From the IMG/VR virus record IMGVR_UViG_3300028364_000026, positions 24,630 through 88,629 of that record: DNA of 64,000 nucleotides; one strand, written 5' to 3'. The position numbers and the translations under genes were made by a program. The first letter of the stretch is position 1. Each line of letters opens with the position of its first letter. Positions 1 through 64,000 of this stretch are shown here, piece by piece. A model generated the notes under the pieces. The model was not told where the DNA came from, made no database searches, and saw nothing but the letters and a program-made list of their open reading frames with translations. The stretch is from a virus.

Positions 1-2
1 TA

Positions 3-326
3 GTAGAACAAGTTCAAATTCTATTATTAGGGTTTGATATTCAAAGTTCTATTTCCTACAGCTATAATAAAAGCCACAAAAAATATTATTATAATTTAAA
101 CCTACGAAGAGAAGGGTCTGAAAATTACTTGAAATATATCGGGTTTGTTTCTAAAGGTAAACAAGAGCGTTTAAATCGCTTAAAATATAGTACAAGGAGT
201 AATAATTTCATTAAACAAGAAATGACAAATGAAATAGTTAATATTGAACATAAAATAAATTCCGTTTATGATGTTGAAGTCGATACAGTCCACCAATATA
301 ACGCAAATGGTATTAGAAACCATAAT
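3..326 (+). mobile_element. C-terminal part of an intein (endonuclease tail plus blocks F/G)
   Basis: VYDVEVDTVHQYNANGIRNHN followed by Ser+1. Upstream YLKYIGFVSKGKQ resembles the end of an intein LAGLIDADG domain. Confidence 0.85.
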
Positions 327-644
327 AGTCAATTAAAAGCAATTGAAGCTGGGTTCCACAAAAAAGCTATTATAGCACAAGATTTTGGTCCATATCAATT
401 AGACTTAACAAGTGCAATTAAGTATGGTGGTGAGATTGACTATACAGCAAATTCGATTTTAATCGACCCTAGAAAAAATAATAAAGATTGGTATTCAGCT
501 ATTAAAAAATTAATTACTAATCCAGAGTTAACTAAAAAATTACAAGAGAATCTACATGATACGGTAAAAAATACTTACTCTATTAAAACGGTTACTGAAG
601 CTAGAAGGAAATTATACTATGACTTATTAGGTAAATCTGACTAA
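3..644 (+). CDS. Glycosyltransferase (GT-B/GT4-like C-terminus) carrying an intein; 5' end outside window
   Basis: Frame is open from position 3, so the TTG at 129 is not the true start. After the intein end, SQLKAIEAGFHKKAIIAQDFGPY resembles the GT4 'lEA...kpvIas' motif. Confidence 0.7.
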   Translation, partial: VEQVQILLLGFDIQSSISYSYNKSHKKYYYNLNLRREGSENYLKYIGFVSKGKQERLNRLKYSTRSNNFIKQEMTNEIVNIEHKINSVYDVEVDTVHQYNANGIRNHNSQLKAIEAGFHKKAIIAQDFGPYQLDLTSAIKYGGEIDYTANSILIDPRKNNKDWYSAIKKLITNPELTKKLQENLHDTVKNTYSIKTVTEARRKLYYDLLGKSD

Positions 645-645
645 C

Positions 646-687
646 AAACAAAAAAAAACTTTAATTTATTAAAGTTTTTTTTTGTTT
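646..687. terminator. 20-bp perfect inverted repeat, likely intrinsic terminator
   Basis: AAACA9CTTTAAT-TT-ATTAAAGT9GTTT directly after the stop at 644. Confidence 0.7.
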
Positions 688-702
688 AAACAAAAATGTT
701 AG

Positions 703-710
703 TATCTTTG
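703..710 (+). promoter_or_regulatory. Bacteroidota-type -7 promoter box TAnnTTTG
   Basis: TATCTTTG with TTTG at 681-684, 28 nt before the ATG at 738. Confidence 0.6.
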
Positions 711-737
711 AACAAATAATAATTAATAAAAAATAAT

Positions 738-1304
738 ATGTCTTTAGAAAAAGAACAAATCGTTTCCAACACAACTAAGTACTTTGAAACAGCAGCTAAA
801 CTTGGTTTCATGAATGACGAACTAATGGGATTCTTATGCCTAAATAATGAAATTATTGAAGCTCCAGCATCTACTATGGAAAGTATGTACGGGGCTTTTG
901 AAGGTGGTTTAATTAAACATCTATTAAAAGTTGCTCAGTATGCCGTAAAATTCAATAACAGTTTACCAGATGGAGAAAAAGTAGACCAAACATCTTTACT
1001 TAAAGTTTGTTTGTTACATCAAATAGGTAAAAAAAATAACTTTATTCCATGTACTTCTGATTGGCACAGAAAAAATCAAGGAAAAATGTACGAATTTAAC
1101 CAAAATTTAGTACCTATGCGTGTTAGTGAACGTAGCTTGTACTATGCTTTATCACATGGTATAAAATTTACTGAAGAAGAGTACAGTGCAATACTTATGT
1201 ATGATAAAACTGATGATAAAATGAGTGAACATTATAATTCGGTTTTAGGTGAATTACTTAAAATGGGTAATGTTTTTGCTATTAAAGAAGTTAAAAAAAA
1301 GTAA
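738..1304 (+). CDS. HD-domain-like protein (HD replaced by HQ)
   Basis: APAS...GGLIKH...CLLHQIGK, the pattern of YhaM-like phage HD proteins. Confidence 0.55.
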   Translation: MSLEKEQIVSNTTKYFETAAKLGFMNDELMGFLCLNNEIIEAPASTMESMYGAFEGGLIKHLLKVAQYAVKFNNSLPDGEKVDQTSLLKVCLLHQIGKKNNFIPCTSDWHRKNQGKMYEFNQNLVPMRVSERSLYYALSHGIKFTEEEYSAILMYDKTDDKMSEHYNSVLGELLKMGNVFAIKEVKKK

Positions 1305-1305
1305 T

Positions 1306-1881
1306 ATGTTTAATATAGAAAGTATGAAAACTATGGCTCTTAGAATTATTGACCCTAAAGACCCATACTCACAAGAAGACTTTAATAACGAATTTGGTGG
1401 TGTTCAGACAAGTAACATTACTACACCTGATTTCAGATTAAAACTAAATATAATTAATGAATCATCAAACGAGTTACCTAATTTTGCTACGGTTGGGTCC
1501 TCTGGGTTAGATTTAAGAGCTAATTTAGTGGAACCAATGACAATTAAATCAGGTAAAAGAGCGATAGTACCAACTGGTTTATTTTTTGAAATACCTCAAA
1601 ATTTTGAAATTCAGATTAGACCTAGAAGTGGTCTAGCGGCAAAGAACGGTGTGACAGTTTTAAATTCACCAGGAACAATCGATTCAGATTACCAAGGTGA
1701 GGTAAAAATAATTTTGATTAATTTTGGTGACGAAGATTTTGTTGTTAATCATGGTGATAGAATAGCTCAAGCTATTTTTTCTTCAGTGTTAGGTAAAAAA
1801 TCTGTAAATATTTCACAAATAACTAATATGGTAACCAAAACTGAACGTGGTTTTGGTGGTTTTGGTTCAACTGGAAAATAA
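1306..1881 (+). CDS. dut: Trimeric dUTPase
   Basis: SSGLDL, RPRSG, GTIDSDYQGE, GDRIAQ and ERGFGGFGSTG motifs. ATG 1306 preferred over the overlapping start at 1249. Confidence 0.95.
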   Translation: MFNIESMKTMALRIIDPKDPYSQEDFNNEFGGVQTSNITTPDFRLKLNIINESSNELPNFATVGSSGLDLRANLVEPMTIKSGKRAIVPTGLFFEIPQNFEIQIRPRSGLAAKNGVTVLNSPGTIDSDYQGEVKIILINFGDEDFVVNHGDRIAQAIFSSVLGKKSVNISQITNMVTKTERGFGGFGSTGK

Positions 1882-1921
1882 TAAATATAACCCATTCAAC
1901 CACTTAACGGTAAAACTCTTT

Positions 1922-1968
1922 GTGAACTACCCACCTACGCCAGAGGCAATGGGTGGGTTTTACGCTCC
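1922..1968. other. GC-rich hairpin resembling an IS200/IS605-family end; may also act as terminator between convergent genes
   Basis: GTGAACTACCCACC...GGTGGGTTTTACG; stem 1929-1935 pairs with 1952-1958. Confidence 0.45.
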
Positions 1969-1996
1969 GTTTTATAAAAATAAATATTTATCTATT

Positions 1997-2872
1997 TTAC
2001 TTGGCTACCAACTGAACCCTTTCACTTGGGTTATCTATATATTCTATCGCATCAACATTTTGTTTAACTGCCACTAACTGAACCGCTTCACTTGGATTCG
2101 TTATATGTGTTATCGCATAACCATTTTGTTTAACTGCCACTAACTGAACATCTTCTGGTAATTCACTTGGATTATCTATATGTTGTATCGCATGCCCATT
2201 TTGTGTCACTGCCACTAACTGAAGTTGTTCACTTGGATTCTGTATATATACTATCGCATGCCCATCTTGTTTAACTGCCTCCATCTTAACTTGTTCACTT
2301 GGGTTATCTATATATGCTATCGCAAGACCATTTTTTGTAACTGCTGCTAACTGAACCGCTTCACTTGGTGTTATATCATTTCCTATAATATGTCTTATTG
2401 CACCACCATTTTGTGTAACTGCCGCTAACTGAAGTTGTTCACTTGGATTCTGTATGAATTCTATCGCATAACCATCTTGCTTAACTGCTGCTAACTGAAC
2501 CGCTTCACTTGGGTTATCTATATATTGTATAACAAAACCATTTTCTGTAACTGCTGCTAACTGAACCGCTTCACTTGGATTCTTTACGTATTCTATCGCA
2601 CCACCATTTTCTGTAACTGCTGCTAACTGAACCGCTTCACTTGGGTTATCTATATATCGTATCAAATCACCATTTTCTGTAACTGCTGCTAACTGAACAT
2701 CTTCTGGTAATTCACCATAATAATATTTAATGTACTTTACATCTTGTTTAACACTAAGTTCCATTTTTCTTAAATAAGAGGTTTTATTATTATCATTTAA
2801 CTGATTAAATTGCTCTCTAGGAATTCCATTTCCAGTATTGATATACTGTTTAATTAAATCTTTATTGTTCAT
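1997..2872 (-). CDS. Repeat protein cassette E (constant head plus 10 DUF4116-like repeats)
   Basis: MNNKDLIKQYINTG head, then (VQLAAVxxNGxAIxYIxNPSE)n. Confidence 0.85.
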   Translation of the reverse strand: MNNKDLIKQYINTGNGIPREQFNQLNDNNKTSYLRKMELSVKQDVKYIKYYYGELPEDVQLAAVTENGDLIRYIDNPSEAVQLAAVTENGGAIEYVKNPSEAVQLAAVTENGFVIQYIDNPSEAVQLAAVKQDGYAIEFIQNPSEQLQLAAVTQNGGAIRHIIGNDITPSEAVQLAAVTKNGLAIAYIDNPSEQVKMEAVKQDGHAIVYIQNPSEQLQLVAVTQNGHAIQHIDNPSELPEDVQLVAVKQNGYAITHITNPSEAVQLVAVKQNVDAIEYIDNPSERVQLVAK

Positions 2873-2902
2873 AATTAATTTTTATTTTGATTTGCTAAAC
2901 TC

Positions 2903-3850
2903 TTAAGTAATTAAATAATTAAATTGTTCATCAGTTAATCTGTGACCCCTACCAATATATTTAGATTTAAAATCAAATGGTAATTTCATAAACCATTTTA
3001 AATCTCCATTACTTCGACCCAATAATTGTTCCTCTTCTTTTTCACTATCTGTTTTAGGTCTATTAACCATCTTATCAACTGGAACACCATTAGATTTTAA
3101 ATAACTAACATAACCATCAACATCTTTACGGTACTCAGAAATATTTCCAGTGTTATTGTCAGCATCAGTTAATTCAATCCCGTAACGTGTACTATCAAAT
3201 ACAACTATGTGTAATGGGTCATTTAAATCAACACCACCGTTAGAAGTTGTTTTAAATTTATTGGTATCAACAATGAAATAAAATGATGAATCTTTAGTAT
3301 CTCTATAACTATTATACATAGTATTACCAAATTGACCAATACAAAAACCATAGTTTCTTCCAGTCAAACCACCTTTAGTGTATTGAATACACTTTTGAAT
3401 AGAGTCACCATCATAAATGTCAATTCCGTTACCAGACCATAATTTTTTAGTCTCACTCTCAAACTTTTCAGTATCCCCAACTTCAGCCTTTTTAGCATAC
3501 TTACCTTCCTCACCATGAATAAACTCAGCTAACGAAATGTAATCGTTAAACTTATTATCACCTATAACTATTTGATTATTAACAATCTGCATAGGTTTAA
3601 CTCTATTCTTTAACAACAATTTATCAAAGATATTAAAATCACTTAATATTGTGTCAATATCTGTAAAACCATTAGCATAAACAAAAGCCATAATTGGCAC
3701 ACTTTTTTGATTTTTTGATTCATCACCACCAGCAAATTTTGCGATAATTTCATCAGCATTCTCAACATTTGCTTTTTTTAACACACCTAACCCTTGAAGC
3801 TCTGAAGATTTAGACTCCAGTAAAAAACTATATATTTCTAAAAGTCTCAT
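2903..3850 (-). CDS. Hypothetical protein with C-x(n)-[W/F]C domain
   Basis: KCIQY...YGFCIG...MYNSYR...FYFIVD; similar to domains in 50044, 55205 and 61278. Confidence 0.8.
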   Translation of the reverse strand: MRLLEIYSFLLESKSSELQGLGVLKKANVENADEIIAKFAGGDESKNQKSVPIMAFVYANGFTDIDTILSDFNIFDKLLLKNRVKPMQIVNNQIVIGDNKFNDYISLAEFIHGEEGKYAKKAEVGDTEKFESETKKLWSGNGIDIYDGDSIQKCIQYTKGGLTGRNYGFCIGQFGNTMYNSYRDTKDSSFYFIVDTNKFKTTSNGGVDLNDPLHIVVFDSTRYGIELTDADNNTGNISEYRKDVDGYVSYLKSNGVPVDKMVNRPKTDSEKEEEQLLGRSNGDLKWFMKLPFDFKSKYIGRGHRLTDEQFNYLIT

Positions 3851-3993
3851 TTTTTTTTATTTAATATTTATTATTTGTTATTATATAAATATACCCTATC
3901 ACCATTAAAGTTAACTATATAATTGCGAATTTTGGGTTTTTATAAATATAGAGTAACTTGGATGTTAATTCTGTTATTTTCCTAATAATTAGG

Positions 3994-4659
3994 TTATCTA
4001 TTCCCCATGACTAACAACTTAACTTGCTCACTTGGATTCTCTATATATGTTATTGCGTGACTATTTTGCGTAACCGCTGCTATCTGAACCGTTTCACTTG
4101 GATTCTTTATATAGTATATTAAATTACCATTTTCTTTAACTGCTAACATCTGAACTCGTTCACTTGGATTCTTTATATATTTTAACGCAAAAGCATCTTC
4201 TTTAACTGCTGCTAACTGAACCGATTCACTTGGATTCTTTATGTATTGTATCACACGACCATCATGTTTAACTGCTGCTATCTGAACCGCTTCACTTGGA
4301 TTCTTTATGTATTGTATCACATAACCATTTTTTGTAACTGCCACTAACTGAACCACCTCACTTGGATTCTTTAGATATTGTATCGCTTCACCATCTTGTT
4401 TAACTGCCTCCATCTGAACTTGTTCACTTGGGTTCGTTATATGTTTTATCGCATAACCATCTTGTTTAACTGCCGCTAACTGAACATCTTCTGGTAATTC
4501 ACCATAATAATATTTAATGTACCTTACATCTTGTTTAATACTAAGTTCCATTTTTCTTAAATAAGAGGTTTTATTATTATCATTTAACTGATTAAATTGC
4601 TCTCTAGGAATTCCATTTCCAGTATTTATATACTGCTTTATTAAATCTTTATTGTTCAT
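3994..4659 (-). CDS. Repeat protein cassette D (7 repeats)
   Basis: Same head and 22-aa repeat. Confidence 0.85.
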   Translation of the reverse strand: MNNKDLIKQYINTGNGIPREQFNQLNDNNKTSYLRKMELSIKQDVRYIKYYYGELPEDVQLAAVKQDGYAIKHITNPSEQVQMEAVKQDGEAIQYLKNPSEVVQLVAVTKNGYVIQYIKNPSEAVQIAAVKHDGRVIQYIKNPSESVQLAAVKEDAFALKYIKNPSERVQMLAVKENGNLIYYIKNPSETVQIAAVTQNSHAITYIENPSEQVKLLVMGNR

Positions 4660-5124
4660 GGTTTATTTATTTGCATTTGCTGCTCTCTGAACCGCTTCAC
4701 TTGGTGTAATACCTTTTTTTGTTATATATCTTATCGCACGACCATCATGTTTAACTGCTGCTAACTGAACTTGTTCACTTGGCGTAATACCTTTTTCTAT
4801 TATCTGTGCTATCACAAAACCATTTTGTTTAACTGCTGCTAACTGAACCGCCTCACTTGGATTATTTATATAGTATATCGCACCACCATATTGTTTAACT
4901 GCTGCTAACTGAACTGCTTCACTTGGATTCTTTATGAATTCTATCACATTACCATCATGTTTAACTGCTGCTATCTGAACCGCTTCACTTGGATTCTTTA
5001 TGTATTGTATCACATAACCATTTTTTGTAACTGCCACTAACTGAACCACCTCACTTGGATTCTTTAGATATTGTATCGCTTCACCATCTTGTTTAACTGC
5101 CTCCATCTGAACTTGTTCACTTGG
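4258..5124. repeat. 174-bp identical direct repeat shared by cassettes D (4258-4431) and C (4951-5124)
   Basis: Base-by-base comparison by eye. Confidence 0.85.
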
Positions 5125-5550
5125 ATTATATATATATGTTATCGCACGACCATTTTGTTTAACTGCTTCTAACTGAACTACTTCACTTGGATTATGTATA
5201 TAGTGTATCGCACGACCATTTTGTTTAACTGCTTCTAACTGAACTACTTCACTTGGATTATGTATATAGGATATCGCATTACCATTTTGTGTAACTGCTG
5301 CTAACTGAACCGCTTCACTTGGATTCTTTATATAGGATATCGCATTACCATTTTGTGTAACTGCTGCTAACTGAACATCTTCTGGTAATTCACCATAATA
5401 ATATTCAATATAACTTGAATCTTGTTTAATACTAAGTTCCATTTTTCTTAAATAAGAGGTTTTATTATTATCATTTAACTGATTAAATTGCTCTCTAGGA
5501 ATTCCATTTCCAGTATTTATATACTGTTTTATTAAATCTTTATTGTTCAT
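4663..5550 (-). CDS. Repeat protein cassette C (10 repeats)
   Basis: Same head and 22-aa repeat. Confidence 0.85.
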   Translation of the reverse strand: MNNKDLIKQYINTGNGIPREQFNQLNDNNKTSYLRKMELSIKQDSSYIEYYYGELPEDVQLAAVTQNGNAISYIKNPSEAVQLAAVTQNGNAISYIHNPSEVVQLEAVKQNGRAIHYIHNPSEVVQLEAVKQNGRAITYIYNPSEQVQMEAVKQDGEAIQYLKNPSEVVQLVAVTKNGYVIQYIKNPSEAVQIAAVKHDGNVIEFIKNPSEAVQLAAVKQYGGAIYYINNPSEAVQLAAVKQNGFVIAQIIEKGITPSEQVQLAAVKHDGRAIRYITKKGITPSEAVQRAANANK

Positions 5551-5552
5551 AA

Positions 5553-6035
5553 TTAATTTTTATTTTGATTTGCTGCTAACCTAACCACCTCACTTGGTGT
5601 AATACCTTTTTTTACTATATGTTCTATCGCATCACCAGTTTGTGTAACTGCTGCTAACTGTACTTGTTCACTTGGATTCTCTATATAGTATATCGCATGC
5701 CCATCTTGTTTAACTGCCTCCATCTTAACTTGTTCACTTGGGTTATCTATATATGCTATCGCACCACCATCTTGTGTAACTGCCGCTAACTGAACCGCTT
5801 CACTTGGATTCTTTATATAGGATATCGCATTACCATTTTGTGTAACTGCTGCTAACTGAACATCTTCTGGTAATTCACCATAATAATATTTAATGTACCT
5901 TACATCTTGTTTAACACTAAGTTCCATTTTTCTTAAATAAGAGGTTTTATTATTATCATTTAACTGATTAAATTGCTCTCCAGGAATTCCATTTCCAGTA
6001 TTTATATACTGTTTAATTAAATCTTTATTGTTCAT
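5553..6035 (-). CDS. Repeat protein cassette B (4 repeats)
   Basis: Same head and 22-aa repeat. Confidence 0.85.
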   Translation of the reverse strand: MNNKDLIKQYINTGNGIPGEQFNQLNDNNKTSYLRKMELSVKQDVRYIKYYYGELPEDVQLAAVTQNGNAISYIKNPSEAVQLAAVTQDGGAIAYIDNPSEQVKMEAVKQDGHAIYYIENPSEQVQLAAVTQTGDAIEHIVKKGITPSEVVRLAANQNKN

Positions 6036-6037
6036 AA

Positions 6038-6730
6038 TTAATTTTTATTTTGATTTGCTGCTAACCTAACCACCTCACTTGGTGTTATATCATTTCCTAT
6101 AATATGTCTTATTGCACCACCATTTTGTGTAACTGCTGCTAACTGAACTTGTTCACTTGGCGTAATACCTTTTTCTATTATATGTACTATCGCATAACCA
6201 TTTTGTTTAACTGCTACTAACTGAAGCGATTCACTTGGATTCTGTATGAATTCTATCGCATAACCATCTTGTGTGACTGCCACTAACTGAAGCGATTTAC
6301 TTGGGTTATCTATATATTGTATAACAAAACCATTTTCTGTAACTGCTGCTAACTGAACCGCTTCACTTGGATTCTGTATGAATTCTATCGCACCACCATT
6401 TTCTGTAACTGCTGCTAACTGAACCGCTTCACTTGGGTTATCTATATATCGTATCGCACCACCATTTTGTTTAACTGCCACTAACTGAACTTGTTCACTT
6501 GGATTCTCTATATATTGTATCGCCCAACCATCTTGTGTAACTGCCGCTAACTGAACATCTTCTGGTAATTCACCATAATAATATTTAATGTACCTTGTAT
6601 CTTGTTTAATACTAAGTTCCATTTTTCTTAAATAAGAGGTTTTATTATTATCATTTAACCGATTAAATTGCTCTATGGGAATTCCATTTCCAGTATTTAT
6701 GTATTGTTTAATTAAATCTTTATTGTTCAT
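6038..6730 (-). CDS. Repeat protein cassette A (7 repeats)
   Basis: Same head and 22-aa repeat; ATATTTATA box at 6753-6761 upstream. Confidence 0.85.
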   Translation of the reverse strand: MNNKDLIKQYINTGNGIPIEQFNRLNDNNKTSYLRKMELSIKQDTRYIKYYYGELPEDVQLAAVTQDGWAIQYIENPSEQVQLVAVKQNGGAIRYIDNPSEAVQLAAVTENGGAIEFIQNPSEAVQLAAVTENGFVIQYIDNPSKSLQLVAVTQDGYAIEFIQNPSESLQLVAVKQNGYAIVHIIEKGITPSEQVQLAAVTQNGGAIRHIIGNDITPSEVVRLAANQNKN

Positions 6731-6929
6731 GGTTTATCTATAACGTTTTCAATATAAATATGATAAAATATTAAATAAAAACTAGAAACTGTAAGTATTT
6801 TAATTTAATTACTACTTTACAAAAAAATAGTAATAACTATATTATAAGTGAATAAATAATATATTCGGTTAGACCAAAAATACATAATTAATTTTAACGA
6901 TAACATAAATACAAATAAACAAAAATAAA

Positions 6930-7880
6930 ATGGGTTGGGTTCATAATAAAACAATAGGGTTAATGTTGGCTTTTTCAAAAGTTGAAAAAAATTCATTATC
7001 GCAAGAGAGAAATATGTTAAGTGATAACGCATCAAAGCATTCAGAAAAAGAAACTGGTAAATTAATGCATGATTTATTAAATAATGTAGTTTCGCAAGAA
7101 GTAAAAAATCTAAGGTGGAGAACCTATAAAGTCTTTAGTGCATCTAAAAATTTTAAAACGACCATTACAAGTTATGATGAAAATGATTTACCAATCGTTT
7201 CTAGTGAACAAACAATAGGTAAGGCGACCATTTTCAATAAATTTAAGTTTGACAAATTCGATTCTTATCCAGTAGAACACATATATTATAATCAAGAATC
7301 AACGTTAAGTCTAAATGATATTTCAGCTAGTAAAGACCTTATAATGCTAGACAATCCCACCCAACAAGAAGACGGTAGCGAGACAATTGGGACTATCGAT
7401 GGGTTGGCCATGTTTTCTTATAATAAAGGTGATTTCCCAATTATTATAAACAGAATGACAGTACCTAATTTTAATATTGAAAATTACACAAAAAAAATAG
7501 TTGTTAGGAAAATAAACTCAGAACAACGATTACTAGAATTTTATGTTAGCAAATACCCAGATGAATACAACAGAAGAAGTAGGTTGTTTTTAAGTGCGTT
7601 AAAAAAAGCTATTGATAAACCATATAGTGCTAGTATGCTAGAAATTAATTCAGTTGAATACGTAACATACTTGGCTATTGGGGTTAATGATTTTTTACAT
7701 TATAAATACGAACTAGAAAAATTTGATAAGATAATTGAGTTTGACGGTTCTTACGTAATTAAATTTATTTGTAATGTAACCAAAGATGGTATTAGTGTAA
7801 TCGACAAATATAAAGAAGAAGGGATAGAAAAAAAATATGCAAATAAGGTTAAAGAAAATAATAATAAAACGGTTAAATAA
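6930..7880 (+). CDS. Hypothetical protein
   Basis: 316-aa ORF with A-rich leader. Confidence 0.75.
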   Translation: MGWVHNKTIGLMLAFSKVEKNSLSQERNMLSDNASKHSEKETGKLMHDLLNNVVSQEVKNLRWRTYKVFSASKNFKTTITSYDENDLPIVSSEQTIGKATIFNKFKFDKFDSYPVEHIYYNQESTLSLNDISASKDLIMLDNPTQQEDGSETIGTIDGLAMFSYNKGDFPIIINRMTVPNFNIENYTKKIVVRKINSEQRLLEFYVSKYPDEYNRRSRLFLSALKKAIDKPYSASMLEINSVEYVTYLAIGVNDFLHYKYELEKFDKIIEFDGSYVIKFICNVTKDGISVIDKYKEEGIEKKYANKVKENNNKTVK

Positions 7881-7891
7881 TAATCTAACTT

Positions 7892-9619
7892 ATGACAAAA
7901 AGAAGTGTATCCACAGCAACAACGAAAACAACTGTAGCTAAAACTAAAAAAAATAAAATAGAAGATAATGGAGAAGGTTTTGAATCGAAAGCTAATCTTT
8001 TATCTCAAATAAAGTTAGTTTTAAAACACAAAAACGAGAACCAAAAAAAACTAACTCAATCAATTAAAGATAACGATGTTACAATATGTACTGGTTCAGC
8101 TGGTACTGGTAAAGCACAACCACTTGATTCATTAATTTTAACACCAAACGGGTATGTAACCATGGGTAGTATAAAATTAGGTGATAATGTTATTGGTGTC
8201 AACGGCAACCCGATAAAGGTTGATGGGGTTTACCCTAAAGGTGAAAAAGAAATTTATATTATTACTTTTTCAGACGGAACATCAACGGAATGTTGTGGAG
8301 AACATTTATGGTTTACACAAACAGATTTAGATAGAAAGAAAGTAACATTAGGTGATGAAACTAATAAATATGGTTCTGTTAAAAACACAATCGAAATAAT
8401 GAATAGTCTGCTTGTTGGTGATGATTTAGCAAAATTAAACCACACTATACCAATTGTTAAACCAATCAATTTTATAAAAAAACAAGTAGTGTTAGAACCT
8501 TATTCACTTGGGTGTTTATTAAGCAATATTGATTATAGAGTTAACACTATACCTGACTCCTCAGATAATAACGCTATACCAGAAGAATACTTAATTAATG
8601 ACGTAAATACCAGAATAGAACTGTTACAAGGGTTATTAGATACAGAAGGTTCAGTCGATGAAAGTTCTGGGACCCCAGTGTTTTATTCTATTTCCGAAAA
8701 ATTAATTGAAAATGTTATGTTTTTAATTCAATCACTAGGTGGAACAGCGATTAAAACAAAAGAAATTAATGATATTTATAAATTAAATATTAATTTACCA
8801 TCTGACATAGTTCCCTTTAAATCAGAAACTAAAATACGTTTATTAAAACAAAAAAATAAAAATCATCCTATTAGATATATTAAAAACATTGAACTAAAAG
8901 GTAATAAAGAGGTTCAATGTATTTCAGTTGATGATAGTAATCATTTATATTTGACAAACGATTGTATTGTAACACACAACACTTATTTGTCATGTCTTCA
9001 ATCCCTTTTAGAAATAAAAAGCGATAACAAAATAAATAAAATAGTTTTAGTTAAATCAGTCACAACATTAAAAACAGAAGAAATTGGTTTTTTAAAAGGT
9101 TCGATGGAGGAAAAAATGGAACCATTCATGTATTCGTTTACTGGTAATTTCGAAAAACTAATTGGTGGTGGTTTATTTAAAAAACTAAAAGAAAATCAAA
9201 CTATTCAAATATTACCAATAGCTTATCTTAGAGGTGTAAACATTGACAATGCGGTAGTTATTATTGACGAAGCTCAAAATATTAGTATTGATAACATAAG
9301 AACTATTTTAACTAGGTTAGGTGAAAACAGTAAAATGGTTTTTTTAGGTGACACTAAACAAATAGATGTTAAGAATAAATATGATAGTGCTTTAGGTTTT
9401 TTAATTGAAAATTTTAAAACAATAAATAATATTGGGATTGTAGAATTCACTAAAGAAGATATAATAAGACATAAGTTAATCAAAGTCATTGAGGACGTAT
9501 TTGATAAATTAGAAGAAGAAAAAAAAATAAAAAACACTATAAGACCAAAAATCGCTCATAAACAAATTATAGTAAAACCAAAAAATACTATATTAGAACG
9601 CATTAAGAATTTATTTTAA
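7892..9619 (+). CDS. phoH: PhoH-family ATPase with intein
   Basis: GSAGTGK|T Walker A split by the intein; IGFLKG, YLRG, IIDEAQN, TRLGENSK, GDTKQID. Confidence 0.92.
   Translation: MTKRSVSTATTKTTVAKTKKNKIEDNGEGFESKANLLSQIKLVLKHKNENQKKLTQSIKDNDVTICTGSAGTGKAQPLDSLILTPNGYVTMGSIKLGDNVIGVNGNPIKVDGVYPKGEKEIYIITFSDGTSTECCGEHLWFTQTDLDRKKVTLGDETNKYGSVKNTIEIMNSLLVGDDLAKLNHTIPIVKPINFIKKQVVLEPYSLGCLLSNIDYRVNTIPDSSDNNAIPEEYLINDVNTRIELLQGLLDTEGSVDESSGTPVFYSISEKLIENVMFLIQSLGGTAIKTKEINDIYKLNINLPSDIVPFKSETKIRLLKQKNKNHPIRYIKNIELKGNKEVQCISVDDSNHLYLTNDCIVTHNTYLSCLQSLLEIKSDNKINKIVLVKSVTTLKTEEIGFLKGSMEEKMEPFMYSFTGNFEKLIGGGLFKKLKENQTIQILPIAYLRGVNIDNAVVIIDEAQNISIDNIRTILTRLGENSKMVFLGDTKQIDVKNKYDSALGFLIENFKTINNIGIVEFTKEDIIRHKLIKVIEDVFDKLEEEKKIKNTIRPKIAHKQIIVKPKNTILERIKNLF
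8114..8980 (+). mobile_element. Class 3 intein (Ala1, 289 aa) with degenerate LAGLIDADG
   Basis: AQPLDSLILTPNG start; W-C-T signature (EHLW, VQCI, VTHN); Thr+1; LQGLLDTEG. Confidence 0.88.
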
Positions 9620-9644
9620 TAAAAACTATCTTTTACTTTACTTA

Positions 9645-9682
9645 TCCCTATCAAACCATTAAATTGGTTTATTAGGGATTTT
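9645..9682 (+). terminator. Intrinsic terminator
   Basis: ATCCCTA..AAACCA..TGGTTT..TAGGGAT followed by T run. Confidence 0.6.
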
Positions 9683-9720
9683 TAATTCTAAATAAATAAT
9701 AAAAAACAAATAAAAAAAAC

Positions 9721-10323
9721 ATGGCAAAAATAGCTGTTTCATTAAACGAAGTTGTGAGAGATTTCTTAGGTCAATTAGTAAGCACCCACAATAAATATTT
9801 ACCTCCAATTGATTTAGTTGAAGGAGATGTAACCGACTTTAATCTTGTTTCTCATTTTAATTTTACGAGTGTTAATCAAATGAATAATTTTATTTTTTTG
9901 GAAGCACCTCTTGAAATTTTTGGGCATGCCGATGTATTAACAGATGGTTTAATGAATTCGTTTAACAACTTAATAATGGATATTTCAGACGATGAAGAAC
10001 ACACAATTGAAATTACCAGCCGTGAAGTAGATAAAAGCATTCCATCAACTTTCTTTTACTTATCTAAGACTGGCTGTAAAATTAAAAATATTAGGTTCGT
10101 TACACAGAACATAGATGAATGGGGTGATGCTGATGTATTAATCACAGCCAACCCAATTGCTTTAGCAAATAAACCGAATGGTAAAATAAGTGTAAAGGTA
10201 AATGCGTCATATAATACAGATGTCAATGCAGATTTTACAATAGATTCCTTATTAGAATTTATTAATGACATTAATTTTAGAAACACTGTATTAAATACAA
10301 AAATAATAAGTTACGAAGAATAA
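9721..10323 (+). CDS. HAD/5'(3')-nucleotidase-like protein, degenerate motif I
   Basis: IAVSLNEVVRD in place of DxDgV; DVLITANP and KVNASYN C-terminal pattern. Confidence 0.45.
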   Translation: MAKIAVSLNEVVRDFLGQLVSTHNKYLPPIDLVEGDVTDFNLVSHFNFTSVNQMNNFIFLEAPLEIFGHADVLTDGLMNSFNNLIMDISDDEEHTIEITSREVDKSIPSTFFYLSKTGCKIKNIRFVTQNIDEWGDADVLITANPIALANKPNGKISVKVNASYNTDVNADFTIDSLLEFINDINFRNTVLNTKIISYEE

Positions 10324-10336
10324 AAAAAAAAGAGAA

Positions 10337-10699
10337 ATGATTGAATTTGCTGGTATTGCATATAAATTAGATTTAAACGCTTTTTCTAAAGCGATAGAAG
10401 TTGAGGGTCAGAAACATACGGATATTTTAAGTGAAAAAGTTTTTAAGGAACACTTAAATGAACTTAATGCTTTTCAAACCACTGAAATAACAACAAACGA
10501 AACACTACGTGGGGTAACAATTGATTCTACTAAGTATGAACTTCTTAGGTTCTTAATTGATATGATTATTGATGAAGAACTACATGATTCACCAGATGAA
10601 AGTTTAGGTATAGATAGATTTATGAGTAAAAAAAGTTTCGGTTATAGATTAGCTTTTAACACACTATTAGATAATAAAATTCTTGTAGGAGAAGAATAA
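10337..10699 (+). CDS. Hypothetical protein
   Basis: ORF within operon. Confidence 0.75.
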   Translation: MIEFAGIAYKLDLNAFSKAIEVEGQKHTDILSEKVFKEHLNELNAFQTTEITTNETLRGVTIDSTKYELLRFLIDMIIDEELHDSPDESLGIDRFMSKKSFGYRLAFNTLLDNKILVGEE

Positions 10700-10726
10700 A
10701 ACAAAATAAATAAATAAAAATATAAA

Positions 10727-11860
10727 ATGGAAAAGAATTTAGAAAAAATTGATACACAAATTTCTCAATTAACAGAAGTTATAGAAAAAATCGAAAATAA
10801 AGATTTTAGTATCTACTATTTCACACTAGACACCAAAGGTAACCCAACAGCTGGTGTTGCTAATATTTACGAACACGTAAAATTATTAAATGAATTAGGT
10901 TATAAAGCGTTTATTCTACATGAGAGAGACGATTATAAGTTATATAAAGACGAAGATGGTCAAGGGTTAGCCGACTGGTTAGGTGATGAGTATGCTGTAT
11001 TACCACATATTTCAATACAAGGACAAACATTAAATGTTTCACCTTCAGACATTATTTTAATTCCAGAGATTTTTTCAACAATCATGGAACAAATAAAAGG
11101 GTTTCCTTGTAAAAAGATTGTTTTATCTCAAAGTTATGATTACTTATTAGATTTACTACCTATCGGCACGAGATGGAACGTTGATTATGGTTTTAATGAT
11201 GTGATAACTACTTCTGAAAAACAAGCAAACTATATTAAAAATTTGTTTCCTTCTATTTCAACACACATTGTGCCTGTGTCTATTCCTAAATACTTCAAGG
11301 ACAGCGATAAACCAAAAATCCCAGTAGTTGCTATTCTTACTAGAAATCAAGGTGAAGCCGCAAAAATAGCTAAGGCGTTTTATTTACAATTCCCAATATA
11401 CAAGTGGGTTACTTTTAAAGAATTAAGAAATATCCCAAGAGAAAAGTTTGCAGAAGAATTAGGTAAGTGTTGTTTAGCTATTTGGGTTGACGAAACATCT
11501 GGTTTTGGTACTTTCCCATTAGAAGCTATGGAAACGAATACACCAATCATTGGTAAAATACCTAATATGGTTCCAGAATGGATGGAAACCCAAGACAAAG
11601 ATGGTAATGTAACAATCACCGACAATGGTATTTGGACAAGTACAACTACAAATATTCCAGAATTAATTTCCACATACTTAAAACTTTGGTTAGAGGATTC
11701 AGTACCAACCGAATTAACTGATACAATGGAAGCGACTAAAGGTCGTTACTCTGTTGAAAATCAAATGGAAAAAATAACATCTGTTTATGACAGTATTATA
11801 ACTAATCGTGTTTTAGAATTTAAGCAGAGAGTTTCAATTTTAGAATTAAGTAAGAAATAA
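10727..11860 (+). CDS. Glycosyltransferase (GT-B/GT4-like)
   Basis: GVANIYEHVKLLNELGY; SGFGTFPLEAMETNTPIIG. Confidence 0.75.
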   Translation: MEKNLEKIDTQISQLTEVIEKIENKDFSIYYFTLDTKGNPTAGVANIYEHVKLLNELGYKAFILHERDDYKLYKDEDGQGLADWLGDEYAVLPHISIQGQTLNVSPSDIILIPEIFSTIMEQIKGFPCKKIVLSQSYDYLLDLLPIGTRWNVDYGFNDVITTSEKQANYIKNLFPSISTHIVPVSIPKYFKDSDKPKIPVVAILTRNQGEAAKIAKAFYLQFPIYKWVTFKELRNIPREKFAEELGKCCLAIWVDETSGFGTFPLEAMETNTPIIGKIPNMVPEWMETQDKDGNVTITDNGIWTSTTTNIPELISTYLKLWLEDSVPTELTDTMEATKGRYSVENQMEKITSVYDSIITNRVLEFKQRVSILELSKK

Positions 11861-11881
11861 AAATTAACAAAAAAAGACAAA

Positions 11882-12679
11882 ATGAAAAATAAAAATAGTA
11901 TTTCAGTGATTATTCCAGTCCATGAATTGGATGAAATCACTACACAGACTTTCGGTAAAGCAATTGAAAGTATTATCATCCAACTTGAACGACCAGAAGA
12001 AGTTGTTATTGTTGTCCCTAAAGGTAGTTTAGCACTATCATTCATGAAATCATTTGATTTTGGGGAAATAAAAAATATTGTAGTAATTGCTGAAAACGAT
12101 GGTTTAACAGATTTTTCCTCTCAAGTTAATTTTGGGGTAGAATACTCTAAAATGGATTGGATTAGTGTTTTAGAATACGATGACGAATATTCTAATATTT
12201 GGTTTAAAAATGTGGTTAAATACAGAGATGCATATAAAAATACTGAACTATTCTTACCAATTGTTGTAGATGTTGACAATACTGGAGCTTTTAATGGGTT
12301 TACAAATGAAGCTGTTTGGGCGAATGAGTTTTCAGAACAATTAGGTATTTTAGATACTGATGCTTTATTAGCATACCAAAATTTCAACATTGATGGGATG
12401 GTTATTAAGAAAAGTGTTTATCAAGAGTTTGGTGGTTTTAAACCATCGGTAAAATTAACTTTCATTACAGAATTTTTACTTAGAATGACTTTCAAAGACG
12501 TAAAAGTGATGGTAATCCCTAAATTTGGTTATAAACACATTAATCTTAGAGAGGGTGGGTTATTTTCTACTTATAAACAAACTATGGACCCAACTGAAGT
12601 AAAATGGTGGTTAAATGTAGCAAAAAAGGAATACTTTTTTGATAAAGACAGAGAACTAACATACGATAAACAACTTTAA
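11882..12679 (+). CDS. Glycosyltransferase family 2-like
   Basis: ISVIIPVH, VNFG, LEYDD, FGGF motifs. Confidence 0.8.
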   Translation: MKNKNSISVIIPVHELDEITTQTFGKAIESIIIQLERPEEVVIVVPKGSLALSFMKSFDFGEIKNIVVIAENDGLTDFSSQVNFGVEYSKMDWISVLEYDDEYSNIWFKNVVKYRDAYKNTELFLPIVVDVDNTGAFNGFTNEAVWANEFSEQLGILDTDALLAYQNFNIDGMVIKKSVYQEFGGFKPSVKLTFITEFLLRMTFKDVKVMVIPKFGYKHINLREGGLFSTYKQTMDPTEVKWWLNVAKKEYFFDKDRELTYDKQL

Positions 12680-12682
12680 TGG

Positions 12683-13411
12683 ATGGTAACCAAAAAAACT
12701 AGGAAGTCCAAAACTAAAATGTATTTTGGTCCAGAGCAAGAACAAGCCGTTTTGGACTACATAGATAGCAGTGATGAAACTTTAAAAAATAACATATTTA
12801 ACGAATGGTTGAAAGCACCAATCGATAAAATGGTTGAATCTATTATAAGACGTTATGGGTTATATAGGAAGACTGAAACATTCGATATTTCACATACTGA
12901 CGCTGTTTCTGATTTAATGACTAAGATACATAAATTTAAACATGGTAAAGGTAAAAAAGCCTATTCATATTTTGGGACTATAATAAAAAATTACGTTCTT
13001 GGTTTGTTGATTAAAGACGCTAAACATTTAAAGAAAATGACATCATATGATATTGTTGCAAGTTCTTTAGAAGAAAGTGAAGAATTTTCATACCATATTG
13101 ATACAGAAGAATTTGTTTTTGATGAATTCTTTATTAAACTATCCAATGGTATTAAAGAAGAAATGAAAGACGATGATTATCCAGTAAAGAAAAAGCTGAG
13201 TGAGAACGAAAAAAAATTAGGTTATTCGTTAATTGATATATTAGAAAATTGGGAAACTTTATTTGAAGGAATGGAAGGTGGTTCAAAATATAATAAAAAT
13301 TCAGTTTTAGAAACAATTAGAAACTATACCAATCTTTCAACTAAAGATATTAGATTATGTATGAAGCGATATAAAGCGGTATATGATTTATTAAAAAATC
13401 ATGGGTTGTAG
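12683..13411 (+). CDS. Putative late sigma factor (T4 gp55-like)
   Basis: KFKHGKGKKAYSYFGTIIKNY resembles sigma region 2 of gp55-like factors. Confidence 0.5.
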   Translation: MVTKKTRKSKTKMYFGPEQEQAVLDYIDSSDETLKNNIFNEWLKAPIDKMVESIIRRYGLYRKTETFDISHTDAVSDLMTKIHKFKHGKGKKAYSYFGTIIKNYVLGLLIKDAKHLKKMTSYDIVASSLEESEEFSYHIDTEEFVFDEFFIKLSNGIKEEMKDDDYPVKKKLSENEKKLGYSLIDILENWETLFEGMEGGSKYNKNSVLETIRNYTNLSTKDIRLCMKRYKAVYDLLKNHGL

Positions 13412-13427
13412 AATAATAATTTTTACT

Positions 13428-13436
13428 ATATTTATA
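13428..13436 (+). promoter_or_regulatory. Putative late promoter ATATTTAT(A/T); representative of about 20 copies
   Basis: Found on the coding strand shortly upstream of gene starts on both strands (listed in findings). Confidence 0.7.
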
Positions 13437-13449
13437 TATAAACATCATC

Positions 13450-13821
13450 ATGGGAAGAAAGAAAAAACAAGACATTAAAGTAAACGATAATAATTCTTTA
13501 GAAGGAGTTATGCAAGAAGTATATAATGACGCATGTCTACAAATAATTGAAACCCAAAACTGTATCAATGAATTAGGTGTGGGTAACAAGCCAGAGAATA
13601 TTGGTGAAGTTGCTATAATAGTAAAAGAAAAAGGTGGTATGCTTAAATTAAAAGATTCCGCAATTAGAATAAAATTAGAAGTCGCCAAACTGCAAAGTGA
13701 TATCATAAAAAACAGAGGTGATGTTGTTTCTAGTGTAGATGAAAGAAGTGCTGGTACTGCATCAATAAAAGATTTTAATTCTATTAGAGAAATGTTAAAA
13801 AATAATAAAGAACAAAAATAA
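13450..13821 (+). CDS. Hypothetical protein
   Basis: ORF after late-promoter box. Confidence 0.75.
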   Translation: MGRKKKQDIKVNDNNSLEGVMQEVYNDACLQIIETQNCINELGVGNKPENIGEVAIIVKEKGGMLKLKDSAIRIKLEVAKLQSDIIKNRGDVVSSVDERSAGTASIKDFNSIREMLKNNKEQK

Positions 13822-13828
13822 CTTTTTC

Positions 13829-15241
13829 ATGAGTCAAATAGACAAGAAGAAAAAAATATTTGGTAACATAGCTGCATCTAAAACTTTGACTGAAACAATG
13901 CCAAAGATACTAGCTGTGTTACAATCAACAAATAATGATTCAAACGTAATTAATTTTTTAACTGATTTAATTAAACAATTAATTGGACAAAAAGAATTAG
14001 ACACCACAATTGTTGACTTCTTAACCAAGTTATTACCTAAAATTGAAACAACAATTAAAAAAGCATTAAAATCTCAACTAAAAAGTATAGTTAGTTGCGG
14101 AATAAACCCATCTATACCTACATTTTTAAAATCCAATGGAGATGGGATTGTAATTGAAGTTAAAAAAATTGATTTTACTGACCTATTAAAAATAGACCCA
14201 GAATCATCAATAGGTTCTTTGGTATACTTAGATTCACGTAATGGTTTACAATCAAGTGATTTAAATACTTTTATACACGCTGTAATTCAGGATGATGGTG
14301 TTGAACATGCTTGGAAGGGGATATTAAATTTTAAATTTGTATCATTGGATGCCAATGGCGTTAATCCAAATAACTCATTAATTATAAAAGCAACAGCTCT
14401 TTATGAAAACAAATCTTTTAATGATTTAAATAATGATTTTGTTGATTCAATTAAATTATTCGATACAGCAAATATTATTAACAAGGTGATGGACATTATT
14501 TTTGGTTCAATCTCATTTAATTTAAAAAAAACATCTAAACAATTAGAAATAGAAGGTAAAATAAATGCTGTTGTTGATAAATTAGTTGATTTAGATGAAG
14601 AGGATATTATTAGTGATGATTATTTCACTTTTAATAACGAAGAATTATCAAAAATACAAACAGAAGCCGACAACAGAAAAAGAGGTTTTATTGAATTAGA
14701 AACTAGCTCTAAGGTTTCTGCAACAATAAGTGAACAACAATTAGTGGCACTTAGTCAAGAAATGGGTACTGCTGTCACAAAGAAAGAACAAAAGGATGTA
14801 TTAACTAAGAATCTTGGAGCTATGGCCAAATCAAATACAGCTAACTCAAGAAACAAAGCGGATAATTCAACAATAGAAGTTAATTTTATTCAATCTATTA
14901 TAGCTAATTTATTAAAAGCTATAATTGGTGTGTTACTAACACCAAAAATCGTATCTTTGTTTTTAATTAATTTTAAAGTTGTTAATGGACCAGAAGCTAA
15001 ATTTGAAAATGGGATTGATTTTATAAAAAAAAATAATAACTTATTTAAAGTTATAGTAAAAGCAATAACTTTAGAATTGAGTAAGTTATTAGTAGCTATT
15101 GTTTTAAAACATATAGCAAAACTTACACTTAAAGTTCAAGCGAAAAAAAGAATTGATAAACAAAAAAATAAATTGGTTCAAATGTTGAGTTTAATCGGAA
15201 CTCCTCAAGAAGCACTAAGGACAATTAAAGGTTTAAGTTAA
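13829..15241 (+). CDS. Hypothetical, probable virion protein
   Basis: 470-aa ORF in late operon upstream of baseplate hub gene. Confidence 0.7.
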   Translation: MSQIDKKKKIFGNIAASKTLTETMPKILAVLQSTNNDSNVINFLTDLIKQLIGQKELDTTIVDFLTKLLPKIETTIKKALKSQLKSIVSCGINPSIPTFLKSNGDGIVIEVKKIDFTDLLKIDPESSIGSLVYLDSRNGLQSSDLNTFIHAVIQDDGVEHAWKGILNFKFVSLDANGVNPNNSLIIKATALYENKSFNDLNNDFVDSIKLFDTANIINKVMDIIFGSISFNLKKTSKQLEIEGKINAVVDKLVDLDEEDIISDDYFTFNNEELSKIQTEADNRKRGFIELETSSKVSATISEQQLVALSQEMGTAVTKKEQKDVLTKNLGAMAKSNTANSRNKADNSTIEVNFIQSIIANLLKAIIGVLLTPKIVSLFLINFKVVNGPEAKFENGIDFIKKNNNLFKVIVKAITLELSKLLVAIVLKHIAKLTLKVQAKKRIDKQKNKLVQMLSLIGTPQEALRTIKGLS

Positions 15242-15828
15242 TGAGTTTTAATAATAATAATAATAGTAATAATAATATAAACACAGTAAACGACAATATA
15301 GATGAGGTAAACGACAATATAGATGCAGTAAACAACAATATAGATGCAGCAAAAAATACGTTTAATACTAATAAAAAAGGGATAAACGACACTGTCGATT
15401 CAGTAAATTCACTGAAAAAAAGTAAATTTAATCTCTCAACTCTTACTGGTGTTCTGAATATAATATTGGCGGCTTTTTCAATACCAGAAGAACCTTTGAT
15501 TCCTTTACCACCACCATTGTTATTAATAGGTGCCAAATTAAGACCAGGAATTTCAGCATCATCAATTGCCTCTAGAATTATTTCCAGACAATCAGAAGCT
15601 GGGAGACAAGTCGGTGATGCCTTTGCTGATGGACCAAACAATGAAGAAGCCATGGAACTGATTAGAGTTGAAGAAATGTTGAATTCATTATTAACTGAAG
15701 CTAAGGTTGAGATAGTTATACCACCTGGGGTTGGGGTTTTCACTCTTGGTGTAGGTAATTTAGGAGCACCAGTTGTTTCACAAGGCATAACAACCACCAT
15801 TGGGATTGGTGAAGGAGTTTTAAGATAA
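15241..15828 (+). CDS. Hypothetical, probable baseplate-associated protein
   Basis: TAATG coupling to previous gene; N-terminal Asn-rich repeats. Confidence 0.7.
   Translation: MSFNNNNNSNNNINTVNDNIDEVNDNIDAVNNNIDAAKNTFNTNKKGINDTVDSVNSLKKSKFNLSTLTGVLNIILAAFSIPEEPLIPLPPPLLLIGAKLRPGISASSIASRIISRQSEAGRQVGDAFADGPNNEEAMELIRVEEMLNSLLTEAKVEIVIPPGVGVFTLGVGNLGAPVVSQGITTTIGIGEGVLR
15286..15348 (+). repeat. 21-bp tandem repeat x3 (VNDNIDE/A)
   Basis: GTAAACGACAATATAGATG(AG/CA) units. Confidence 0.8.
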
Positions 15829-15833
15829 AAAAA

Positions 15834-16022
15834 ATGGACGAAACAAAAGAAGATTTATTGTTATTAAGTAACAATGAAATACTGTTTAAAATTAAACAGT
15901 ATGAGGCTACGCATACATCGATTAAAGAAAAAATGTTAAGCGATTTAGATAGATTAGAAACAGTCGAAAAACAATTTGATATAGCTAATAAAATAATTTT
16001 AAAAAGACTAAAAGGAGAATAA
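15834..16022 (+). CDS. Small coiled-coil hypothetical protein
   Basis: Fills the operon gap exactly. Confidence 0.65.
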   Translation: MDETKEDLLLLSNNEILFKIKQYEATHTSIKEKMLSDLDRLETVEKQFDIANKIILKRLKGE

Positions 16023-16997
16023 ATGTATTTCAATATTAGTGATGGTAGAACTAGTTTAGCTAGAGGTCAAAATAATCAGGAGAATTTAAGTAACTTCCAA
16101 TATTTAAAATATGGTGAGGTTATTTCTATTGATGATGAATTTGGTTTAGGTAGAATAAAAGTTAGAATAAACGGTGCTATCACTGCTGGTGGAGATAAAG
16201 ATATCTCTAACTCAGAACTACCTTACGCTTTTCCTTTATTACCAAAACATTTGCAGATAATACCTAGAGTTGGTGAAATGGTTTGGGTTTTTGTTTTTGA
16301 TAAAAACAGACAACATGTTGATAGAATTTATATCGGACCAATTACTTCTCAATTAAATAAACTTAATTTCGATGAAGCCAGATTAGCTGCAATGGCTGGA
16401 TTTACTTTTGGTCCTATGAACCCTTCTGTTAATGTAGATTCAATCCCACAACTAAAAGGTATTTTCCCTGATAAAGAAGATATATCTATTCAAGGTCGAT
16501 TCAACACAGATATTACTCAGAAAAGAAATGAAATTGTTCTTAGAGCTGGTAAATTTGAAACTTCCGAAACAAACAAATCAAATCCATACCCTTTTATTTT
16601 TAACACTAGAACTCAAGGTTTTTTACAGATAAAAAATGATGCTATAATAGATGAAAATAAATTGGGAACAATTTCAACCTTAGTGTCAAATAAAATAAAT
16701 TTAATAACTCATAGTGGTGGTAGCCCTAGATTTGATGTCACAAATCAAGATGATTTAATTAGTGACATTGAAATGAAAAGAATATTAACCGAAGCCCATC
16801 AATTACCTTTTGGTGATATTTTATTAGAGTATTTAATTTTAATGAAAAACGCTTTGTTTAACCATGTACATAATGGTAGTGGAAACTCAGCTACAGATTT
16901 ATCTTCTTCGGGTAACAAGCAATCGTTGGGGGTTTTTAAAAAAAGAGCAGATGATTTGGAAAAATCTATGCTTAGTAAAAATATCAGGATAAACTAA
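16023..16997 (+). CDS. Baseplate hub/spike protein (gp5/VgrG-like OB fold)
   Basis: GEVISIDDEFGLGRIKVRI, PRVGEMVWVF, C-terminal HVH. Confidence 0.7.
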   Translation: MYFNISDGRTSLARGQNNQENLSNFQYLKYGEVISIDDEFGLGRIKVRINGAITAGGDKDISNSELPYAFPLLPKHLQIIPRVGEMVWVFVFDKNRQHVDRIYIGPITSQLNKLNFDEARLAAMAGFTFGPMNPSVNVDSIPQLKGIFPDKEDISIQGRFNTDITQKRNEIVLRAGKFETSETNKSNPYPFIFNTRTQGFLQIKNDAIIDENKLGTISTLVSNKINLITHSGGSPRFDVTNQDDLISDIEMKRILTEAHQLPFGDILLEYLILMKNALFNHVHNGSGNSATDLSSSGNKQSLGVFKKRADDLEKSMLSKNIRIN

Positions 16998-17036
16998 TAA
17001 AACCAATCTTTCCTTATATTTATAAACAAAGATAAA

Positions 17037-18437
17037 ATGGTAATACACACATATTTTGAAAAAAATAACACCATAGTAAGTAATACAAGTGCTAATACTG
17101 GTCTAAACCCAGTGGCTGAACTTTACTATGGTGGTCAATCAAATGAACAAGCTTACAGTAGGTTTATTTTTAAGTTTGATGAGTCAAGACTAAAAGAATT
17201 AGTTGAAGACAAAACCTTCACTGATTTAAGTAAATTAAAACATACCATTAGAATGACCAACACTGGTTCTTTCGATAAAGAACTATTAAATAAAAATATG
17301 GGGTCAAAAGCAAGAACTTGTTCTTTTGATTTAATTGTTTTTGAAATAAATCAGGATTGGGATAATGGTGTCGGTTATGATTATTTCTTACCTATCTTGG
17401 AAACTGGTGTTGATGTTTCTTTTTCAAATAACGCATCAAATTGGACCAACGCTAAAACTGGTCAAAAATGGACTAATGGTATCGGAGTTTATTCTGGTTC
17501 ACCTGTTGTTATCTCATCACAACATTTTGATAAAGGTAACGAGAACATAGAGCTTGATGTAAGCGACTACGTAAACAATTTGTTAAGTAATAGCGGAGCC
17601 ACAAATTATGGTCTAGGAATAGCGTTTGAAGACTCATTTGAACTAATGAACACCATTCAAAAACAATATGTTGGGTTCTTTACGAATAACACACAAACAT
17701 TTTATGAACCATATCTTGAAACAGTCTATTCTAACCACATTAGAGACGATAGGAACAACTTTTTCTTAGATAAGGTAAACGAGTTATACTTATACGTAAA
17801 TGTTGGGGGAAACCCTACTAATTTAGACGAATTACCTAACGTTAATATTTTAAATTCTAACGGAACTATAATTAATACGTATCTACCATCAGATATCAAT
17901 CAAATAACCAAAGGTGTTTATAGTATTTCACTTCAAATAGACACTAATGATAATATTGAAACGATGTACTATGATGTTTGGACTAATTTAATAATAAATG
18001 GTGTTGCTAGACCAAACTTAGAAATGTCCTTTGTCCTTAAAGACTCTGTGGATTATTATAATATGAATGGGGATTTTGTCACTAAAAAAGTTGCTGTTTC
18101 ATTATCAGGTCTACAAGATAATGAAAAAATAAAACGTGGGGATATTAGAAAAGTTCGTGTTTCGACAAGAATACCTTATACCGTGGAACAATCACAAACT
18201 ATCACCGATATTAAATATCGCCTATACATTTTAGAAGGACCAAGTGAGTTAACGGTAATCGATTTCCAAGCTGTTGAAATGGCAAGCAATTATAGTTATT
18301 TTTTATTAGATACAGCTAGTTTACTTCCAAATAAATATCATTTAGATGTATTGGTTACTTCTAATTTAGAAGTAACTACATTAAAAACTGTTATGCAATT
18401 TGAAATAATTAATCAAGTAGAGTTAAGAAAGTTTTAA
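17037..18437 (+). CDS. Probable virion structural protein (beta-rich)
   Basis: SRFIFKFD...WDNG..D...FYEPYLE pattern; late box at 17016-17024. Confidence 0.6.
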   Translation: MVIHTYFEKNNTIVSNTSANTGLNPVAELYYGGQSNEQAYSRFIFKFDESRLKELVEDKTFTDLSKLKHTIRMTNTGSFDKELLNKNMGSKARTCSFDLIVFEINQDWDNGVGYDYFLPILETGVDVSFSNNASNWTNAKTGQKWTNGIGVYSGSPVVISSQHFDKGNENIELDVSDYVNNLLSNSGATNYGLGIAFEDSFELMNTIQKQYVGFFTNNTQTFYEPYLETVYSNHIRDDRNNFFLDKVNELYLYVNVGGNPTNLDELPNVNILNSNGTIINTYLPSDINQITKGVYSISLQIDTNDNIETMYYDVWTNLIINGVARPNLEMSFVLKDSVDYYNMNGDFVTKKVAVSLSGLQDNEKIKRGDIRKVRVSTRIPYTVEQSQTITDIKYRLYILEGPSELTVIDFQAVEMASNYSYFLLDTASLLPNKYHLDVLVTSNLEVTTLKTVMQFEIINQVELRKF

Positions 18438-18478
18438 TAAACTATTTATGATAAAATAAAATAGTTTATATTTATACA

Positions 18479-18552
18479 TATACGTTAACCAAGTATTAGT
18501 TTTGAGCGATAATATGGCTTTAAAGTTGTTTAGGCAACAAAAAAATTAGTAC
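18479..18552 (+). ncRNA. Candidate structured 5' leader (three-stem junction)
   Basis: P1 18493-18503/18542-18552, P2 18504-18507/18517-18520, P3 18525-18529/18534-18538. Confidence 0.4.
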
Positions 18553-18578
18553 GATAATAAAATTAAAAGTTAAATAAA

Positions 18579-19385
18579 ATGAATTTAAACAATCCTACGG
18601 TTAATATTACCGTAAACAAAAGTAGACTTAAACGCTACACGAGCATTAATGAAATGCCAACTTACTTCTTAAGAAATCAATCTGAATTTCAAATTGAAAT
18701 ATTTAATCCAACAGATAATGTTGTTATGGCTAAAATAAAACTAAATGATAAATCGATATCACAAGGTGGTTTGGTTATTAAACCTGGGGAAAGAGTTTTT
18801 TTAGAGCGTTATTTAAACAATCCAACTAAATTTCTATTTGAAACCTATGAAGTTGAAAACTCAAATGAAGTTATATCCGCAATTAAAAATAATGGCGGTA
18901 TAAAAGTTGAATTTTATGAAGAATTAATCTATACTAATCTATTACCAAATTATCAAGACCTTCGTTTTAATCTATTCGATGCTAGTTCTAATAATACTGC
19001 TGGTAATTATAATACTTTGGGTAGTACCACTAATGCGGTGACGACCACCACCCCATACGCAACTACCACCTCAAACTCTTCAATTTTTTCAACCAATTCT
19101 TTTACTGACAACCAATCACTTAATAGGGCAATTAATGTAGGTACATCTTCAATGGCAATAGAAACTGGTAGAGTTCAATCTGGTGGTTTTTCCGAACAAA
19201 AAATGGTAAAAGTTAACAAAAATTTTTCATATGTACCATTTTATTCCGTTGAATATAAACTATTACCTATTTCACAAAAAATAAATACAGTTAAAGATTT
19301 AAACGTAAAAGTTTATTGTAAAAACTGTGGTAAAAAAGCTGGTAAAACCGACAGATTCTGTGGTTCTTGCGGTTTTAAATTATAA
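18579..19385 (+). CDS. Hypothetical protein with C-terminal zinc ribbon
   Basis: CKNCG...FCGSCG. Confidence 0.8.
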   Translation: MNLNNPTVNITVNKSRLKRYTSINEMPTYFLRNQSEFQIEIFNPTDNVVMAKIKLNDKSISQGGLVIKPGERVFLERYLNNPTKFLFETYEVENSNEVISAIKNNGGIKVEFYEELIYTNLLPNYQDLRFNLFDASSNNTAGNYNTLGSTTNAVTTTTPYATTTSNSSIFSTNSFTDNQSLNRAINVGTSSMAIETGRVQSGGFSEQKMVKVNKNFSYVPFYSVEYKLLPISQKINTVKDLNVKVYCKNCGKKAGKTDRFCGSCGFKL

Positions 19386-19413
19386 TAAAATAATAAGGTT
19401 AACGTATAATTTA

Positions 19414-19443
19414 ATCCCTAACTTTTAGTTAGGGATTTTTTTT
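19414..19443 (+). terminator. Intrinsic terminator
   Basis: ATCCCTAACT-TTT-AGTTAGGGAT followed by T run. Confidence 0.8.
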
Positions 19444-19462
19444 GTAACTTTGTTAAAAATAA

Positions 19463-20023
19463 ATGTTAAACAAAATAATCTATAACTATTTAATGAATTC
19501 GTTAATTAACGAATCTTCTACCATTAAAATAACTAATACAGAAAAACTAGATTTGTTCATTAAAGAAATGTTAGTTAAAAAGAAAGAAGAAACTCACCAT
19601 AAGTCCGATTCTTTTAATCAAGCATATCGTTTAAGAACTGGAATGGGTGGTGAGATGGCTCTAGAGCAATTCTTAGGTAAAAACTTTGTTGATTTAACAA
19701 TCGGAGACTCAAATGATTATCATGTCCCAGACCTATCTAAAATAGGGTTAAATGTAGGGATTAAAACCGTAGAGTTAGGTAAGTACCCAGTTATCTTTAA
19801 AAAATCCGAAAGACCAGAAATTATCGTATTAAGGTTAAGTGATGAAGTCTATTCAATAATCGGGTTAGTTACCACCAAAGACTTAAACAGTTATCAAGAT
19901 GATAGTAAAATTTTAAGTCCTAGTCTAAAAGCTAGAGGGACCAAGACTGCATTTGTTGGATTAAATAAAATTAAACCTTTTTCAAACTATGAAGAATTAA
20001 TTGAATTGTTAAATATTTGCTAA
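19463..20023 (+). CDS. PD-(D/E)XK nuclease-like protein
   Basis: GMGGEMA...PDL...VGIKT. Confidence 0.45.
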   Translation: MLNKIIYNYLMNSLINESSTIKITNTEKLDLFIKEMLVKKKEETHHKSDSFNQAYRLRTGMGGEMALEQFLGKNFVDLTIGDSNDYHVPDLSKIGLNVGIKTVELGKYPVIFKKSERPEIIVLRLSDEVYSIIGLVTTKDLNSYQDDSKILSPSLKARGTKTAFVGLNKIKPFSNYEELIELLNIC

Positions 20024-20085
20024 CTATTTTTAACAGACAAATATTACCATTACCTTTACAGTCAAATAAATAAAAAAAAAACATT

Positions 20086-20310
20086 ATGGCAACTATCACA
20101 AGAAAACAAAGAGTTTTAACTGCAATGACAACACATGGTTCAATTAGTCCATGGTACGCCATTAATCAACTTGGTGACACAAGACTTTCAGCATCTATTT
20201 TTCAATTAAAAAAAGATGGGTACGATATTTCAACAGAAATGGTTAAAGGTAAAAATAAGTTTGGTGATGAAATTAGATACGCTAAATATTCATTGGTTCC
20301 AACCCCGTAA
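20086..20310 (+). CDS. Small winged helix-turn-helix protein
   Basis: GSISPWYAINQLGDTRLSASIFQLKKDGYDI. Confidence 0.65.
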   Translation: MATITRKQRVLTAMTTHGSISPWYAINQLGDTRLSASIFQLKKDGYDISTEMVKGKNKFGDEIRYAKYSLVPTP

Positions 20311-21294
20311 TTATTTAAAAATTTTAGAATTAATTTCATTTGAAAACGAATTAACTAAATCAGATAAAATATTTGAATAATCGTATTTTTCAGAATTACT
20401 CACCAGCATTGATTTAATAAGTGACGTTGTTATTTTTTTACGGTTAGTAAATTTATCTAATTCTAAAACGTAGGTAAAACTATAAATATCGTCATATAAA
20501 CTATTAAGTTTTTTTGGTTCGATATTTATAGTTATGTTAATTGAATGTGTTTTCCCATAACTATAAACGCTAGTATAAACGTTATCTATCTTATATTCAC
20601 CATTACTCAGATTAATTTCTCTATCTTTTAGGTAATCGAATGAATTTTCAGATGGTAATTCATATGATTGTTTTTTATTCACATCATCTGGTGTGAAAAT
20701 ATATTGTAATTTTACCTTTTTTGGTGTGTTATATGTTTTCTTAACGATATTTAAAAACAATTTAGCCTCTTTTTTATTTGGGAATATGACAGAACTTGTA
20801 TCTTCTTTATAGTTATCTTCTGCACTCTCATAGTCATAAGAACTACTACAATATTGGATAATGTAGTCGTTATCTGAGTCTAAAATTATTCTACTCCCAT
20901 TATTGTACTCATCAACGTAAATAGTTGTACCATCTTCTAATTCAACTCCAGCATCGACCGTACCAACTATTTTTTTACCTAATAAAACTGACGAAGTAAC
21001 AAAATTATTAAGTTCAGTTTTTTTATTTTTTTCTTTTTCTTCATCTTCCCGATAGTTTTTATCGTAAGCTATATCATCGTCTATATGACGCTTAATGTTA
21101 AAATCACTAATATCTTCTTCTCTATATATTTTTAGTGCTCTCCTTAAAGAATTTTTTAGACCATCCCCTTCTTGTGAGTCAATATAACTATCAAAATCGA
21201 AATCCTCGTTTATAGTATTTTTTTTACTGATATATCTTTGTTCAAACAAAAAATTAGCGTTTAATATATTACTTAATTTATCTATTTTTCTCAT
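20311..21294 (-). CDS. Hypothetical protein
   Basis: 327-aa ORF. Confidence 0.75.
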   Translation of the reverse strand: MRKIDKLSNILNANFLFEQRYISKKNTINEDFDFDSYIDSQEGDGLKNSLRRALKIYREEDISDFNIKRHIDDDIAYDKNYREDEEKEKNKKTELNNFVTSSVLLGKKIVGTVDAGVELEDGTTIYVDEYNNGSRIILDSDNDYIIQYCSSSYDYESAEDNYKEDTSSVIFPNKKEAKLFLNIVKKTYNTPKKVKLQYIFTPDDVNKKQSYELPSENSFDYLKDREINLSNGEYKIDNVYTSVYSYGKTHSINITINIEPKKLNSLYDDIYSFTYVLELDKFTNRKKITTSLIKSMLVSNSEKYDYSNILSDLVNSFSNEINSKIFK

Positions 21295-21308
21295 AACTTT
21301 TAATATAA

Positions 21309-21764
21309 TTATCCTTGTCTGATAATGTTGTACCCATCTATCTGTTGTAATTCATTACCCATTAAATTTATTTTAGTTTCATCATCTGATTTAATTTCAC
21401 CTTGTTCATCGCTACCATAATAAAGATTACAAGCTTCATTTTCGTCTATTTGGATAAACTCAACTTTCTCTATTTTATCCATCCACCCAAATGTTTGTTC
21501 GATTAAATCATCCTTTGTTAATTCCCCGTCAGAATCTAAAAAATTACCATTGGGAAGTGCTACAACAACATGACCATCTTCAAAATCGTACTCCCAATCA
21601 CCTAAATGTTCCCACCCTTCTTCTTTAAAATAACCTCTAATAACGTATATTGGTAAATTATGTTTTCTATGTAATGCTACAGCATAAAAATTACATCCAC
21701 CCATATTATAATCAACCTCGTTTAAAAGGTTTTCTCTAAGTAATTTTTTTATAAACTTTTTCAT
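21309..21764 (-). CDS. Putative Cys-His-Asp (papain/transglutaminase-like) protein with IKKLLRE tag
   Basis: GGCNFYAVAL, GHVVV, FLDSDG. True start likely ATG 21764, after the late box at 21768-21776. Confidence 0.55.
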   Translation of the reverse strand: MKKFIKKLLRENLLNEVDYNMGGCNFYAVALHRKHNLPIYVIRGYFKEEGWEHLGDWEYDFEDGHVVVALPNGNFLDSDGELTKDDLIEQTFGWMDKIEKVEFIQIDENEACNLYYGSDEQGEIKSDDETKINLMGNELQQIDGYNIIRQG

Positions 21765-21799
21765 AGTAATAAATATCACAAAATATGTTAAACCTTCAT

Positions 21800-21851
21800 T
21801 TAAATTATCCTTAGAACATAATGGTTGAAGATTAACTAAACCCCAACACAA
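21800..21851 (-). pseudogene. Possible relic of an HNH endonuclease C-terminus
   Basis: CWGLVNLQPLCSKDNL between two late-promoter boxes. Confidence 0.4.
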
Positions 21852-21890
21852 ACGAACTCATTGGTAATATATTATAAATATCTTTATAAA

Positions 21891-21924
21891 ACAAAAAAAG
21901 TCTCATAATTGAGACTTTTTTTGT
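21891..21924. terminator. Terminator downstream of major capsid gene
   Basis: ACAAAAAAAGTCTCA-TAAT-TGAGACTTTTTTTGT. Confidence 0.8.
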
Positions 21925-21945
21925 TTATATAAGAAAGACAGTTTA

Positions 21946-23751
21946 TTATCTTAATTCGTTAATGTTGAATGTTGGTACACCATCTACTCTAATATGTCCG
22001 TAAAATCTGTTGTTTACAACTTTTTTAGCGTAACGTGTCATAATTCCCTTCACTGGAGCGAAGTTAAATGGGTTATACATTGTTGGTGTCAATTGTAATG
22101 GCACGTATGGTGCATAAATATAACCAGTATCTAACAATGATTTTCCTTTGTGTCCAATAATTACTGAGTAAGCTGGAGCGTAAGGGTCACGATAAACTTG
22201 GTAACGACCACTTAAAGCACCGATTCTTTCAATACCCATGTTGTACTCATCTTGTTCTGGGTTAGCATCACTTACGTGGAAGTATTCTAAATCATCAAAA
22301 ATAGCTGATATTTCAGAAGAAACTACGATAAAGTTAGCACCACCTCTAAGAGTTGTTTTGTGGATTTGAGCAGAAACTTGGTTAATCTTAGTGATTAATG
22401 TTTGATTCCAATCTTTTTGAGTATATGGTTGAGCACCTTGAGAAGCACGTCTCCAACCATTATAGTCAAAACGCATTTGCCATGCAGCAGCAACACGAAG
22501 GTCTCTTAAAATTTCACGGTCAATTTCAGCAGCAACTTGCTCAGAAAGCATTGCAGTTAATTCAGCTTCAGCGTCAATGTTTTGGAACGCACTAACGTCT
22601 TGTGCTAGTTCTGGAGACCATGTAGCTCTTAATTTTCTTTCTTCTACAGAAACAACAACTTCATCTAATCTGAAAGAAACTTCTCCCATTTCAGTTTCAA
22701 GTTCTAATGATGCGTAATTAGCCCATGCTGAAGTAAATGTGAAAGCAGAAACAGTAGTTGCAGAAGCACCAATGTAACCGTCATAACTTCCAGTTCCACC
22801 AGCAGCAAAATCAATTGGGTGACGTAAATCTAATTCTAAGAAACAAGTTCCACTTCCATCAGTTAGGTAGTTAGAAGTATTTCCCAAAGTTGATGGTGTC
22901 TTAGTTTTAGTTACAATACCTTGACCATATTGTTGAGTCACTAAACGGAAAGGAATTTCCTTACCAGCACCTATAATCTCTCCACCATCTCTATCTAAAA
23001 TACGTTCTTCTGTAACGACACGTAACGAAGCTAAAAATGATTCAGTATCCATTTGGTTACCATCAGCACCAGTCATTACTTCTCTACCGTTAGTGATAAC
23101 ACTTGCAGAAAAACCAGAGATACCTACGATAATACTTCTTAATGAACCATCAGTTGCTAAAGGCAATACATCTTCAGCAGCGGCTGGAACCATAGCACCA
23201 GCATCGTTTAATGTGTAAACAGTGTTAGCACCAGTTACAATAGTTAAAGTACCTTTTGAGTTATCAAACAATCCGTCATTGTAGAACGCATCGTATAAGT
23301 TTTTCCCTAAGAATGGAGTAACTTTACAAGCAGCGTCATCAATACAAGAAGGAATACCGCTTTTCATGTTAGTGTGTGAGAACGTACCAGCCGCTTCTCC
23401 TTCTCCTTCAATACGAGAAGATGTTTGTGGTACAAAGAAGAACAATTTACCAATTGGCATGTTCATAGCTTGTACAGACACAATGTCGTTAGCTAATAAT
23501 TTTGAAAAGACTCTACGTACAATTGGGAAAACAACTGTTTGAAATGAACCAGAAGACTGAGAATCAGTACTTTCAGTTAACATAGTAGCAGCTTGATTTT
23601 CGTACAATTGGCCAATGTTTTCTCTAACGTGACCTACAAGACCATCTAGGAAACCTAATGAACCCCATCTCTCTTGCGTCTCTAAACGAATAGATTTCAT
23701 GTGGTTATACGAGATTTTACCAACTTGCCCTGAATTTAATAAATGTGACAT
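21946..23751 (-). CDS. Major capsid protein (T4 gp23-like)
   Basis: VQAMNMPIG, RKLRATWSPELAQD, AEIDREI, GYIYAPYVPL, GIMTRY. Confidence 0.95.
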   Translation of the reverse strand: MSHLLNSGQVGKISYNHMKSIRLETQERWGSLGFLDGLVGHVRENIGQLYENQAATMLTESTDSQSSGSFQTVVFPIVRRVFSKLLANDIVSVQAMNMPIGKLFFFVPQTSSRIEGEGEAAGTFSHTNMKSGIPSCIDDAACKVTPFLGKNLYDAFYNDGLFDNSKGTLTIVTGANTVYTLNDAGAMVPAAAEDVLPLATDGSLRSIIVGISGFSASVITNGREVMTGADGNQMDTESFLASLRVVTEERILDRDGGEIIGAGKEIPFRLVTQQYGQGIVTKTKTPSTLGNTSNYLTDGSGTCFLELDLRHPIDFAAGGTGSYDGYIGASATTVSAFTFTSAWANYASLELETEMGEVSFRLDEVVVSVEERKLRATWSPELAQDVSAFQNIDAEAELTAMLSEQVAAEIDREILRDLRVAAAWQMRFDYNGWRRASQGAQPYTQKDWNQTLITKINQVSAQIHKTTLRGGANFIVVSSEISAIFDDLEYFHVSDANPEQDEYNMGIERIGALSGRYQVYRDPYAPAYSVIIGHKGKSLLDTGYIYAPYVPLQLTPTMYNPFNFAPVKGIMTRYAKKVVNNRFYGHIRVDGVPTFNINELR

Positions 23752-23780
23752 AATTTTTTTTTGTTTTTTTTTTTTAATTA

Positions 23781-25058
23781 TTAATATTTGTTTTTATTCT
23801 CAACTCTTCTCATCAATTCTATGATTCTTGTCGTTGAAGGGTCAACATATGCTGTGCTTTCATTCAATTGTTTTGAAGAGCCAGTAGATGCATCCTTACT
23901 GAATTTATTTCCTATTGATTCAGAAATTGGTTTTCTTCTTTCCAATTCATTACCGATAGTTTTAAAAAGTTGTTTTGATTCTTTAATGCTTTTAACATCA
24001 TCAAAACGTTTCATTATATTTTCTTTCTCACCTTTAGTAGTAGAGTGTTCTACGAATAAATTACTTACACTTGCTAAATTAGAATTGAAAATTACTGTTT
24101 CAACTAACTTGTTTCTAAAATCTTTAAGGACAACTCTAAATTGTTCGTTCTCACTTTTTAATTTTTTTGCTTCCGTTAGTAATGCATTGTATTTTTTTAT
24201 TGTTTTTGAAACTAAAGCTTTTGATGCTTCATTGATTGATTTTGGATTCTCAGGTGCTCCAATTGAGCCAGGACCAGTCTTATTACGATTATTACCTACA
24301 CTCATTCCAGTTCCGATACTAATCTTTTCATTAATTGGTTCTTCCTCCTCTTCTTCCTCTTCTTCCTCTTCTTCTTCGTCAGCTGGCATAAAATCATCTG
24401 ATTCATCTGATTCTACATCATCTTCCATTTCAATTTCATACTCAACTTCTTCATCATCTTCACCATCTTCTAACTCCAATGAATCTTCGTCATCCATCTC
24501 CATTGAATCTGTATCCATTTCCATTGAATCTACATCCATTGAATCTGTATCCATTCCCATATCTGGTTTTGGTGAGTTCATACCGTCCATTTTAACTACA
24601 TACTGACCTGGTTCGTTAATATTTAAATGAATTTCATCACCTACAATTTCGATTTCATCATCACCATTTAATTTTTTATAAATTGCGATTATTTCATCAT
24701 CTTCTGCTCCAGTCATATCCATTTCCTCTCCACCTAACACATCTGTGTCCATTCCTAAGTCAGCATCCATTTCTGGACCTTCTAACGAGGTATCAATATC
24801 ACCAAATTCATCATCAACTAAGTCTTCTGAATCTAATTCTAATTCTGTAGAATCTTCACTATCCATTTCTGGTTGTTCCATTTCTTCATCATCATCTTCT
24901 TCCTCATAAACTTCATCCATCATAGATTCCTTAACAAGACCATTAATTTCTTCTCTAGCTACGCTACGAAGTATTTCTTTAGCATTTGAAGTAAGTGTTT
25001 TTTGGATGTTATTAAAATCCAAAACTGCTTCTTCGATTATAGTTTTTTTATCTGTCAT
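23781..25058 (-). CDS. Prohead scaffold/core protein
   Basis: Very acidic, many LxE sites, coiled-coil C-terminus, lies between protease and capsid genes. Confidence 0.7.
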   Translation of the reverse strand: MTDKKTIIEEAVLDFNNIQKTLTSNAKEILRSVAREEINGLVKESMMDEVYEEEDDDEEMEQPEMDSEDSTELELDSEDLVDDEFGDIDTSLEGPEMDADLGMDTDVLGGEEMDMTGAEDDEIIAIYKKLNGDDEIEIVGDEIHLNINEPGQYVVKMDGMNSPKPDMGMDTDSMDVDSMEMDTDSMEMDDEDSLELEDGEDDEEVEYEIEMEDDVESDESDDFMPADEEEEEEEEEEEEEPINEKISIGTGMSVGNNRNKTGPGSIGAPENPKSINEASKALVSKTIKKYNALLTEAKKLKSENEQFRVVLKDFRNKLVETVIFNSNLASVSNLFVEHSTTKGEKENIMKRFDDVKSIKESKQLFKTIGNELERRKPISESIGNKFSKDASTGSSKQLNESTAYVDPSTTRIIELMRRVENKNKY

Positions 25059-25174
25059 TTTTGTTTATTATCTTTATTTTAGTTTTATAGATAAGAATGA
25101 GTCAACCTCATTTGTTAATAAATATATGTTTTTTTATTAAAAGACTTATTTTAGGTAAAAAAACTAAAAAAAAG

Positions 25175-25900
25175 TTATCCTAATAGAAATTTATCTAAAC
25201 TATCGTTTAAATTTTCATTTACTATAGATTTTTTTGATGAAACCCCCTCAACGTATTGAAAAATTTCTTCTTTTTTAACTCCAACCCAAGAACCTGGGGT
25301 TGATGGAGTAGTAACTACATCCCAACAAATAATTTCATAATCGTCTTGAACTATCTGGTCACCATTTCTCCCTTCAACTAAAGAACCTAAACCTCTAGAT
25401 GAAACTCCAATTTTAATTCTATTTCTTAATAGGTTAGCAACTTCATCACCTTTTGTTGAGACAATACCATATTTAATAAATCCAGGAGTCATAAGGATTT
25501 CCATTTTACCAATCAGTGTATTACCTTCCCAAGACGTTTCTACTATGATATGAGAAATTCTATCACCAGCGATAATGTTTGACTCTGGATGGTCTAATTC
25601 ACCCACAGCTCTACGTTCTCTAATCGCTTCTTGATATAATCTATCTTGGTTCTTAAGTACTTTTTCTGGATAAATTCTACCATTACGGTTTAGAATATCA
25701 AACTTTTGTAATACCACATACACTAAAAGTGGTTCAATAACTTCTAACTTAACACCACTTTCTATTTTCTTTATTTCGTTAATGAATACTTGATTTCTTG
25801 GGTCTTCTGGAGATATGTAACCAGCATCGTGTTCGATAAGAATCCCCCAACCACTTTGACCTCGCTTTAATATTGTAGCATCTTTATTTGTACCGTTCAT
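25175..25900 (-). CDS. Prohead protease (T4 gp21-like)
   Basis: NRNGRIYP, GELDHP, GVSSRGLGS, WDVVTTPS. Confidence 0.92.
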   Translation of the reverse strand: MNGTNKDATILKRGQSGWGILIEHDAGYISPEDPRNQVFINEIKKIESGVKLEVIEPLLVYVVLQKFDILNRNGRIYPEKVLKNQDRLYQEAIRERRAVGELDHPESNIIAGDRISHIIVETSWEGNTLIGKMEILMTPGFIKYGIVSTKGDEVANLLRNRIKIGVSSRGLGSLVEGRNGDQIVQDDYEIICWDVVTTPSTPGSWVGVKKEEIFQYVEGVSSKKSIVNENLNDSLDKFLLG

Positions 25901-25937
25901 ATTTTTACTTATATATGTATAAATATGTTATTAAAAC

Positions 25938-25969
25938 AAAAAAACCCCTTAGTTAAGACTAAGGGGTTT
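25938..25969. terminator. Intrinsic terminator
   Basis: AAACCCCTTAGT-TAAG-ACTAAGGGGTTT. Confidence 0.75.
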
Positions 25970-25972
25970 AAA

Positions 25973-26416
25973 TTATTTTTTTCTCTTATTAAATTTAAAG
26001 TATATATTTTCGTTAAATACTTTATCTGTTATGTTAGGAATCAATTCATCTAATGTAGTTCGCATTTCAATTGAATTTGCTGGTATTTCTTTTTCTAAGA
26101 ATAAAGTTATTTCACAACTCATAAAACTACGCTTACCTATTTTAACTCCAGATTTTCGGATATCAAAGTCGATGATTGTTTGTTCTTTTTTAAACCTAGT
26201 TTTTGGTGTTAAATCTAAAAAATTATAGATGGTTTGTTTTGTTTTTTTTCTAATATTTTTTATCACCCTATCATAATCTACATCTCCTACTACTGTTGGT
26301 TCCCCCCATGATGAAATATTAATATAAATCGCTTTCGGATTTTTATTATTTATACTACCAAATACTACATTATAGTTATTTATGTTTTCAATTTTTAATT
26401 CTTTACCAGTCTTCAT
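25973..26416 (-). CDS. Hypothetical protein
   Basis: ORF with late box at 26430-26438. Confidence 0.75.
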   Translation of the reverse strand: MKTGKELKIENINNYNVVFGSINNKNPKAIYINISSWGEPTVVGDVDYDRVIKNIRKKTKQTIYNFLDLTPKTRFKKEQTIIDFDIRKSGVKIGKRSFMSCEITLFLEKEIPANSIEMRTTLDELIPNITDKVFNENIYFKFNKRKK

Positions 26417-26492
26417 ATCTTAATTTTATCATAAATATAATTAAAATAATCTAAGGAAACAACTATTCTTTAACTATTTTTTAACTTTTTTT

Positions 26493-26831
26493 TTACTTAT
26501 TTAAAGTATTCCATAGCGTAAAAGCGATACCTAACATTATTTGCACAAAAGTTATTATTCCAATAGCGGTATTTAATATATTTTTTTGTCTATATACCTC
26601 TTTTTTAGCCTCTAACATTTGAGATGGTGACCATACTTCATGTACTTTATCAATCCAAGCAGAATTAATACTTAAATTTTTTTCAATATTTTTAACATCG
26701 TTTAACTTTAAATTCATTTCATCTAATTTATCGTAAAAATCAGTTCTCATTCTTTCATGACTTTCATTTAGTCTTTCTAATTCTCTTAAAACTAGCTTAC
26801 TGTATTCTCCCCATGTATCTTTGCTCTCCAT
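26493..26831 (-). CDS. Coiled-coil protein with C-terminal transmembrane helix
   Basis: AIGIITFVQIMLGIAFTLW. Confidence 0.7.
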   Translation of the reverse strand: MESKDTWGEYSKLVLRELERLNESHERMRTDFYDKLDEMNLKLNDVKNIEKNLSINSAWIDKVHEVWSPSQMLEAKKEVYRQKNILNTAIGIITFVQIMLGIAFTLWNTLNK

Positions 26832-27058
26832 TATTGTTGAATAGTGTTTAATATTTTAGTGAAAGTTGAAATTGTGTCCTCATACGTTTTCACTTTATTT
26901 TTAATGGTTTCTTTTTTAGAAAGTTCTTTATTACTCTCTATTAAAAACCCTTTTAAATGTAAAACTATTGTTTTATACTGACTGTTTATTTCATCTATGC
27001 AAAGCTCATCACTTAGCTTTCTCAACTGTAGTATATTTTCGTTTGGAACTTTTTTCAT
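26831..27058 (-). CDS. Hypothetical protein
   Basis: TAATG coupling to next gene. Confidence 0.65.
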   Translation of the reverse strand: MKKVPNENILQLRKLSDELCIDEINSQYKTIVLHLKGFLIESNKELSKKETIKNKVKTYEDTISTFTKILNTIQQ

Positions 27059-27072
27059 AATAATATTTAATT

Positions 27073-27837
27073 TTATGTTAAACTTTGTTTTAATGCCATT
27101 AGTTTTGAAATGTTATTAAAAAAATCTTCATTAATTTCTTTTTTATCATTCAAAAGTCTATCTTTTACATTCAAAAGTTTATCTTTTGTGTCTGCTGAAC
27201 TACCAATTAAACGCTCATTAACCATATCAATACATTCTCTAAGTGTGTTTAAATACACCTCTTCTTTTTTAGATGAATCAGAATCAATTAATACTTTTAA
27301 AAGATTCTTTTCACTCTCATTAATACCAGAATACCTTTCGTTATATTTATCGACTAATATGGTTGTCATCATACTATTTGGTAACCCAGTGTCTTCATAA
27401 ATTTCTCTAGGTTTATTATTTGTAATAAATTTTATTATATTGGCTGTAGCCTCTACAATTATATCTATATTTTTAACATTCTTCTTAGTGAAAATTAAAA
27501 CCTCAATGTCTTCATGAAGCTTAATGTTATCATACACTTTATTATAACTTTCAGTTATTGGTTTAGCTAAACCTAAATTTAGTTTTTTAATCTCTTCCCT
27601 ATTAAATTTATTTAAAAGACCTATATTTTCTTGTAGAAATAAATTCGCTTTGAATTCATTTGATTCTACTTTATTTTCAATGTTATCATAAATAAGAAAT
27701 TGAGTCTTTAAAATTTCATTTTCTTTTATTGATTTAACATACTTCTTAAACATTATCCTAGAATTTTTGTCTTTGGTTGGTAAACCTTCAACTAAAATAC
27801 TATTATATGAATTAGTAATTTTTCCAAAATTTTGCAT
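27073..27837 (-). CDS. Hypothetical head-module protein
   Basis: Follows portal; late box at 27851-27859. Confidence 0.75.
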   Translation of the reverse strand: MQNFGKITNSYNSILVEGLPTKDKNSRIMFKKYVKSIKENEILKTQFLIYDNIENKVESNEFKANLFLQENIGLLNKFNREEIKKLNLGLAKPITESYNKVYDNIKLHEDIEVLIFTKKNVKNIDIIVEATANIIKFITNNKPREIYEDTGLPNSMMTTILVDKYNERYSGINESEKNLLKVLIDSDSSKKEEVYLNTLRECIDMVNERLIGSSADTKDKLLNVKDRLLNDKKEINEDFFNNISKLMALKQSLT

Positions 27838-27880
27838 ACCTATATTTATTAATAAATATTATAATAATTTGTAAAATGTA

Positions 27881-30800
27881 TTATTCTAATAATTTATTTA
27901 TATCATCAATCATAGTATTAACTGATTTGTTTATTTTTACTGATTTATCGTAAATCTTAACCCTTTCATTTTTTAAAGTGTTATCCTCAGTTTTAATAGA
28001 TTCTACCAATACATCAACCCATTTATTTTGATATTTTTTAGTTTTTTGAACCATTTTATTATTTAATTCAACTCTTTTATTAGTTAATAATTTATCTACT
28101 CTAACTAAATTTTCTGTCAAATTAGCTGGTTCCGCTTCTTCAACAGAACCTAAATCTTCTCCACCTAAATCTTCTCCACCTAAATCTTCACCACCAGTTT
28201 CTAAACTGTCGTCTCCACCTTCAGTTTCTCCATCACCAAAGTCTAAATCTTCACCACCAGAACCTCCACCTCCAAATGAAGCACCTCCTCCACCCCCAAA
28301 TGAAGCACCTCCTCCAGAAGCATCTCCACCCTCTTCACCTTCAGATGGGTTACCACCTTCTAGTGCGGCTTTAAAATCACCATATATTCTATCTACAGTA
28401 TCAAACATACCAGTATGTTTAATAACACTTGAGGTGTTAGCTAATTCAGCTGAAGCAGCTTTTTCCATTCTTTGTTCAAGTAAATCAGATTTTATTTCAT
28501 CATTAGACCAACCCAGTATTTCTCTATGAGCACGTGTCCAAGACATAACAGCAAAACCATTTCCAATATCAGCAACAGCATCTTTAACCAACGTAACTTT
28601 TTGTTGTAGGTGCTCAACCTTAAGCATTTCAGCTTGGGTTGATGGGTTATTTAACGTTAATGTAAAATTATCTAAGTCCTCATCAAAACCTAATAAATAT
28701 AGATGTATAATCGCTATTTTATTTAATTCTTGCAACATAGATTGTTGAATACGGTTAATCGTTCTAGAAAATCGGATATCTTGTATCGCTAAATTCTTTC
28801 CATCACCAGCAGCTTCTTCAAAACCTAAAAATGGTTTTGGTACTCTTAGGGCTGTAAATAAATTTCTTTGAAGGTACTCTATATCAGAAATCTGGTCTAA
28901 ATTACTGTTTTTCAAGTAGTTACCAGCTTCTGTTGCAAATGTATGATAATTATGGTATAATTCATCACCATCAACAGTTATTGTTCCAGTATCTATTTTA
29001 ATGGATGACCATTCAATAATACTTACTTTACGTATATTATCTTCTGTGTCATTAACACTATCATTGTTAAATGTCATCAATGAATCACCAACGACTAAAT
29101 CTTTAGCTTCAACAAAACCTTTAGTTTTATGCACCCATTTATGGTCGGGTGTTGTTGTAATTGACTGACCATTATCTAAGGTTACTTTCATAACTTCAGT
29201 ATTCATTCTAGTTTCACCAGCCCAAGTAATAATACCTGAAGCTAAAGCACCTGTATTAGGGTCACAAGAGTGTACCCACATATCTTTATTACCATTGTTC
29301 CATTCTGAAATAATTTCATTAAGTTCTAGTGTTCTACCATCTAATAATGGAATCCGAGTATCTAAAGCGATACAAGCACCAGGCAAAGTATCAATCGGGT
29401 TAGGAGCATCTTCTGTTCTTACTGGTATAAAATAATCTTGGTCGTTACTTAATTGATGATGTTTTAAATCTATTTGACCAGTCTGTGGGTCAACAATAGG
29501 CATACGTTTAAATCTATCCGCTATTGAGTTTACGTAACTTTCTACATCGGCTTCATCAATGTTACCAACATAAATTTTATAAACACGTCTTTCTGGTGCT
29601 CTAGTAACTCTATAAACCAACATTGCATCTTCAGAAAGAATTAATTGTTTCCAAATACGTCTTGCTTTCTCTAAAATAGAATTGTGGACAACGATACCAT
29701 TTGCATAGAAATTATGGTTATCATTTTCAACATATATATCGTATGTTTCGTGTTCACCACTTTCCTCAATTGATTTAATCGGTTCTAAAATAAAATCATT
29801 AGTTAACCTATTATCAACAACTAATAAATCACCTAATTTAAAATCTAGCGTATTTTTATAATCGAATTTATTTAATTCGGTATCATAATACATTATTTTA
29901 TGTTCTTTAGATGCGTCTATAAAATTATGTTCGGTGCTGAGTTTATAAGTTTTTTTATTACCAGAATTAACAGTATCCAATACTTTTGACAATACTTTCA
30001 CTTGATTAATTACATCAAATGAATAAACCATATCACCAATAACAATATCTTTTATCTCCTTATACCCCTCACTTGTCTCAACGCTAGAATCATATTTTAA
30101 ACACGTACCGTAAGGCAAACGTCTATCATCCCCTAATAAACGGAAATGAGCTATTTGCCATGAATTAAATTCTATATCACTTCCTCTCCAATAAAATTTG
30201 ACTTTATCTACAGTTGAGTTTTCTGTATTAGCTGAGCCAGTGACCATTTCAAATAAACCAACTTCTCTACGTTCCATCTCATAATTAGGTAATTGCTTAC
30301 CACCAACAACCCCTTGTTTTTCATCAATATTTAAAAAAACAAAATTATCACCATACTTACAATTTGATAAAAACACACCAGAATTTATTGAGTATGAACC
30401 ATTTAAATCTTTACCACAAATTGGGAAATTATGTCTATCGTGTTCTCCATTAGGCCCAACAGCTTCTAGACAATACACATTTGAAGTTTCAGCTAACTTA
30501 ATTACCGAAACGACTTTATGGTTAATTACTTTTTTTATTAAATTTATATCTTCGGCATTAAACGACATAAGTGATTCACCCACAACTAAACTATCAGCTC
30601 TTTTAAATGAACCATCCATAACCATATATTCATGGTCTGGTGTCGTATCAATATATGTTTCATCTTCTAGCGTTACACGATATAATTCACTATCTTCTCT
30701 GGTTAAATCACACCATATGATTTTACTAGGTACGATAACTTGGGTCTCATCCTGAATAGCGAAAGACCAAATTTCCTCACCTAATTTAACCCTAACAGAT

Positions 30801-31330
30801 AAGTCTTTTATAGTTGTTTCTGTCCCATCCAATAAAGGGATTATAGAATCTTCTCTAATTGGAGTATTTCTAACCCACATAGGTAATGACGTATGTAAAT
30901 CTAACCTATTAAAAAACAAATCTTCAAGTATACCCTTTACTCTATTACTATCAGAATAAATATTTAACACCCTACCATTATCGTTAACTGTAGTAGATTC
31001 TTCCATCATTACATCTAATGCGGCTGCGATTGTTGGGTAAAACTCCATTGCTTCAAAATCCGAATATGAGCCAATACGAGTTGTTTCATAATTCATAGAT
31101 TGCTGAAATAAGCCACTCTCAACTTTTTTCCACATCCCACCCAAATATTTATTTTGTTGAGCTTGTAGTTTTGCTCTCTCAAAGTCAGCTTTATTATCTG
31201 TTTTTAATATTTCGGTATTACCACCTAAATTATATCTTTGAGTTGGTTGTTTTTGGGTTAATCTATTTGATTCTGGACCAACAATTTGACCTAATCTTTG
31301 AAAAATTGTTAATTTATTGGTATTTGCCAT
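27881..31330 (-). CDS. Portal protein (T4 gp20-like) with three inteins; about 685 aa after splicing
   Basis: CKYGD, EDAMLVYRVTRAPERRVYKI, QDYFIP, IDTLPGA, ALRVPK, DIRFSRTI. Confidence 0.92.
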   Translation of the reverse strand: MANTNKLTIFQRLGQIVGPESNRLTQKQPTQRYNLGGNTEILKTDNKADFERAKLQAQQNKYLGGMWKKVESGLFQQSMNYETTRIGSYSDFEAMEFYPTIAAALDVMMEESTTVNDNGRVLNIYSDSNRVKGILEDLFFNRLDLHTSLPMWVRNTPIREDSIIPLLDGTETTIKDLSVRVKLGEEIWSFAIQDETQVIVPSKIIWCDLTREDSELYRVTLEDETYIDTTPDHEYMVMDGSFKRADSLVVGESLMSFNAEDINLIKKVINHKVVSVIKLAETSNVYCLEAVGPNGEHDRHNFPICGKDLNGSYSINSGVFLSNCKYGDNFVFLNIDEKQGVVGGKQLPNYEMERREVGLFEMVTGSANTENSTVDKVKFYWRGSDIEFNSWQIAHFRLLGDDRRLPYGTCLKYDSSVETSEGYKEIKDIVIGDMVYSFDVINQVKVLSKVLDTVNSGNKKTYKLSTEHNFIDASKEHKIMYYDTELNKFDYKNTLDFKLGDLLVVDNRLTNDFILEPIKSIEESGEHETYDIYVENDNHNFYANGIVVHNSILEKARRIWKQLILSEDAMLVYRVTRAPERRVYKIYVGNIDEADVESYVNSIADRFKRMPIVDPQTGQIDLKHHQLSNDQDYFIPVRTEDAPNPIDTLPGACIALDTRIPLLDGRTLELNEIISEWNNGNKDMWVHSCDPNTGALASGIITWAGETRMNTEVMKVTLDNGQSITTTPDHKWVHKTKGFVEAKDLVVGDSLMTFNNDSVNDTEDNIRKVSIIEWSSIKIDTGTITVDGDELYHNYHTFATEAGNYLKNSNLDQISDIEYLQRNLFTALRVPKPFLGFEEAAGDGKNLAIQDIRFSRTINRIQQSMLQELNKIAIIHLYLLGFDEDLDNFTLTLNNPSTQAEMLKVEHLQQKVTLVKDAVADIGNGFAVMSWTRAHREILGWSNDEIKSDLLEQRMEKAASAELANTSSVIKHTGMFDTVDRIYGDFKAALEGGNPSEGEEGGDASGGGASFGGGGGASFGGGGSGGEDLDFGDGETEGGDDSLETGGEDLGGEDLGGEDLGSVEEAEPANLTENLVRVDKLLTNKRVELNNKMVQKTKKYQNKWVDVLVESIKTEDNTLKNERVKIYDKSVKINKSVNTMIDDINKLLE
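28907..29374 (-). mobile_element. Portal intein 3 (156-aa mini-intein), ends KN
   Basis: CIALDTRI...TTPDHKW...HTFATEAGNYLKN|S; removal gives TLPGA|SNL. Confidence 0.88.
29681..30103 (-). mobile_element. Portal intein 2 (141-aa mini-intein)
   Basis: CLKYDSSV...ASKEH...TYDIYV...HNFYANGIVVHN|S. Confidence 0.92.
30362..30862 (-). mobile_element. Portal intein 1 (167 aa), Pro1, block F Cys, ends SN; Cys+1
   Basis: PIREDSIIPLLDG aligns with CIALDTRIPLLDG of intein 3; TTPDHEY; VYCLE; removal gives WVRNT|CKYGD. Confidence 0.8.
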
Positions 31331-31379
31331 TGTTTTTTTTATAAGTATAGTTTATTTTTTAAAAATTTAAATAGTTATT

Positions 31380-34300
31380 TTATTTTCTACGTCCAAATAA
31401 CCAACCATATTGACCATTTGGGTCTCTTGGGTTTTTAAAGGTTTCTTTAGGTTTTGAGTATATTTTAGAATCAATAGGTCTAGAGTCTACTCTTTCATTT
31501 ACTATTGGTTTATTCGAACCACCATTCAACCAAGAACTTAACATTGCTTTGTTTTGTTTCTCCAATCTTTCAAGACTCTTAAATGAATGTTCAGCAACCC
31601 ATAAAGCCATAGCAATGGCCATGATTAAATCATCGTGAGCACCTTCTTGGTGGTCTGGGCGACCATTTTTGTAAATAAAGGTATTCAGTTCGGTAATCAT
31701 TCTAGCCGAACGAATTTTTATAGTATTGGTCCTAATACTATATTCTAAGTTTGATATCATAGGTAAACGCACACTTGTTGCATGAAATCCTGGGATTTTA
31801 TTATCAGAACTACCACTTACAAGTTCTCTTTGTCTAGCTGAAAGTATTTTACCGTTTGAATTGTCGTAATGTAACAATTTATATTCGAATTCAAGTAACT
31901 TTAATACAGTTGAAACACCCATACCACCAGTAACATCGACTACTGTATATGCTTTATACTTTGAACCATATTCCTCAACTATTTGTGCCAGTAAATCAGG
32001 TTGTATTTTACCTTGATACTCCATAACTTCTTCCATTACAGTAATATCAATAATAACTACAGTAGATTCATCGGCACCATCACCTCTACTTACATCACAA
32101 TTATGTGTTGTTATATGGTGACACATAAAAGTGTTAGTTTCACATTCAAAATTATAAACATCCCCAGTAAACTTAGACTTGTTTATGTTGTTAACTTTAA
32201 AATAAATATAATCTTTATTGTCATCAAAATGACAAGAGTTAATGGTTTGTTTATTATTTGAGTTAAAATCATTAAAATTTAATTCATTTAATTCAGTATC
32301 ATCAGTTTTATAAATTAGTTTTATTAAATCTAAACTGTCATGACTAGCTAAAGTTAAATCATAGCTTTCTGTCCCCCCCAATTTACCTAAAGATGAAACA
32401 ACCCCCAATGAAAATATAATATCTTGTACTGACTCTAATAATTCTAAATTTACACCAACAAAACTCAGTTTTAGGTATTGTTTAGTTTTACTCAAACATC
32501 CATTACTATCAAAGTAACCTCTAATTAATTCTTTTTTGTTTTCATCAGAGATAAACTTAACCCACTCTGATATTTTATTGTCATTTGAATTTTGACCAAA
32601 GTTTTCTAATATAAAATAATATAAAAATTTATAATTAAATTCTATTGTTTTGTTATTATGGCTAAATAATGGTGAACAGTTAAATAATCGGGTTATAATA
32701 TTTTTATATTTTTCGACATAACCTTTTTGGGTTTTATCAAAATTTAGTGATATTGAATGGGAATCTTTAGTTAACGAACCATTACCTAACCACATACCAA
32801 TAAACCACCAAAAATCGTTATCGAGTAATGGTGAATCGATATTACAAGGTACATCATTAGTTACTACCCATTTATCTTCATAAGTGGAATTAATTGATTT
32901 TTTGTAGGTGTTAGGGACTTTTACCCAATCACCTACTTCAACCTCTTCTACCCTTGTATAATTGAAATCTAAATCTAAATTACTTTTACTAATTAAAATT
33001 GGGTGTTCCTTGGTGAATGTTGTTGTTCTAAACGTACTATCCATTTGTATTTCAAATATATCCTCATCAATTACAGGATAAATTTGTCTATTAATTATAT
33101 TTACGTAATTACCATCTTCACTTACTAACTTATCGTTAATGTCAACATCTTTAATATTTACTAACCCTTTATCAGTTAATACTTTTTCGTATGGGGTTAA
33201 ACACCCCAATATATATTGGTGTCCTTCAATAGGTTCAGCCCATACCCATATTTCCTTATTTGCACCAAAAGTTGCAATTGGTTCTTTTACGTTATTCTTT
33301 TCCTGAAACAAAATAAATTCTTCTGCAATAACGTTACCTCCAGAACCAATGAACGACACATCAAGTTCTTGTGCAATCATTTTTGCGTCATTATTCATAC
33401 CCATACACATACCTTCATACCAAGTAGAAGTAGCTTTCCAACCATCATCTAAACGAAGTTTATAAGATTCAAAAGTGAATTCATACTCGCTTTCTACAAT
33501 ATCGTCTTTTAACCAACGTAAGTCTTTATTATAACGCAAATCTTCATGCCATTTCATTTCAACAATATTGAAATTATTTTTCTTATATTTTGCTTGGTCG
33601 TAAGTTTTATAATATAAAGAATCCATACCATTTGGTGTTTGATGACCTAATATACCATTATAAATAACGGAATGACACCAAAAATCATTAGTTTCAGGTA
33701 ATGAAACATCATATGTTTTATTTTTAAGTTTTTCTAATTTAGTTATTGGAACCCATTTTGAATCTTTAAAATTAATTTTATCAATTGAATATCTGGATAA
33801 ATCAAGATTTAAAACATTAATAAAATAATCTATAAATTCATTAAAAATATTTACTGATAAATTAGCTGTTTTGTTTTTATTATAAATTCTAATTTTATTA
33901 ACTAGTAAACCAGTGTTAGGTAATTTTCTAACTAATTTATGTTCGTTTATGATATTTCTAATTATATTTTTACCGTTTGGTATTATTCTATTATTATAGG
34001 ATACTAATTTATTTTGTCCTCTTTTTATTTGTTTCCTATTAAATCTAAAACCAATGGTGTCGTAATATTTATCCGCATCAATAGATGTTGATGAAATCTT
34101 ATAATATTGACTACTAACTTTAACTTTTTTAGTTGGTAGTGTTATTCCTTCTGAATAATCAGTTAATATACCAAGATTTAAAAATAAAAACCTTATTTGT
34201 TGAATTAATTTTTTAGAGGACAAATTTATACCTATCGTACCTCTAATATTATCAGAATAACCATCACCATCCATAATACCTTGTAACATAGCAATAATAT

Positions 34301-36734
34301 TTTCACGCCCCATTTCAAGTAAACGTTTAGGTATTAACTTATTTGGGGCTTTTAAGGTTAAATTAAACCCCAAATACTCTAATAAACCACCTAAATATTT
34401 AGATGAAATTTTATAGTGTAAATTATCGTGTGATGAATAATTAAACCCAGCATTAGATATGTATGTGCCAACATTATCACCACATGTTATCGTAATATCA
34501 CAACCATAAATATTTTTTGGTTCATAACTAGACCCTTCTGATAAATATAAACCAATTAGATAAGCTAAATCAGTATTTATTTTATCATAAATTATTTTTG
34601 GTTTATCTTCTGTATTTGAAAACTCATAGGTAAAATCAATGGTATCGTTATTACCAAAAATATTAAACGAATGTTGTACATTAACATAATCACCGATTTC
34701 TAATTCACTAACCGTAAACCAATCATATTTGTTTTTTTTATTTGAATAAGACCACAATTTATGTGTTTCAGTTGACTCAAGTTCTGAATTATTAGTTGTT
34801 AATTTTATAGTTTCTTGAAAACCATTATTAACAATTAAATTTGATTTCCTAGATACATTATTTCCTCTAATATTATATTCTTTAACATAATAACCTAAAT
34901 TAGGTATATCTGGTTCATCATAATTAATAATGTCTTTCATTTGTTGTAAACCATTGTCAGTAAAAATAAAAGTATCTTCAGTAACACAGGATATAAGTGT
35001 CGCTCTACCCCCAGTATTATGACTTATAATACCGTTTGAAATAAATGAATTTGTTTCTGGTACATGTAAATCATAAGTATAATCTTCTGACTCAGTTATA
35101 GAAATAATTTCATCGATATAAAACATTTTTTCATTACTTACATTAACAAATCTTGCGTTTTTTTTCTTATTTAATAAAAATTCTTTATTATTTTGTTTTC
35201 TATCTAATCTGAAACCAATTTCGTCATAAAATTTAATTGCATTATTTGAATAAATTTTTAAGTTGTAAATTTTACAAATATTTTTTTTATTTTTTATTAT
35301 TGATGATTTAGAAGTTTTTTCTTTTTCATATTTAATATGTGATATAATACCAAAATTAAATAATAAAGTTTGTAGTGTTTGAATTAATTTTTTGGATGTG
35401 CTTGAATATTTAATATCCTTTACAGTACTCACCCCATCACCATCGAATATACCTTGTAAAAACACTTTAATGACATCTTTAGGCATCTTTAATAAAGCTA
35501 AAGGTATTTCCTTATCCCTAGCATTATTTTTCGCCAACCCAAACATTTTAAACCATTCTATTAACTCAGTTGAGTTAAATTGATAATGACGGTCATCAAC
35601 TTTTTTAAATGCGTTACCTAAACAAGCTTTATCTGTTAATAGAAAATTTGTTATGTAATCGTCAATATTTGTGATGGTAATACCACTTGAATTAAAATTA
35701 CCCTGAGCTAAGAATAATCCTAATAAATAAGAAAAATCTAAATTATCACCAAGGTTTTTAGGTATTGTGATGTTTTCACCATTTTTGTGTTTATCGAAAA
35801 CAAAATTTACTTCGCTATTATTACTAAAATAATTTTGACCATATTGAATTATTGGTTTGTCACCAATTTTTAATTCGTTCATCCGTACCCAATTCTCAAC
35901 TCCATGGTTATCAATTAAAATAGGATGTTTCCAACTGCCCTCTAATTCAACACCTAATTTAGTTTTAATTTTAAATGTTTGACCATATTCACTAACAAAA
36001 GTTTGAGTTGCGTTAACAATATCACCATCTTTATTACAAACTTTATGTGGTAACTCCAAATCGGTAAAACCTATTTTATCTTTTTCAGAAACTAATTCAT
36101 CAAGTTGAATTAAACCATTTTCAGTTAAAATTAACGAATCTTTTGTTAAACAACCTAGTGCAGTAAGTGCAGCACCAAAAACTTCCGCTCCGTTATCAAT
36201 ATAAGCGGCCTCATCCATAATAAGGGTTGTTGGGGTAAAACCACGAAGTGCATCCTTAGAAGTTGCTACGGCCTTTACTCTACTATTATTTGGTAATCTA
36301 ATTTCTTTTTTGGCGTTAACAATAAAAATTGTTTTAGCTTCATTCTCTGGAGAACCATAATATTCGTCTCCCCAAACCCATCTTGGTAATTGAGATAGAA
36401 AATCTTTAATTTTTGCCAAGAATTCAAAAGCTAAATCTTGTTTATTCGCAATAATAAGAATATTCTCAGGGTTATTACCGTCAGCTAAGGCTACGATAAT
36501 AGCCATATATGCAGCGGTGGTTGTAGATACACCAGCTTGTCTAGGTTTTGTTACTATATTAAATCTATGGTTTTGATAAGCGGTTATGATTTCTTTTTGT
36601 CTAGGAAATAGAACAAATGGTACAAAACCTTCTTGTGTTTTATCAAAAGTAGTTAAATATGTTTCAATAGCATATGTTGGGTCTTGCAAACACATAGCAT
36701 ATTCATATAAAATTTCCGTTGTTGTCAGATTCAT
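31380..36734 (-). CDS. Terminase large subunit (T4 gp17-like) with three inteins; about 587 aa after splicing
   Basis: KPRQAGVST, LIMDEAAY, IS|TPNG, G|CDVSRGDG, HDDLIMA. Start 36734 preferred because a late box lies at 36746-36754. Confidence 0.93.
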   Translation of the reverse strand: MNLTTTEILYEYAMCLQDPTYAIETYLTTFDKTQEGFVPFVLFPRQKEIITAYQNHRFNIVTKPRQAGVSTTTAAYMAIIVALADGNNPENILIIANKQDLAFEFLAKIKDFLSQLPRWVWGDEYYGSPENEAKTIFIVNAKKEIRLPNNSRVKAVATSKDALRGFTPTTLIMDEAAYIDNGAEVFGAALTALGCLTKDSLILTENGLIQLDELVSEKDKIGFTDLELPHKVCNKDGDIVNATQTFVSEYGQTFKIKTKLGVELEGSWKHPILIDNHGVENWVRMNELKIGDKPIIQYGQNYFSNNSEVNFVFDKHKNGENITIPKNLGDNLDFSYLLGLFLAQGNFNSSGITITNIDDYITNFLLTDKACLGNAFKKVDDRHYQFNSTELIEWFKMFGLAKNNARDKEIPLALLKMPKDVIKVFLQGIFDGDGVSTVKDIKYSSTSKKLIQTLQTLLFNFGIISHIKYEKEKTSKSSIIKNKKNICKIYNLKIYSNNAIKFYDEIGFRLDRKQNNKEFLLNKKKNARFVNVSNEKMFYIDEIISITESEDYTYDLHVPETNSFISNGIISHNTGGRATLISCVTEDTFIFTDNGLQQMKDIINYDEPDIPNLGYYVKEYNIRGNNVSRKSNLIVNNGFQETIKLTTNNSELESTETHKLWSYSNKKNKYDWFTVSELEIGDYVNVQHSFNIFGNNDTIDFTYEFSNTEDKPKIIYDKINTDLAYLIGLYLSEGSSYEPKNIYGCDITITCGDNVGTYISNAGFNYSSHDNLHYKISSKYLGGLLEYLGFNLTLKAPNKLIPKRLLEMGRENIIAMLQGIMDGDGYSDNIRGTIGINLSSKKLIQQIRFLFLNLGILTDYSEGITLPTKKVKVSSQYYKISSTSIDADKYYDTIGFRFNRKQIKRGQNKLVSYNNRIIPNGKNIIRNIINEHKLVRKLPNTGLLVNKIRIYNKNKTANLSVNIFNEFIDYFINVLNLDLSRYSIDKINFKDSKWVPITKLEKLKNKTYDVSLPETNDFWCHSVIYNGILGHQTPNGMDSLYYKTYDQAKYKKNNFNIVEMKWHEDLRYNKDLRWLKDDIVESEYEFTFESYKLRLDDGWKATSTWYEGMCMGMNNDAKMIAQELDVSFIGSGGNVIAEEFILFQEKNNVKEPIATFGANKEIWVWAEPIEGHQYILGCLTPYEKVLTDKGLVNIKDVDINDKLVSEDGNYVNIINRQIYPVIDEDIFEIQMDSTFRTTTFTKEHPILISKSNLDLDFNYTRVEEVEVGDWVKVPNTYKKSINSTYEDKWVVTNDVPCNIDSPLLDNDFWWFIGMWLGNGSLTKDSHSISLNFDKTQKGYVEKYKNIITRLFNCSPLFSHNNKTIEFNYKFLYYFILENFGQNSNDNKISEWVKFISDENKKELIRGYFDSNGCLSKTKQYLKLSFVGVNLELLESVQDIIFSLGVVSSLGKLGGTESYDLTLASHDSLDLIKLIYKTDDTELNELNFNDFNSNNKQTINSCHFDDNKDYIYFKVNNINKSKFTGDVYNFECETNTFMCHHITTHNCDVSRGDGADESTVVIIDITVMEEVMEYQGKIQPDLLAQIVEEYGSKYKAYTVVDVTGGMGVSTVLKLLEFEYKLLHYDNSNGKILSARQRELVSGSSDNKIPGFHATSVRLPMISNLEYSIRTNTIKIRSARMITELNTFIYKNGRPDHQEGAHDDLIMAIAMALWVAEHSFKSLERLEKQNKAMLSSWLNGGSNKPIVNERVDSRPIDSKIYSKPKETFKNPRDPNGQYGWLFGRRK
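32100..33203 (-). mobile_element. TerL intein 3 (368 aa) with LAGLIDADG-like endonuclease
   Basis: CLTPYEKV...FIGMWLGNG...IRGYFDSNG...HITTHN|C. Confidence 0.9.
33639..34988 (-). mobile_element. TerL intein 2 (450 aa) with LAGLIDADG endonuclease, C-terminal Gln
   Basis: CVTEDTFI...LIGLYLSEG...LQGIMDGDG...NGILGHQ|T. Confidence 0.9.
35016..36152 (-). mobile_element. TerL intein 1 (379 aa) with LAGLIDADG endonuclease
   Basis: CLTKDSLI...LLGLFLAQG...LQGIFDGDG...NGIISHN|T. Confidence 0.92.
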
Positions 36735-36808
36735 ATTCTTTTTAATATAAATATGTGACAACAACGGAAACTCTATTATTGGTTATTTTAGACTAAACTA
36801 AAAAAAAA

Positions 36809-38098
36809 TTAGATTAATTCATCTAAATCAAACCCCTCATTTTCATTAGACTCACCCATTAAATCCTCAAAATTAAATGTACCTGATGACATATCTTCAG
36901 TTTCATTCGTTTCTTCATCATTTGAATAAATTTCAGTCATAGCATCATTAAATTCGTCTTCATCTAAATCTTTTCTTATCTCTAAAACTAAATCAGAAAT
37001 AATTTGTTTACCTTCAGTGGTATTAGCCATTATTTCTCTCATCTTAGTATTAAATTCATCCACTGGTAAAGCAGCTATTTCAGAATAAATGTGGTGTTTC
37101 AAACTAAAGTCTTTTGAGTCAATAGTATTGGTGAATCTATCCCATAATGCTGGTCCAATTCTCATATCCCAAGGCTCTGCTTCCAAAAAATCGGCCTTAT
37201 TAATTACAAATTCACCTATTTTTTTATCTTTAGGTAATCCGTGTCCAGAAAGTAATTCCATAACACCTTTTACTAATTCATGTATAAGAACTGGAAAAAC
37301 AAGAGCTTGTACATAAATTACAGCCTTTGGGTTATCTTTAGATGGGAACTGTACCTTAACAACACCGCCAGCAACCCCGTTTTCCATTTTAGGTATGATA
37401 TAATACATGTAATCAGCGGCAGCCATTAACTTAGCGTACTTACTAGGTAAACGCCCTTCCATTTCACTCAGTTCGTCATCAACTAAATGAAACATATGTG
37501 AGGATTTTTTTGACGCTCCTTGAATCATAGCATTTAAAAAACGTCTTTTATACACTTCTTTATTTGCGTTAACCATTTCCCCATGGTTATCAAACTCTAA
37601 GTCTGTTGTTAATGGTTTTGGTGATTTCTTAGTACCGATAAGACTTATTTTATTAACTAATTCTGCGTTTATTTCAACAACATCTTCTGACATATCATAC
37701 TCTTCACGTATCATAGAAATAGCTAATTTTTCTAGCTCTTTTTTGTGAGAAGATTCCATTTTAATTGTGTCATTTAAAATAGGCATCATTTCTGAAATAA
37801 CTTGCTGATTATCTATTTTTTCTAAATCAAAAGCTCTCTTGTATCTAGTTGCTACTTCTTTAAACCTTTTACCCATTATTTTTTGTTCAAAAGAATCTTC
37901 ATCACCTTCTGGGAAAATTGTGTGCTTACCTAACGAATGTCTTTGTTCAGCTAATTCAGTTTCTAAATCTGGATGCATCCTTTCATTCATTCCATCTGGG
38001 TAAACAACAGCTTCATTCAACCTAGATTTAGATTGGACCGTTTTTTTTAGTTTTGCTTTTCTTAAAACTTCTTCCGCTATTTTTTTATAATCAGCCAT
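36809..38098 (-). CDS. Hypothetical head-module protein
   Basis: 429-aa ORF upstream of TerL. Confidence 0.75.
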   Translation of the reverse strand: MADYKKIAEEVLRKAKLKKTVQSKSRLNEAVVYPDGMNERMHPDLETELAEQRHSLGKHTIFPEGDEDSFEQKIMGKRFKEVATRYKRAFDLEKIDNQQVISEMMPILNDTIKMESSHKKELEKLAISMIREEYDMSEDVVEINAELVNKISLIGTKKSPKPLTTDLEFDNHGEMVNANKEVYKRRFLNAMIQGASKKSSHMFHLVDDELSEMEGRLPSKYAKLMAAADYMYYIIPKMENGVAGGVVKVQFPSKDNPKAVIYVQALVFPVLIHELVKGVMELLSGHGLPKDKKIGEFVINKADFLEAEPWDMRIGPALWDRFTNTIDSKDFSLKHHIYSEIAALPVDEFNTKMREIMANTTEGKQIISDLVLEIRKDLDEDEFNDAMTEIYSNDEETNETEDMSSGTFNFEDLMGESNENEGFDLDELI

Positions 38099-38102
38099 TA
38101 TT

Positions 38103-39047
38103 TTATTTCTTTTGTTTTAATTTTTTTTTATCGTTAATGGATTTTAGTAATTCATTTTTAGTTATAACTAAATTTTCATTAGTTGCCTCTAGTTTAGCAA
38201 TATCTTTTAACCCATTAATTAATGTTAATAAACCATTTCTAGGTACACCAATCATTTCAGCAAATGCTGAAATCACTTCTCTTTTAGCTACGGGTGTTCT
38301 AATTGTATCAATAATGTTACTAGGTACCCTTTTAAGTATCATATCCATTAATTTCTTAGCTTTTACATGCATTTTTTCATCAGACTCTTCATCAGACTCT
38401 TCACCATTGGGTGTCAGCTCGTTTAAAACATCTGTTTTTCTTTTAGAAGCACCAAATAGTTTTTCATTCATGTATTTTTTAAACTTAGGTGTGTTCATGT
38501 AAGATTCATTATCTCCTTTATTAGAAGATAAAATTTCTTCAACAGTTCTAAACTTTCTAATCTCATTTGTTTCTTTATCAACTAAATAATGTTTAAACCC
38601 TTCATAGGTGTCAGGACCGTTATTTACATTTGATGTATCCATATTTTCCTTTGCTAACATTGGTTTAGCAACATTCATTTCAAATTCTTCAATTGAATGG
38701 ATAATGTTTTCACCAGTTTCATTTAAATCATCGTAACAATAAACACCCATAACCAATTTATTTTCAGAGTTTTTACCTCTAACCATTTGGTATTTTTTAT
38801 CAGAAATAGTAAACGGTTGTGACACCTCACCACTCTGGGTATCTCTAACATTTGAAAGATATCTAATCCCTTGGTTTGGTTTATCAATAATCATATTTCC
38901 AGAAACGTCTTCGTCTACAACATTTACACTAACATTGGTACCTAATTTTTCGACATTTGAAGCAACTATTGGGTCACCCAAATTCTTTTTTGTTATGTTT
39001 ACCGTTGTTTTTCCTTTATCATCGTTTTCTTTTATCTTATTTTCCAT
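38103..39047 (-). CDS. Hypothetical protein
   Basis: 314-aa ORF. Confidence 0.75.
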   Translation of the reverse strand: MENKIKENDDKGKTTVNITKKNLGDPIVASNVEKLGTNVSVNVVDEDVSGNMIIDKPNQGIRYLSNVRDTQSGEVSQPFTISDKKYQMVRGKNSENKLVMGVYCYDDLNETGENIIHSIEEFEMNVAKPMLAKENMDTSNVNNGPDTYEGFKHYLVDKETNEIRKFRTVEEILSSNKGDNESYMNTPKFKKYMNEKLFGASKRKTDVLNELTPNGEESDEESDEKMHVKAKKLMDMILKRVPSNIIDTIRTPVAKREVISAFAEMIGVPRNGLLTLINGLKDIAKLEATNENLVITKNELLKSINDKKKLKQKK

Positions 39048-39441
39048 TTTTTAATATATAATTTAGTATTAGGTCTCTTTCATATAACTTAGTTTCAACA
39101 TCTTCCATGGTCTCACCATATTTAAAAATTAATCTGGATTCTGGGTACGTTTCTAAATCATCTAAGTTTTCCCACGCTAAAGCCACAACACCATCAATTG
39201 CATCCCAAACAGCAAAGATAGTGCTGTTTTGAATAACATCTAAAAGTAACTCAGTTTCAATTCGCCCAACACTATTTATAAAAACATCATTGGGTGGGTC
39301 TGGTTGCCCAGAAGCTGGTACAGCATCCCATTGTCCTCCATCAACATCTTTAAGTGTGTCAGAGAAGATAAACTCATATATAAAATTATCTTTATAATCT
39401 TTACCAATGACATTGATGTATATTAAGAATTTATTTTTCAT
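39037..39441 (-). CDS. Hypothetical protein
   Basis: Coupled to both neighbours. Confidence 0.75.
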   Translation of the reverse strand: MKNKFLIYINVIGKDYKDNFIYEFIFSDTLKDVDGGQWDAVPASGQPDPPNDVFINSVGRIETELLLDVIQNSTIFAVWDAIDGVVALAWENLDDLETYPESRLIFKYGETMEDVETKLYERDLILNYILKNGK

Positions 39442-41222
39442 TAGTTAACATAAAAATTTAATTCGTAAGTATTATCATCTACACCTCTATTGTAAACTTG
39501 GATAGCTAATGCTTTTCTTTGTGGTTTACCATTCTTTGTTAATTCAATTGTATGTCTTCTAGTTTCGTCTGGCCTTGGTTTACCTCGACCAAAACTAATT
39601 TCTGTACTCCAAGAATCCTCATCAATTTCATATCCTTTAGCTTCAACGCTTTGTTTTGCAAATTGTACAGCACCAGAATAAGTCTCAAAATAAACTCCAT
39701 CTACTTGTTCTTTCATAGCTTTTGGGTCTGGTTGAACTATTGGTGATGGTAAAAAAGGTTTACTACGTCTACTTGGTTTTGTTTCTGGTTTTGTCATCGG
39801 TTTTATAATCGGTTCTGTATCAGGCATTTTGTCTTCTTCTTGGTTAAAAGTTTCTTTAATCATATCTTTTAAATATTTTTTGTCAAAGATAATATTTTTT
39901 TTAGTAATTAACAAGCTTTCAGTAACTATTTTAGACACTGGTTTTTTAGACCACATTTTACAAGACCAATATTTTGGTGTTGTTTTATCCTTTGCTTCAG
40001 CACAGTTATGTCTAGCTCTAAAAGCTTTTTTTCTTTTAGGGTCATCTCTTTTAATCTCCATATTTGGGTCACCAAAATTAATTTTTACAACATTACCTTT
40101 GCTGTTTTTAACGTAAACTTTGAATTTCTTAACATCACCTCTTGTTGGTTTATTTAAGGTTTTATCATCATTCTTACCTTCATAAATATTTAATTCTTCT
40201 ATGTTACCATGTTCGTCCTCATAACCATTTTCGTTATCACCATAATACTCCATAGAATCATCTTCTATATTAGATTCAAAAAAGTGGTATACCTCCTCGA
40301 TGTCGTCAGTTGAACTACTGACATGGTCAACAGCCCACGCATGACCATTAGCACACATTTCATCAACTTGTTGTCGGTCCATTTCTAATAATTCACCAGA
40401 AGCGTGGTGAATCGTTTTAAGGTTTTGCCAAAACATATAGTTCATTGATTCACCCCTTTCTGAATCCATTTCGTTTTCAGTCGTTAATTTACTCCCTTCA
40501 CTAATTGGTACACAGTTAGGTACTTCTTTACCCCCTTTTTCTTTCATACCTATTTGCTCATATCCTTTCCAACATGGTTTTGTTTCACCTAAAATATCGT
40601 TAGACCCTTCTTGAAACATATTATTTTTTTTAGGTAAACCTAAAAAAAAGCCATCATTTTCAAAAATTTGAAATTCGTTCACTTCTTCTTCTTCTTGGTC
40701 ATTGTTGTCGTTATCACTAAAATCGACATCATTAGAATCATTATCTTCATTAGAATCGTTATCTTCATTAGAATCGTTGGACCCATCATCATTTCCAGAG
40801 GTATTTACCTTTTTAATAATGTCGTCTTTATCCTCATCATTCATTTGACTTGTATGTGTAGCAGATAATAAAGAATTTATTGCAAACTTTTCCAGTTCAA
40901 AATCTGGTTGTCCTTGAGTTTCTGAATATTTTCTTAACGATTGACCTAATTTACCTGTTAATTGTTGGATGAATTTTTTAGGGTCGCTTTCTTCGTCAGC
41001 ATCAACACCAGCATCAAAAGGTGCATCATCAAATGGTTTATCGTCACCCATACTTTCCGTATCATCATTACCTAAATCGTCAAAACCAGCATCATCATTA
41101 CCTAAATCGTCAAAACCAGCATCATCCGCTGGTTCTGAAATAGGTTGTTCAGTTGGAGCGGCTGGTGCTGGTGCATCAACCTTCAACTTATATTTTGTTT
41201 CTGATAAAGTACTTACACTACT
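39441..41222 (-). CDS. Multi-module acidic protein, probably the -1 frame continuation of 41213-41812
   Basis: Frame stays open upstream of TTG 41186 through the A10 run (KSSVSTLSETKYKLK); contains CWKGY...VPNC and FRARHNC..YWSC modules. Confidence 0.65.
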   Translation of the reverse strand, partial: SSVSTLSETKYKLKVDAPAPAAPTEQPISEPADDAGFDDLGNDDAGFDDLGNDDTESMGDDKPFDDAPFDAGVDADEESDPKKFIQQLTGKLGQSLRKYSETQGQPDFELEKFAINSLLSATHTSQMNDEDKDDIIKKVNTSGNDDGSNDSNEDNDSNEDNDSNDVDFSDNDNNDQEEEEVNEFQIFENDGFFLGLPKKNNMFQEGSNDILGETKPCWKGYEQIGMKEKGGKEVPNCVPISEGSKLTTENEMDSERGESMNYMFWQNLKTIHHASGELLEMDRQQVDEMCANGHAWAVDHVSSSTDDIEEVYHFFESNIEDDSMEYYGDNENGYEDEHGNIEELNIYEGKNDDKTLNKPTRGDVKKFKVYVKNSKGNVVKINFGDPNMEIKRDDPKRKKAFRARHNCAEAKDKTTPKYWSCKMWSKKPVSKIVTESLLITKKNIIFDKKYLKDMIKETFNQEEDKMPDTEPIIKPMTKPETKPSRRSKPFLPSPIVQPDPKAMKEQVDGVYFETYSGAVQFAKQSVEAKGYEIDEDSWSTEISFGRGKPRPDETRRHTIELTKNGKPQRKALAIQVYNRGVDDNTYELNFYVN

Positions 41223-41812
41223 TTTTTTTTTAACATATCGTCTTCAGTTTCAATCATAGCATCAATAGCTAGTTCTTCCTCTGTTAAACCATAAGTCTCA
41301 TCTTCATCATCAATAAATGGGTCTGAAAAATTTTCATCATCATAATCAATTCCATCCTGATTGCCATCTAAATTACCAACACCAGAAAACCCATTATTAT
41401 TTTCGCTAGAAAAAGCGGCCCCAGTTGCCATTTCACGTAATAAATTATCGTTTAATGAAATATTAATGTCTAGAACTTTACCGTTAGCTTCTGCCAATGA
41501 TTTAAAACTAACACTTAAATTTCTTTTAGCTTTTTCATAAGATGAATATGCTTCTGTCATTTTATTTTGTAATCCTCCAATATATTTAAAATCTTCGGTT
41601 ACTAAATCAGATGTTTTTGTAGATACTTTGATGAAATAATTTTTATTCTCTCTCACAATCGCATACGCCTTACCATCTGGACCAAGTTTAGTTAACTCAA
41701 CAGCATAATTACTTCTGTTTTCTACAATAGGTTTAATCCCCATCAACTCAATCATCCTTTCGTTGATTTCTCTACCTTTTAATCCGTTTGGATTTATACT
41801 TAAATTTTTCAT
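41213..41812 (-). CDS. Hypothetical protein ending just after an A10 run
   Basis: Ends TTA AAA AAA AAA GTA GTG TAA. Confidence 0.75.
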   Translation of the reverse strand: MKNLSINPNGLKGREINERMIELMGIKPIVENRSNYAVELTKLGPDGKAYAIVRENKNYFIKVSTKTSDLVTEDFKYIGGLQNKMTEAYSSYEKAKRNLSVSFKSLAEANGKVLDINISLNDNLLREMATGAAFSSENNNGFSGVGNLDGNQDGIDYDDENFSDPFIDDEDETYGLTEEELAIDAMIETEDDMLKKKVV

Positions 41813-41829
41813 TTTTTATTTATTTTTTT

Positions 41830-42075
41830 TTAAACTGCGTTAATACTTCCAGTATAAACATCTATGTTATGTCCTAGTAAGAAACAACCGCTACCGTTTG
41901 AAATAGTTCTAATTGCTATATTAATAGACGATGAAGGTCCAATATTAATAGGTATTCCATTAATATTTGGTGTACACCCCAAGCTACCACCATATATTTG
42001 AGTATATGTATGGGCACTAAAATTTGGTGTTTCTGCTGGTACTATCTTACTAAATATGTTATAAGTGATTGCCAT
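41830..42075 (-). CDS. Small hypothetical protein
   Basis: Late box at 42091-42099. Confidence 0.65.
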   Translation of the reverse strand: MAITYNIFSKIVPAETPNFSAHTYTQIYGGSLGCTPNINGIPINIGPSSSINIAIRTISNGSGCFLLGHNIDVYTGSINAV

Positions 42076-42350
42076 TTATTTATGTTTTACTATAAATATA
42101 AAAATAAACACAAATGTTTATTTTTTTATTTATTAAATTTTACCAGTCTTCAAATTCATCTAAAGATAAATCTATGTTGGGCGTTGAAGACTGAACATTA
42201 TCTATCCCTTCTCGACTATCACTTAAAACTTTTTTAACGTAAGTTTTATTTAATTCAACTAAACGTTTAACTAAATTTGCTTCAGTTTCGAAGTATGAGA
42301 ACCATTCATATTTATCATAAAAGAGTTTATTATAAATACAGTTTAAAAAC

Positions 42351-42376
42351 AAAAAGCACCCTATAGGGTGCTTTTT
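42351..42376. terminator. Bidirectional-type terminator
   Basis: AAAAAGCACCC-TATA-GGGTGCTTTTT. Confidence 0.8.
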
Positions 42377-42410
42377 ATCTATTTATCTTAAAATAATTGA
42401 ATATAATATT

Positions 42411-43463
42411 TTAATTACTTAAGGGTAAATCTATTTTATCATGTGATTGGTAATTCTCTAAAATAAAATCATCTTTACTTAATTCTGATATTTTACTAAA
42501 ATCATTTCCCAACTCACGATAAAATTCGTCTGATTTAATGTGTTTTATCATTGGTAATTCGAATGACTTTCTATTTAATTGCTCTTTTATTGGTTCTAAG
42601 TGATTTGAATACAAATGAACGTCACCTAAAGCTGCAATTAACTCGTATGGTACCATATTAACAATCTTACCTAATATGGTCAGTAAAAGCCCGTATGAGG
42701 CAACATTAAATGGGATACCCAAACCTAAATCCCCAGACCGTTGACTCCACATTAGTGAAATCTTTCTGGTAGGTAATTCATCATCACCACCCTCTACAAT
42801 CATTCCATGTTTTTCAACCATTAAATCCGTGTATTCGTCCACTGTTAATTCTCTAGTATAAACTTGAAAATTAAAGTGACATGGTGGTAAAACAGATTTA
42901 CTTATATCACCTACGTTCCAAGCATTAACAATAAGTCTTCTTGAATCTGGATTTTCTTTTAAGTTTTCAATTAAGGAAGTTATTTGGTCTATTTCATGTG
43001 TTGAAATATTAATATTAGATGAATCTAAAGCTTCCCATTTTCTCCATTGGGAACCGTATATTGGTCCTAATTCACCATATTTATCACCAAAATCAACATC
43101 GGTTTTAATTTTTTCAATAAAGTCTTTCATTGAAAGAACAATGGTTTCTGAACTACTACCATAATTGTTCTTTTCGTTATTTTTTAAGTAGGCTTTATAG
43201 CAGTCACCATTCCAAATGTTACACCCACCCAACACCAAAGGTCTAATGTTAGTTTCCCCACGTAAGAACCAAAGAAGTTCAGTTACCATCGTTTTCCAAG
43301 CCATTTTCTTCGTGGTCAACAACGGAAAACCATCGGACATATCATGTCTAATCATTCTACCGAATACGCTTTTAGTTCCAGTTCCTGTTCTATCTCCTTT
43401 AATGACCCCATTTTCTAGTATGTCAGTTACCAAAGATAGATAACTTGCATCTATTTTATTCAT
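42411..43463 (-). CDS. thyA: Thymidylate synthase
   Basis: DRTGTGT, ELLWFL, GPIYGSQW, SRR, LPPCH, QRSGD...PFN, HLYSNH. Confidence 0.95.
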   Translation of the reverse strand: MNKIDASYLSLVTDILENGVIKGDRTGTGTKSVFGRMIRHDMSDGFPLLTTKKMAWKTMVTELLWFLRGETNIRPLVLGGCNIWNGDCYKAYLKNNEKNNYGSSSETIVLSMKDFIEKIKTDVDFGDKYGELGPIYGSQWRKWEALDSSNINISTHEIDQITSLIENLKENPDSRRLIVNAWNVGDISKSVLPPCHFNFQVYTRELTVDEYTDLMVEKHGMIVEGGDDELPTRKISLMWSQRSGDLGLGIPFNVASYGLLLTILGKIVNMVPYELIAALGDVHLYSNHLEPIKEQLNRKSFELPMIKHIKSDEFYRELGNDFSKISELSKDDFILENYQSHDKIDLPLSN

Positions 43464-43467
43464 ATAT

Positions 43468-43869
43468 TTATTTTTTTATTTTTATGTGATTGACTATAAT
43501 ATCTTTAATTTTGTCTTGTTCTATTTTATAAAGTGCAATAATTTCTTCTATCCTCCCATCCTCAAAATAACGATTATATATCAAATTAGACAACATTTTT
43601 TCATATTTAAAAAAAATATGATTTGGTGATTCGTCAATTGAAATGAAAAATATTTTCTCTACCTCATATTTATCAAACTTAATTAATAATTTAGCGGAGC
43701 GTGTATATCTTGCCAAGATAGTTACATTTGTTTCAATAGTGACATTTTTTTTACCAAACTGCCACATAATTGAACCTCCAGATAGTTGTGGTTCTGGTAT
43801 TTCTACAAAAGATTTAAATGGGATGTGGTTATTTAGAATAAAATCTACATATTTCTCGGAAATATTCAT
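43468..43869 (-). CDS. Hypothetical protein
   Basis: Coupled ORF. Confidence 0.65.
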   Translation of the reverse strand: MNISEKYVDFILNNHIPFKSFVEIPEPQLSGGSIMWQFGKKNVTIETNVTILARYTRSAKLLIKFDKYEVEKIFFISIDESPNHIFFKYEKMLSNLIYNRYFEDGRIEEIIALYKIEQDKIKDIIVNHIKIKK

Positions 43870-44312
43870 TACGACTTAACGGTTTCCTCGTAATCACTAA
43901 TACTTTTTCGCAATTCTTCAATCGACCCTTTTGTGATATTCACATTTTTAACATAGGTTGAGACAATATTCAACATATCAGATATTAATTTTTTTACAGC
44001 TACTTCTGGTGTTATCTTAGACTGTAATGTAGACAAATCCTTTACTTCAGCCAATATTACCGTAGTATCAATAGGTGATAATTTTGTTGTTTTGTATTTT
44101 TTTATATGAGTGTTCATAACTGAACCTTGACTATCAGCAATTTCAAATCGCATGTAATCTGTTTTCGACACACCTTCATATATGTATTGACCACCATTAG
44201 AAAATATAATGGTCAAACTTGATGTTTTTGTGTTGTAAATTGATGCACAAATATTCGTTGATGAATATATTGCTTTTACTGAATCATTTTCTTCTACTTT
44301 TTTAAGAATCAT
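43869..44312 (-). CDS. KTSC-domain protein
   Basis: SSTNICASIYN...LTIIFSNGGQYIYEGV...ADSQGSVMNTHIK. Confidence 0.75.
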   Translation of the reverse strand: MILKKVEENDSVKAIYSSTNICASIYNTKTSSLTIIFSNGGQYIYEGVSKTDYMRFEIADSQGSVMNTHIKKYKTTKLSPIDTTVILAEVKDLSTLQSKITPEVAVKKLISDMLNIVSTYVKNVNITKGSIEELRKSISDYEETVKS

Positions 44313-44333
44313 TTTTTTTTCTTTTTTTTTTTA

Positions 44334-44555
44334 TTATTTATTTTTGTGTATTCTAAAACTTTTAATGAGGTCTAAATTAATAATTTCTCCAGTTTCTATG
44401 TCATCATTAATTGTTATAATTACCATTGAATTTCCAGTAATAAAGTACTTACAATTAGTGTATTCGTGACGGATTGTACTAAATAAAGACCCACTACCTT
44501 TACTCAATGTTATCAACTCAATCATAGTGTATACGCTGTCAGCATTGTCGTTCAT
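44334..44555 (-). CDS. Small hypothetical protein
   Basis: ATG 44555 follows a TATTTTTG box (44568-44575, minus strand). Confidence 0.55.
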   Translation of the reverse strand: MNDNADSVYTMIELITLSKGSGSLFSTIRHEYTNCKYFITGNSMVIITINDDIETGEIINLDLIKSFRIHKNK

Positions 44556-44567
44556 TATAATTTTAAC

Positions 44568-44629
44568 CAAAAATACAACTATTTATTGATAAAACAATGT
44601 TGTAAAACAAAATAATAGTCGTACCTTTG
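44568..44629. promoter_or_regulatory. Divergent pair of Bacteroidota-type TAnnTTTG boxes
   Basis: TATTTTTG (-, 44568-44575) and TACCTTTG (+, 44622-44629). Confidence 0.6.
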
Positions 44630-44657
44630 TCAGGATACAAAAAATTAAACTTATAAA

Positions 44658-45446
44658 ATGAGAGAAGTATATCCAGAAGTAAAAAAAATAATGAAAGACG
44701 CTATTGATGAAGCAAAGTCTTTTGATGATGTTAAAATTAGACCAGAACATATAATTTTAGCCATTCTGGTTGACGATAATAATGAATGTAATATTATATT
44801 TAAAACTTTAAAAGTTGATAACCTAGTATTATATGATAAAATTGCTGAATTTTTAAGGCAAAATGATTTAACACCTAGAGTTGGTGGTAAAAAAACTTTA
44901 CCTTTTTCAGATGAAACAAAACAAATCATTAAAGGGATTGATTTAGAATGTGATAAGTTGAATAATACTTCAGTTTCAAGTAAGCACATAATGTTGTCCA
45001 TATTATCAACTAACTTACCAATAAATTCAGTTTTAAGTGAACACGCAGTAACATATAATACTTTTAAAAAAATGATAATAAACATGAGTGACGAACAAGT
45101 GAATAATAGTTTTGAGAGCGACCAAGTTGATGATTCGGGTCCCTTAAAAAATAAAAAACCAATTGACAACAAAAGTAAAACACCCGTTTTAAATAACTTT
45201 TGTAGAGACATTAGTAAATCAGTTGAACGTGGTGAAATCGACCCAGTGGTAGGTCGTAGTGAAGAAATTAAAACTATAACACAAATCCTTTCTTGTAGAA
45301 AGAAAAACAATCCAGTACTTATTGGAGAACCTGGGGTTGGTAAGTGTGTTACCTCTGATACTGAAGTAGTTATGCGTAACGATATAACTGGTGAAGTATT
45401 TAAAACAACAATAAATAATTTATTAAATACTATCACTAACAACTAG
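44658..45446 (+). CDS. clpC: ClpC N-terminal half fused to split-intein N fragment
   Basis: Clp N-domain repeats (PEHIILAIL, SKHIMLSIL), DPVVGR, KKNNPVLIGEPGVGK, then CVTSDTEV. Confidence 0.9.
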   Translation: MREVYPEVKKIMKDAIDEAKSFDDVKIRPEHIILAILVDDNNECNIIFKTLKVDNLVLYDKIAEFLRQNDLTPRVGGKKTLPFSDETKQIIKGIDLECDKLNNTSVSSKHIMLSILSTNLPINSVLSEHAVTYNTFKKMIINMSDEQVNNSFESDQVDDSGPLKNKKPIDNKSKTPVLNNFCRDISKSVERGEIDPVVGRSEEIKTITQILSCRKKNNPVLIGEPGVGKCVTSDTEVVMRNDITGEVFKTTINNLLNTITNN

Positions 45447-45826
45447 AATATATGAATGAATTAAAAAAAATAACTAAATCCGTTGATATGTCTGGATTTA
45501 GTGTATTAACGGATAATGGTTTTCAGAAGTTAGAAAAACTACATGAAACCATACCATATGACGTATATCAGTTAAAACTAAGTGATGGTAAGGGACTTAA
45601 ATGTGCTGATAACCATATTGTTTTTACAGTTAATGGTGATGAAATATTTGTTAAAAACCTAAAAGTAGGGGATTCAATTATTACTCAATACGATGAATTA
45701 GGTCAAGCAAAAGAATCTGAGGTAACTGAGTTAACCAATTTAGGTTATGAAGAAATAATGTATGACTTTGAATTGACTGAAGGGTCCAATAGAAGATACT
45801 ATACCAATGGGATATTATCGCACAAT
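45345..45826 (+). mobile_element. Naturally split intein: IntN 33 aa (45345-45443), IntC 125 aa (45452-45826)
   Basis: Block A lies before the TAG. Block B (CADNH), F (MYDF) and G (ILSHN|T) follow a new ATG in a different frame. Confidence 0.88.
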
Positions 45827-47614
45827 ACATCTATTATTGAAGGTCTTGCCCAACTTATTTATGATGGTAATGCTCCTAGAGTACTACTTAATAAGAAAAT
45901 TTACAGTTTAGAATTAGCTAATGTTGTCGCTGGTACTAAATATCGTGGTGAATTTGAAGAAAGAATGAAAGCTATATTAGAAGAAACAAGAGCCAATAAA
46001 GATATTATTTTATTTATAGATGAATTGCATACTATCGTTGGTGCTGGTAACTCATCTGGTGCTTTGGATGCTTCAAACATTTTTAAACCAGCTTTAGCTA
46101 GGGGTGAAATTCAAATTATTGGTGCAACCACTCTAGATGAATATAGAGAAAATATAGAAAAAGATGGTGCTCTTACAAGACGTTTTCAACAAGTATTAGT
46201 TGAAGAACCCTCACTTGCTGAAACAAAAATAATTTTGATGAATATAAAGTCAAAATACGAAGAACACCATAAGGTTATTTATACAGAGGAAGCTATTGAT
46301 GAATGTGTTAAATTAGCTGATAGATATATTATGGAAAGAAGTATGCCAGACAAAGCTATCGATGTTATGGATAGAGCTGGTGCTAATACAAACATCGGTA
46401 ACGATAAACCAGAAATAGTCAAAACACTCGAAGAAAGTAAAAAATTATTAAACATTAAGAAAAAAGAGGTCATTCAAAAACAAAAGTTTGAAGAAGCGGC
46501 AAGACTTAGAGATGAAGAACGTAATTTAAACGACCAACTACAAAAAGAAACGGCCATTTGGGAGGAGACTTCAAATAATAATATAACCGAAATTAGTGTT
46601 GATTTAATTTCAGAAGTGGTTTCTTTAATGACTGGTATCCCATTAACTAAAATTTCAACTCAAGAAACTAAAAAGTTGATGGATATGAACCAAAATCTTA
46701 CTGGTAAAGTTATTGGTCAAGATGTTGCGGTTACCAAAGCGGTTAAAGCAATAAAACGCTCTCGTATTGGGATTAAAGATAAAAACAAACCAGTTTCTCT
46801 TATGTTTTTGGGTCAAACTGGTGTAGGTAAAACCCTGTTAGCTAAGTTGTTAGCAGAACAAGTATACGGTGATTCTGATTCATTAATTAGATTAGATATG
46901 TCAGAATATATGGAACCTAATTCTGTTAATAAAATGATTGGTTCACCCCCAGGCTACGTAGGCTATGGTGAAGGTGGTCAACTAACCGAAAAAGTACGTA
47001 GAAAACCGCACTGTGTTATCTTATTTGACGAAATCGAAAAAGCCCATGATGACGTGTTTAATGCTCTATTACAATTATTGGACGAAGGTCAATTAACCGA
47101 TAGTATTGGGCGTAAAGTTAATTTTAAAAATTCGTTAATTATTTTAACTTCAAATGTTGGTGTTAAAGAATTACACAATGCTGGTAAATCGTTGGGTTTT
47201 GGAACCGAAGTATCAGTATCAAATAACGAATTAAGAACCAAATCAATTATTGACAAAGCACTTAAGAAAAAGTTTAAACCAGAATTCCTTAACAGAATCG
47301 ATGAGTCAATAATCTTTAATAATTTAACTATGGATGACATAGAAAAAATTGTTCATTTAGAAATAGCTAAATTAGAAAAAAGGATTAATGAAATGAATTA
47401 TAAACTTTTGATTGATGATGCTTCAGTTAAGTTTCTGGCAAAAGAAGGTTATGATGAAGCTTATGGTGCCAGACCATTGTCAAGAGCGATTCAAAGACAT
47501 GTAGAAGATTCAATTGCCGATGAAATATTAAGTGAACACATAAAAGAAGGTGAAACAATCTCGATAACTTTTGATGAATCATTAGGGAAACTAGAGTTTA
47601 CCATAATAAAATAA
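45452..47614 (+). CDS. clpC: Split-intein C fragment fused to ClpC C-terminal part (rest of NBD1, UVR, NBD2)
   Basis: TSIIEGLA, LFIDELH, GATT, FEEAARLRD, GQTGVGKT, LFDEIEKAH, LGF loop, YGARPL. Confidence 0.92.
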   Translation: MNELKKITKSVDMSGFSVLTDNGFQKLEKLHETIPYDVYQLKLSDGKGLKCADNHIVFTVNGDEIFVKNLKVGDSIITQYDELGQAKESEVTELTNLGYEEIMYDFELTEGSNRRYYTNGILSHNTSIIEGLAQLIYDGNAPRVLLNKKIYSLELANVVAGTKYRGEFEERMKAILEETRANKDIILFIDELHTIVGAGNSSGALDASNIFKPALARGEIQIIGATTLDEYRENIEKDGALTRRFQQVLVEEPSLAETKIILMNIKSKYEEHHKVIYTEEAIDECVKLADRYIMERSMPDKAIDVMDRAGANTNIGNDKPEIVKTLEESKKLLNIKKKEVIQKQKFEEAARLRDEERNLNDQLQKETAIWEETSNNNITEISVDLISEVVSLMTGIPLTKISTQETKKLMDMNQNLTGKVIGQDVAVTKAVKAIKRSRIGIKDKNKPVSLMFLGQTGVGKTLLAKLLAEQVYGDSDSLIRLDMSEYMEPNSVNKMIGSPPGYVGYGEGGQLTEKVRRKPHCVILFDEIEKAHDDVFNALLQLLDEGQLTDSIGRKVNFKNSLIILTSNVGVKELHNAGKSLGFGTEVSVSNNELRTKSIIDKALKKKFKPEFLNRIDESIIFNNLTMDDIEKIVHLEIAKLEKRINEMNYKLLIDDASVKFLAKEGYDEAYGARPLSRAIQRHVEDSIADEILSEHIKEGETISITFDESLGKLEFTIIK

Positions 47615-47620
47615 AAATTA

Positions 47621-47645
47621 AAACCCACAATTTGTGGGTTTTTTT
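47621..47645 (+). terminator. Intrinsic terminator
   Basis: AAACCCACA-ATT-TGTGGGTTTTTTT. Confidence 0.8.
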
Positions 47646-47659
47646 ATATATTTATATTT

Positions 47660-48625
47660 ATGAATATAATTGAGAAAGTTTTAAGTGATAAATATGGTGA
47701 CTACTTGTCAGCTTTAGATATATACGAAAACAAGGCTAGTTTAAAATTAAGTAACATTATTGTAAAAATTGAATATAGAAATCAAGGGATTGGTAGTAAA
47801 ATCATAGAAGAATTAATCGCTTATGCTGATACCAACAAACAAATAGTTGTATTAACACCATCTTCTGACTACGGTAGTAATAAAAACAGATTAATTCAAT
47901 ATTATAAAAATTTTGGTTTTAAAAAAAATGCTGGTCAATATAAAAATTTTGAATTTAAAGAGGATATGATTCGATACCCAAGAGCTATTAGAGAATCTGT
48001 ATCCTTAATTAAAGAATTACTTAGAGAGGGGTTATTGACTGAAATGGCCACTGGTAAACACTTAATTGTTGTTGATGTACAACCAGAATATGAAAATGCT
48101 TTCGGAAATATGTCTGGTAAACTTTTTGATTACATTAATAAAAACCATAAATCTTTTAGTAACTTAACATTCTTTTATAATGGTTATGATAGTCTAGGTA
48201 TGATTCAAGAAGGCGAATATCGTGACTGGCTATTTGAACAAGGGTTAGATGAAAATATAGCGTATGAAGCTACATTATACGATAAAGGTTATGCTTTTTT
48301 TAGAGTTTGTATTGATAATTCTATTGACTATGATTCCATTGTAAATTTAGTGAGAGAAATGCACCAACAAGATATTAACGATTCTAGAGAGTTAGATGAA
48401 GAATTTTGGGATTCATTTATAGAAAAATATGGTGACGAAGAAATCAGAGAATTATTAGAATTTTCAGAAGATTGTTTAAATTTACCAGATTTAATGTCAG
48501 TTCTTGAAAATTTAAACAATATTGTTTTAGTTGGTGGTGGAATAAATGAATGTTTACATGAAGTAGAGATTGCCCTAGATGCACTTGGTAAAAATTATAA
48601 TACGTGGGGAGAATATACATATTAA
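47660..48625 (+). CDS. GNAT acetyltransferase fused to an isochorismatase-like domain
   Basis: YRNQGIGSK...YYKNFGF; linker IKELLREGLLTE; LIVVDVQP...VGGGINEC. Confidence 0.65.
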   Translation: MNIIEKVLSDKYGDYLSALDIYENKASLKLSNIIVKIEYRNQGIGSKIIEELIAYADTNKQIVVLTPSSDYGSNKNRLIQYYKNFGFKKNAGQYKNFEFKEDMIRYPRAIRESVSLIKELLREGLLTEMATGKHLIVVDVQPEYENAFGNMSGKLFDYINKNHKSFSNLTFFYNGYDSLGMIQEGEYRDWLFEQGLDENIAYEATLYDKGYAFFRVCIDNSIDYDSIVNLVREMHQQDINDSRELDEEFWDSFIEKYGDEEIRELLEFSEDCLNLPDLMSVLENLNNIVLVGGGINECLHEVEIALDALGKNYNTWGEYTY

Positions 48626-48626
48626 T

Positions 48627-49166
48627 ATGAAAGATAAAATTAAAAAAATACTTAGGGAAGCTTTAGATAAAAAGATAACTTGTACTAACTGCGGTTGGCA
48701 TTGGAAAGAATCAGAATCTACAAAAAAAGATTTATATATTTGCCACGAATGTGGTAATGATAACGAACCAAAAAAAAAATCTTTAAATGAAAATGTTATG
48801 GAAAATAATAAAACAGATGCCAGAAAAGTTGCTGATTTTGTTAATTTTGTAAAGAAATTTCTAGAGATTGATGATGATATTAAAGTTTCTTTGGCATTTA
48901 CGAGAACCCCAGATTTAACAACCACAGCATATTATGATTATAGTAACGGTGGTTTTATTAAAGTATATGTTAAAAATAGAGCAATCATAGATATTTGCCG
49001 TTCAATTGCACATGAATTAGTTCACCATAAACAATTCCTTGATGGAAGATTGTTGGATTCAGTCTCAGATGGTGCCGATGGTAGCCCAATTGAAAATGAA
49101 GCTAACGCTGTTGCTGGTGAAATAATAAGAAAATGGGGAAAACTAAATACTGAAATATATGTCTAA
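48627..49166 (+). CDS. Zn finger plus HExxH zincin-like metallopeptidase
   Basis: CTNCG..CHECG; IAHELVHHKQ...ENEANA; starts MKDKIKKILRE. Confidence 0.7.
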   Translation: MKDKIKKILREALDKKITCTNCGWHWKESESTKKDLYICHECGNDNEPKKKSLNENVMENNKTDARKVADFVNFVKKFLEIDDDIKVSLAFTRTPDLTTTAYYDYSNGGFIKVYVKNRAIIDICRSIAHELVHHKQFLDGRLLDSVSDGADGSPIENEANAVAGEIIRKWGKLNTEIYV

Positions 49167-50022
49167 TATAAAACAAATTTTAAGGGAGGAATTATTTATC
49201 CATAATAGTAAAACTCAGTTATCCGAGGAATCATTATTTTTGATTAATAATACATATTATATCGAAAATATTCTAGGTATAAAAAAAGGGTTAAATGAAA
49301 ATTATTCATTAGACTTAAGAAAACAAATAATAACCGAACAATTAATTGTTGAAAACTTGTTAGCCTCCATAAATAAATATGTTGGGAACGTTGTTGGTAA
49401 GGGAAAAGAAAAAGCCATGGAGATGGTAGATAGTATATCAAATCTAAAGGATATCGCTAAATTATTTAAAGACCTGTTATTAGACGCAGAACTAATGAGT
49501 AGTGCGATTCAATCTATTAAAAAAACATTATTAGCAACCATTAGTAAAATAAAACAACTTGTTATAAAAATTGTAACTATTGTTAATAATAAAATAGCTG
49601 GTTTTACTGATAAATTTGAACAATTGATGGCACACATTGAAAAAGTGGCAATATCAGTTTCAACTGAAACTGGATGGAAAGGGTTTTTAATGATATTGGG
49701 GTTTTTAACTTTACTATCTTACCTTGAAAAAAACGTTTTTGGAAACATAATAAGCAATGGGTTTAATTTCATTCAACAAAATACAAACATAATTGGCGGT
49801 ATTTCTGGCGTTTTCAATACGTTTAAAGACTTAAAAGAATTAGCTTTGTCAACTTTTGAGATAGGACCTATTTTAGCGTGGTTTAGTGGAGTGGTCGTTT
49901 TAGCGACAAAAGAAATTATTGGGTCAGTATTAGTTGTTGGTCAGTTAATTAACATAATTAGTTTTATTTTAACACCAGTCATTAAATCAGTTGATTGGTC
50001 CAAAAAACTTAGAAAAACTTAA
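49159..50022 (+). CDS. Hypothetical membrane-associated protein with IKQILRE tag
   Basis: Hydrophobic C-terminal segments. Confidence 0.7.
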   Translation: MSNIKQILREELFIHNSKTQLSEESLFLINNTYYIENILGIKKGLNENYSLDLRKQIITEQLIVENLLASINKYVGNVVGKGKEKAMEMVDSISNLKDIAKLFKDLLLDAELMSSAIQSIKKTLLATISKIKQLVIKIVTIVNNKIAGFTDKFEQLMAHIEKVAISVSTETGWKGFLMILGFLTLLSYLEKNVFGNIISNGFNFIQQNTNIIGGISGVFNTFKDLKELALSTFEIGPILAWFSGVVVLATKEIIGSVLVVGQLINIISFILTPVIKSVDWSKKLRKT

Positions 50023-50043
50023 TGTACTTTTATAGAAACAATT

Positions 50044-52842
50044 ATGATAAATAAGATTAAAAAAATTTTAAGGGAAGACATCTTTTCAAATGATAAAATA
50101 TATTATCATGGTGGTGATTTAGAAATCACTGTATTCACATATGATGTAGACAAAAAAAATAGGACCAATAATGTTGCTGGTTTTTATTTCACTGATAGAA
50201 AAGAAAAAGCTCAAAGCTATGGTTCAAAATTAACCCAAGCACATTTGTTGATTAAAAACCCATATATTTTAGGTACAAGTATTCCAAATACAGATATGGC
50301 AATGCAATTTAAAAAAGAATTAGTGATTGCAAATCCACATATAGATAAGTATGATGATTGGTTTGACGAAAAAATTCAATATCTTTTCCAATATAATAAA
50401 TTACCTTTTACTGGTATGGACGGAATGGGTGAACAACGAATTTATTTAGCTGGTGGATTTGATGCTATTAAAGATGGTGATGAAATAGCTGTTTTTAATT
50501 CAAAAGATATTAAAGTAATCCCAAATTTATCCGAAAATATAAAATCAGTAAATAATATATTAGGGGGTCTATTAACTGAAAACAAAATCTATTCTAATAA
50601 AATAGTAGGGATGGTTACAAAAAAAATAAATGATGATTCTGATGACACGGTAAATAAAATAGCCATTGCTGGTTTATTTAGAAATTATTTTGGTGATATT
50701 GAACAAATAAAAACAAAACAACAACTAGATTCGTCTTTTAAAAGTTGGTACGATAATTCAATAAACTCAATGATTAAAACAAATGAGTTTATTGATAATA
50801 AAATAAATGCTAATAAATATTTATCAGCATTTATTAATAATATAAAAACCCTTAATAATAACGCTAAACCCTTTTCAATTAAAAACATTGAAAAGAGTTT
50901 AGTTGATGTAGTTAATAATAATCGTTGGATTGATTTAGAATCAACCCAACAATCAAATGATATTTATAACCCTAAAGATGAAGATATTATATTTGAAAAC
51001 GAAGAGATTGTTATTTTAGACACCAACACCAAAGCAAAATGTGTTATGTATGGAAACAATGAATCGTGGTGTATTAGTAATCCCCAATTGAATTATTATA
51101 ACACTTACAGGTTAACTTACAGGGCAACACCTTATTTCGTATTACAAAAAAATATACGTGGGGAAGAACACAAATTAGTTATTATGAATTATGGTGATAG
51201 TTATGCTATTGCTGATAGGTCTAATTCTGGTGAAAGAAGTGGTGCTGTTAATCAAAAGAAAAGTTGGGGTGAAATAGAAAAAAACTTACCTAATTTAATT
51301 GGGTTAGAAAAGTTTTTTAAATATCGGGAAGTAACTGATGCGGAAAAAACTTATTCCGATGTAGTAGAAGATGTTGGTGGATTTGAAGGTAATGACCTTA
51401 TGAGTTATATTAATCTAAAAATAAATGGGTTAGTAATTAACGGTAGTGAAATAATACCCGAAGACTTTATTAGAGATGTAGCAGCTTCTGGTGTTGAATT
51501 TGGGACCATGCAACTATCTACTCTAACACCATCGGTTATTGACTCATTAATAGAGTCTGGTTATTTCATAAACAAAGATTATCATGTTCTAAGACTTACA
51601 CAAAAACAGACATATAGAATCATTAAATTAAAACTAAATAATGGTCACGTATTAAATAGTTATGATGTAAAAAAATTACCGTTAGACAACCCATTTGTCA
51701 TTCATTATACTTCTAATATACTGATTGATATATTATATTATCAAAACGATAAACATACGGATAATATAGATAAAGTAATCGATTTTATACTTAATGATGA
51801 GCGTTATATTAAACTATTATACAATCGAATATTTTCGGAAATATTTCACTATACTAAAGATAAAGAGTTATTACTAACTAAAATAATAAATAACAATAAA
51901 TTAACTCATTTAATTAATAGTTCTATAATGAGTGCGTTTATTTATAAATCAAGTAACCCAGAAAAAATTATAAATTATTTTTTAACTACCGAACCATTTT
52001 CGAGTGGAATAAATAATTCTGTATTAAGTGATATGGTTGAATACAGTACCAATAAAGATAAGTTAAGTAAAAGTATATTAACAACTGAAAAATATTATAA
52101 ATTAATTTCGGGTAATATTATTCGGGAATTAATATTAGGTGTTGATGACATTAATTTTATAGTAGATACCGTATTAAATAATGATGTTTTATCTTTAAAA
52201 TTAACACCACCCCTTATAAGAACTATACTTAATAAAACTGAAAATAAAGAAACTGTTTTCCGTAGGCTAATGTCTATAACACACGTAAAAGATTTGCTAT
52301 CAGCATCAGAGATTGAAAACTTTAAACTACAACTAACTAAATCTGATTTGAATGAAATTAATTGTAATGGTGGGGTGAGGTGGGGTAAATCATTAGTTAA
52401 GCAACTTTTAAGAGAGACTTTAAGAGAGACTTTAAGAGATAACCTAAAAACCGACAATAAACTTACTTTACCAAAAATCCCAACAAATAAAATATATAAA
52501 AACCCTATTGGAAATATTTCTAATTACTATCGTGTTGTTAATAAAATCGATTTTGATGACCTTTCAGCAATGTCAAAAGAAAAGGTCAATGTAGAGGATA
52601 TCTTTCCAACCCAAATAAATTTAAATATAAATAACCTAAAATCAACCGAAAATATCTCAAGAGAAACTGAAGCGGTTCTATTGGCTGTGGATGGAAAATA
52701 TTATGTGTTAGACGGTCATCACAGAATTGCAAACAGAATATTAAACGGTGATTCTAAAATATTCGCTAGAGTTGTTAAAATTAATAATGAAGTAGAATTA
52801 AGTGAAAATAGTAGAACATCAATAAACTTTCTTTTAAAATAA
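50044..52842 (+). CDS. Polyvalent-type multidomain protein: ART-like, WC domain, helical repeats, ParB-like
   Basis: YYHGG..AGFYFTD; ESWCIS; YYVLDGHHR. Confidence 0.65.
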   Translation: MINKIKKILREDIFSNDKIYYHGGDLEITVFTYDVDKKNRTNNVAGFYFTDRKEKAQSYGSKLTQAHLLIKNPYILGTSIPNTDMAMQFKKELVIANPHIDKYDDWFDEKIQYLFQYNKLPFTGMDGMGEQRIYLAGGFDAIKDGDEIAVFNSKDIKVIPNLSENIKSVNNILGGLLTENKIYSNKIVGMVTKKINDDSDDTVNKIAIAGLFRNYFGDIEQIKTKQQLDSSFKSWYDNSINSMIKTNEFIDNKINANKYLSAFINNIKTLNNNAKPFSIKNIEKSLVDVVNNNRWIDLESTQQSNDIYNPKDEDIIFENEEIVILDTNTKAKCVMYGNNESWCISNPQLNYYNTYRLTYRATPYFVLQKNIRGEEHKLVIMNYGDSYAIADRSNSGERSGAVNQKKSWGEIEKNLPNLIGLEKFFKYREVTDAEKTYSDVVEDVGGFEGNDLMSYINLKINGLVINGSEIIPEDFIRDVAASGVEFGTMQLSTLTPSVIDSLIESGYFINKDYHVLRLTQKQTYRIIKLKLNNGHVLNSYDVKKLPLDNPFVIHYTSNILIDILYYQNDKHTDNIDKVIDFILNDERYIKLLYNRIFSEIFHYTKDKELLLTKIINNNKLTHLINSSIMSAFIYKSSNPEKIINYFLTTEPFSSGINNSVLSDMVEYSTNKDKLSKSILTTEKYYKLISGNIIRELILGVDDINFIVDTVLNNDVLSLKLTPPLIRTILNKTENKETVFRRLMSITHVKDLLSASEIENFKLQLTKSDLNEINCNGGVRWGKSLVKQLLRETLRETLRDNLKTDNKLTLPKIPTNKIYKNPIGNISNYYRVVNKIDFDDLSAMSKEKVNVEDIFPTQINLNINNLKSTENISRETEAVLLAVDGKYYVLDGHHRIANRILNGDSKIFARVVKINNEVELSENSRTSINFLLK

Positions 52843-52899
52843 AATTTAAATAAAAATTTTGTTTATAGTTTTCTTTTAGATTTCGGATTTTTAATAACT

Positions 52900-53250
52900 A
52901 TGAATTTGGCAAAAGTTTCAGACTTATCTAAGAATGAGGATTCTAAAAAAGAGTTGAATAGTATGTTATTAAATTTAAGAAAACCAATAATTAATGGTAA
53001 AACATATTCTGAATTAATCAAAACGGATGAAATTGTTTCTAACCCTAAAATGTTGTCTGCTTTATTTTCTCAAATAAGAGAATTTATTACTTACATTGAA
53101 CCCAGAATAAAACAAATGGTAATAGATGGCGATAAAAAAGCTTCATGGGTTAGTAAAATAGAAAACCTAAAAGAACGCTATAAAAAAAATTGTGAGTTAA
53201 TTTACTCACCAATATATTCATGGGAAAAACATAATCTTTTATTATCGTAA
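52900..53250 (+). CDS. Hypothetical; in-frame continuation of 50044-52842 beyond a single TAA
   Basis: No stop between 52843 and ATG 52900 in the same frame. Confidence 0.55.
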   Translation: MNLAKVSDLSKNEDSKKELNSMLLNLRKPIINGKTYSELIKTDEIVSNPKMLSALFSQIREFITYIEPRIKQMVIDGDKKASWVSKIENLKERYKKNCELIYSPIYSWEKHNLLLS

Positions 53251-53678
53251 AGGTGGTTTTTATAATTAAAACCATCCTTAACATCCTTTCTATGAACTCT
53301 ATTTTTACTTGTGGCTTTCCATAAACTACTTTCATTTCTATAATTACCCATTCTAGGATGAGAAGTCTTCGAATAATATTTATGGCCTTCATCTAAGTGT
53401 ATCTGAGCGATTAAATTTGAAAAGGTAACACCAATACTTAAACCTTGATAATCTGGTAGCACAACCGTTCTATGGCCTCTCCAAGCATTTTTAACCGTAC
53501 CACTAGGCATTGTGATTGTGGAACCGAAAGCAACAACGTTACCTTCCCAAATTCCAACATAACACCTAGATGCTTTATTTATTTTAGAATCTAAATAATG
53601 GTGGTCTTTAAACAGTTCCCAATTATCATATTTTGTGCGGTATACTTCAATTTTGATTGGTGGTCGGACAAAAAAAAA
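53202..53678 (-). CDS. GNAT/Mom-like acetyltransferase domain, -1 frame partner of the ABC ATPase
   Basis: FKDHHYL, HRTVVLPDYQGLSIG, KTSHP; no ATG start. Confidence 0.7.
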   Translation of the reverse strand, partial: FFFVRPPIKIEVYRTKYDNWELFKDHHYLDSKINKASRCYVGIWEGNVVAFGSTITMPSGTVKNAWRGHRTVVLPDYQGLSIGVTFSNLIAQIHLDEGHKYYSKTSHPRMGNYRNESSLWKATSKNRVHRKDVKDGFNYKNHLYDNKRLCFSHEYIGE

Positions 53679-54274
53679 CCATCCAGTAATTCGCCCGTAT
53701 CTGTATCTAGTACCCAATCTGGTTCTAACCATTCTAATATATCTCTATGACAAGTTGATAGGACAACATTTTCTATATTATTTTTTTTTATGAATTTAGA
53801 AATCGATACACTAGCTGCTTTTGCTACATTTCGGTCAACTACGCTAGTAAATTCATCAATTACAGCATTATCCTTTATTTTTCTAGCTAAATCAGCTCTA
53901 AATTTTTCTCCATTTGATAAAACATCATATGGTTTATACCAAGATGGTATAGAATTTAGACCAACACTACCTAATTTGGATATAGCTTCCGATGGTGTCT
54001 CGAAGTGAGAAACAATTGATTTATTTATTTCCCATGTAGGACTTTCCTCGTTTCCGAATTTTTTTAATATTGTAGATTTACCACTACCTGACGAACCAAC
54101 GATTACACCGATGTTAAATTTTTTAGGTATACTTTTAGGTAAGGACCAAGGGTAAAATTTTGAAAACCCATCAAAGATACAATCAAATGCTATTTCACTA
54201 GCTGTAATAAATTCATCTCTATCGACTTTAGAGACTAAAGGTGTTATTTCTTTAGTTAATTTTTCAAACATCAT
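53591..54274 (-). CDS. ABC-type ATPase
   Basis: GSSGSGKST, LSNGEKFRA, IDEFTSVVDR, STCH. Confidence 0.85.
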   Translation of the reverse strand: MMFEKLTKEITPLVSKVDRDEFITASEIAFDCIFDGFSKFYPWSLPKSIPKKFNIGVIVGSSGSGKSTILKKFGNEESPTWEINKSIVSHFETPSEAISKLGSVGLNSIPSWYKPYDVLSNGEKFRADLARKIKDNAVIDEFTSVVDRNVAKAASVSISKFIKKNNIENVVLSTCHRDILEWLEPDWVLDTDTGELLDGFFLSDHQSKLKYTAQNMIIGNCLKTTII

Positions 54275-54370
54275 ATTTTTATAAAACTTTATTATAAATA
54301 TGACTTAAACAAAAAAAAAGTTAGTAATCACTTAAAATCACTAACTTTTATATTATATTTTTTTTTATTA

Positions 54371-54589
54371 TTACTTTTTCCTTTCAGTAAGTAAATTTAA
54401 TTTTCTCTCCAAGGCTTTAATCTTATTCTCCAAAATAGCATTTGATTGTGCTTGTTTTTTGGTGTTTTCGTTTACCCATTGTATTTTTTCTGCAACAATA
54501 ACTTCGTTTACCATTTTATCGATTAGATTAACTAAGTTTCCTTCTTTAATTTTTACTGTCTTCTTTACAACTGAAATTTCTTTTGACAT
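54371..54589 (-). CDS. Small hypothetical protein
   Basis: Late box at 54620-54628. Confidence 0.65.
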   Translation of the reverse strand: MSKEISVVKKTVKIKEGNLVNLIDKMVNEVIVAEKIQWVNENTKKQAQSNAILENKIKALERKLNLLTERKK

Positions 54590-54673
54590 ATTTTTAACTT
54601 TTTATTGTTTCTTATTTATTATAAATATACTGTATATTTAAAAAAAACTAAAATAACATTTTTTTTATTTAAA

Positions 54674-55186
54674 TTAATGACAAAGGCTATCGGCACAACT
54701 ACTACTAGCTGGTGCGTCTGGTTTTATTTTAAATTCGTAACCCATTCCTATCACATAACCAATTGCTTGTTGTAAAGCTTTATTTGACTCATATTTAGGG
54801 TTTGGATTAATATCTGCATGTACCTCTAATTTAATCCCATATAGGTCTAACATAGGACCTAACTCATATGCTACCTCAATTGATTTACCAACCTCATAAA
54901 ACATTCGTTCGTTCACCAAAAGTTTTGCGTTTTCTTGGTAAAAATCATGATAATGTGTTGTTGACATAATCTTACCACCACGACCAACAATAATACCACC
55001 TAAATCTTCAGAACTAATAAGTAAAATAACGGTAGCAAATTTATACTTTAACTTACCACTTTTTTGTGAATCAGTACCAACACAAACTTTAACCGAATAT
55101 CCTTTATCTTTTTCTTGATTAATTAAATTTTCTAAATAATCAACAATTGATTCATTAATTGGTTCTTTTCTTCTTTTCCATTCCAT
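54674..55186 (-). CDS. RNase H-like YkuK (DUF458) family protein
   Basis: VGTDSQ, ERMFYEV..S, EVHADIN, IKPDAPASS.AD. Confidence 0.75.
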   Translation of the reverse strand: MEWKRRKEPINESIVDYLENLINQEKDKGYSVKVCVGTDSQKSGKLKYKFATVILLISSEDLGGIIVGRGGKIMSTTHYHDFYQENAKLLVNERMFYEVGKSIEVAYELGPMLDLYGIKLEVHADINPNPKYESNKALQQAIGYVIGMGYEFKIKPDAPASSSCADSLCH

Positions 55187-55204
55187 AATTTTAATTATTA
55201 ATCA

Positions 55205-56617
55205 TTAAATTAAAACAGCTGATGGTAATAACTTTTTTAATTTATTATAATTTTTTTCACCTATTTCACTTTTTTTAATACCTACTCTGATTAAACTACC
55301 ACCGTTTTTTATATCTAATTTACTTATTTCATTTGGAAAGTCAATCATTTTATTTCCATTTAAATTCAAAAAAACTAATTTACTTAATTTACCTATTGAA
55401 ATAGGTAAAGTTTTTAACTTATTGTTTGTCAACGCTAACAATTTTAGTTCCGATAAATCACCAATGGATTCGTCTAATTCGGATAACCCAGTATCAGTAA
55501 TTATTAAATGACAAACATTTTTAAAATCATTAAATTTAGGTACAACACCTATTGGTATCTCCATTATTTTGATTATCTCGGCTTTTTCATTTACTACATC
55601 AAATACGTTATCAATAAGGTTTAACTTTATACCATTAAGATAATATTTATTTTGGGTAAAATCATTATTGGTTAGTTTAGCGTTTTTAATTAATAAGGCT
55701 TTAAAAAAATCAAACAATGGTTGGGACCTACTTAAAATATGGGTAATCCCTTTTACATCGTTGGAATTTTTTTTATTCATTAATTGGTTTGTCTCAAAAT
55801 GTATTTGGTAAATATCTAAATTGTCGTCTTCAAAGAAAGCTTTATTAATGATTATATATAAATTAGATACATTACCATCAGGTAACCTATTATTTCTGGT
55901 ATAACTCATAAAATTACCATTTTCAAATTTACTAGTACACCAAACACTAAAATCATTAAATACAGTACTAGCATCCAAGGTTAGAGGTACATAAACCATA
56001 TAGTTCCTATCTGATATTGGAATCAAAGCCTCACCTAGTTCAAGGTATTTTAATAGTTTTCTTTCCATCAAACCAACATCACGCTCAACAAAGGGATATA
56101 CGGCATCAAATAACATCGACAATGACTTATATTGATTTATGTTTGTTACATCACTTATATCTTTAAAATTAGTGTTTGAATGACATAGTTTTTTGAATTT
56201 ATCCTTTCTTTTATTTGATTCAAATAAAATGATATATTCTTTAGCTTGAAATAAATCTTCTTCTATTAATCTAATAGCTTTTTGTTCTTCCGCTAATTCA
56301 TCACCTTTAATTTTTAAAGTAAAGATATTTAAAATCCACTGTACGTATCGTTTGTTTTCAGTTGGGTCGGAAACAATAATCGATGTTAATACATCTGAAG
56401 AAACACTGATATTAATTGTGTTCTTTTTTTTAGCATTTATCTTGAATGATTTTATTGCTAATATTTCATCGTTGGTCCCTTTAATTAACTTACTAGTGTA
56501 ACCATCTTCTTTTAACCCGTTTAATTTACTATTTATGGTTCCATCAATATCTTTTTCAAATACATCAAATAATTCTGATAAATAGGATATTTTATTTGTT
56601 AGGTCATATTTACCCAT
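55205..56617 (-). CDS. WC-domain protein with C-terminal leucine-rich repeats
   Basis: SDPTENKRYVQW, VWCTS, YQIHFETNQ; LxxLxLxxNxLxxLPxxIxxL repeats. Confidence 0.75.
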   Translation of the reverse strand: MGKYDLTNKISYLSELFDVFEKDIDGTINSKLNGLKEDGYTSKLIKGTNDEILAIKSFKINAKKKNTINISVSSDVLTSIIVSDPTENKRYVQWILNIFTLKIKGDELAEEQKAIRLIEEDLFQAKEYIILFESNKRKDKFKKLCHSNTNFKDISDVTNINQYKSLSMLFDAVYPFVERDVGLMERKLLKYLELGEALIPISDRNYMVYVPLTLDASTVFNDFSVWCTSKFENGNFMSYTRNNRLPDGNVSNLYIIINKAFFEDDNLDIYQIHFETNQLMNKKNSNDVKGITHILSRSQPLFDFFKALLIKNAKLTNNDFTQNKYYLNGIKLNLIDNVFDVVNEKAEIIKIMEIPIGVVPKFNDFKNVCHLIITDTGLSELDESIGDLSELKLLALTNNKLKTLPISIGKLSKLVFLNLNGNKMIDFPNEISKLDIKNGGSLIRVGIKKSEIGEKNYNKLKKLLPSAVLI

Positions 56618-56659
56618 AGTAATATTTTGTTTTTATTGACAAAGGTACTAATAAATAAG

Positions 56660-57001
56660 TTAATAAATAAATCGTTTAAACAAATCTTCGTCTCTATAGC
56701 TCTCTAAACTTTTTTTAAAAAACCAAAATAAACCATCAATGTTTTCTGACTCTCTATCCAATATATCTAAAATAACGTCATTTGGGTTTTCACCATCAGT
56801 TAATCTATATTTTAACTCCTCAGTATAATTTGTTTTCTTTTTATTCAATAGTTGTTTAAAAATCAAATTATATAAATCCCACCTAATTTCTAGTTCTTCA
56901 TCAAGGTTTTCCAATATACACGATATGTGTTTGTTATATTCTTTGTCTAGAGTAGAAATCTTTCCACAACTAGTTTTTAAAATTAACTTTTTAGCTTCCA
57001 T
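56660..57001 (-). CDS. Hypothetical protein (paralog of 57122-57442)
   Basis: EELKYRLTDGENPN. Confidence 0.7.
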   Translation of the reverse strand: MEAKKLILKTSCGKISTLDKEYNKHISCILENLDEELEIRWDLYNLIFKQLLNKKKTNYTEELKYRLTDGENPNDVILDILDRESENIDGLFWFFKKSLESYRDEDLFKRFIY

Positions 57002-57121
57002 AACAATAAAATTAAACTTACATTATTTAATAATAAATATCACAAACTAAAGCTAAGGATTTTATAAAAAATTATTATTATGGGTAATCTTTGATGTTCA
57101 GCATCATAGGTAAAATATTAA

Positions 57122-57442
57122 TCAAAAGTTTTTTATCTTGTGATATAGTCGTTCCAGTTCAGGTGTTTTTATTTGTACGGTTTCAAGCAAAGTTAGACAA
57201 TTATTATTAGGGTCAGAATCCTCTGTGAGTAAATATTGTAGTTCCTCAACTTTAAGCCTATCATTTAAGTTATGTTTAAACTCAAGCATAACTTGGTTAT
57301 AAGTAACCCAAGCTTGTCTTTCTTCGTCATCACCAACTACAAGATAATTTGTTATTTTATTCTCATATTCGTGTTCTAAGTAACTGTTAAATTCACCGTA
57401 ATGTTCTCTTAATATTGTCTTTATTCTAGTTCTGATGTTCAT
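57122..57442 (-). CDS. Hypothetical protein with IKTILRE tag
   Basis: EELQYLLTEDSDPN. Confidence 0.7.
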   Translation of the reverse strand: MNIRTRIKTILREHYGEFNSYLEHEYENKITNYLVVGDDEERQAWVTYNQVMLEFKHNLNDRLKVEELQYLLTEDSDPNNNCLTLLETVQIKTPELERLYHKIKNF

Positions 57443-57482
57443 GTGATATATTACCAGCTATCGATGTTGATTAAACATTACC

Positions 57483-57833
57483 TTACGTATTTTCGTTTAA
57501 AGTGACGTTTTTAGATAAAGAATATTCATCATTTATTTTACCGTTTATCCAATCTGTAATTACTTGTTTGGTGAAATCATCACCCAAGTTAAATTTAAAT
57601 TTAAAATAATCAAATAGAGCTTTTGGTGAAATCAATTCATCATCAACATTAACTTTTATCATTTTTTTAGTACTATATTCACCACCCGCCTTAACATAAT
57701 TTTCTGTCGGGGTATAATTAGCATTTAATTCAACAACCATCTCTTTTACAATATCTGAATGTACACTTGATTCATGAATAAATTTTTTAAGTGTTTTTAA
57801 TTGAGCCTCCGTTATAATTACTTTCGTTTTCAT
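57483..57833 (-). CDS. Hypothetical protein
   Basis: Late box at 57837-57845; starts MKTKVIITEAQL. Confidence 0.7.
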   Translation of the reverse strand: MKTKVIITEAQLKTLKKFIHESSVHSDIVKEMVVELNANYTPTENYVKAGGEYSTKKMIKVNVDDELISPKALFDYFKFKFNLGDDFTKQVITDWINGKINDEYSLSKNVTLNENT

Positions 57834-57855
57834 AACAATAAATATCTTATAAATA

Positions 57856-57882
57856 AAAAAGGGTCTAAAATAGACCCTTTTT
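57856..57882. terminator. Intrinsic terminator
   Basis: AAAAAGGGTCTA-AAA-TAGACCCTTTTT. Confidence 0.8.
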
Positions 57883-57915
57883 AATAAATATTTATTAATA
57901 ATTATTTATTAATAA

Positions 57916-58242
57916 TTAAATGAAATCATCAATCGATTTCTGATAAACATCTATCTCCTTTAAACCAACAATTCTACCACCAACAATTTCCACACCATCC
58001 TTAAAAAAAATAACGCATGGTACACTTCTAACACGCAAACTAACAGCAGAATCAGATGCTACATCAACATTTAGTTTGGTGATAGTAACCATTTTATCTT
58101 TATTGTTTTCTTCCAATTTATCAATGACTTGAGTTAATTGTCTACATGGGCCACACCAAGTTGCCCAACAATCAACCATAACCAACCCTTTTGACTTCAA
58201 TATCGATTCGTCAAAATTTTCATTTGTAATTTCTAATACCAT
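57916..58242 (-). CDS. trxA: Thioredoxin
   Basis: WATWCGPC and VRSVP. True start ATG 58242, since the TTG at 58260 is part of a TACCTTTG box. Confidence 0.9.
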   Translation of the reverse strand: MVLEITNENFDESILKSKGLVMVDCWATWCGPCRQLTQVIDKLEENNKDKMVTITKLNVDVASDSAVSLRVRSVPCVIFFKDGVEIVGGRIVGLKEIDVYQKSIDDFI

Positions 58243-58306
58243 AATTTTTATTTTTTTCAAAGGTACTAATATATTTCCTATTTTTCAATAGTTATAGTAA
58301 AAACTT

Positions 58307-58549
58307 ATGGATAATTCTTTTGATGAAATAGTAACGATTTTTATTATGAAAACTTATCCAATAAGTAGAATAAAAATAAATAAACGATTTAAACGAGCCA
58401 TCGTCATTAACTCTGTAGCTTTTGCAATAAATGACCAACAAAATAAACATACCATTTTAAATAAAATAGTGCCGATAATAGAAAAAATATTTGGGTTAAC
58501 TACTAAGGAATCAGTAGAAGCGATTAACAAAACAATTCACTTATTTTAA
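58307..58549 (+). CDS. Small hypothetical protein
   Basis: 80-aa ORF. Confidence 0.6.
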   Translation: MDNSFDEIVTIFIMKTYPISRIKINKRFKRAIVINSVAFAINDQQNKHTILNKIVPIIEKIFGLTTKESVEAINKTIHLF

Positions 58550-58613
58550 ATGTTGACTATCAACAAAATTATAACTAACTTTATAAATAAACTACTTATA
58601 TAAAAGCAAATCT

Positions 58614-59261
58614 ATGTGTATAAATAATGAATCACCCAAACTAACTGTGGAGTTAGTCCCAAAAACTTGTTGGTTTAGCAATATTAGGTCAACCGTTACC
58701 GTAAGCGAATGGAACAAAATTAGGTTTATGTCATACAAGTTCGCAGACAATAAATGCGAAATTTGTCAATCAACGGGAAAAGCTCAAGGGTATAAAAATA
58801 ATGTGGAATGTCACGAAATATGGGACTATAATGATGAAACCCATATCCAAAAACTTGTCGGATTAATATCATTATGTGTTAGATGTCATCAAGTAAAACA
58901 TATCGGTAGAGCAATAGCAATGGGTAAAGTAGATGAAGTCTTTAATCATTTAGCTAAAGTCAATAAATGGACAGCAGAAGACATTGATAAACATATAAAA
59001 GAATCATTTAAGCTCCACAAAGAGCGTTCTAGACATAAATGGGAGTTAGATATATCATTGATAGAGAAAGACCCTTATAACATCGTTTTAAAGCCAATGG
59101 ATGAACGTGTCTTCAAAGCTCAAAAGTATAAAAAGAAGAAGAAAAAGAAAAATCCTGATGGCACAACCAAACCCAAATCAATCCATCCAAGAGCAAGACT
59201 AGCGATGGTCTTGTCATCAAAAAATAATACTAGAATTAAAAGACCACCTAAAAAGACATAA
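58614..59261 (+). CDS. HNH-like endonuclease with Zn-binding cysteines
   Basis: CEIC...ECHEIW...LCVRCHQVKH. Confidence 0.75.
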   Translation: MCINNESPKLTVELVPKTCWFSNIRSTVTVSEWNKIRFMSYKFADNKCEICQSTGKAQGYKNNVECHEIWDYNDETHIQKLVGLISLCVRCHQVKHIGRAIAMGKVDEVFNHLAKVNKWTAEDIDKHIKESFKLHKERSRHKWELDISLIEKDPYNIVLKPMDERVFKAQKYKKKKKKKNPDGTTKPKSIHPRARLAMVLSSKNNTRIKRPPKKT

Positions 59262-59303
59262 ACTAAGTTTTTATTATATTTATATAAAAATCAAAAAAAG
59301 AAT

Positions 59304-60974
59304 ATGAAACTATTTTTAAATAAAATTATTGTAGAAAACTATAATAAAACGGGTCCAATAAAACAATTAACTGAGATAGATGAATTAATGAATTCTATTG
59401 AAGATAAAGTAAAAGAAACTGTTGTCATATCTAAAGATATAATGAATAGTATATCAATTAAAGATACGCTAGAACCACAAATATGGGAAAAAGAAAAATT
59501 AAACCCAAAGGTTAAAGCTAAATTACTCGAAATTGCTAACGATTTCTATAACGATTTGAAATTACCAAAAACAGTGCCTATTAAAGATGTTATTTTCACG
59601 GGTTCATTAGCTAATTTTAATTGGTCAAAGTTCTCAGATTTAGACTTACACATAGTCATAGACTTTTCTAACTTAGAAGGTGAACAAGATTTTAAAGAAG
59701 AATTGTTTTGGGCACATAAAAGTGTTTGGAACCAAGACCACGATATAAACGTTTTCGAATACCCAATAGAAATTTATGTGCAAGACTCAAAAGCTAAATT
59801 AGCTGCCACTGCCGTTTATAGTGTTAAAAAAGATAAATGGGTCCTTAAACCAGAACACGATAATTTTAAAATAAATAAAAAAGTTATCAAATCAAAAGCT
59901 GAATCATTTGTAAAATGTTTAAAAGATATTAAAAATGACTACGATGATAAAAATTATCAAAATGTTTTAAATAAAACAATAAAACTAAAAGATAAAATTA
60001 AAAAATATAGAACCCTTGGCTTGGATAAAGATGGTGAGTTTTCTATTGAAAATCTTGTTTTTAAAGTCTTACGTAGAACACCATTTTTAGATATAGTAGA
60101 CTCCCTAAAATCAAATGCTTACGATAATCTAATGTCAATCGATGAATCAATTTTAACCAAAGACGAAAAAACTCAATTGATAATCGAAGCAAATAATAAA
60201 TATGCTACATTAAGAGATTATTATATGACCCTATTTAAAATAGCTAAAGCTAAAGAATTATATGGTGGTGATGAATATTGGGAAAATGTTCAAGATGGAC
60301 AATGGGTAGGTGCCAGTATAGTAAATATTTTCGGTAGAATATCAAAAATATCAACATATACCGCACCATCTGGACAAGTAAGAGCAAATGACCTAGGGAT
60401 GAGAGGTGAAAACCCACATTACTTGGAATTTAAAATAATGGCTGGTAGAGGAATTGACCATGGTGATGAAAAAACACCAAATATACAGCCAGCTAGAACT
60501 AGATTATCTGGTGTAGGTTCCGAGGAATTTGAACACGAATTTACAATGCAATTACCTCAAGGGGTTGAGTTACAGAATGGGGAAACAAAGATAAAGTTTG
60601 GGTTGCCGAAGCCTGGGTCGCCAGCAAATGATGCACACATAAAAACCTATTTGATTTATGGTGACACCATTGTTGATTTTGTTAAAAATAACTTGAAAGA
60701 TAAAATTGGTTACGTGGATGGAAAAGGGGAAGAAATCTCTAAACAAGCAATGGCCAATAATCCATCACTGCAACAAAAGAAAATTAAAAAAGACCTAGAA
60801 ATGGAATTAAATAGAAGAGTTACTGACACAGAATTAGAACTCTTTATGAAAAATGGTCAAAAACCCAAAGGTAAACAAGTAACAAGCATGGATTCAGATA
60901 AAGCAGCAGAATTTCAACAAAGACAAGCAGACGCAATAGCCAGAAGAGAAAAAGCATTAGCCAGAAGAAAATAA
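59304..60974 (+). CDS. Pol-beta superfamily nucleotidyltransferase plus unknown C-terminal domain
   Basis: FTGSLANFNWSKFSDLDLH...IEIYVQD; late box at 59276-59284. Confidence 0.75.
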   Translation: MKLFLNKIIVENYNKTGPIKQLTEIDELMNSIEDKVKETVVISKDIMNSISIKDTLEPQIWEKEKLNPKVKAKLLEIANDFYNDLKLPKTVPIKDVIFTGSLANFNWSKFSDLDLHIVIDFSNLEGEQDFKEELFWAHKSVWNQDHDINVFEYPIEIYVQDSKAKLAATAVYSVKKDKWVLKPEHDNFKINKKVIKSKAESFVKCLKDIKNDYDDKNYQNVLNKTIKLKDKIKKYRTLGLDKDGEFSIENLVFKVLRRTPFLDIVDSLKSNAYDNLMSIDESILTKDEKTQLIIEANNKYATLRDYYMTLFKIAKAKELYGGDEYWENVQDGQWVGASIVNIFGRISKISTYTAPSGQVRANDLGMRGENPHYLEFKIMAGRGIDHGDEKTPNIQPARTRLSGVGSEEFEHEFTMQLPQGVELQNGETKIKFGLPKPGSPANDAHIKTYLIYGDTIVDFVKNNLKDKIGYVDGKGEEISKQAMANNPSLQQKKIKKDLEMELNRRVTDTELELFMKNGQKPKGKQVTSMDSDKAAEFQQRQADAIARREKALARRK

Positions 60975-60976
60975 AT

Positions 60977-61005
60977 AAAAAGGGACCTAACTAGGTCCCT
61001 TTTTT
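60977..61005. terminator. Bidirectional terminator between convergent genes
   Basis: AAAAAGGGACCTA-AC-TAGGTCCCTTTTT. Confidence 0.8.
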
Positions 61006-61276
61006 AATAATTTTCTTCTATTAAATTAATGGGGTCATAAATCATATGGTTAAAAAATCTAATCGGTTCACCAGAATCAAATACAACAACCCTAAAGGTT
61101 TTTAAATCCGACTTAACCGTAAACTCTTCAAGATATAATCCCATCAACCAAACACTATTGTGGTCGTGAGGTGGCCCATCATTCAAATACCATTTTAATT
61201 CTGATAACTTATAACTCTTATCACCATTAATAATGTTTTCACCACTTTCACCTAAATCAAATACCTTAATCTTCAT
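61004..61276 (-). CDS. Hypothetical protein
   Basis: 90-aa ORF coupled to upstream gene. Confidence 0.65.
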   Translation of the reverse strand: MKIKVFDLGESGENIINGDKSYKLSELKWYLNDGPPHDHNSVWLMGLYLEEFTVKSDLKTFRVVVFDSGEPIRFFNHMIYDPINLIEENY

Positions 61277-61277
61277 C

Positions 61278-62555
61278 CTATCTTTTTATTAATCGTTCAA
61301 ACAAACTTCTATTATAAACCAAATTCTTTACCACATCAATGTCAACTTGTCCACTAGTTCCATCACCCATTCCAATATTTATTGGCTTTTCAGCGTTAAA
61401 TGCATCAATAAAATTAATAGTTAACTTTTTACCTTGGTCTATATCATACTCCTGCCCAAGACTTAACTTAGCTTGCTCCAAATCATTCAACGCTTTCATG
61501 TAAATATCAAAACCACTACCCTCAATCTCATAACCAATTTCTTTCAAATGCGATAATATCTTATTAACCATATAACTATTGGTGCTATCCAATAAAGACT
61601 CAACATCATACTTTAAAATATTATCTGGGTCCGTCTCTAATATGTACCCATTAACAATAACATCCTCATCAACATCAGACCCCCGCATAGCAGCTAAACA
61701 ATTTTTGAATTCTTTGCTCTCTGGTAAACCTTTTGCCGTATACAAAGCATCATTAAATGTTTCACTATATCCACCATTAACATATTCGTCAATACCATTA
61801 TCTAAAATGAAATCGTAAAACTTAAGCCCAAGCCTTTTTTCAAAAAAATAATAAAGGTCACTACCTTCATCATCATAAAACAAGTTATCAGCAGTAACGT
61901 CTCTGTCTTCAGCATCAGTTAATTGTTTGGATTCAATATGCATCTGAAATTTATCACCACTCCCCTTATTAATAATAACAAATAAAGGACCATCAGAATT
62001 ATAACTGTTAAACATGTTTCTTGACTCCTCAGCAGCCGTACACCACTGCGTCCCTTTCCCAATCATACAAGATGCTCGCTCAGTCTTTGGAATCATAACT
62101 AACCATTGCTCATCATTGAAAATTTTATCGATTTCGGTGTCCTTTATCTTGCGAATCTCCGATTTTTTACTAGTGGGAATAGTATCCTCATTACCCTCAA
62201 AATCCTTCACAACAGAATATAACTCTTGTAAACTCTTAATTGAATTAATATCACGACTATCTGATGGTATCACATTCTTAAACTTCTCAAATAATGCCAA
62301 ATAATCAGATACCTTGTAAAAATCTTCAGTCTTTAAAAGACCCTTTCCCAATAAATTGTAAATCCACATAAAATAATTTCTGTTATGCTGATTATTCTTT
62401 TTTGGATATAAACCCTCAATCGCATCATATAAACTTACATCACCCTTTAATATAGGAAATTTTTCCTTATTAGAGTAAAATTTATCCCAAGCATCAGAAG
62501 AACTAATCTCAACCATTAATTCTTCCCTAAGTAATCGCCTTATATTATTAAACAT
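61278..62555 (-). CDS. WC-domain protein with IRRLLRE tag
   Basis: ASCMIGKGTQWCTAA...GPLFVIINK...KFQMH. Confidence 0.75.
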   Translation of the reverse strand: MFNNIRRLLREELMVEISSSDAWDKFYSNKEKFPILKGDVSLYDAIEGLYPKKNNQHNRNYFMWIYNLLGKGLLKTEDFYKVSDYLALFEKFKNVIPSDSRDINSIKSLQELYSVVKDFEGNEDTIPTSKKSEIRKIKDTEIDKIFNDEQWLVMIPKTERASCMIGKGTQWCTAAEESRNMFNSYNSDGPLFVIINKGSGDKFQMHIESKQLTDAEDRDVTADNLFYDDEGSDLYYFFEKRLGLKFYDFILDNGIDEYVNGGYSETFNDALYTAKGLPESKEFKNCLAAMRGSDVDEDVIVNGYILETDPDNILKYDVESLLDSTNSYMVNKILSHLKEIGYEIEGSGFDIYMKALNDLEQAKLSLGQEYDIDQGKKLTINFIDAFNAEKPINIGMGDGTSGQVDIDVVKNLVYNRSLFERLIKR

Positions 62556-62582
62556 ATTTTTTATAATAAATATATAAAATAT

Positions 62583-63791
62583 TTAAAAAGGTAATTCATC
62601 AACATCACTCAACACCAAAGGATTAGTATAAAAATTATATAACCTATCTTTTTTGTAATCTATTGAAACCAATTTTTCGTTAAAATCATTTATCATCTTA
62701 AGTATTATATCCTTAAAAATATCATTCACAACACAACCGTTAAAACCAACTACACCATCCAATGAAATAAATACGCCCTCCTCCCAAGAATGACCTAAAC
62801 GAATAATAAAAAGAGTATCACTAAATACATAATATAAACATTCCTTACCATAGGTGCTAAATAATTCCTCCTTGTATGTTATGTTCTGCCTAATTAAAAA
62901 ACTCATAATATCATGCTTATTCAATAAAGGATTCAAATCACTAAAATTATTGAACTTATTAAATAATTCACATAACTCGTATCGCTCATCAGGAATAATA
63001 TCCAACATAATATCACCTAACATCTTAGCTCGCTCGTAATATTTCTCCCGCAATTCCTTAACATCCCACTCGCAATCTATTTTTAAAGATAACTTAATGC
63101 TAATGGAAATACATACCTCAAAATATTTATCGGTAATAAACTCCTTGCTTAACTTTTCTATATTTAAAATCACAGGCAAATATACAACCCTCCAAACCTT
63201 AATAAATATTTTGGTGGGTAATTGGTTTTTAACCCTATAGTTATTGGATATTAAAATAGCAATCTCCTCAGAAGTATTGTACATGTGAGAAAGACATTTC
63301 CCATACGTATATAACTTGTTCCTTAAAATAGTCGATACACTAAGATGAGAAATCCCATCAATTCCCAATAAATCTTCAATAAATGGATGCTTCTCTAATA
63401 ATAACTTTTTACCATGACCCAAAATACCACCAGAAGAATCATTTAAAAGATTATATAAAGTACTAGAGAAAAAACTCTTGCTGTATGTTGAATAATTATA
63501 ATAACGATTCTGCTTCAAACCAACACAACTCACAATCTTTTCCCGATTGTAAAGTATATTGGTCTTGGATATACCAAACGTTCTTATATAAGAAACAAGC
63601 CTAAAATTACTACTACTACCATATAAAACAACCCGCTCACTAGTGAATTTACTATTATTCTTCATAAATTCAAAAAATACCTTAGACTTAACCTTGTCCT
63701 CTTTATATAATTTCAATAAATGAACCAAGTCTCGTGTCTTACTCTCAGAAATTATCTCATACTCTATTCCCGTATTTTTACTAATCGCCAT
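62583..63791 (-). CDS. Hypothetical protein (possibly degenerate PcfJ-like)
   Basis: ATG 63791 follows TTTG-N20-TACCTTTG (63816-63823); family call is weak. Confidence 0.6.
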   Translation of the reverse strand: MAISKNTGIEYEIISESKTRDLVHLLKLYKEDKVKSKVFFEFMKNNSKFTSERVVLYGSSSNFRLVSYIRTFGISKTNILYNREKIVSCVGLKQNRYYNYSTYSKSFFSSTLYNLLNDSSGGILGHGKKLLLEKHPFIEDLLGIDGISHLSVSTILRNKLYTYGKCLSHMYNTSEEIAILISNNYRVKNQLPTKIFIKVWRVVYLPVILNIEKLSKEFITDKYFEVCISISIKLSLKIDCEWDVKELREKYYERAKMLGDIMLDIIPDERYELCELFNKFNNFSDLNPLLNKHDIMSFLIRQNITYKEELFSTYGKECLYYVFSDTLFIIRLGHSWEEGVFISLDGVVGFNGCVVNDIFKDIILKMINDFNEKLVSIDYKKDRLYNFYTNPLVLSDVDELPF

Positions 63792-63842
63792 AATGAATTG
63801 TTTATATTTTGAAAACAAAGGTAAGTCCTTTTTTTTTAATTA

Positions 63843-64000
63843 CCAAAAAAATTCTAAAAAAAATTTTTGGAAATACATAACCCATTATTTAAAATCCGAA
63901 TTTTATCCCATTAAATAATCCCATAATAACATCCCTTATTTAAAATCCAAAAAAAAAAATTCTAAAAAAAATTTCGAACACCATCCCTTATTTAAAATCC
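63843..64000. repeat. Non-coding direct repeats TTATTTAAAATCC x3 at 51-52 bp spacing; runs to window edge
   Basis: Copies at 63885, 63936 and 63988; AAAAAAATTCTAAAAAAAATTT occurs twice. Confidence 0.75.

Follow-up and report, generated by a model that had tools for sequence, protein, structure and literature searches.

In jumbo phages and giant viruses, DUF4116 repeat proteins form one of the larger gene families that still lack an explanation. They are built from a 22-aa repeat, are predicted to form alpha-solenoids, and occur in multiple copies in large viral genomes. Salicola phage SCTP-2 and Agrobacterium phage Atu_ph07 contain 34 and 16 matching places of DUF4116 type, respectively, all annotated as hypothetical, and the matched phage families, PHROGs 5925 and 17056, are both of unknown function. 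As laid out in the text of PMC8078820, the family is modelled as an alpha-solenoid of short helix hairpins. The main texts of the literature searched report no partner protein or function for DUF4116 proteins, and a term search of the main text of a comparative jumbo-phage paper (PMC7824862) returns nothing on PcfJ, solenoids, or helical repeats. For jumbo-phage multigene families with conserved N-termini, nothing relevant is found among the matches listed in the literature search.

The locus described here lies in a 64,000-nucleotide window from an uncultured T4-like jumbo phage of lake water. It comprises five paralogs (A–E) with the same repeat and predicted fold as other DUF4116 proteins, and one further gene, X. 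It is set apart by X and by the N-terminal head that begins MNNKDLIKQY: among 50,697 phage records the head has no match and X a single distant one (28% identity). With a probability of about 55%, the locus is a two-component hub-and-adaptor module in which X is the hub. This reading builds on directly observed gene anatomy, family membership, variability pattern, mosaicism, linkage of X to head genes, and natural fusions. The earlier note on the locus described the paralogs correctly and was partly right in interpreting them, but it overlooked gene X, inside the array, and the wider family of the head; together these favour adaptors attached to a hub over freely acting binders.

By analogy, the layout resembles the substrate receptors of F-box/SCF systems, in which a helical N-terminal adaptor of ~50 residues precedes variable repeats in many paralogs served by one constant hub. 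Proteins that combine an F-box with DUF4116 occur in nature (the giant virus Marseillevirus LCMAC201, ranks 5 and 10 of the structural matches). F-box systems differ from the present one, however, in that the host here is bacterial, neither Skp1 nor cullin is present, and X corresponds to no known fold or activity. Pfam gives no F-box family at E<=0.01 for any paralog, and the likeness is one of analogy, not membership.

The T4 internal proteins IPI-III carry a capsid-targeting leader of ~10 residues that is cleaved by the prohead protease, gp21, whose cleavage motif is L-x-E. They share with this locus a T4-like phage and a tandem, recombination-prone arrangement of constant N-terminal leader and variable body, but in this phage a folded domain of 58 aa, predicted to bind X, takes the place of the leader, and the locus lies outside the capsid (head) module. 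Branched sets of tailspike receptor-binding proteins likewise combine a conserved N-terminal dock and an exchangeable C-terminal part in several paralogs with one partner. The bodies here are predicted alpha-solenoids, not beta-helical fibres or spikes, and no tail or baseplate genes lie near the array. Armadillo, HEAT, PPR, TALE, and ankyrin proteins also have a fixed scaffold with few hypervariable surface positions per unit, whereas the unit here is just 22 residues long and no solved structure matches it at E<=0.001.

Gene anatomy and mosaicism

All six genes lie on the minus strand. Paralog A (6038-6730; 230 aa) consists of the 58-aa head, 7 DUF4116 units, and a partial C-terminal unit. 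It is followed by B (5553-6035; 160 aa; head and 4 units), C (4663-5550; 295 aa; head and 10 units), D (3994-4659; 221 aa; head and 7 units), the conserved partner gene X (2903-3850; 315 aa), and E (1997-2872; 291 aa; head and 10 units), which is two former genes fused. The start MNNKDLIKQY and the stretch up to YYYGELPED are common to all five paralogs, whose heads are 94-98% identical at the DNA level (3-10 differences in 174 nt per pair). Altogether there are 38 units, and each paralog also ends in a partial unit of 7-11 aa. ORF analysis thus bears out the earlier description of a near-invariant head followed by 7, 4, 10, 7, and 10 repeats of 22 aa. The suspected likeness of the repeat to DUF4116 is confirmed by Pfam (PF13475), with every paralog above the gathering score (39.4-94.3 bits; cut-off 24.9). 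Longer units of 26 aa with GITPSE or DITPSE had been described as capping A, B, and C; they are indeed found at A6, A7, B4, C9, and C10, but also at E5, which is internal, and they are not caps alone. D has none.

A–E are mosaics of shared cassettes. Counting stretches that extend past a gene's first 190 nt, there are 12 exact inter-paralog matches of at least 45 nt, several of which cross the junction of head and first repeat. The longest is a 174-nt cassette in C (units 5-7; 4951-5124, minus strand) that is exactly identical to 4258-4431 in D. Within E, a 27-nt stretch (2140-2166, minus strand) reproduces exactly the junction between head and first repeat (GELPEDVQL) that the five genes have in common, which marks it as the scar of a gene fusion that lost a stop codon and a head. 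There is also a possible A/B hybrid. Diversity in the family would arise when repeats are duplicated in tandem, cross over unequally, and swap cassettes, with the head staying uniform at the DNA level. The comparison with related genomes and reads that the earlier note proposed reveals that the array varies: it is different in contigs from another lake and in the protein of one short contig. In sequencing runs X1 and X2 the array is split into unitigs of 114-207 nt that are identical to the window and uninformative on haplotypes. Among the pieces listed, none from any sequencing run covers window positions 6801-6950, and the runs listed as containing the sequence include no RNA data set.

Two candidate promoter elements precede these genes. 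Read in the direction of the genes, the octamer TATTTATA lies 30 nt upstream of A (6753-6760, minus strand) and 41 nt upstream of X (3884-3891, minus strand). The earlier note suggested a late-type promoter. Upstream of A, the T4 late motif in its canonical form, TATAAATA, is missing in the direction of the gene; what occurs there is the reverse complement, TATTTATA, so that TATAAATA reads on the plus strand.

Solenoid fold and variable positions

AF2 models B with high confidence as an all-alpha solenoid (pLDDT 91.7, pTM 0.83). Each unit contributes two helices, 10 and 6 residues long, and the head precedes the units as a folded four-helix domain of 58 residues. The model shows the short helix hairpins that are also modelled for the DUF4116 family. 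In the viral structure library BFVD it has 19 matches at E<=0.001, the named ones being mostly DUF4116 proteins, including those of Atu_ph07, Klosneuvirus, and Bodo saltans virus. A Foldseek search of the PDB gives no match at E<=0.001 for the B model, the best being a designed armadillo protein (E 0.35, TM 0.36). The sole solved-structure sequence matches to C are AI-designed TIM barrels, which are ascribed to periodic similarity. A 22-aa helix-hairpin unit with three hypervariable positions and no solved relative could offer structural biologists and protein designers a compact natural scaffold.

Across 32 aligned units, entropy is highest at positions 12 (after G), 15 (after AI), 18 (before NPSE), and 1 of the repeat, while A6, V7, N19, P20, and S21 do not vary. 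The first three are where variation had been said to concentrate. The pN/pS ratios at positions 12, 15, and 18 are 3.2, 2.4, and 7.1, a non-synonymous excess as anticipated, though one that compares paralogous repeats under gene conversion and differs from a standard test of positive selection. Fifteen independent pairs of closely related units hold 54 non-synonymous and 7 synonymous nucleotide differences. Positions 12 and 15 fall on the short second helix and position 18 in the next loop; judged by secondary structure and spacing in the model, the three probably form one face, which may bind ligands. The proposed fixed-frame, variable-surface layout is well founded in the confident solenoid model and the three variable positions. 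The same positions are also the most variable in 878 DUF4116 units from 145 other proteins, which makes the pattern a trait of the DUF4116 family. The earlier idea of a special diversified recognition system stands as regards the pattern but not as regards a diversification system specific to this locus.

Linkage and predicted docking of the head and X

The head is a widespread N-terminal module that carries differing repeat bodies, a sequence-based result that is new here. A phmmer search of 1.84 billion representatives finds 117 clusters that match the 58-aa head at E<=0.001, and in 112 of them the match starts within the first 4 residues. It is followed either by DUF4116 repeats or by helical repeats of unrelated kinds, and head identity is retained at 55-83% even ahead of the unrelated repeat-type bodies. 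L55 is invariant in the head alignment, and in other head proteins the LPE(D) element belongs to the repeat and so recurs along the body.

Of 15 head loci, 10 have an ortholog of X (52-62% full-length identity) next to the head genes, which amounts to 10 of 12 distinct contigs. One multi-locus head contig is without X in the portions examined, and a more distant X at locus L041 (47% identity) also adjoins head genes. A metagenome scan for X returned two loci, both 47% identical; a known contig of 97% identity is absent from its output. Four of the five paralogs (A-D) are upstream of X in this phage, and in most relatives the head genes come after X. X and head are also found on one polypeptide: in the 631-aa protein P0274, 316 residues with 53% identity to X (E 2e-120) are followed by a head and DUF4116 units, and P0279 and P0239 have the same layout.

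Physical binding of the head to X is predicted by a complex model of X with residues 1-80 of B. Three runs give ipSAE values of 0.68, 0.44, and 0.65, for a median of 0.65 against 0.00 for the best control. When the tool was calibrated, 58 of 80 solved complexes attained this mark, as did 2 of 110 mismatched pairs, counts that apply only roughly because custom alignments were used. The runs share at least 63% of contacts, with a partner pLDDT of at least 58. On the head side, the 24 of 80 residues in the predicted interface include 12 of the 17 invariant head columns (hypergeometric p 1.1e-4), an enrichment that is in part trivial, since residues 1-45 make up the conserved portion and were also the portion offered. 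On the X side, 8 of 23 interface residues are invariant versus 57 of 315 overall (p 0.037). Reproduction of an already solved complex does not explain the model, since neither protein has a solved relative. It may reflect intrachain packing rather than assembly in trans, given that X and head form one polypeptide in some relatives.

Three independent lines, drawn from sequence and modelling, link the head and X: the proximity of their genes, the naturally fused proteins, and the complex model, which holds up against its controls. The head would dock on the C-terminal helices of X (residues 292-315) and on a patch at residues 155-174. One constant X would then carry any of five alternative solenoids, which would present differing surfaces through positions 12, 15, and 18. 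The locus offers a testable handle in its small, conserved, predicted docking head and its conserved partner protein. If the head binds X, hypothetical repeat proteins become a modular system of one hub and many adaptors, and the solenoids could be used as bait for their targets.

The paralogs may instead act alone as free-standing binders, for example against host defence proteins, with the head as an N-terminal cap or folding unit and X adjacent simply because a fused ancestor once joined the two. This is unlikely, although the solenoid fold and hypervariable positions are real, the head begins a stand-alone protein in most clusters (112/117), one multi-locus head contig has no X in the portions examined, and many other N-terminal domains precede DUF4116 arrays. 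The conservation of the head before unrelated bodies exceeds the needs of a cap, and both the adjacency of X and the complex model speak against mere coexistence. No evidence supports host defence proteins as the targets: PADLOC, whose library holds defence proteins and not anti-defence ones, has no match for X, C, or two neighbouring genes, and no member is linked to defence systems. Rather less probable is a set of virion cargo or structural proteins, in which the head would be a packaging or assembly signal, perhaps cut by the prohead protease at the invariant L-P-E, and X a virion-side receptor or structural protein. The phage has genes for a gp21-type prohead protease, a Gp23 capsid protein, and a Gp20 portal, and the protease gene resembles A and X in its strand orientation and in having TATTTATA. 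A tandem, polymorphic locus that joins a constant leader to variable bodies, together with invariant L55 and L-P-E at the head/repeat junction, recalls the T4 internal proteins and the gp21 motif. A folded four-helix domain is nonetheless far from a ~10-residue leader, LPE(D) need not be a cleavage site as it recurs in the repeats of other head proteins, and the locus sits among nucleotide-metabolism genes, 15 kb from the capsid-module (phage head) genes.

Two further accounts concern the array itself. Neutral expansion of a recombination-prone array with little or no function would fit the extensive unequal crossing-over, the fused gene E, and the possible A/B hybrid, but it is very improbable in view of five intact reading frames, invariant scaffold residues with non-synonymous changes limited to particular positions, and a head and X conserved in many contigs. 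The concentration of variation at a few codons on an otherwise near-identical DNA scaffold would also be expected if a diversity-generating retroelement (DGR) or similar mechanism wrote the variable codons. The probability of such targeted hypermutation is close to nil. The 88.6-kb contig, about 25% of the genome, has no reverse transcriptase (RVT_1) match, and no template repeat was found; the variable codons change at several codon positions, are not confined to adenine-template sites, and include W, E, Q, and K; 38 dispersed targets of three codons each differ from known variable regions; and the same positions vary across the family, including its cellular and giant-virus homologs.

Possible role of X

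Within the hub-and-adaptor reading, X may be an effector that head-tagged solenoids aim at several host proteins, as a phage counterpart of the F-box/SCF principle. This extension is conceivable but doubtful. X would perhaps be an enzyme that uses C154, C170, H214, and Asp residues, all of which are among its invariant residues, and recombination of cassettes would rearrange the set of adaptors in step with changing hosts. If true, the module would be a programmable targeting system of uncultured freshwater jumbo phages.

The whole-chain model of X is of moderate quality (pLDDT 79, pTM 0.51). Its best PDB matches by Foldseek are MYST acetyltransferases (E 0.22, TM 0.2), which are treated as noise, and a profile of X has no match among the sequences of solved structures. 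X has no match in PHROG, NCBIfam, or PADLOC, and in Pfam nothing at E<=10 except FtsH_ext (E 2). A PcfJ-like identity (PF14284) finds no support in the PcfJ HMM, which does not match even at E<=10. A similarity of X to the N-terminal domain of the DUF4116 fusion P0041 (BLASTP E 0.005) is unsupported by hhalign (probability 0.4%, E 0.15).

Two leads on X remain as side observations. A language-model search of the Atlas with residues 125-260 places 26 of 30 named matches in the PcfJ set, and in the two clusters shown, which have scores of 0.91-0.93, PcfJ is present on 25-35% of the members. X also aligns with a 703-aa protein at locus L026, in which an N-terminal domain is fused to DUF4116, as a moderate lead (hhalign probability 54%, E 1.3e-4, 83 columns).

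Architecture of the module and its conserved partner

The locus is a two-part module composed of a conserved protein, X, and a variable number of proteins with a dedicated, predicted docking head; in this phage, it has grown to five DUF4116 solenoids, among which cassettes are exchanged. Its best explanation, at a probability of about 0.55, is a hub-and-adaptor module in which X would serve as the hub and the head would dock onto its C-terminus. The head family, the partner X, and the predicted contact between them are new here.

The five paralogs are all encoded on the minus strand. A (6038-6730) and D (3994-4659) each contain the head and 7 repeat units, B (5553-6035) contains the head and 4, and C (4663-5550) and E (1997-2872) contain the head and 10 apiece, giving 38 units plus one short partial unit per gene. 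ORF analysis agrees with the earlier note on the constant head and these repeat counts, and all five proteins exceed the Pfam cut-off for DUF4116, which the repeat had been said to resemble. The paralogs also match PHROGs 5925, 17056, 25923, and 35305, none of which has an assigned function. The first 58 residues are common to A-E, and the head DNA of paralog pairs differs at only 3-10 of 174 nt, synonymous sites included; the constancy of the head is therefore due to recent duplication or gene conversion, and not to protein-level selection alone.

The head also occurs as a separate module. A head-only search of a word-indexed database returned 8 proteins, two of which have bodies of a different repeat type, and an exhaustive phmmer search returned 117 clusters at E ≤ 0.001, of which 16 reach E ≤ 1e-10; in 112, the match begins within the first 4 residues. 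Scanning IMG/VR with conserved head peptides located 15 loci on 12 contigs; with a head HMM, the number of head genes in a locus ranges from one to six, frequently in tandem arrangement. The bodies behind the head are DUF4116 units in loci L026-L029 and unrelated helical repeats in the others. The IMG/VR locus L033 (10001-13953) contains six consecutive head ORFs, the first of 47 aa and the other five of 205-265 aa, with non-DUF4116 bodies built from YEF..L..E.K..Y-type repeats. This motif resembles the second half of the head, which may have arisen from one such unit. Within the 88.6 kb of this phage, A-E are the only head carriers, and the head has no match among 50,697 phage records.

X is a 315-aa protein encoded between D and E on the same strand (2903-3850), with no match in Pfam, PHROGs, NCBIfam, or PADLOC. 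It is the only one of 20 neighbouring proteins matched in more than two head loci. Full-length orthologs with 52-62% identity are present in 10 of the 15 head loci (10 of 12 contigs), and most of these place X only a few bases from a head gene; the exceptions are L030, L032, and L033, where the head genes found by regular expression start 0.6 to 4 kb beyond X. Head genes also adjoin X on a metagenome contig where it has 47% identity. There are 333 X homologs at E ≤ 0.001 among 1,053 candidates, and several of the matches listed are on contigs of 288-325 kb. Among the 120 homologs listed, the only functional name is one automatic JGI label (YbjQ/UPF0145).

X and the head are fused in three database proteins, P0274, P0279, and P0239. 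P0274 aligns with X along 316 residues at 53% identity (E 2e-120) and passes directly into a head and DUF4116 units; the other two have the same layout, and the body of P0239 is non-DUF4116. Two further proteins adjoin head genes: a 703-aa protein (L026:12848-14959) with an internal head-like segment, 13 DUF4116 units, and a core that distantly resembles X (hhalign probability 54%, E 1.3e-4), and a 610-aa protein (L030:8789-10621) with 5 DUF4116-type units.

An alignment of 49 X sequences contains 57 invariant columns, including C154, C170, D211, H214, D219, D229, and a C-terminal block of K295, Y298, I299, G300, R301, L305, Q309, F310, Y312, and L313. The AlphaFold2 model of X is of moderate quality (pLDDT 79, pTM 0.51). 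In it, the N-terminal part is helical, the invariant Cys, His, and Asp residues are located in an alpha/beta core, and further helices make up the C-terminal end. Foldseek with this model found nothing below E 0.22. In a language-model search with residues 125-260, 26 of 30 named matches belonged to the PcfJ set, and in the two clusters of this set shown, 25-35% of members carry the PcfJ name; a PcfJ HMM did not match X even at E ≤ 10. A relationship between X and PcfJ, suggested by the language-model search, is a lead only. PcfJ itself is not known to have a function.

Predicted contact between head and X

The complex was modelled from X (49-row alignment) and residues 1-80 of B (14-row alignment), alongside three controls. 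The ipSAE values were 0.68, 0.44, and 0.65 (median 0.65), and the best control reached 0.00; in the calibration, 58 of 80 solved complexes and 2 of 110 mismatched pairs attain the mark, counts that are only approximate here, as our own alignments were used. The runs share at least 63% of their contacts, with partner pLDDT of at least 58. In the predicted interface, segments 292-315 and 155-174 of X contact segments 1-25 and 39-50 of the head. The head has 17 invariant columns, 12 of which are predicted interface residues (p 1.1e-4); on the X side, 8 of the 23 residues predicted at the interface are invariant (p 0.037).

The model supports, rather than shows, binding of X by the head. Because X and the head form one chain in some relatives, it perhaps reproduces intramolecular packing. 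Memory of a solved complex is excluded as its source, since neither protein has one. The main rivals to the hub-and-adaptor explanation are that the paralogs are free-standing binders, which seems unlikely, and that they are virion cargo with a cleavable leader, which is distinctly improbable. The idea of a binder library is reasonable for the repeat part of the proteins; it is equally true of the whole DUF4116 family and not specific to this locus. An anti-defence role, which the earlier note had offered as an example, is without support. In working principle, a hub with docking adaptors is like F-box-type systems and the anchor-domain sets of receptor-binding proteins, although the module here is a member of neither.

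Variation and exchange among the repeats

The AlphaFold2 model of B (14-row alignment; pLDDT 91.7, pTM 0.83) predicts four helices in the head (residues 3-13, 19-23, 27-43, and 45-50). In each repeat unit, the model places a helix of 10 residues (unit positions 22 to 9), a second one of 6 (11-16), and a loop containing NPSE. No solved structure is similar to this model at E ≤ 0.001, the best being a designed armadillo protein (E 0.35), and natural PDB sequences do not match that of paralog C. A viral structure library yields 19 matches at E ≤ 0.001, the named ones being mostly DUF4116 proteins from Atu_ph07 and giant viruses, including two F-box + DUF4116 proteins from a Marseillevirus. The DUF4116 family was also modelled as an alpha-solenoid in a paper of 2021 (PMC8078820).

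Entropy and pN/pS were calculated from 32 aligned units of 22 aa. A6, V7, N19, P20, and S21 are unchanging in all 32, and entropy is highest at positions 12 (3.12 bits), 15 (2.99), 18 (2.54), and 1 (2.37), which bears out a fixed scaffold with variation at few positions. Positions 12 and 15 are three residues apart on the short helix of the B model and 18 is in the loop that follows; judging from secondary structure and spacing, all three probably line one side of the short-helix layer.

Per-codon pN/pS among units is 3.2 at position 12, 2.4 at 15, and 7.1 at 18, and many scaffold codons have zero synonymous diversity. Pairing the most similar units without overlap gives 15 pairs with nucleotide identities of 88-100%. 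These contain 54 non-synonymous versus 7 synonymous changes (pN/pS 2.1), and 18 of the 41 changed codons are at positions 12, 15, and 18. The per-position check proposed earlier thus returned a non-synonymous excess at these positions, in a comparison of paralogous, recombining units that differs from a standard selection test. The excess fits selection for differing residues or selection against homogenisation by gene conversion. The same positions also lead in variability across 878 units drawn from 145 other DUF4116 proteins (3.79 bits at position 12, 3.04 at 15), which makes the fixed-frame, variable-surface layout characteristic of the family as a whole.

The paralogs are mosaics. Units 5-7 of C and units 2-4 of D share 174 exactly identical nt; B1 equals C1, and similar cassettes link A units 3-4 with E units 2-3, A7 with E5, and B3 with E7. 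Within E, 27 nt (2140-2166) are identical to the head/first-repeat junction (GELPEDVQL) of all five genes, which identifies E as a fusion of an eight-unit gene and a two-unit gene that lost its head. The database protein P0122 (138 aa, from a 563-bp ENA contig) joins the head of A to units 2-4 of B; it is a deletion variant, unless the contig is an assembly chimera. A further database protein, P0044 (446 aa), contains two complete head + DUF4116 genes in one frame, the second head at residues 251-293, and is another sign that the family often undergoes fusion and fission. A retroelement mechanism was rejected: the 88.6-kb contig has no reverse transcriptase, and changes in variable codons fall at several positions.

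In X5, a salt-lake sequencing run from another study, X is present on a contig of 1,314 nt, with 17 differences in 1,036 nt. The place of gene D, upstream of X, is taken by 153 letters with no match, followed by A-like units 2-3, and three more joints were found in X5 only. Since contigs across repeats can be chimeric, this is moderate evidence that populations differ in the array but share an X of about 98% identity.

The phage and its candidate promoter elements

The source is an uncultured, distant T4-like jumbo phage. Its record is a linear IMG/VR virus of 88,629 bases (the window being bases 24630-88629) with an estimated completeness of 25%, implying a genome of about 350 kb. GC content is 24-36%, and public sequencing runs with this stretch come from lake-water metagenomes. 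Genes for a Gp23-type major capsid protein (E 1.4e-71), a gp21-type prohead protease, dUTPase, and thymidylate synthase are present in the record. Among 50,697 phage records, the closest capsid proteins have only 37-44% identity and come from uncultured megaphages, Microcystis phage Mel-JY01, and Flavobacterium phages.

The earlier note had proposed a late-type promoter for the array. In gene orientation, the region upstream of A lacks the canonical T4 late motif TATAAATA but has its reverse complement, TATTTATA, 30 nt before A (6753-6760); TATTTATA also lies 41 nt before X (3884-3891). Among 86 genes on the whole contig, 17 are preceded in gene orientation by TATTTATA at a distance of 11-80 nt, 14 of them at 11-41 nt, and 5 by TATAAATA. 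The prohead protease gene is one of the 17, and the gene at 25175-25900 is an example. The array and capsid genes are on the same strand. This candidate promoter element may be particular to the clade. The pattern hints at a promoter class shared with a morphogenesis gene, without marking that class as late.

The intein content of the phage is unusually high. A plus-strand PhoH-like ATPase (7892-9619; E 1.2e-50) harbours a LAGLIDADG-bearing intein, and its P-loop region is divided by an insert of about 290 residues. On the minus strand, the T4-type portal gene (27881-31330; E 5.3e-55) is interrupted by inteins, with splicing domains in three matched stretches, and the adjoining 1,784-aa gene (31380-36734) has inteins with LAGLIDADG domains. 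On the plus strand, a 932-aa protein (50044-52842) with an N-terminal ART-PolyVal ADP-ribosyltransferase domain (E 2.6e-10) may be polyvalent and possibly injected, and a 720-aa ClpB-like double AAA+ chaperone (45452-47614) matches AAA_2 (E 2.4e-62) and ClpB_D2-small.

Follow-up and report, generated by a model that had tools for sequence, protein, structure and literature searches.

Gene fission at a self-complementing helical junction has probably given an uncultured lake phage one core protein and five plug-in DUF4116 partners

Our analysis of a 64,000-nt stretch of viral DNA (hereafter the window) suggests that gene fission at a self-complementing helical junction probably gave rise to one core protein with five plug-in DUF4116 partners, the plugging-in being a prediction from structure modelling. 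We consider it rather likely that the 315-aa protein encoded at 2903..3850 is the N-terminal part of a modular protein family, that in this phage it is split from and reassembles with five exchangeable solenoids, and, more tentatively, that it works as an enzyme through Cys170. The observations within this explanation are homology, architecture, synteny and two recurrent cut points. A full-length chain of the family consists of the core, a conserved motif (motif 1), a helical head of ~45 residues and a variable repeat domain, which may be of the ankyrin, LRR or DUF4116 kind, a series of iterated head-like units, or of unknown kind. In the window phage the break falls behind motif 1 and ahead of the head: the core is made alone, and five neighbouring genes each encode the head first and then a DUF4116 alpha-solenoid. 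The pieces would reassemble non-covalently, the head sitting against motif 1 and against the surface near residues 155-174, and through such non-covalent docking one core could carry any of the five solenoids. The solenoids would then be exchangeable binding or targeting subunits, and the core an enzyme using the invariant Cys170 together with R183, D195, D229, N232 and E270.

The features of the locus are the following:

1997..2872, minus strand: cassette E, 291 aa, head (residues 1-45) and DUF4116 repeats, directly downstream of the core
2873..2902, minus strand: spacer of 30 nt from the core stop to the ATG of cassette E, containing a relic of a cassette 3′ end
2903..3850, minus strand: core ('hub') gene, a 315-aa ORF with no Pfam, PHROG, NCBIfam or PADLOC family
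2909..2977, minus strand: motif 1, core residues 292-314, helix-loop-helix KSKYIGRGHRLTDEQFNYL, predicted to be the surface for docking and better conserved than any other stretch of the family
3341..3343, minus strand: codon of Cys170 (FCIGQ), which alone among the residues never varies across the representatives
3851..3993, minus strand: AT-rich intergenic stretch of 143 nt, upstream of the core gene
3994..4659, minus strand: cassette D, 221 aa, head and DUF4116 repeats
4663..5550, minus strand: cassette C, 295 aa, head and DUF4116 repeats
5553..6035, minus strand: cassette B, 160 aa, head and DUF4116 repeats, ends ..ANQNKN, the partner in the complex prediction
6038..6730, minus strand: cassette A, 230 aa, head and DUF4116 repeats, ends ..ANQNKN

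Read along the minus strand, the order is A, B, C, D, the 143-nt gap, the core, the 30-nt spacer and E, and every cassette has its own ATG. The core protein ends in ...SKYIGRGHRLTDEQFNYLIT, two residues beyond motif 1, and all five cassettes start with MNNKDLIKQYINTGNGIP.EQFN.LNDNNKTSYLRKMELS. A profile search of the window's contig found one core and five heads, with no further copies. According to the available text of one study, the DUF4116 family has been modelled as an alpha-solenoid (PMC8078820). All five cassettes are members of this family (PF13475), with 39.4-94.3 bits against the curated gathering cut-off of 24.9; cassette E scored 82.3 bits, and the head profile found it with an E-value of 2.6e-16. 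The Pfam model covers the repeat only, without the conserved head or any link to a core protein, and a Pfam search of the core protein itself gave no DUF4116 match. A scan for promoters and terminators found sites no more numerous than in shuffled sequences, including in the upstream stretch 3851..3993.

The window belongs to a viral record of 88.6 kb with 29.7% G+C and an estimated completeness of 25%, and it carries T4-like head, portal and terminase genes. The source virus is an uncultured giant lake phage, and the core family is an unclassified one from uncultured large phages. The stretch was found in metagenome runs from lake water and salt lakes, of which two contain 80% of the words sampled; none of the 12 runs listed is an RNA run. 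Next to the core gene come an ORF resembling dUTPase (a name taken from its translation rather than from any family search), an HD hydrolase and PhoH, with no tail genes adjoining; a baseplate-hub-like gene lies ~12 kb from the core gene, and the head and portal genes 18-25 kb from it. Three ORFs in the window are far longer than usual and have PHROG matches split by a large insert: a PhoH-like ORF (7892-9619, plus strand, 575 aa), a portal ORF (27881-31330, minus strand, 1149 aa) and a large-terminase ORF (31380-36764, minus strand, 1794 aa). This suggests that the inserts are inteins or other insertions. A further ORF of 425 aa (61278-62555, minus strand) weakly matches phrog_17056 with residues 129-207 (E 2.8e-8), a family that is also matched by the DUF4116 cassettes; it has no head, and the head profile finds the five cassettes only.

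The original prediction had proposed that an ancestral domain-plus-solenoid protein was split, and relatives with both halves in one chain do exist. Searches of metagenomes yielded 333 core homologs similar to it in length, with 53-97% identity and 96-100% coverage among the 120 listed, and an exhaustive search at E ≤ 1e-3 gave 337 core representatives; the window's core belongs to this family by similarity over its full length, including the invariant Cys and motif 1. The best 150 of the 337 representatives, taken at 50% identity, were classified using a head profile that was itself partly derived from fused proteins later classified with it:

fused, head detected: 78
fused, head undetected: 6
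stop directly behind motif 1: 20
stop past motif 1, half-way through the head: 12
truncated or unclear: 34

Single-chain fusions account for 84 of these 150 representatives and split proteins for 32, each of which ends at either of two fixed positions. The fused members have 450-1282 aa, and the core comes first in the chain. Past motif 1, 88 fused proteins read ..LL.QYV.TG..L..YQ..K.....LK..YLR.R.., that is, the cassette head. Pfam searches of 36 long members found ankyrin repeats in ten, DUF4116 in two, LRR in one, another family in one and no family in 22. The two DUF4116 fusions, which carry these repeats behind the motif, align with the window's cassettes from the head onward, P0150 with cassette E (residues 329-619, E 2e-51) and P0121 with cassette B (residues 321-508, E 2e-30); over their N-terminal parts the two are 44% and 54% identical to the core, respectively. 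From such single chains it follows that the cassettes correspond to the C-terminal half of a fused protein. In the fused members (P0121 and P0150 with DUF4116, P0152 and P0159 with ankyrin, P0127 and L014 with LRR repeats) the core, motif 1 and head are homologous over their full length to those of the window, and the repeat body stands behind the head in the same order. The difference is that they are one chain, whereas the window phage has it cut behind motif 1 and the head-plus-repeat half in five copies.

Split and fused forms interleave in a FastTree phylogeny of 132 representatives. The state of stopping after the motif changes up to seven times on the tree, with at least two of the changes forced by well-supported branches, and the smallest well-supported clade that includes the window's core contains six fused, four split and three unclassed rows. 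As the tree is unrooted and gives no direction between the two states, the existence of fused homologs bears out one part of the proposed history, but the claim that the fused protein was the ancestral one is not supported.

Relatives were also sought in sequenced genomes. Neither the core nor that of a distant member found a relative by tblastn among 50,697 deposited phage genomes; a third query matched them only through its C-terminal repeats, and no DNA match for the core was found in these genomes. Queried as a single protein, the core had no close relative among viral contigs, and metagenome contigs gave two distant ones; the relatives nearest to it are P0001 and P0002. Searches of 185,579 prokaryote genomes gave two loci, one of them weak. 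The sole clear relative there (L027) has 55% identity, is cut by the contig end and lies on a 7.3-kb contig titled Gammaproteobacteria bacterium; this location could be a hint of the host or phage carry-over. Literature searches on DUF4116, PcfJ, PBECR4 and ankyrin, LRR or jumbo phages brought up no account of the core family or its split.

The arrangement of the split genes was examined in viral contigs, where a profile scan identified 26 core loci. Only one of them is fused, with LRR repeats, and in 18 of the 25 split loci a partner starts exactly at the point where the core stops. In 15 of the 26 loci the core ends behind motif 1 (cut 1) and is accompanied by one to six genes on the same strand that start with the head at residue 1-3. 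These partners mostly abut the core, with a gap of -1 to 10 nt, and in one locus (L013) lie 4.4 kb away. The window's core belongs to this first type, with its end at motif 1 and the head-first cassette E 30 nt downstream. In the other ten loci (L016-L025) the core retains the first half of the head, ..LL.QYLDTG.PIPE.QFN.L.. (cut 2). In the six of these ten loci whose neighbours were read (L016-L021), the abutting genes open with the head's second half, MDKAQK.LIDTYYRKRAIAA, as recognized by profile in L017, L019 and L020 and by eye in L016, L018 and L021. Examples are L017:3190-6996 and L021:6049-8193. There are two independent fission sites within one junction module. The head matches themselves are found close to the core gene: in five viral records, two of which are 100% complete (288 and 321 kb), 15 of the 16 head matches lie within 6 kb of it, and the 16th lies at the opposite end of a record that has terminal repeats.

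That the 315-aa protein ends in a motif resembling the cassette head was confirmed from the ORF, by BLASTP and by the head profile, the end as originally given having left off two residues. In the BLASTP comparison, core residues 293-313 align with head residues 5-25 of cassette E, with 9 of 21 positions identical and an E-value of 0.016 that refers to a single comparison, a weak pairwise similarity. The profile, built from heads without the motif, had its best match on the C-terminal motif in all 125 stand-alone cores, and its per-sequence E-value was below 0.01 in 107 of the 125 vs 7 of 125 shuffled copies, so that the motif similarity is significant. The heads are also better conserved than what follows them: between loci, identity is 53% in heads vs 28% in bodies, and within loci 60-97% vs 24-71%, the five heads of the window being 97% identical. 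In three loci the partner bodies (L015:1290-5939, L029:5109-5933 and L004:6941-7361) are not DUF4116 but iterated units similar to the head and motif 1, ..G..I...QFELLTPEQRFQYAMK.., which makes motif 1 and the head themselves appear to be units of a distinct repeat family.

Structure prediction provided a candidate mode of association. In the AlphaFold model of the core (pLDDT 89.1), an N-terminal helical part (1-118) is followed by an alpha/beta core (138-240) and a C-terminal helical part (244-315), in which motif 1 forms helices 292-300 and 307-314; across 132 representatives, conservation of its residues Y298, I299, R301, G302, L305, Q309 and F310 is 86-98%. A prediction of the complex of the core with cassette B gave a score of 0.61 (runs 0.61, 0.64 and 0.58), while the best of three controls scored 0.00; the mark applied is reached by 116 of 157 solved complexes and by 2 of 215 mismatched pairs, counts that are rough since own alignments were used. 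The runs had at least 87% of their contacts in common, with a partner pLDDT of at least 87. The predicted interface joins core residues 155-174 and 292-314 with partner residues 1-24 and 39-43, i.e., motif and head as the original prediction would have it, and the segment 155-174, which contacts the partner's head in the model, adjoins the invariant Cys170. Because there is no solved complex for the core family, the pass is unlikely to reflect a structure memorized by the predictor. The head is predicted to dock on the core's motif 1. With fused homologs, a predicted interaction and a significant motif similarity all found, each of the three conditions that would have refuted the original prediction turned out in its favour.

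We also looked for covariation between motif and head. In the planned test on 102 motif-head pairs, the 25 closest predicted contacts were not enriched (median rank 629 of 1275 column pairs vs 637.5 expected, p 0.48), in a test that is low-powered as most contact columns barely vary. Eight of the 15 strongest covarying motif-head pairs lie on the predicted interface vs 3.5 expected (hypergeometric p 0.010), an enrichment that is post hoc, picked once the data had been seen.

The core was described at first as followed by the same linker that is found after cassettes A and B. An exact 26-nt string, GCAAATCAAAATAAAAATTAATTATG, does occur three times in the window, and exactly three (2870-2895, 5548-5573 and 6033-6058, all on the minus strand), whereas none of 100 shuffled sequences had a match, but the name linker does not fit it. 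Its first 21 nt encode the end of cassettes A and B (..A N Q N K N stop), with TT and the next ATG coming after them; behind the core gene the string lies beyond the stop and is without one GCA. Being coding in A and B and non-coding behind the core, it is a relic of a cassette 3′ end. As far as can be read from the sequence, the relic in the 30-nt spacer marks the arrival of cassette E, or of its junction, through recombination inside the array; the spacer is a recombination relic without a role of its own, not a functional element. A sister strain, represented by contigs from two salt-lake metagenome runs (X4 and X6), provides a further view of the array. It is ~98% identical across the core gene, with 17 of 1036 positions different, and in its spacer 2 nt are missing at 2879 and there are three substitutions within 30 nt. 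The upstream flank of its core joins an A-like cassette body in place of D, through a joint from 3882 to 6356 with 153 other letters between (window 2847-3882 and 6356-6478). The comparison was made on contigs, and the long ones cover only parts of the array. From the different upstream cassette it follows that cassette arrays vary between close strains. The relic, the 97% identical heads and the sister-strain joint point to ordinary recombination among the cassettes.

Residue conservation of the core in the 132 representatives was as follows:

C170: 100% (132/132)
R183: 99%
E270: 99%
Y182: 98%
N232: 98%
Q309: 98%
D195: 96%
D229: 95%
C154: 78%
H214: 52%

The protein was first described under the name Cys-domain; Cys170 is invariant, Cys154 is kept in 78%, and no Cys-domain family matched. 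The core has no family in Pfam, PHROGs, PADLOC or NCBIfam, the structure searches gave no fold match beyond weak rows, and a profile search against PDB sequences returned chance rows only (E ≥ 0.31). We tentatively propose, as the most likely function, that the core is a Cys-dependent enzyme brought to its targets by the solenoids, a reading drawn from residue conservation; its main alternative is an anchor in the virion. A papain-like cysteine peptidase with a conserved Cys-His pair is not supported: the only His nearby, H214, is kept in 52% of the 132 representatives. Structure searches with the whole model and with the core domain listed no chain of papain-like fold; a single viral 'AvrRpt2' row appeared in the Foldseek search of viral models (E 0.053, TM 0.11).

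In the same kind of search PcfJ-like viral models gave weak rows (E 0.01-0.2, TM 0.21-0.26), and by language-model features of core residues 128-290, PcfJ clusters made up 26 of the 30 named matches (score 0.92). Profiles did not confirm an assignment to PcfJ (PF14284): there was no Pfam match in the core, nor in 56 family members at E ≤ 1, the profile found nothing in six frames of the window's contig at E ≤ 10, and profile-profile comparison (hhalign) with 26 PcfJ proteins gave a probability of 0.1. None of the structure-search rows for the core was a solved PcfJ structure. PBECR4 (PF18813), to which a language-model row (0.90) was the sole lead, was not confirmed either, with nothing found in the contig at E ≤ 10. 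A true PcfJ-domain protein of 486 aa (L031; PF14284, E 8e-18), distinct from the core family, is encoded in the 321-kb viral record of L007, ~10 kb from that record's own core gene.

How the core and its cassettes relate at present can be explained in other ways. The core might act alone after the split and the cassettes be free-standing binders, with the likeness of motif and head a matter of common descent. This would be in line with the weak pairwise similarity (9/21, E 0.016), with the negative outcome of the planned covariation test and with docking being a prediction, yet we think it unlikely: motif 1 and the head remain the best-conserved parts in the split forms, at two different cut points the partner begins exactly where the core ends, head genes occur only beside the core in the complete genomes searched, split and fused states alternate among close relatives, and the complex prediction passed its controls. 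The single chain might instead be restored in the cell, by recombination between the core tail and a head, as the original prediction suggested, or by translation that continues past the two in-frame TAA. Cassette E was correctly seen to be in frame with the core behind two TAA (the junction reads TAA GAG TTT AGC AAA TCA AAA TAA AAA TTA ATT ATG), the 97% identical heads would let cassettes recombine with one another, and sister-strain contigs do carry a different cassette upstream of the core. Nevertheless, such re-fusion is highly improbable in our judgement. The longest exact DNA match of the core tail with a head is 9 nt, and none of the five contig joints listed in four metagenome runs links the core to a head. 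The frame relation carries no meaning, as just 6 of the 14 junctions between core and partner in related loci keep the frame, near the one third expected, and the 2-nt loss in the sister strain's spacer breaks it; also, each cassette has its own ATG.

The virion anchor accepts that the pieces dock, but takes the core to be a non-enzymatic, virion-bound protein and the repeat proteins to be exchangeable surface binders. Some phages hang several tailspikes on one adaptor, and the one-to-many docking layout here, a conserved N-terminal plug with variable bodies, would resemble this. A weak Foldseek match to a 'structural protein' of Pseudomonas phage PA5oct (E 3.6e-3, TM 0.22) and the distances of ~12 kb to the baseplate-hub-like gene and 18-25 kb to the head and portal genes are in its favour too. 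We nonetheless give it a small chance, as neither the core nor the cassettes have a PHROG structural family, the neighbours are the dUTPase-like ORF, the HD hydrolase and PhoH rather than tail genes, and an invariant Cys together with several charged residues, set in a compact alpha/beta core, is more suggestive of an active site than of an anchor. Furthermore, ankyrin and LRR domains, which form the bodies of some members, are usually intracellular binders. We favour the reading of a split core that reassembles with its solenoids. A bolder version of it is a hub-and-receptor machine, in which a Cys-dependent enzyme with a fold unseen in solved structures would be aimed at different host proteins by a small set of plug-in alpha-solenoid receptors, and the cut at the self-complementing helical junction would let the library grow by cassette duplication and recombination; it would be a bacterial-virus counterpart of the F-box receptor families, possibly directed against host defence. 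This version is speculative and somewhat doubtful.

SCF ubiquitin ligases combine a constant core with many F-box receptors, in which a short helical docking module is followed by variable repeats. The layout is shared with the core and its cassettes by analogy only. F-box was rejected as an assignment, with no match among the Pfam families of the five cassettes (E ≤ 0.01) or of 38 partner proteins (E ≤ 0.001). Unlike in SCF, the host here is bacterial, there is no sign of ubiquitin-like chemistry and no match to a ligase family, and docked and fused states would alternate in the evolution of the core family. Rhs and CDI polymorphic toxins carry orphan cassettes downstream of the main gene, and an array of alternative cassettes beside a main gene, with recombination scars at the junctions, is found here too, but the variable parts here would be binders and not toxin tips. 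An orphan array of the Rhs/CDI type, in which cassettes have no start of their own and have junction DNA in common with the main gene, so that tips can be swapped by recombination, was rejected, given the cassettes' own ATGs, the core-head match of no more than 9 nt and the lack of a fusing joint in the four runs.

For annotation, the locus carries a caution, in that an exact 26-nt 'linker' was no more than coding sequence from the end of a neighbouring cassette, where recombination had left it. A core family with hundreds of members and no match in any library searched now has an architecture, two natural cut points and a predicted interface. If the docking is true, motif 1 and the head would be a compact natural split-protein pair, a 23-residue hairpin against a 45-residue head. 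It would also show a phage multiplying binding specificities around a single core, and would give the DUF4116 arrays of phages a first functional context, as receptors of a partner protein.

Follow-up and report, generated by a model that had tools for sequence, protein, structure and literature searches.

Natural split inteins with an N-terminal part (IntN) short enough for chemical synthesis are rare, and they are wanted for the semisynthesis and labelling of proteins (PMC10189870, PMC11766414). The described systems that most closely resemble the element reported here are AceL-TerL, GOS-TerL and Cat-TerL (PDB 6DSL), with IntN of 25, 37 and 30 residues, respectively, and C-terminal parts (IntC) of 104-115 residues (PMC11766414). 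PolB16 OarG, with an IntN of 15 residues, combines Ser1 with Ser+1, can dispense with the block B histidine and resides in a PolB-type DNA polymerase (PMC10189870). A genomic setting for such elements was described by Dassa, London, Stoddard, Schueler-Furman & Pietrokovski 2009 under the name of "fractured genes", which are found mainly in phage DNA of aquatic metagenomes and in which a split intein divides a gene, at its original place, into two genes of the same orientation; Vsr-like endonucleases occur in half of these loci, and under the model the endonuclease gene is expected to be lost, so that a compact split remains (PMC2677866).

The window analysed here is a stretch of 64,000 nucleotides (positions 24,630 to 88,629 of the IMG/VR virus record IMGVR_UViG_3300028364_000026) in which the ClpC-type unfolding motor of a large lake-water phage is laid out as two adjacent genes, the cut lying inside the first ATP-binding loop of the protein (Table 1). 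Gene 1 ends with ...GEPGVGK-CVTSDTEVVMRNDITGEVFKTTINNLLNTITNN and gene 2 begins in another frame (45452 mod 3 = 2, as compared to 44658 mod 3 = 0). Inspection of the sequence upstream of the gene 2 ATG revealed no Shine-Dalgarno-like motif, and we infer the start of translation from the conservation of the M.ELKKITK beginning in relatives. Block A is the only intein block in IntN, and IntC carries blocks B, F and G (KCADNH at gene 2 residues 50-55, MYDFEL at 103-108 and ILSHN at 121-125, followed by TSIIEGLA), so that the split falls between blocks A and B. In alignments, the N-extein is colinear with intein-less relatives, residue for residue, as far as GK; the C-extein contains the remainder of D1, a short M-domain, D2 and D2-small. 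Removal of the intein would create the junction GEPGVGK/TSIIEGLA, the same as in intein-less relatives, within a protein of 229 + 595 = 824 residues.

Table 1. Features assigned at the split clpC locus (positions in the window)
Feature	Position	Strand	Description	Basis
Gene 1	44658..45446	+	262 aa: ClpC N-extein, IntN and TAG stop	ORF list, sequence; Pfam Clp_N
N-extein	44658..45344	+	229 aa: Clp_N domain and start of D1 through GEPGVGK of Walker A	alignment
IntN	45345..45443	+	33 aa, Cys1 first; block A CVTSDTEVV	N-half conservation
Stop and spacer	45444..45451	+	TAG 45444-45446; 5-nt spacer AATAT 45447-45451	sequence; contigs of 4 runs
Gene 2	45452..47614	+	720 aa: IntC, ClpC C-extein and stop	ORF list; Pfam
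IntC	45452..45826	+	125 aa, ending ...ILSHN	phmmer to 6DSL_B; weak Pfam Intein_splicing; dN/dS
Block B region CADNH	45602..45616	+	His55 = block B histidine; Ala at usual Thr place	37 C-halves; CatC alignment
Blocks F and G	45758..45826	+	MYDFELTEGSNRRYYTNGILSHN (Asp105, His124, Asn125)	invariant in C-halves
C-extein	45827..47611	+	595 aa, Thr+1 (T of GKT) first	T126 invariant; Pfam; NCBIfam
UVR motif, short M-domain	46433-46534	+		weak Pfam match, 21.1 bits vs cut-off 21.5
D2 Walker A GQTGVGKT	46811..46834	+	uninterrupted here	
LGF tripeptide, D2	47192..47200	+	candidate ClpP-docking loop; gene 2 residues 581-583	

The anatomy of the locus points to a class-1-type intein that separates the K from the T in the Walker A motif of D1 and is atypically split into a short IntN and a long IntC. 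As a joint figure for the whole explanation, we put at about 0.85 the probability that the two genes represent the halves of one ClpC-type class-1 Hsp100 ATPase and that a selfish split intein in clpC joins them by trans-splicing into the 824-residue ClpC. The original prediction, which had been made from the letters of the DNA, holds to the base for the gene layout (GEPGVGK, IntN and TAG, then AATAT and an ATG in another frame that opens a 125-residue IntC). Its reading of a ClpC encoded in two genes and joined by an atypically split intein agrees with the order of the blocks, the Pfam domains and the match to CatC described below, and the canonical GEPGVGKT and total of 824 residues that it expected upon joining are both recovered, the exact junction being present in 4 of 68 intein-less loci.

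With the AceL-TerL, GOS-TerL and Cat inteins the window's element shares the natural split between blocks A and B, the short IntN and long IntC, the class-1 blocks, a P-loop ATPase as host and an origin in phage DNA from water metagenomes; it differs from them in residing in a ClpC-type Hsp100 and not in the terminase large subunit, in having Thr instead of Cys at +1 and in an IntC that is ~20 residues longer (PMC11766414). When IntC was compared to solved structures with phmmer, the best relative was CatC (6DSL_B, E 1.5e-6 over residues 13-124), followed by gp41-1 (E 2.9e-4), PolB16 (E 5e-3) and, weakly, VidaL (E 0.9); IntN, which with its 33 residues is too short a query for phmmer, had no match to solved structures at E <= 10. 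Residues 13-124 of IntC align with residues 14-111 of CatC, with KC.DNH and YYTNGI.SH in common, and within this alignment KCADNH corresponds to KCSDNH, the block B Ser of CatC being Ala here. CatC is also the best solved match (E 3.1e-5) of a contiguous relative of the element, at locus L028. VidaL and PolB16 OarG (PDB 6VGV, 8CPN) likewise have a short IntN, a natural split and an origin in metagenomes, but are much more distant in sequence. The terminase host and the Cys at +1 are traits of the described members of the AceL-TerL/GOS-TerL/Cat kind and not of the mechanism; judged by its sequence, the ClpC intein (Cys1/Thr+1, 33/125) appears to belong to this known, atypically split kind, in a new host protein.

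The identity of the host protein can be drawn from its domains, which are Clp_N in gene 1 and AAA, AAA_lid_9, AAA_2 and ClpB_D2-small in gene 2 according to Pfam. The D1 Walker A motif is restored only after splicing, whereas that of D2 is intact. Loops of the I/LGF type dock to ClpP (PMC11005422), and the LGF in D2 is the sole [ILV]GF of gene 2. Of the two motifs named in the original prediction, the LGF tripeptide is thus present, and UVR is seen only as a weak match below the Pfam cut-off. The phage protein resembles ClpC and class-1 Hsp100 proteins in its Clp_N domain, two AAA modules, D2-small domain and LGF in D2, as well as in its short middle region with the weak UVR match (PMC11005422), and it differs from them in being encoded by two genes. 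The NCBIfam models for ClpB, ClpA, ClpG and ClpK all remained below cut-off when the separate extein pieces were scanned, which for the ClpB/ClpA-type matches is explained by the fact that only a piece was scanned. Within the phage collection, megablast gave no match to the locus and tblastn detected extein similarity only (at best 54.6%, in an uncultured 634,780-nt phage record), with matches that begin at gene 2 residue 113 or 126; the intein was not found in named phages by this search.

A single-nucleotide indel between 45440 and 45446 would suffice to join the two frames, and at the D2 site the family does include contiguous mini-inteins (L028, L090, L113, L117 and L155), as might be expected if the true gene carried an unbroken mini-intein of 158 residues, with the stop and frame change at 45444-45452 being errors of assembly or sequencing. 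This alternative is close to refuted. In Logan contigs of four lake-water runs, the junction is present free of indels and of any other difference (for example, X3 record 15 spans 45341-45701 and X4 record 22 spans 45411-45561, each with 0 differences); two of these runs contain full-length contigs and come from possible source samples, and the four, all from lake water and from one year, may represent one campaign. The site is free of homopolymers. All of 30 homologous N-halves have a Cys after GK and a stop 30-42 residues later, and where both halves of a D1-site copy are on the locus they are split in 5/5 IMG/VR and 20/20 JGI metagenome loci (two sets that share some contigs), with no contiguous copy, and with gaps between the halves that vary from 20 to 1589 nt. 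The nearest relatives, P0122 and P0123, have exteins that are 99% identical to those of the window and IntC segments that are 90-91% identical with a 6-aa indel, and their C-halves also begin at the IntC Met. The break is no assembly error. Of the checks suggested along with the original prediction, that for the same split in homologues came out in its favour, and TAG-AATAT-ATG is confirmed at the level of assembled contigs. Two ways of bridging the genes in translation were considered as well: read-through of the TAG is excluded by a TGA in frame two codons later, and programmed frameshifting by the lack of a slippery run at the site and by the variable gaps in relatives.

The residues on which splicing would depend are conserved in the homologous halves. 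Cys1 and T244 are invariant and D234 and T235 nearly so among 30 N-halves; in an alignment of 37 C-halves with a mean column identity of 58%, C51, A52, D53, H55, D105, H124, N125 and T126 are invariant. In the TxxH motif of block B, the histidine is always retained and the Thr position is occupied by Ala in 37/37 C-halves (ADNH), with SDNH at the aligned place in CatC. Of the 171 pairs formed by 19 distinct D1-type loci, 74 had an intein dS between 0.05 and 1.5, and these gave a median IntC dN/dS of 0.25, as compared to 0.17 for the exteins (70 of those pairs). IntC is under purifying selection.

Splicing is predicted here from sequence, block B has Ala in place of the usual Thr, and the Pfam Intein_splicing match on gene 2 residues 36-125 falls short of the cut-off (22 vs 35.8 bits); such features would also suit a locus at which splicing does not occur and the intein pieces either hold two ClpC fragments together as a non-covalent clamp or are decaying remnants, with separate or inactive products. 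We consider this improbable, since Cys1, Thr+1, His55, Asp105, His124 and Asn125 have stayed invariant in a rather variable alignment, and the nucleophiles and Asn among them are needed by the chemistry only. The dN/dS value of IntC argues in the same direction, as does the position of the cut between GK and T of Walker A, because 158 foreign residues in the loop would hardly leave D1 able to bind ATP. Moreover, both reading frames are intact, and the exteins are as well conserved as those of intein-less relatives.

Trans-splicing of a selfish element is, in our assessment, the most likely explanation of the locus. Being 5 nt apart, the two genes would be co-transcribed and translated side by side, and the 33-residue IntN tail of the first protein would dock into the 125-residue IntC head of the second to complete a HINT fold. 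An N-S acyl shift at Cys1 would be followed by attack of Thr+1 on the thioester, and cyclisation of Asn125 and an O-N shift would then leave a normal peptide bond, the predicted product being an 824-residue ClpC with its GEPGVGKT P-loop intact. If splicing failed, D1 would not bind ATP, and the intein would stay functional on account of the need of the host gene for splicing.

The distribution of the element is patchy. At 68 of 80 related IMG/VR loci there is no insertion at the D1 site, the N- and C-extein matches abutting with zero gap in one frame. Some pairs of inteins are far more similar than the genes in which they reside (intein dS of 0.125 vs extein dS of 1.86 for L089/L095, and 0.141 vs 1.54 for L092/L089). 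The identity to the window's IntC ranges over 60-75% for the 34 C-halves other than those of P0122 and P0123, and that of the exteins from 45 to 79%. Inteins that are almost the same thus occur in clpC genes that have diverged strongly, which shows that the element moves horizontally. In many relatives the D2 Walker A is interrupted as well, by another intein of this family, and L036 and L090, for example, have inteins at both sites. Other members are found in further phage ATPases, namely beside a weak T4-type TerL match (L163, whose neighbour matches Terminase_6N at 20.5 bits vs a cut-off of 22), in a gp44 clamp loader (L160) and in other AAA proteins; among the loci classified by their exteins, 51 family members are at the D2 site and 7 in hosts other than ClpC. 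A quick IQ-TREE phylogeny with SH-aLRT support, rooted at the midpoint only, places the D1 lineage as one cluster nested among the D2-site inteins.

A means for this mobility is suggested by the loci with wide gaps. An ORF of 477-484 aa, which is the size of a homing endonuclease, lies between IntN and IntC at L010 and L065. The 477-aa ORF at L010 contains a DUF559 domain (22 bits vs a cut-off of 20.6), which we take to be Vsr-related. Gaps of 1494-1589 nt are present at 9 of the 20 D1 loci of the JGI metagenome set, and a second contig from the same lake samples aligns to IntN and then, after 1540 additional letters, to IntC. The window, with its 5-nt spacer, has no homing-endonuclease gene between the halves. 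Like the fractured genes (PMC2677866), the locus comprises two co-oriented genes broken in place by a split intein, mainly phage DNA of aquatic metagenomes is involved in both cases, and an endonuclease-size gene separates the halves in relatives, whereas in the window only the 5 nt remain. The intein probably spread as a selfish mobile element from one clpC gene to another in large, T4-like phages of fresh water by homing, through a free-standing endonuclease gene that would have been kept between the halves in relatives and lost here, in the order of events that we favour.

The original prediction had gone further in proposing that trans-splicing gates the assembly of a phage unfoldase that may redirect host ClpP, and a gate of this kind, for example one conditional on redox state or temperature, might time the appearance of ClpC activity during infection. 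The cut in an essential loop does make this activity dependent on splicing, the candidate docking loop LGF is present, and an invariant second Cys beside block B, C51, could speculatively pair with Cys1. A regulatory role is nevertheless very unlikely in our estimation. The intein-less state of most related loci, the endonuclease-size genes and the near-identical inteins in diverged clpC genes form the pattern of a selfish element, with nothing that points to regulation; the presence of the intein is independent of extein relatedness, and the endonuclease-bearing forms speak for selfish spread. The redirection of host ClpP fares no better, given that a ClpP-family protein of the phage's own is encoded in 3 of the 4 searchable records of related phages; the window's record is ~25% complete, and its lack of ClpP is therefore uninformative.

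ClpC as an intein host seems not to be in print. No published intein in ClpC, ClpA, ClpB or Hsp100 was found, in agreement with the expectation voiced with the original prediction, in a literature search of article texts; the supplementary tables of Novikova et al. 2016, which list intein-bearing proteins, and of Dassa 2009 could include other hosts, and "Clp", "chaperone" and "AAA" are absent from the main text of the latter (PMC2677866). Our understanding of how inteins work is unchanged by the finding, through which a protein-quality-control ATPase joins the known hosts of P-loop-seeking inteins. For the "fractured gene" model of split intein origin, the loci also provide a series with good sampling, whose stages are an intein-less allele, a mini-intein in one piece, halves that flank an endonuclease gene, and a compact split. 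With its 33-residue IntN, Cys1 and Thr+1, its numerous natural variants and its sister lineages at the second ClpC site and in other ATPases, the family is therefore a ready panel on which speed, extein tolerance and orthogonality can be tested.

Two further thoughts are speculative, and we consider them unlikely. The intein might be more than a parasite: a redox-sensitive trap might arise from Cys1 together with Cys51, the invariant cysteine beside block B, or temperature might control splicing in this phage of a cold lake; if redox or temperature control were real, ClpC, together with the phage's own ClpP, would become active only when the infection had reached a given stage or state. Separately, the nesting of the D1 cluster among D2-site inteins means that the D1 lineage may constitute a set of naturally evolved orthogonal partners for three-piece ligation, with a synthesisable IntN of 30-35 residues and a Thr+1 junction. 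As to the surroundings of the locus, PHROGs searches with 10 neighbouring ORFs matched thymidylate synthase and otherwise families of unknown function only, and TAG, the codon that ends gene 1, serves as the stop in 5 of 85 long ORFs.

The ClpC of this phage is encoded in two genes, of which gene 1 specifies the N-half of the protein followed by the N-terminal part of an intein (IntN) and gene 2 the C-terminal part (IntC) followed by the C-half. Past GEPGVGK the frame of gene 1 continues with CVTSDTEVVMRNDITGEVFKTTINNLLNTITNN and ends at a TAG codon (45444-45446). Residues 1-125 of gene 2 contain the motifs KCADNH and MYDFEL...RRYYTNGILSHN, and are followed directly by TSIIEGLA and the remainder of a two-ring Clp ATPase. 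Comparison with the ORFs, the sequence and Pfam bore out the original prediction of this layout in every checkable detail, including the spliced length of 824 residues and the LGF tripeptide, which lies in the second AAA module (D2); the Pfam matches to UVR in gene 2 (21.1 bits vs a cut-off of 21.5) and to the intein in IntC (22 vs 35.8) are marginal. A thymidylate synthase gene lies ~1.2 kb upstream in divergent orientation, with small ORFs in between.

The window comprises the final 64 kb of one linear IMG/VR virus record of 88,629 nt (29.7% G+C), rated ~25% complete by CheckV, and the phage is therefore probably several hundred kb in size. It encodes a T4-type portal protein, and the sequencing runs in which the stretch occurs come from lake-water metagenomes. 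Named phages are all distant: the top tblastn hit for gene 2 reaches 54.6% and is confined to the extein.

The predicted TAG-AATAT-ATG junction is spanned without indels by Logan contigs from four runs, all of them lake water of 2017 and possibly from one shared campaign. Two contigs of ~19.65 kb, which might come from the source samples, are identical across all 3.1 kb compared, and the other two samples yielded contigs of 361 nt (45341-45701) and 151 nt (45411-45561) with 0 differences each. Read-through of the TAG is ruled out by a TGA two codons further on, and a programmed frameshift at the junction by the lack of a slippery sequence. Homologues independently bear out the split: among 2101 matches to gene 1 in the 144-459-aa band, all 30 N-halves examined (the window's own included), each with full query coverage and Clp_N as the only domain, have Cys after GK and stop 30-42 residues on. 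Residues 1-135 of gene 2 matched 738 proteins, and the 120 of these that were listed all begin with the same IntC.

Across 37 aligned C-halves of the type inserted in the first AAA module (D1), with a mean column identity of 58%, the invariant residues include H55 of block B, within an invariant C-A-D-x-H, Asp105 of block F, His124, Asn125 and Thr+1, the first residue of the C-extein; the block B Thr position is Ala in all 37, and Cys1 is invariant across the 30 N-halves. Of the 80 best IMG/VR relatives, 68 lack any insertion at the D1 site, between K and T of the Walker A sequence GEPGVGKT: their extein matches are contiguous, in the same frame and with zero gap, and the junction GEPGVGK/TSIIEGLA is identical in four of these 68; excision is thus predicted to be exact. 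For the 74 of 171 pairs (19 distinct D1-type loci) with an intein dS between 0.05 and 1.5, the median dN/dS of IntC was 0.25, and that of the exteins, in 70 of the 74, was 0.17. Were the insert decaying or purely structural, it would not have retained exactly the residues needed solely for splicing chemistry. From the invariance of these residues and the purifying dN/dS we infer that this is a working trans-splicing intein.

The split falls between blocks A and B, leaving 33 residues in IntN and 125 in IntC, an arrangement of the "atypical" kind. Among solved structures, IntC is closest to the consensus atypical intein CatC (6DSL chain B, E 1.5e-6, residues 13-124), with which it has KC.DNH and YYTNGI.SH in common, followed by gp41-1, PolB16 and, weakly, VidaL; a natural contiguous relative ranks the solved structures identically. 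The ClpC intein (33/125, Cys1/Thr+1) differs from AceL-TerL (25/104, Cys1/Cys+1), GOS-TerL (37/115, Ser1/Cys+1) and Cat (30/104), as these are described in the available portion of PMC11766414. Searches of the open full-text literature yielded no account of inteins in ClpC, ClpA, ClpB or Hsp100, and none appeared in the available portions of Dassa 2009, Novikova 2016, Pasch 2023 and two jumbo-phage papers; the sole Clp-related intein mentioned in that portion of Novikova 2016 is in chloroplast ClpP. Within this known kind of intein, the host protein ClpC, the Cys1/Thr+1 pair and the 33/125 split appear to be new; the mechanism is not.

Insertions form a mosaic across the top 80 IMG/VR loci from a set of at least 593 relatives found with two patterns (one of them, G[ED]PGVGKC, biased toward intein-bearing alleles), and 79 JGI/ENA metagenome loci; the two sets overlap (e.g. 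in one 190,177-nt contig) and their counts are not additive. Five of the 80 have the same split intein at D1, with 20-57 nt between the genes in L035, L036 and L068 and an ORF of 477-484 aa between the halves in L010 and L065. Another five (L014, L015, L031, L058 and L064) carry at D1 GK/T an unrelated contiguous intein of 364-366 residues, which starts with Ala (AQPLDAK...), ends THN/T and has LAGLIDADG-like motifs by eye; its Ala1 suggests a non-class-1 mechanism. In one locus (L042) D1 is interrupted two residues further upstream by a different split intein, with a 24-residue IntN and a 382-aa ORF lacking any Pfam match between the halves, and in one (L009) the contig ends after IntN. Among the metagenome loci, 20 have both halves at D1 and none of these is contiguous, the gaps being 20-424 nt in 11 and 1494-1589 nt in 9; the 5-nt spacer of the window is the shortest observed among the D1 loci.

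The same intein family also occupies the D2 Walker A, and many relatives thus encode ClpC in three pieces. Contiguous mini-inteins are present at D2 in five loci (L028, L090, L113, L117 and L155); that of L028 runs on without interruption through the point at which the split forms break off and resume, and would serve well as a cis-splicing reference for this family. Outside ClpC, the family was found at seven metagenome loci. A quick tree built from 71 distinct IntC sequences groups 20 of the 21 from D1, including the window's, into one cluster (SH-aLRT 99) embedded in D2-site sequences; the midpoint root of the tree does not give the direction of any jump between sites. In L113 and L117 an insert of ~1.1 kb breaks the C-extein match again ~48 residues past the D2 Walker A, which points to a possible further insertion site in this gene. 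The otherwise intein-less clpC of L062 has a frameshift, possibly a sequencing error.

Locations of the split clpC, other inteins and related features (window coordinates unless a record or locus is named; G000, the window's own virus record; G002-G004, related large phage records; L, related IMG/VR or metagenome loci; slash, splice junction)
Feature	Location	Strand	Description
Gene 1	44658..45446	+	ORF, 262 residues; Clp_N domain and start of first AAA module
Spacer	between TAG and gene 2 ATG	+	AATAT
Gene 2	ATG at 45452, end 47614	+	ORF, 720 residues; frame differs from gene 1
Thymidylate synthase	42411-43463	-	phrog_160, E 7e-97
Portal gene, T4-type	27881-31330	-	1148-aa ORF; Portal_T4 E 5e-55
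1793-aa ORF	31380-36764	-	LAGLIDADG_3 (E 1e-32, 3 stretches); Intein_splicing (2 stretches)
766-aa frame	1-644, upstream to G000:C1:22973	+	Intein_splicing E 9e-14
960-aa frame	G000:C1:7045-9927 (outside window)	+	SNF2-type helicase motifs by eye
ClpP-family genes	G002:C1:6235-6762; G003:C1:222727-223254 and 199616-200158; G004:C1:193634-194158		
Upstream-shifted third intein type	L042 3658-5379		GEPG/C...SHN/TGKT
Upstream-shifted third intein type	L127 1356-1742		SHN/CGKT
Contiguous mini-intein	L028 7717-8235		173 residues, natural, same family, D2 Walker A
Insert past D2 Walker A	L113 2509-3650; L117 2362-3503		
Frameshift	L062 7683-7685		D1 vs D2 extein matches shifted 1 nt at D2 Walker A
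Non-ClpC hosts	L160		gp44-type clamp loader
Non-ClpC hosts	L140, L153, L166		AAA proteins
Non-ClpC hosts	L163		weak T4-type terminase match
Non-ClpC hosts	L151, L167		no host-protein Pfam match

Judged from sequence divergence, the histories of the intein and its host gene are uncoupled. The dS of the intein is 0.125 vs 1.86 for the exteins between L089 and L095, and 0.141 vs 1.54 between L092 and L089. Identity to the counterpart in the window is 60-75% for IntC in all 34 C-halves except P0122 and P0123, and 45 to 79% for the exteins; these two nearest relatives have exteins that are 99% identical and an IntC that is only 90-91% identical, with a 6-residue indel. In L010 the intervening ORF contains a DUF559 domain (22 bits vs a cut-off of 20.6), which we take to be a member of the Vsr-like endonuclease superfamily. 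The same lake samples also yielded a second, commoner contig in which a match to IntN (14 differences in 106) is separated by 1540 extra letters from a match to IntC, and an endonuclease-bearing cousin may therefore co-occur with the phage of the window. Vsr-like endonucleases occur in half of the "fractured genes" of Dassa et al. 2009, whose model foresees the loss of the endonuclease gene (PMC2677866, available portion); the compact 5-nt form would represent the stage following such a loss. The uncoupled history, the DUF559 ORF and the second contig are in line with a mobile intein that goes through cycles of homing and decay. The original prediction had proposed that trans-splicing gates the assembly of ClpC. 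ClpC activity does depend on splicing, and the intein might conceivably serve as a regulatory switch, but comparisons of loci, selection and transfer gave no sign of a regulatory role, and the pattern is that of a selfish mobile element.

The joined exteins have the features of a class-1 Hsp100, namely Clp_N, a short region in the middle and, within D2, the LGF tripeptide; ClpC1 uses its I/LGF loop to dock into ClpP (PMC11005422, available portion). No ClpP match was found in the 88.6-kb fragment, about a quarter of the genome. Strong ClpP-family matches (E 1e-59 to 1e-80) were found in three of four related phage records searched, those 64-100% complete, and none in the fourth, which is 28% complete. 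Since three of the four encode a ClpP-family protein of their own, a phage-encoded ClpP would be a likelier partner for ClpC than the host ClpP that it had been proposed to redirect. One related record has a second, weaker ClpP-family copy with an internal TAA.

Together with clpC, four other intein-bearing frames bring the number of genes with inteins on the 88.6-kb fragment to at least five. The ORF of the portal gene has three Intein_splicing stretches, and this essential structural gene thus carries several contiguous inteins. The host protein of the 1793-aa ORF gave no Pfam match. The intein that interrupts the 766-aa open frame starts with Cys, ends HN/S and has endonuclease-like motifs by eye, and that of the 960-aa frame lies at a late position (…AEDR/C…VHN/C…) with a weak Intein_splicing match.
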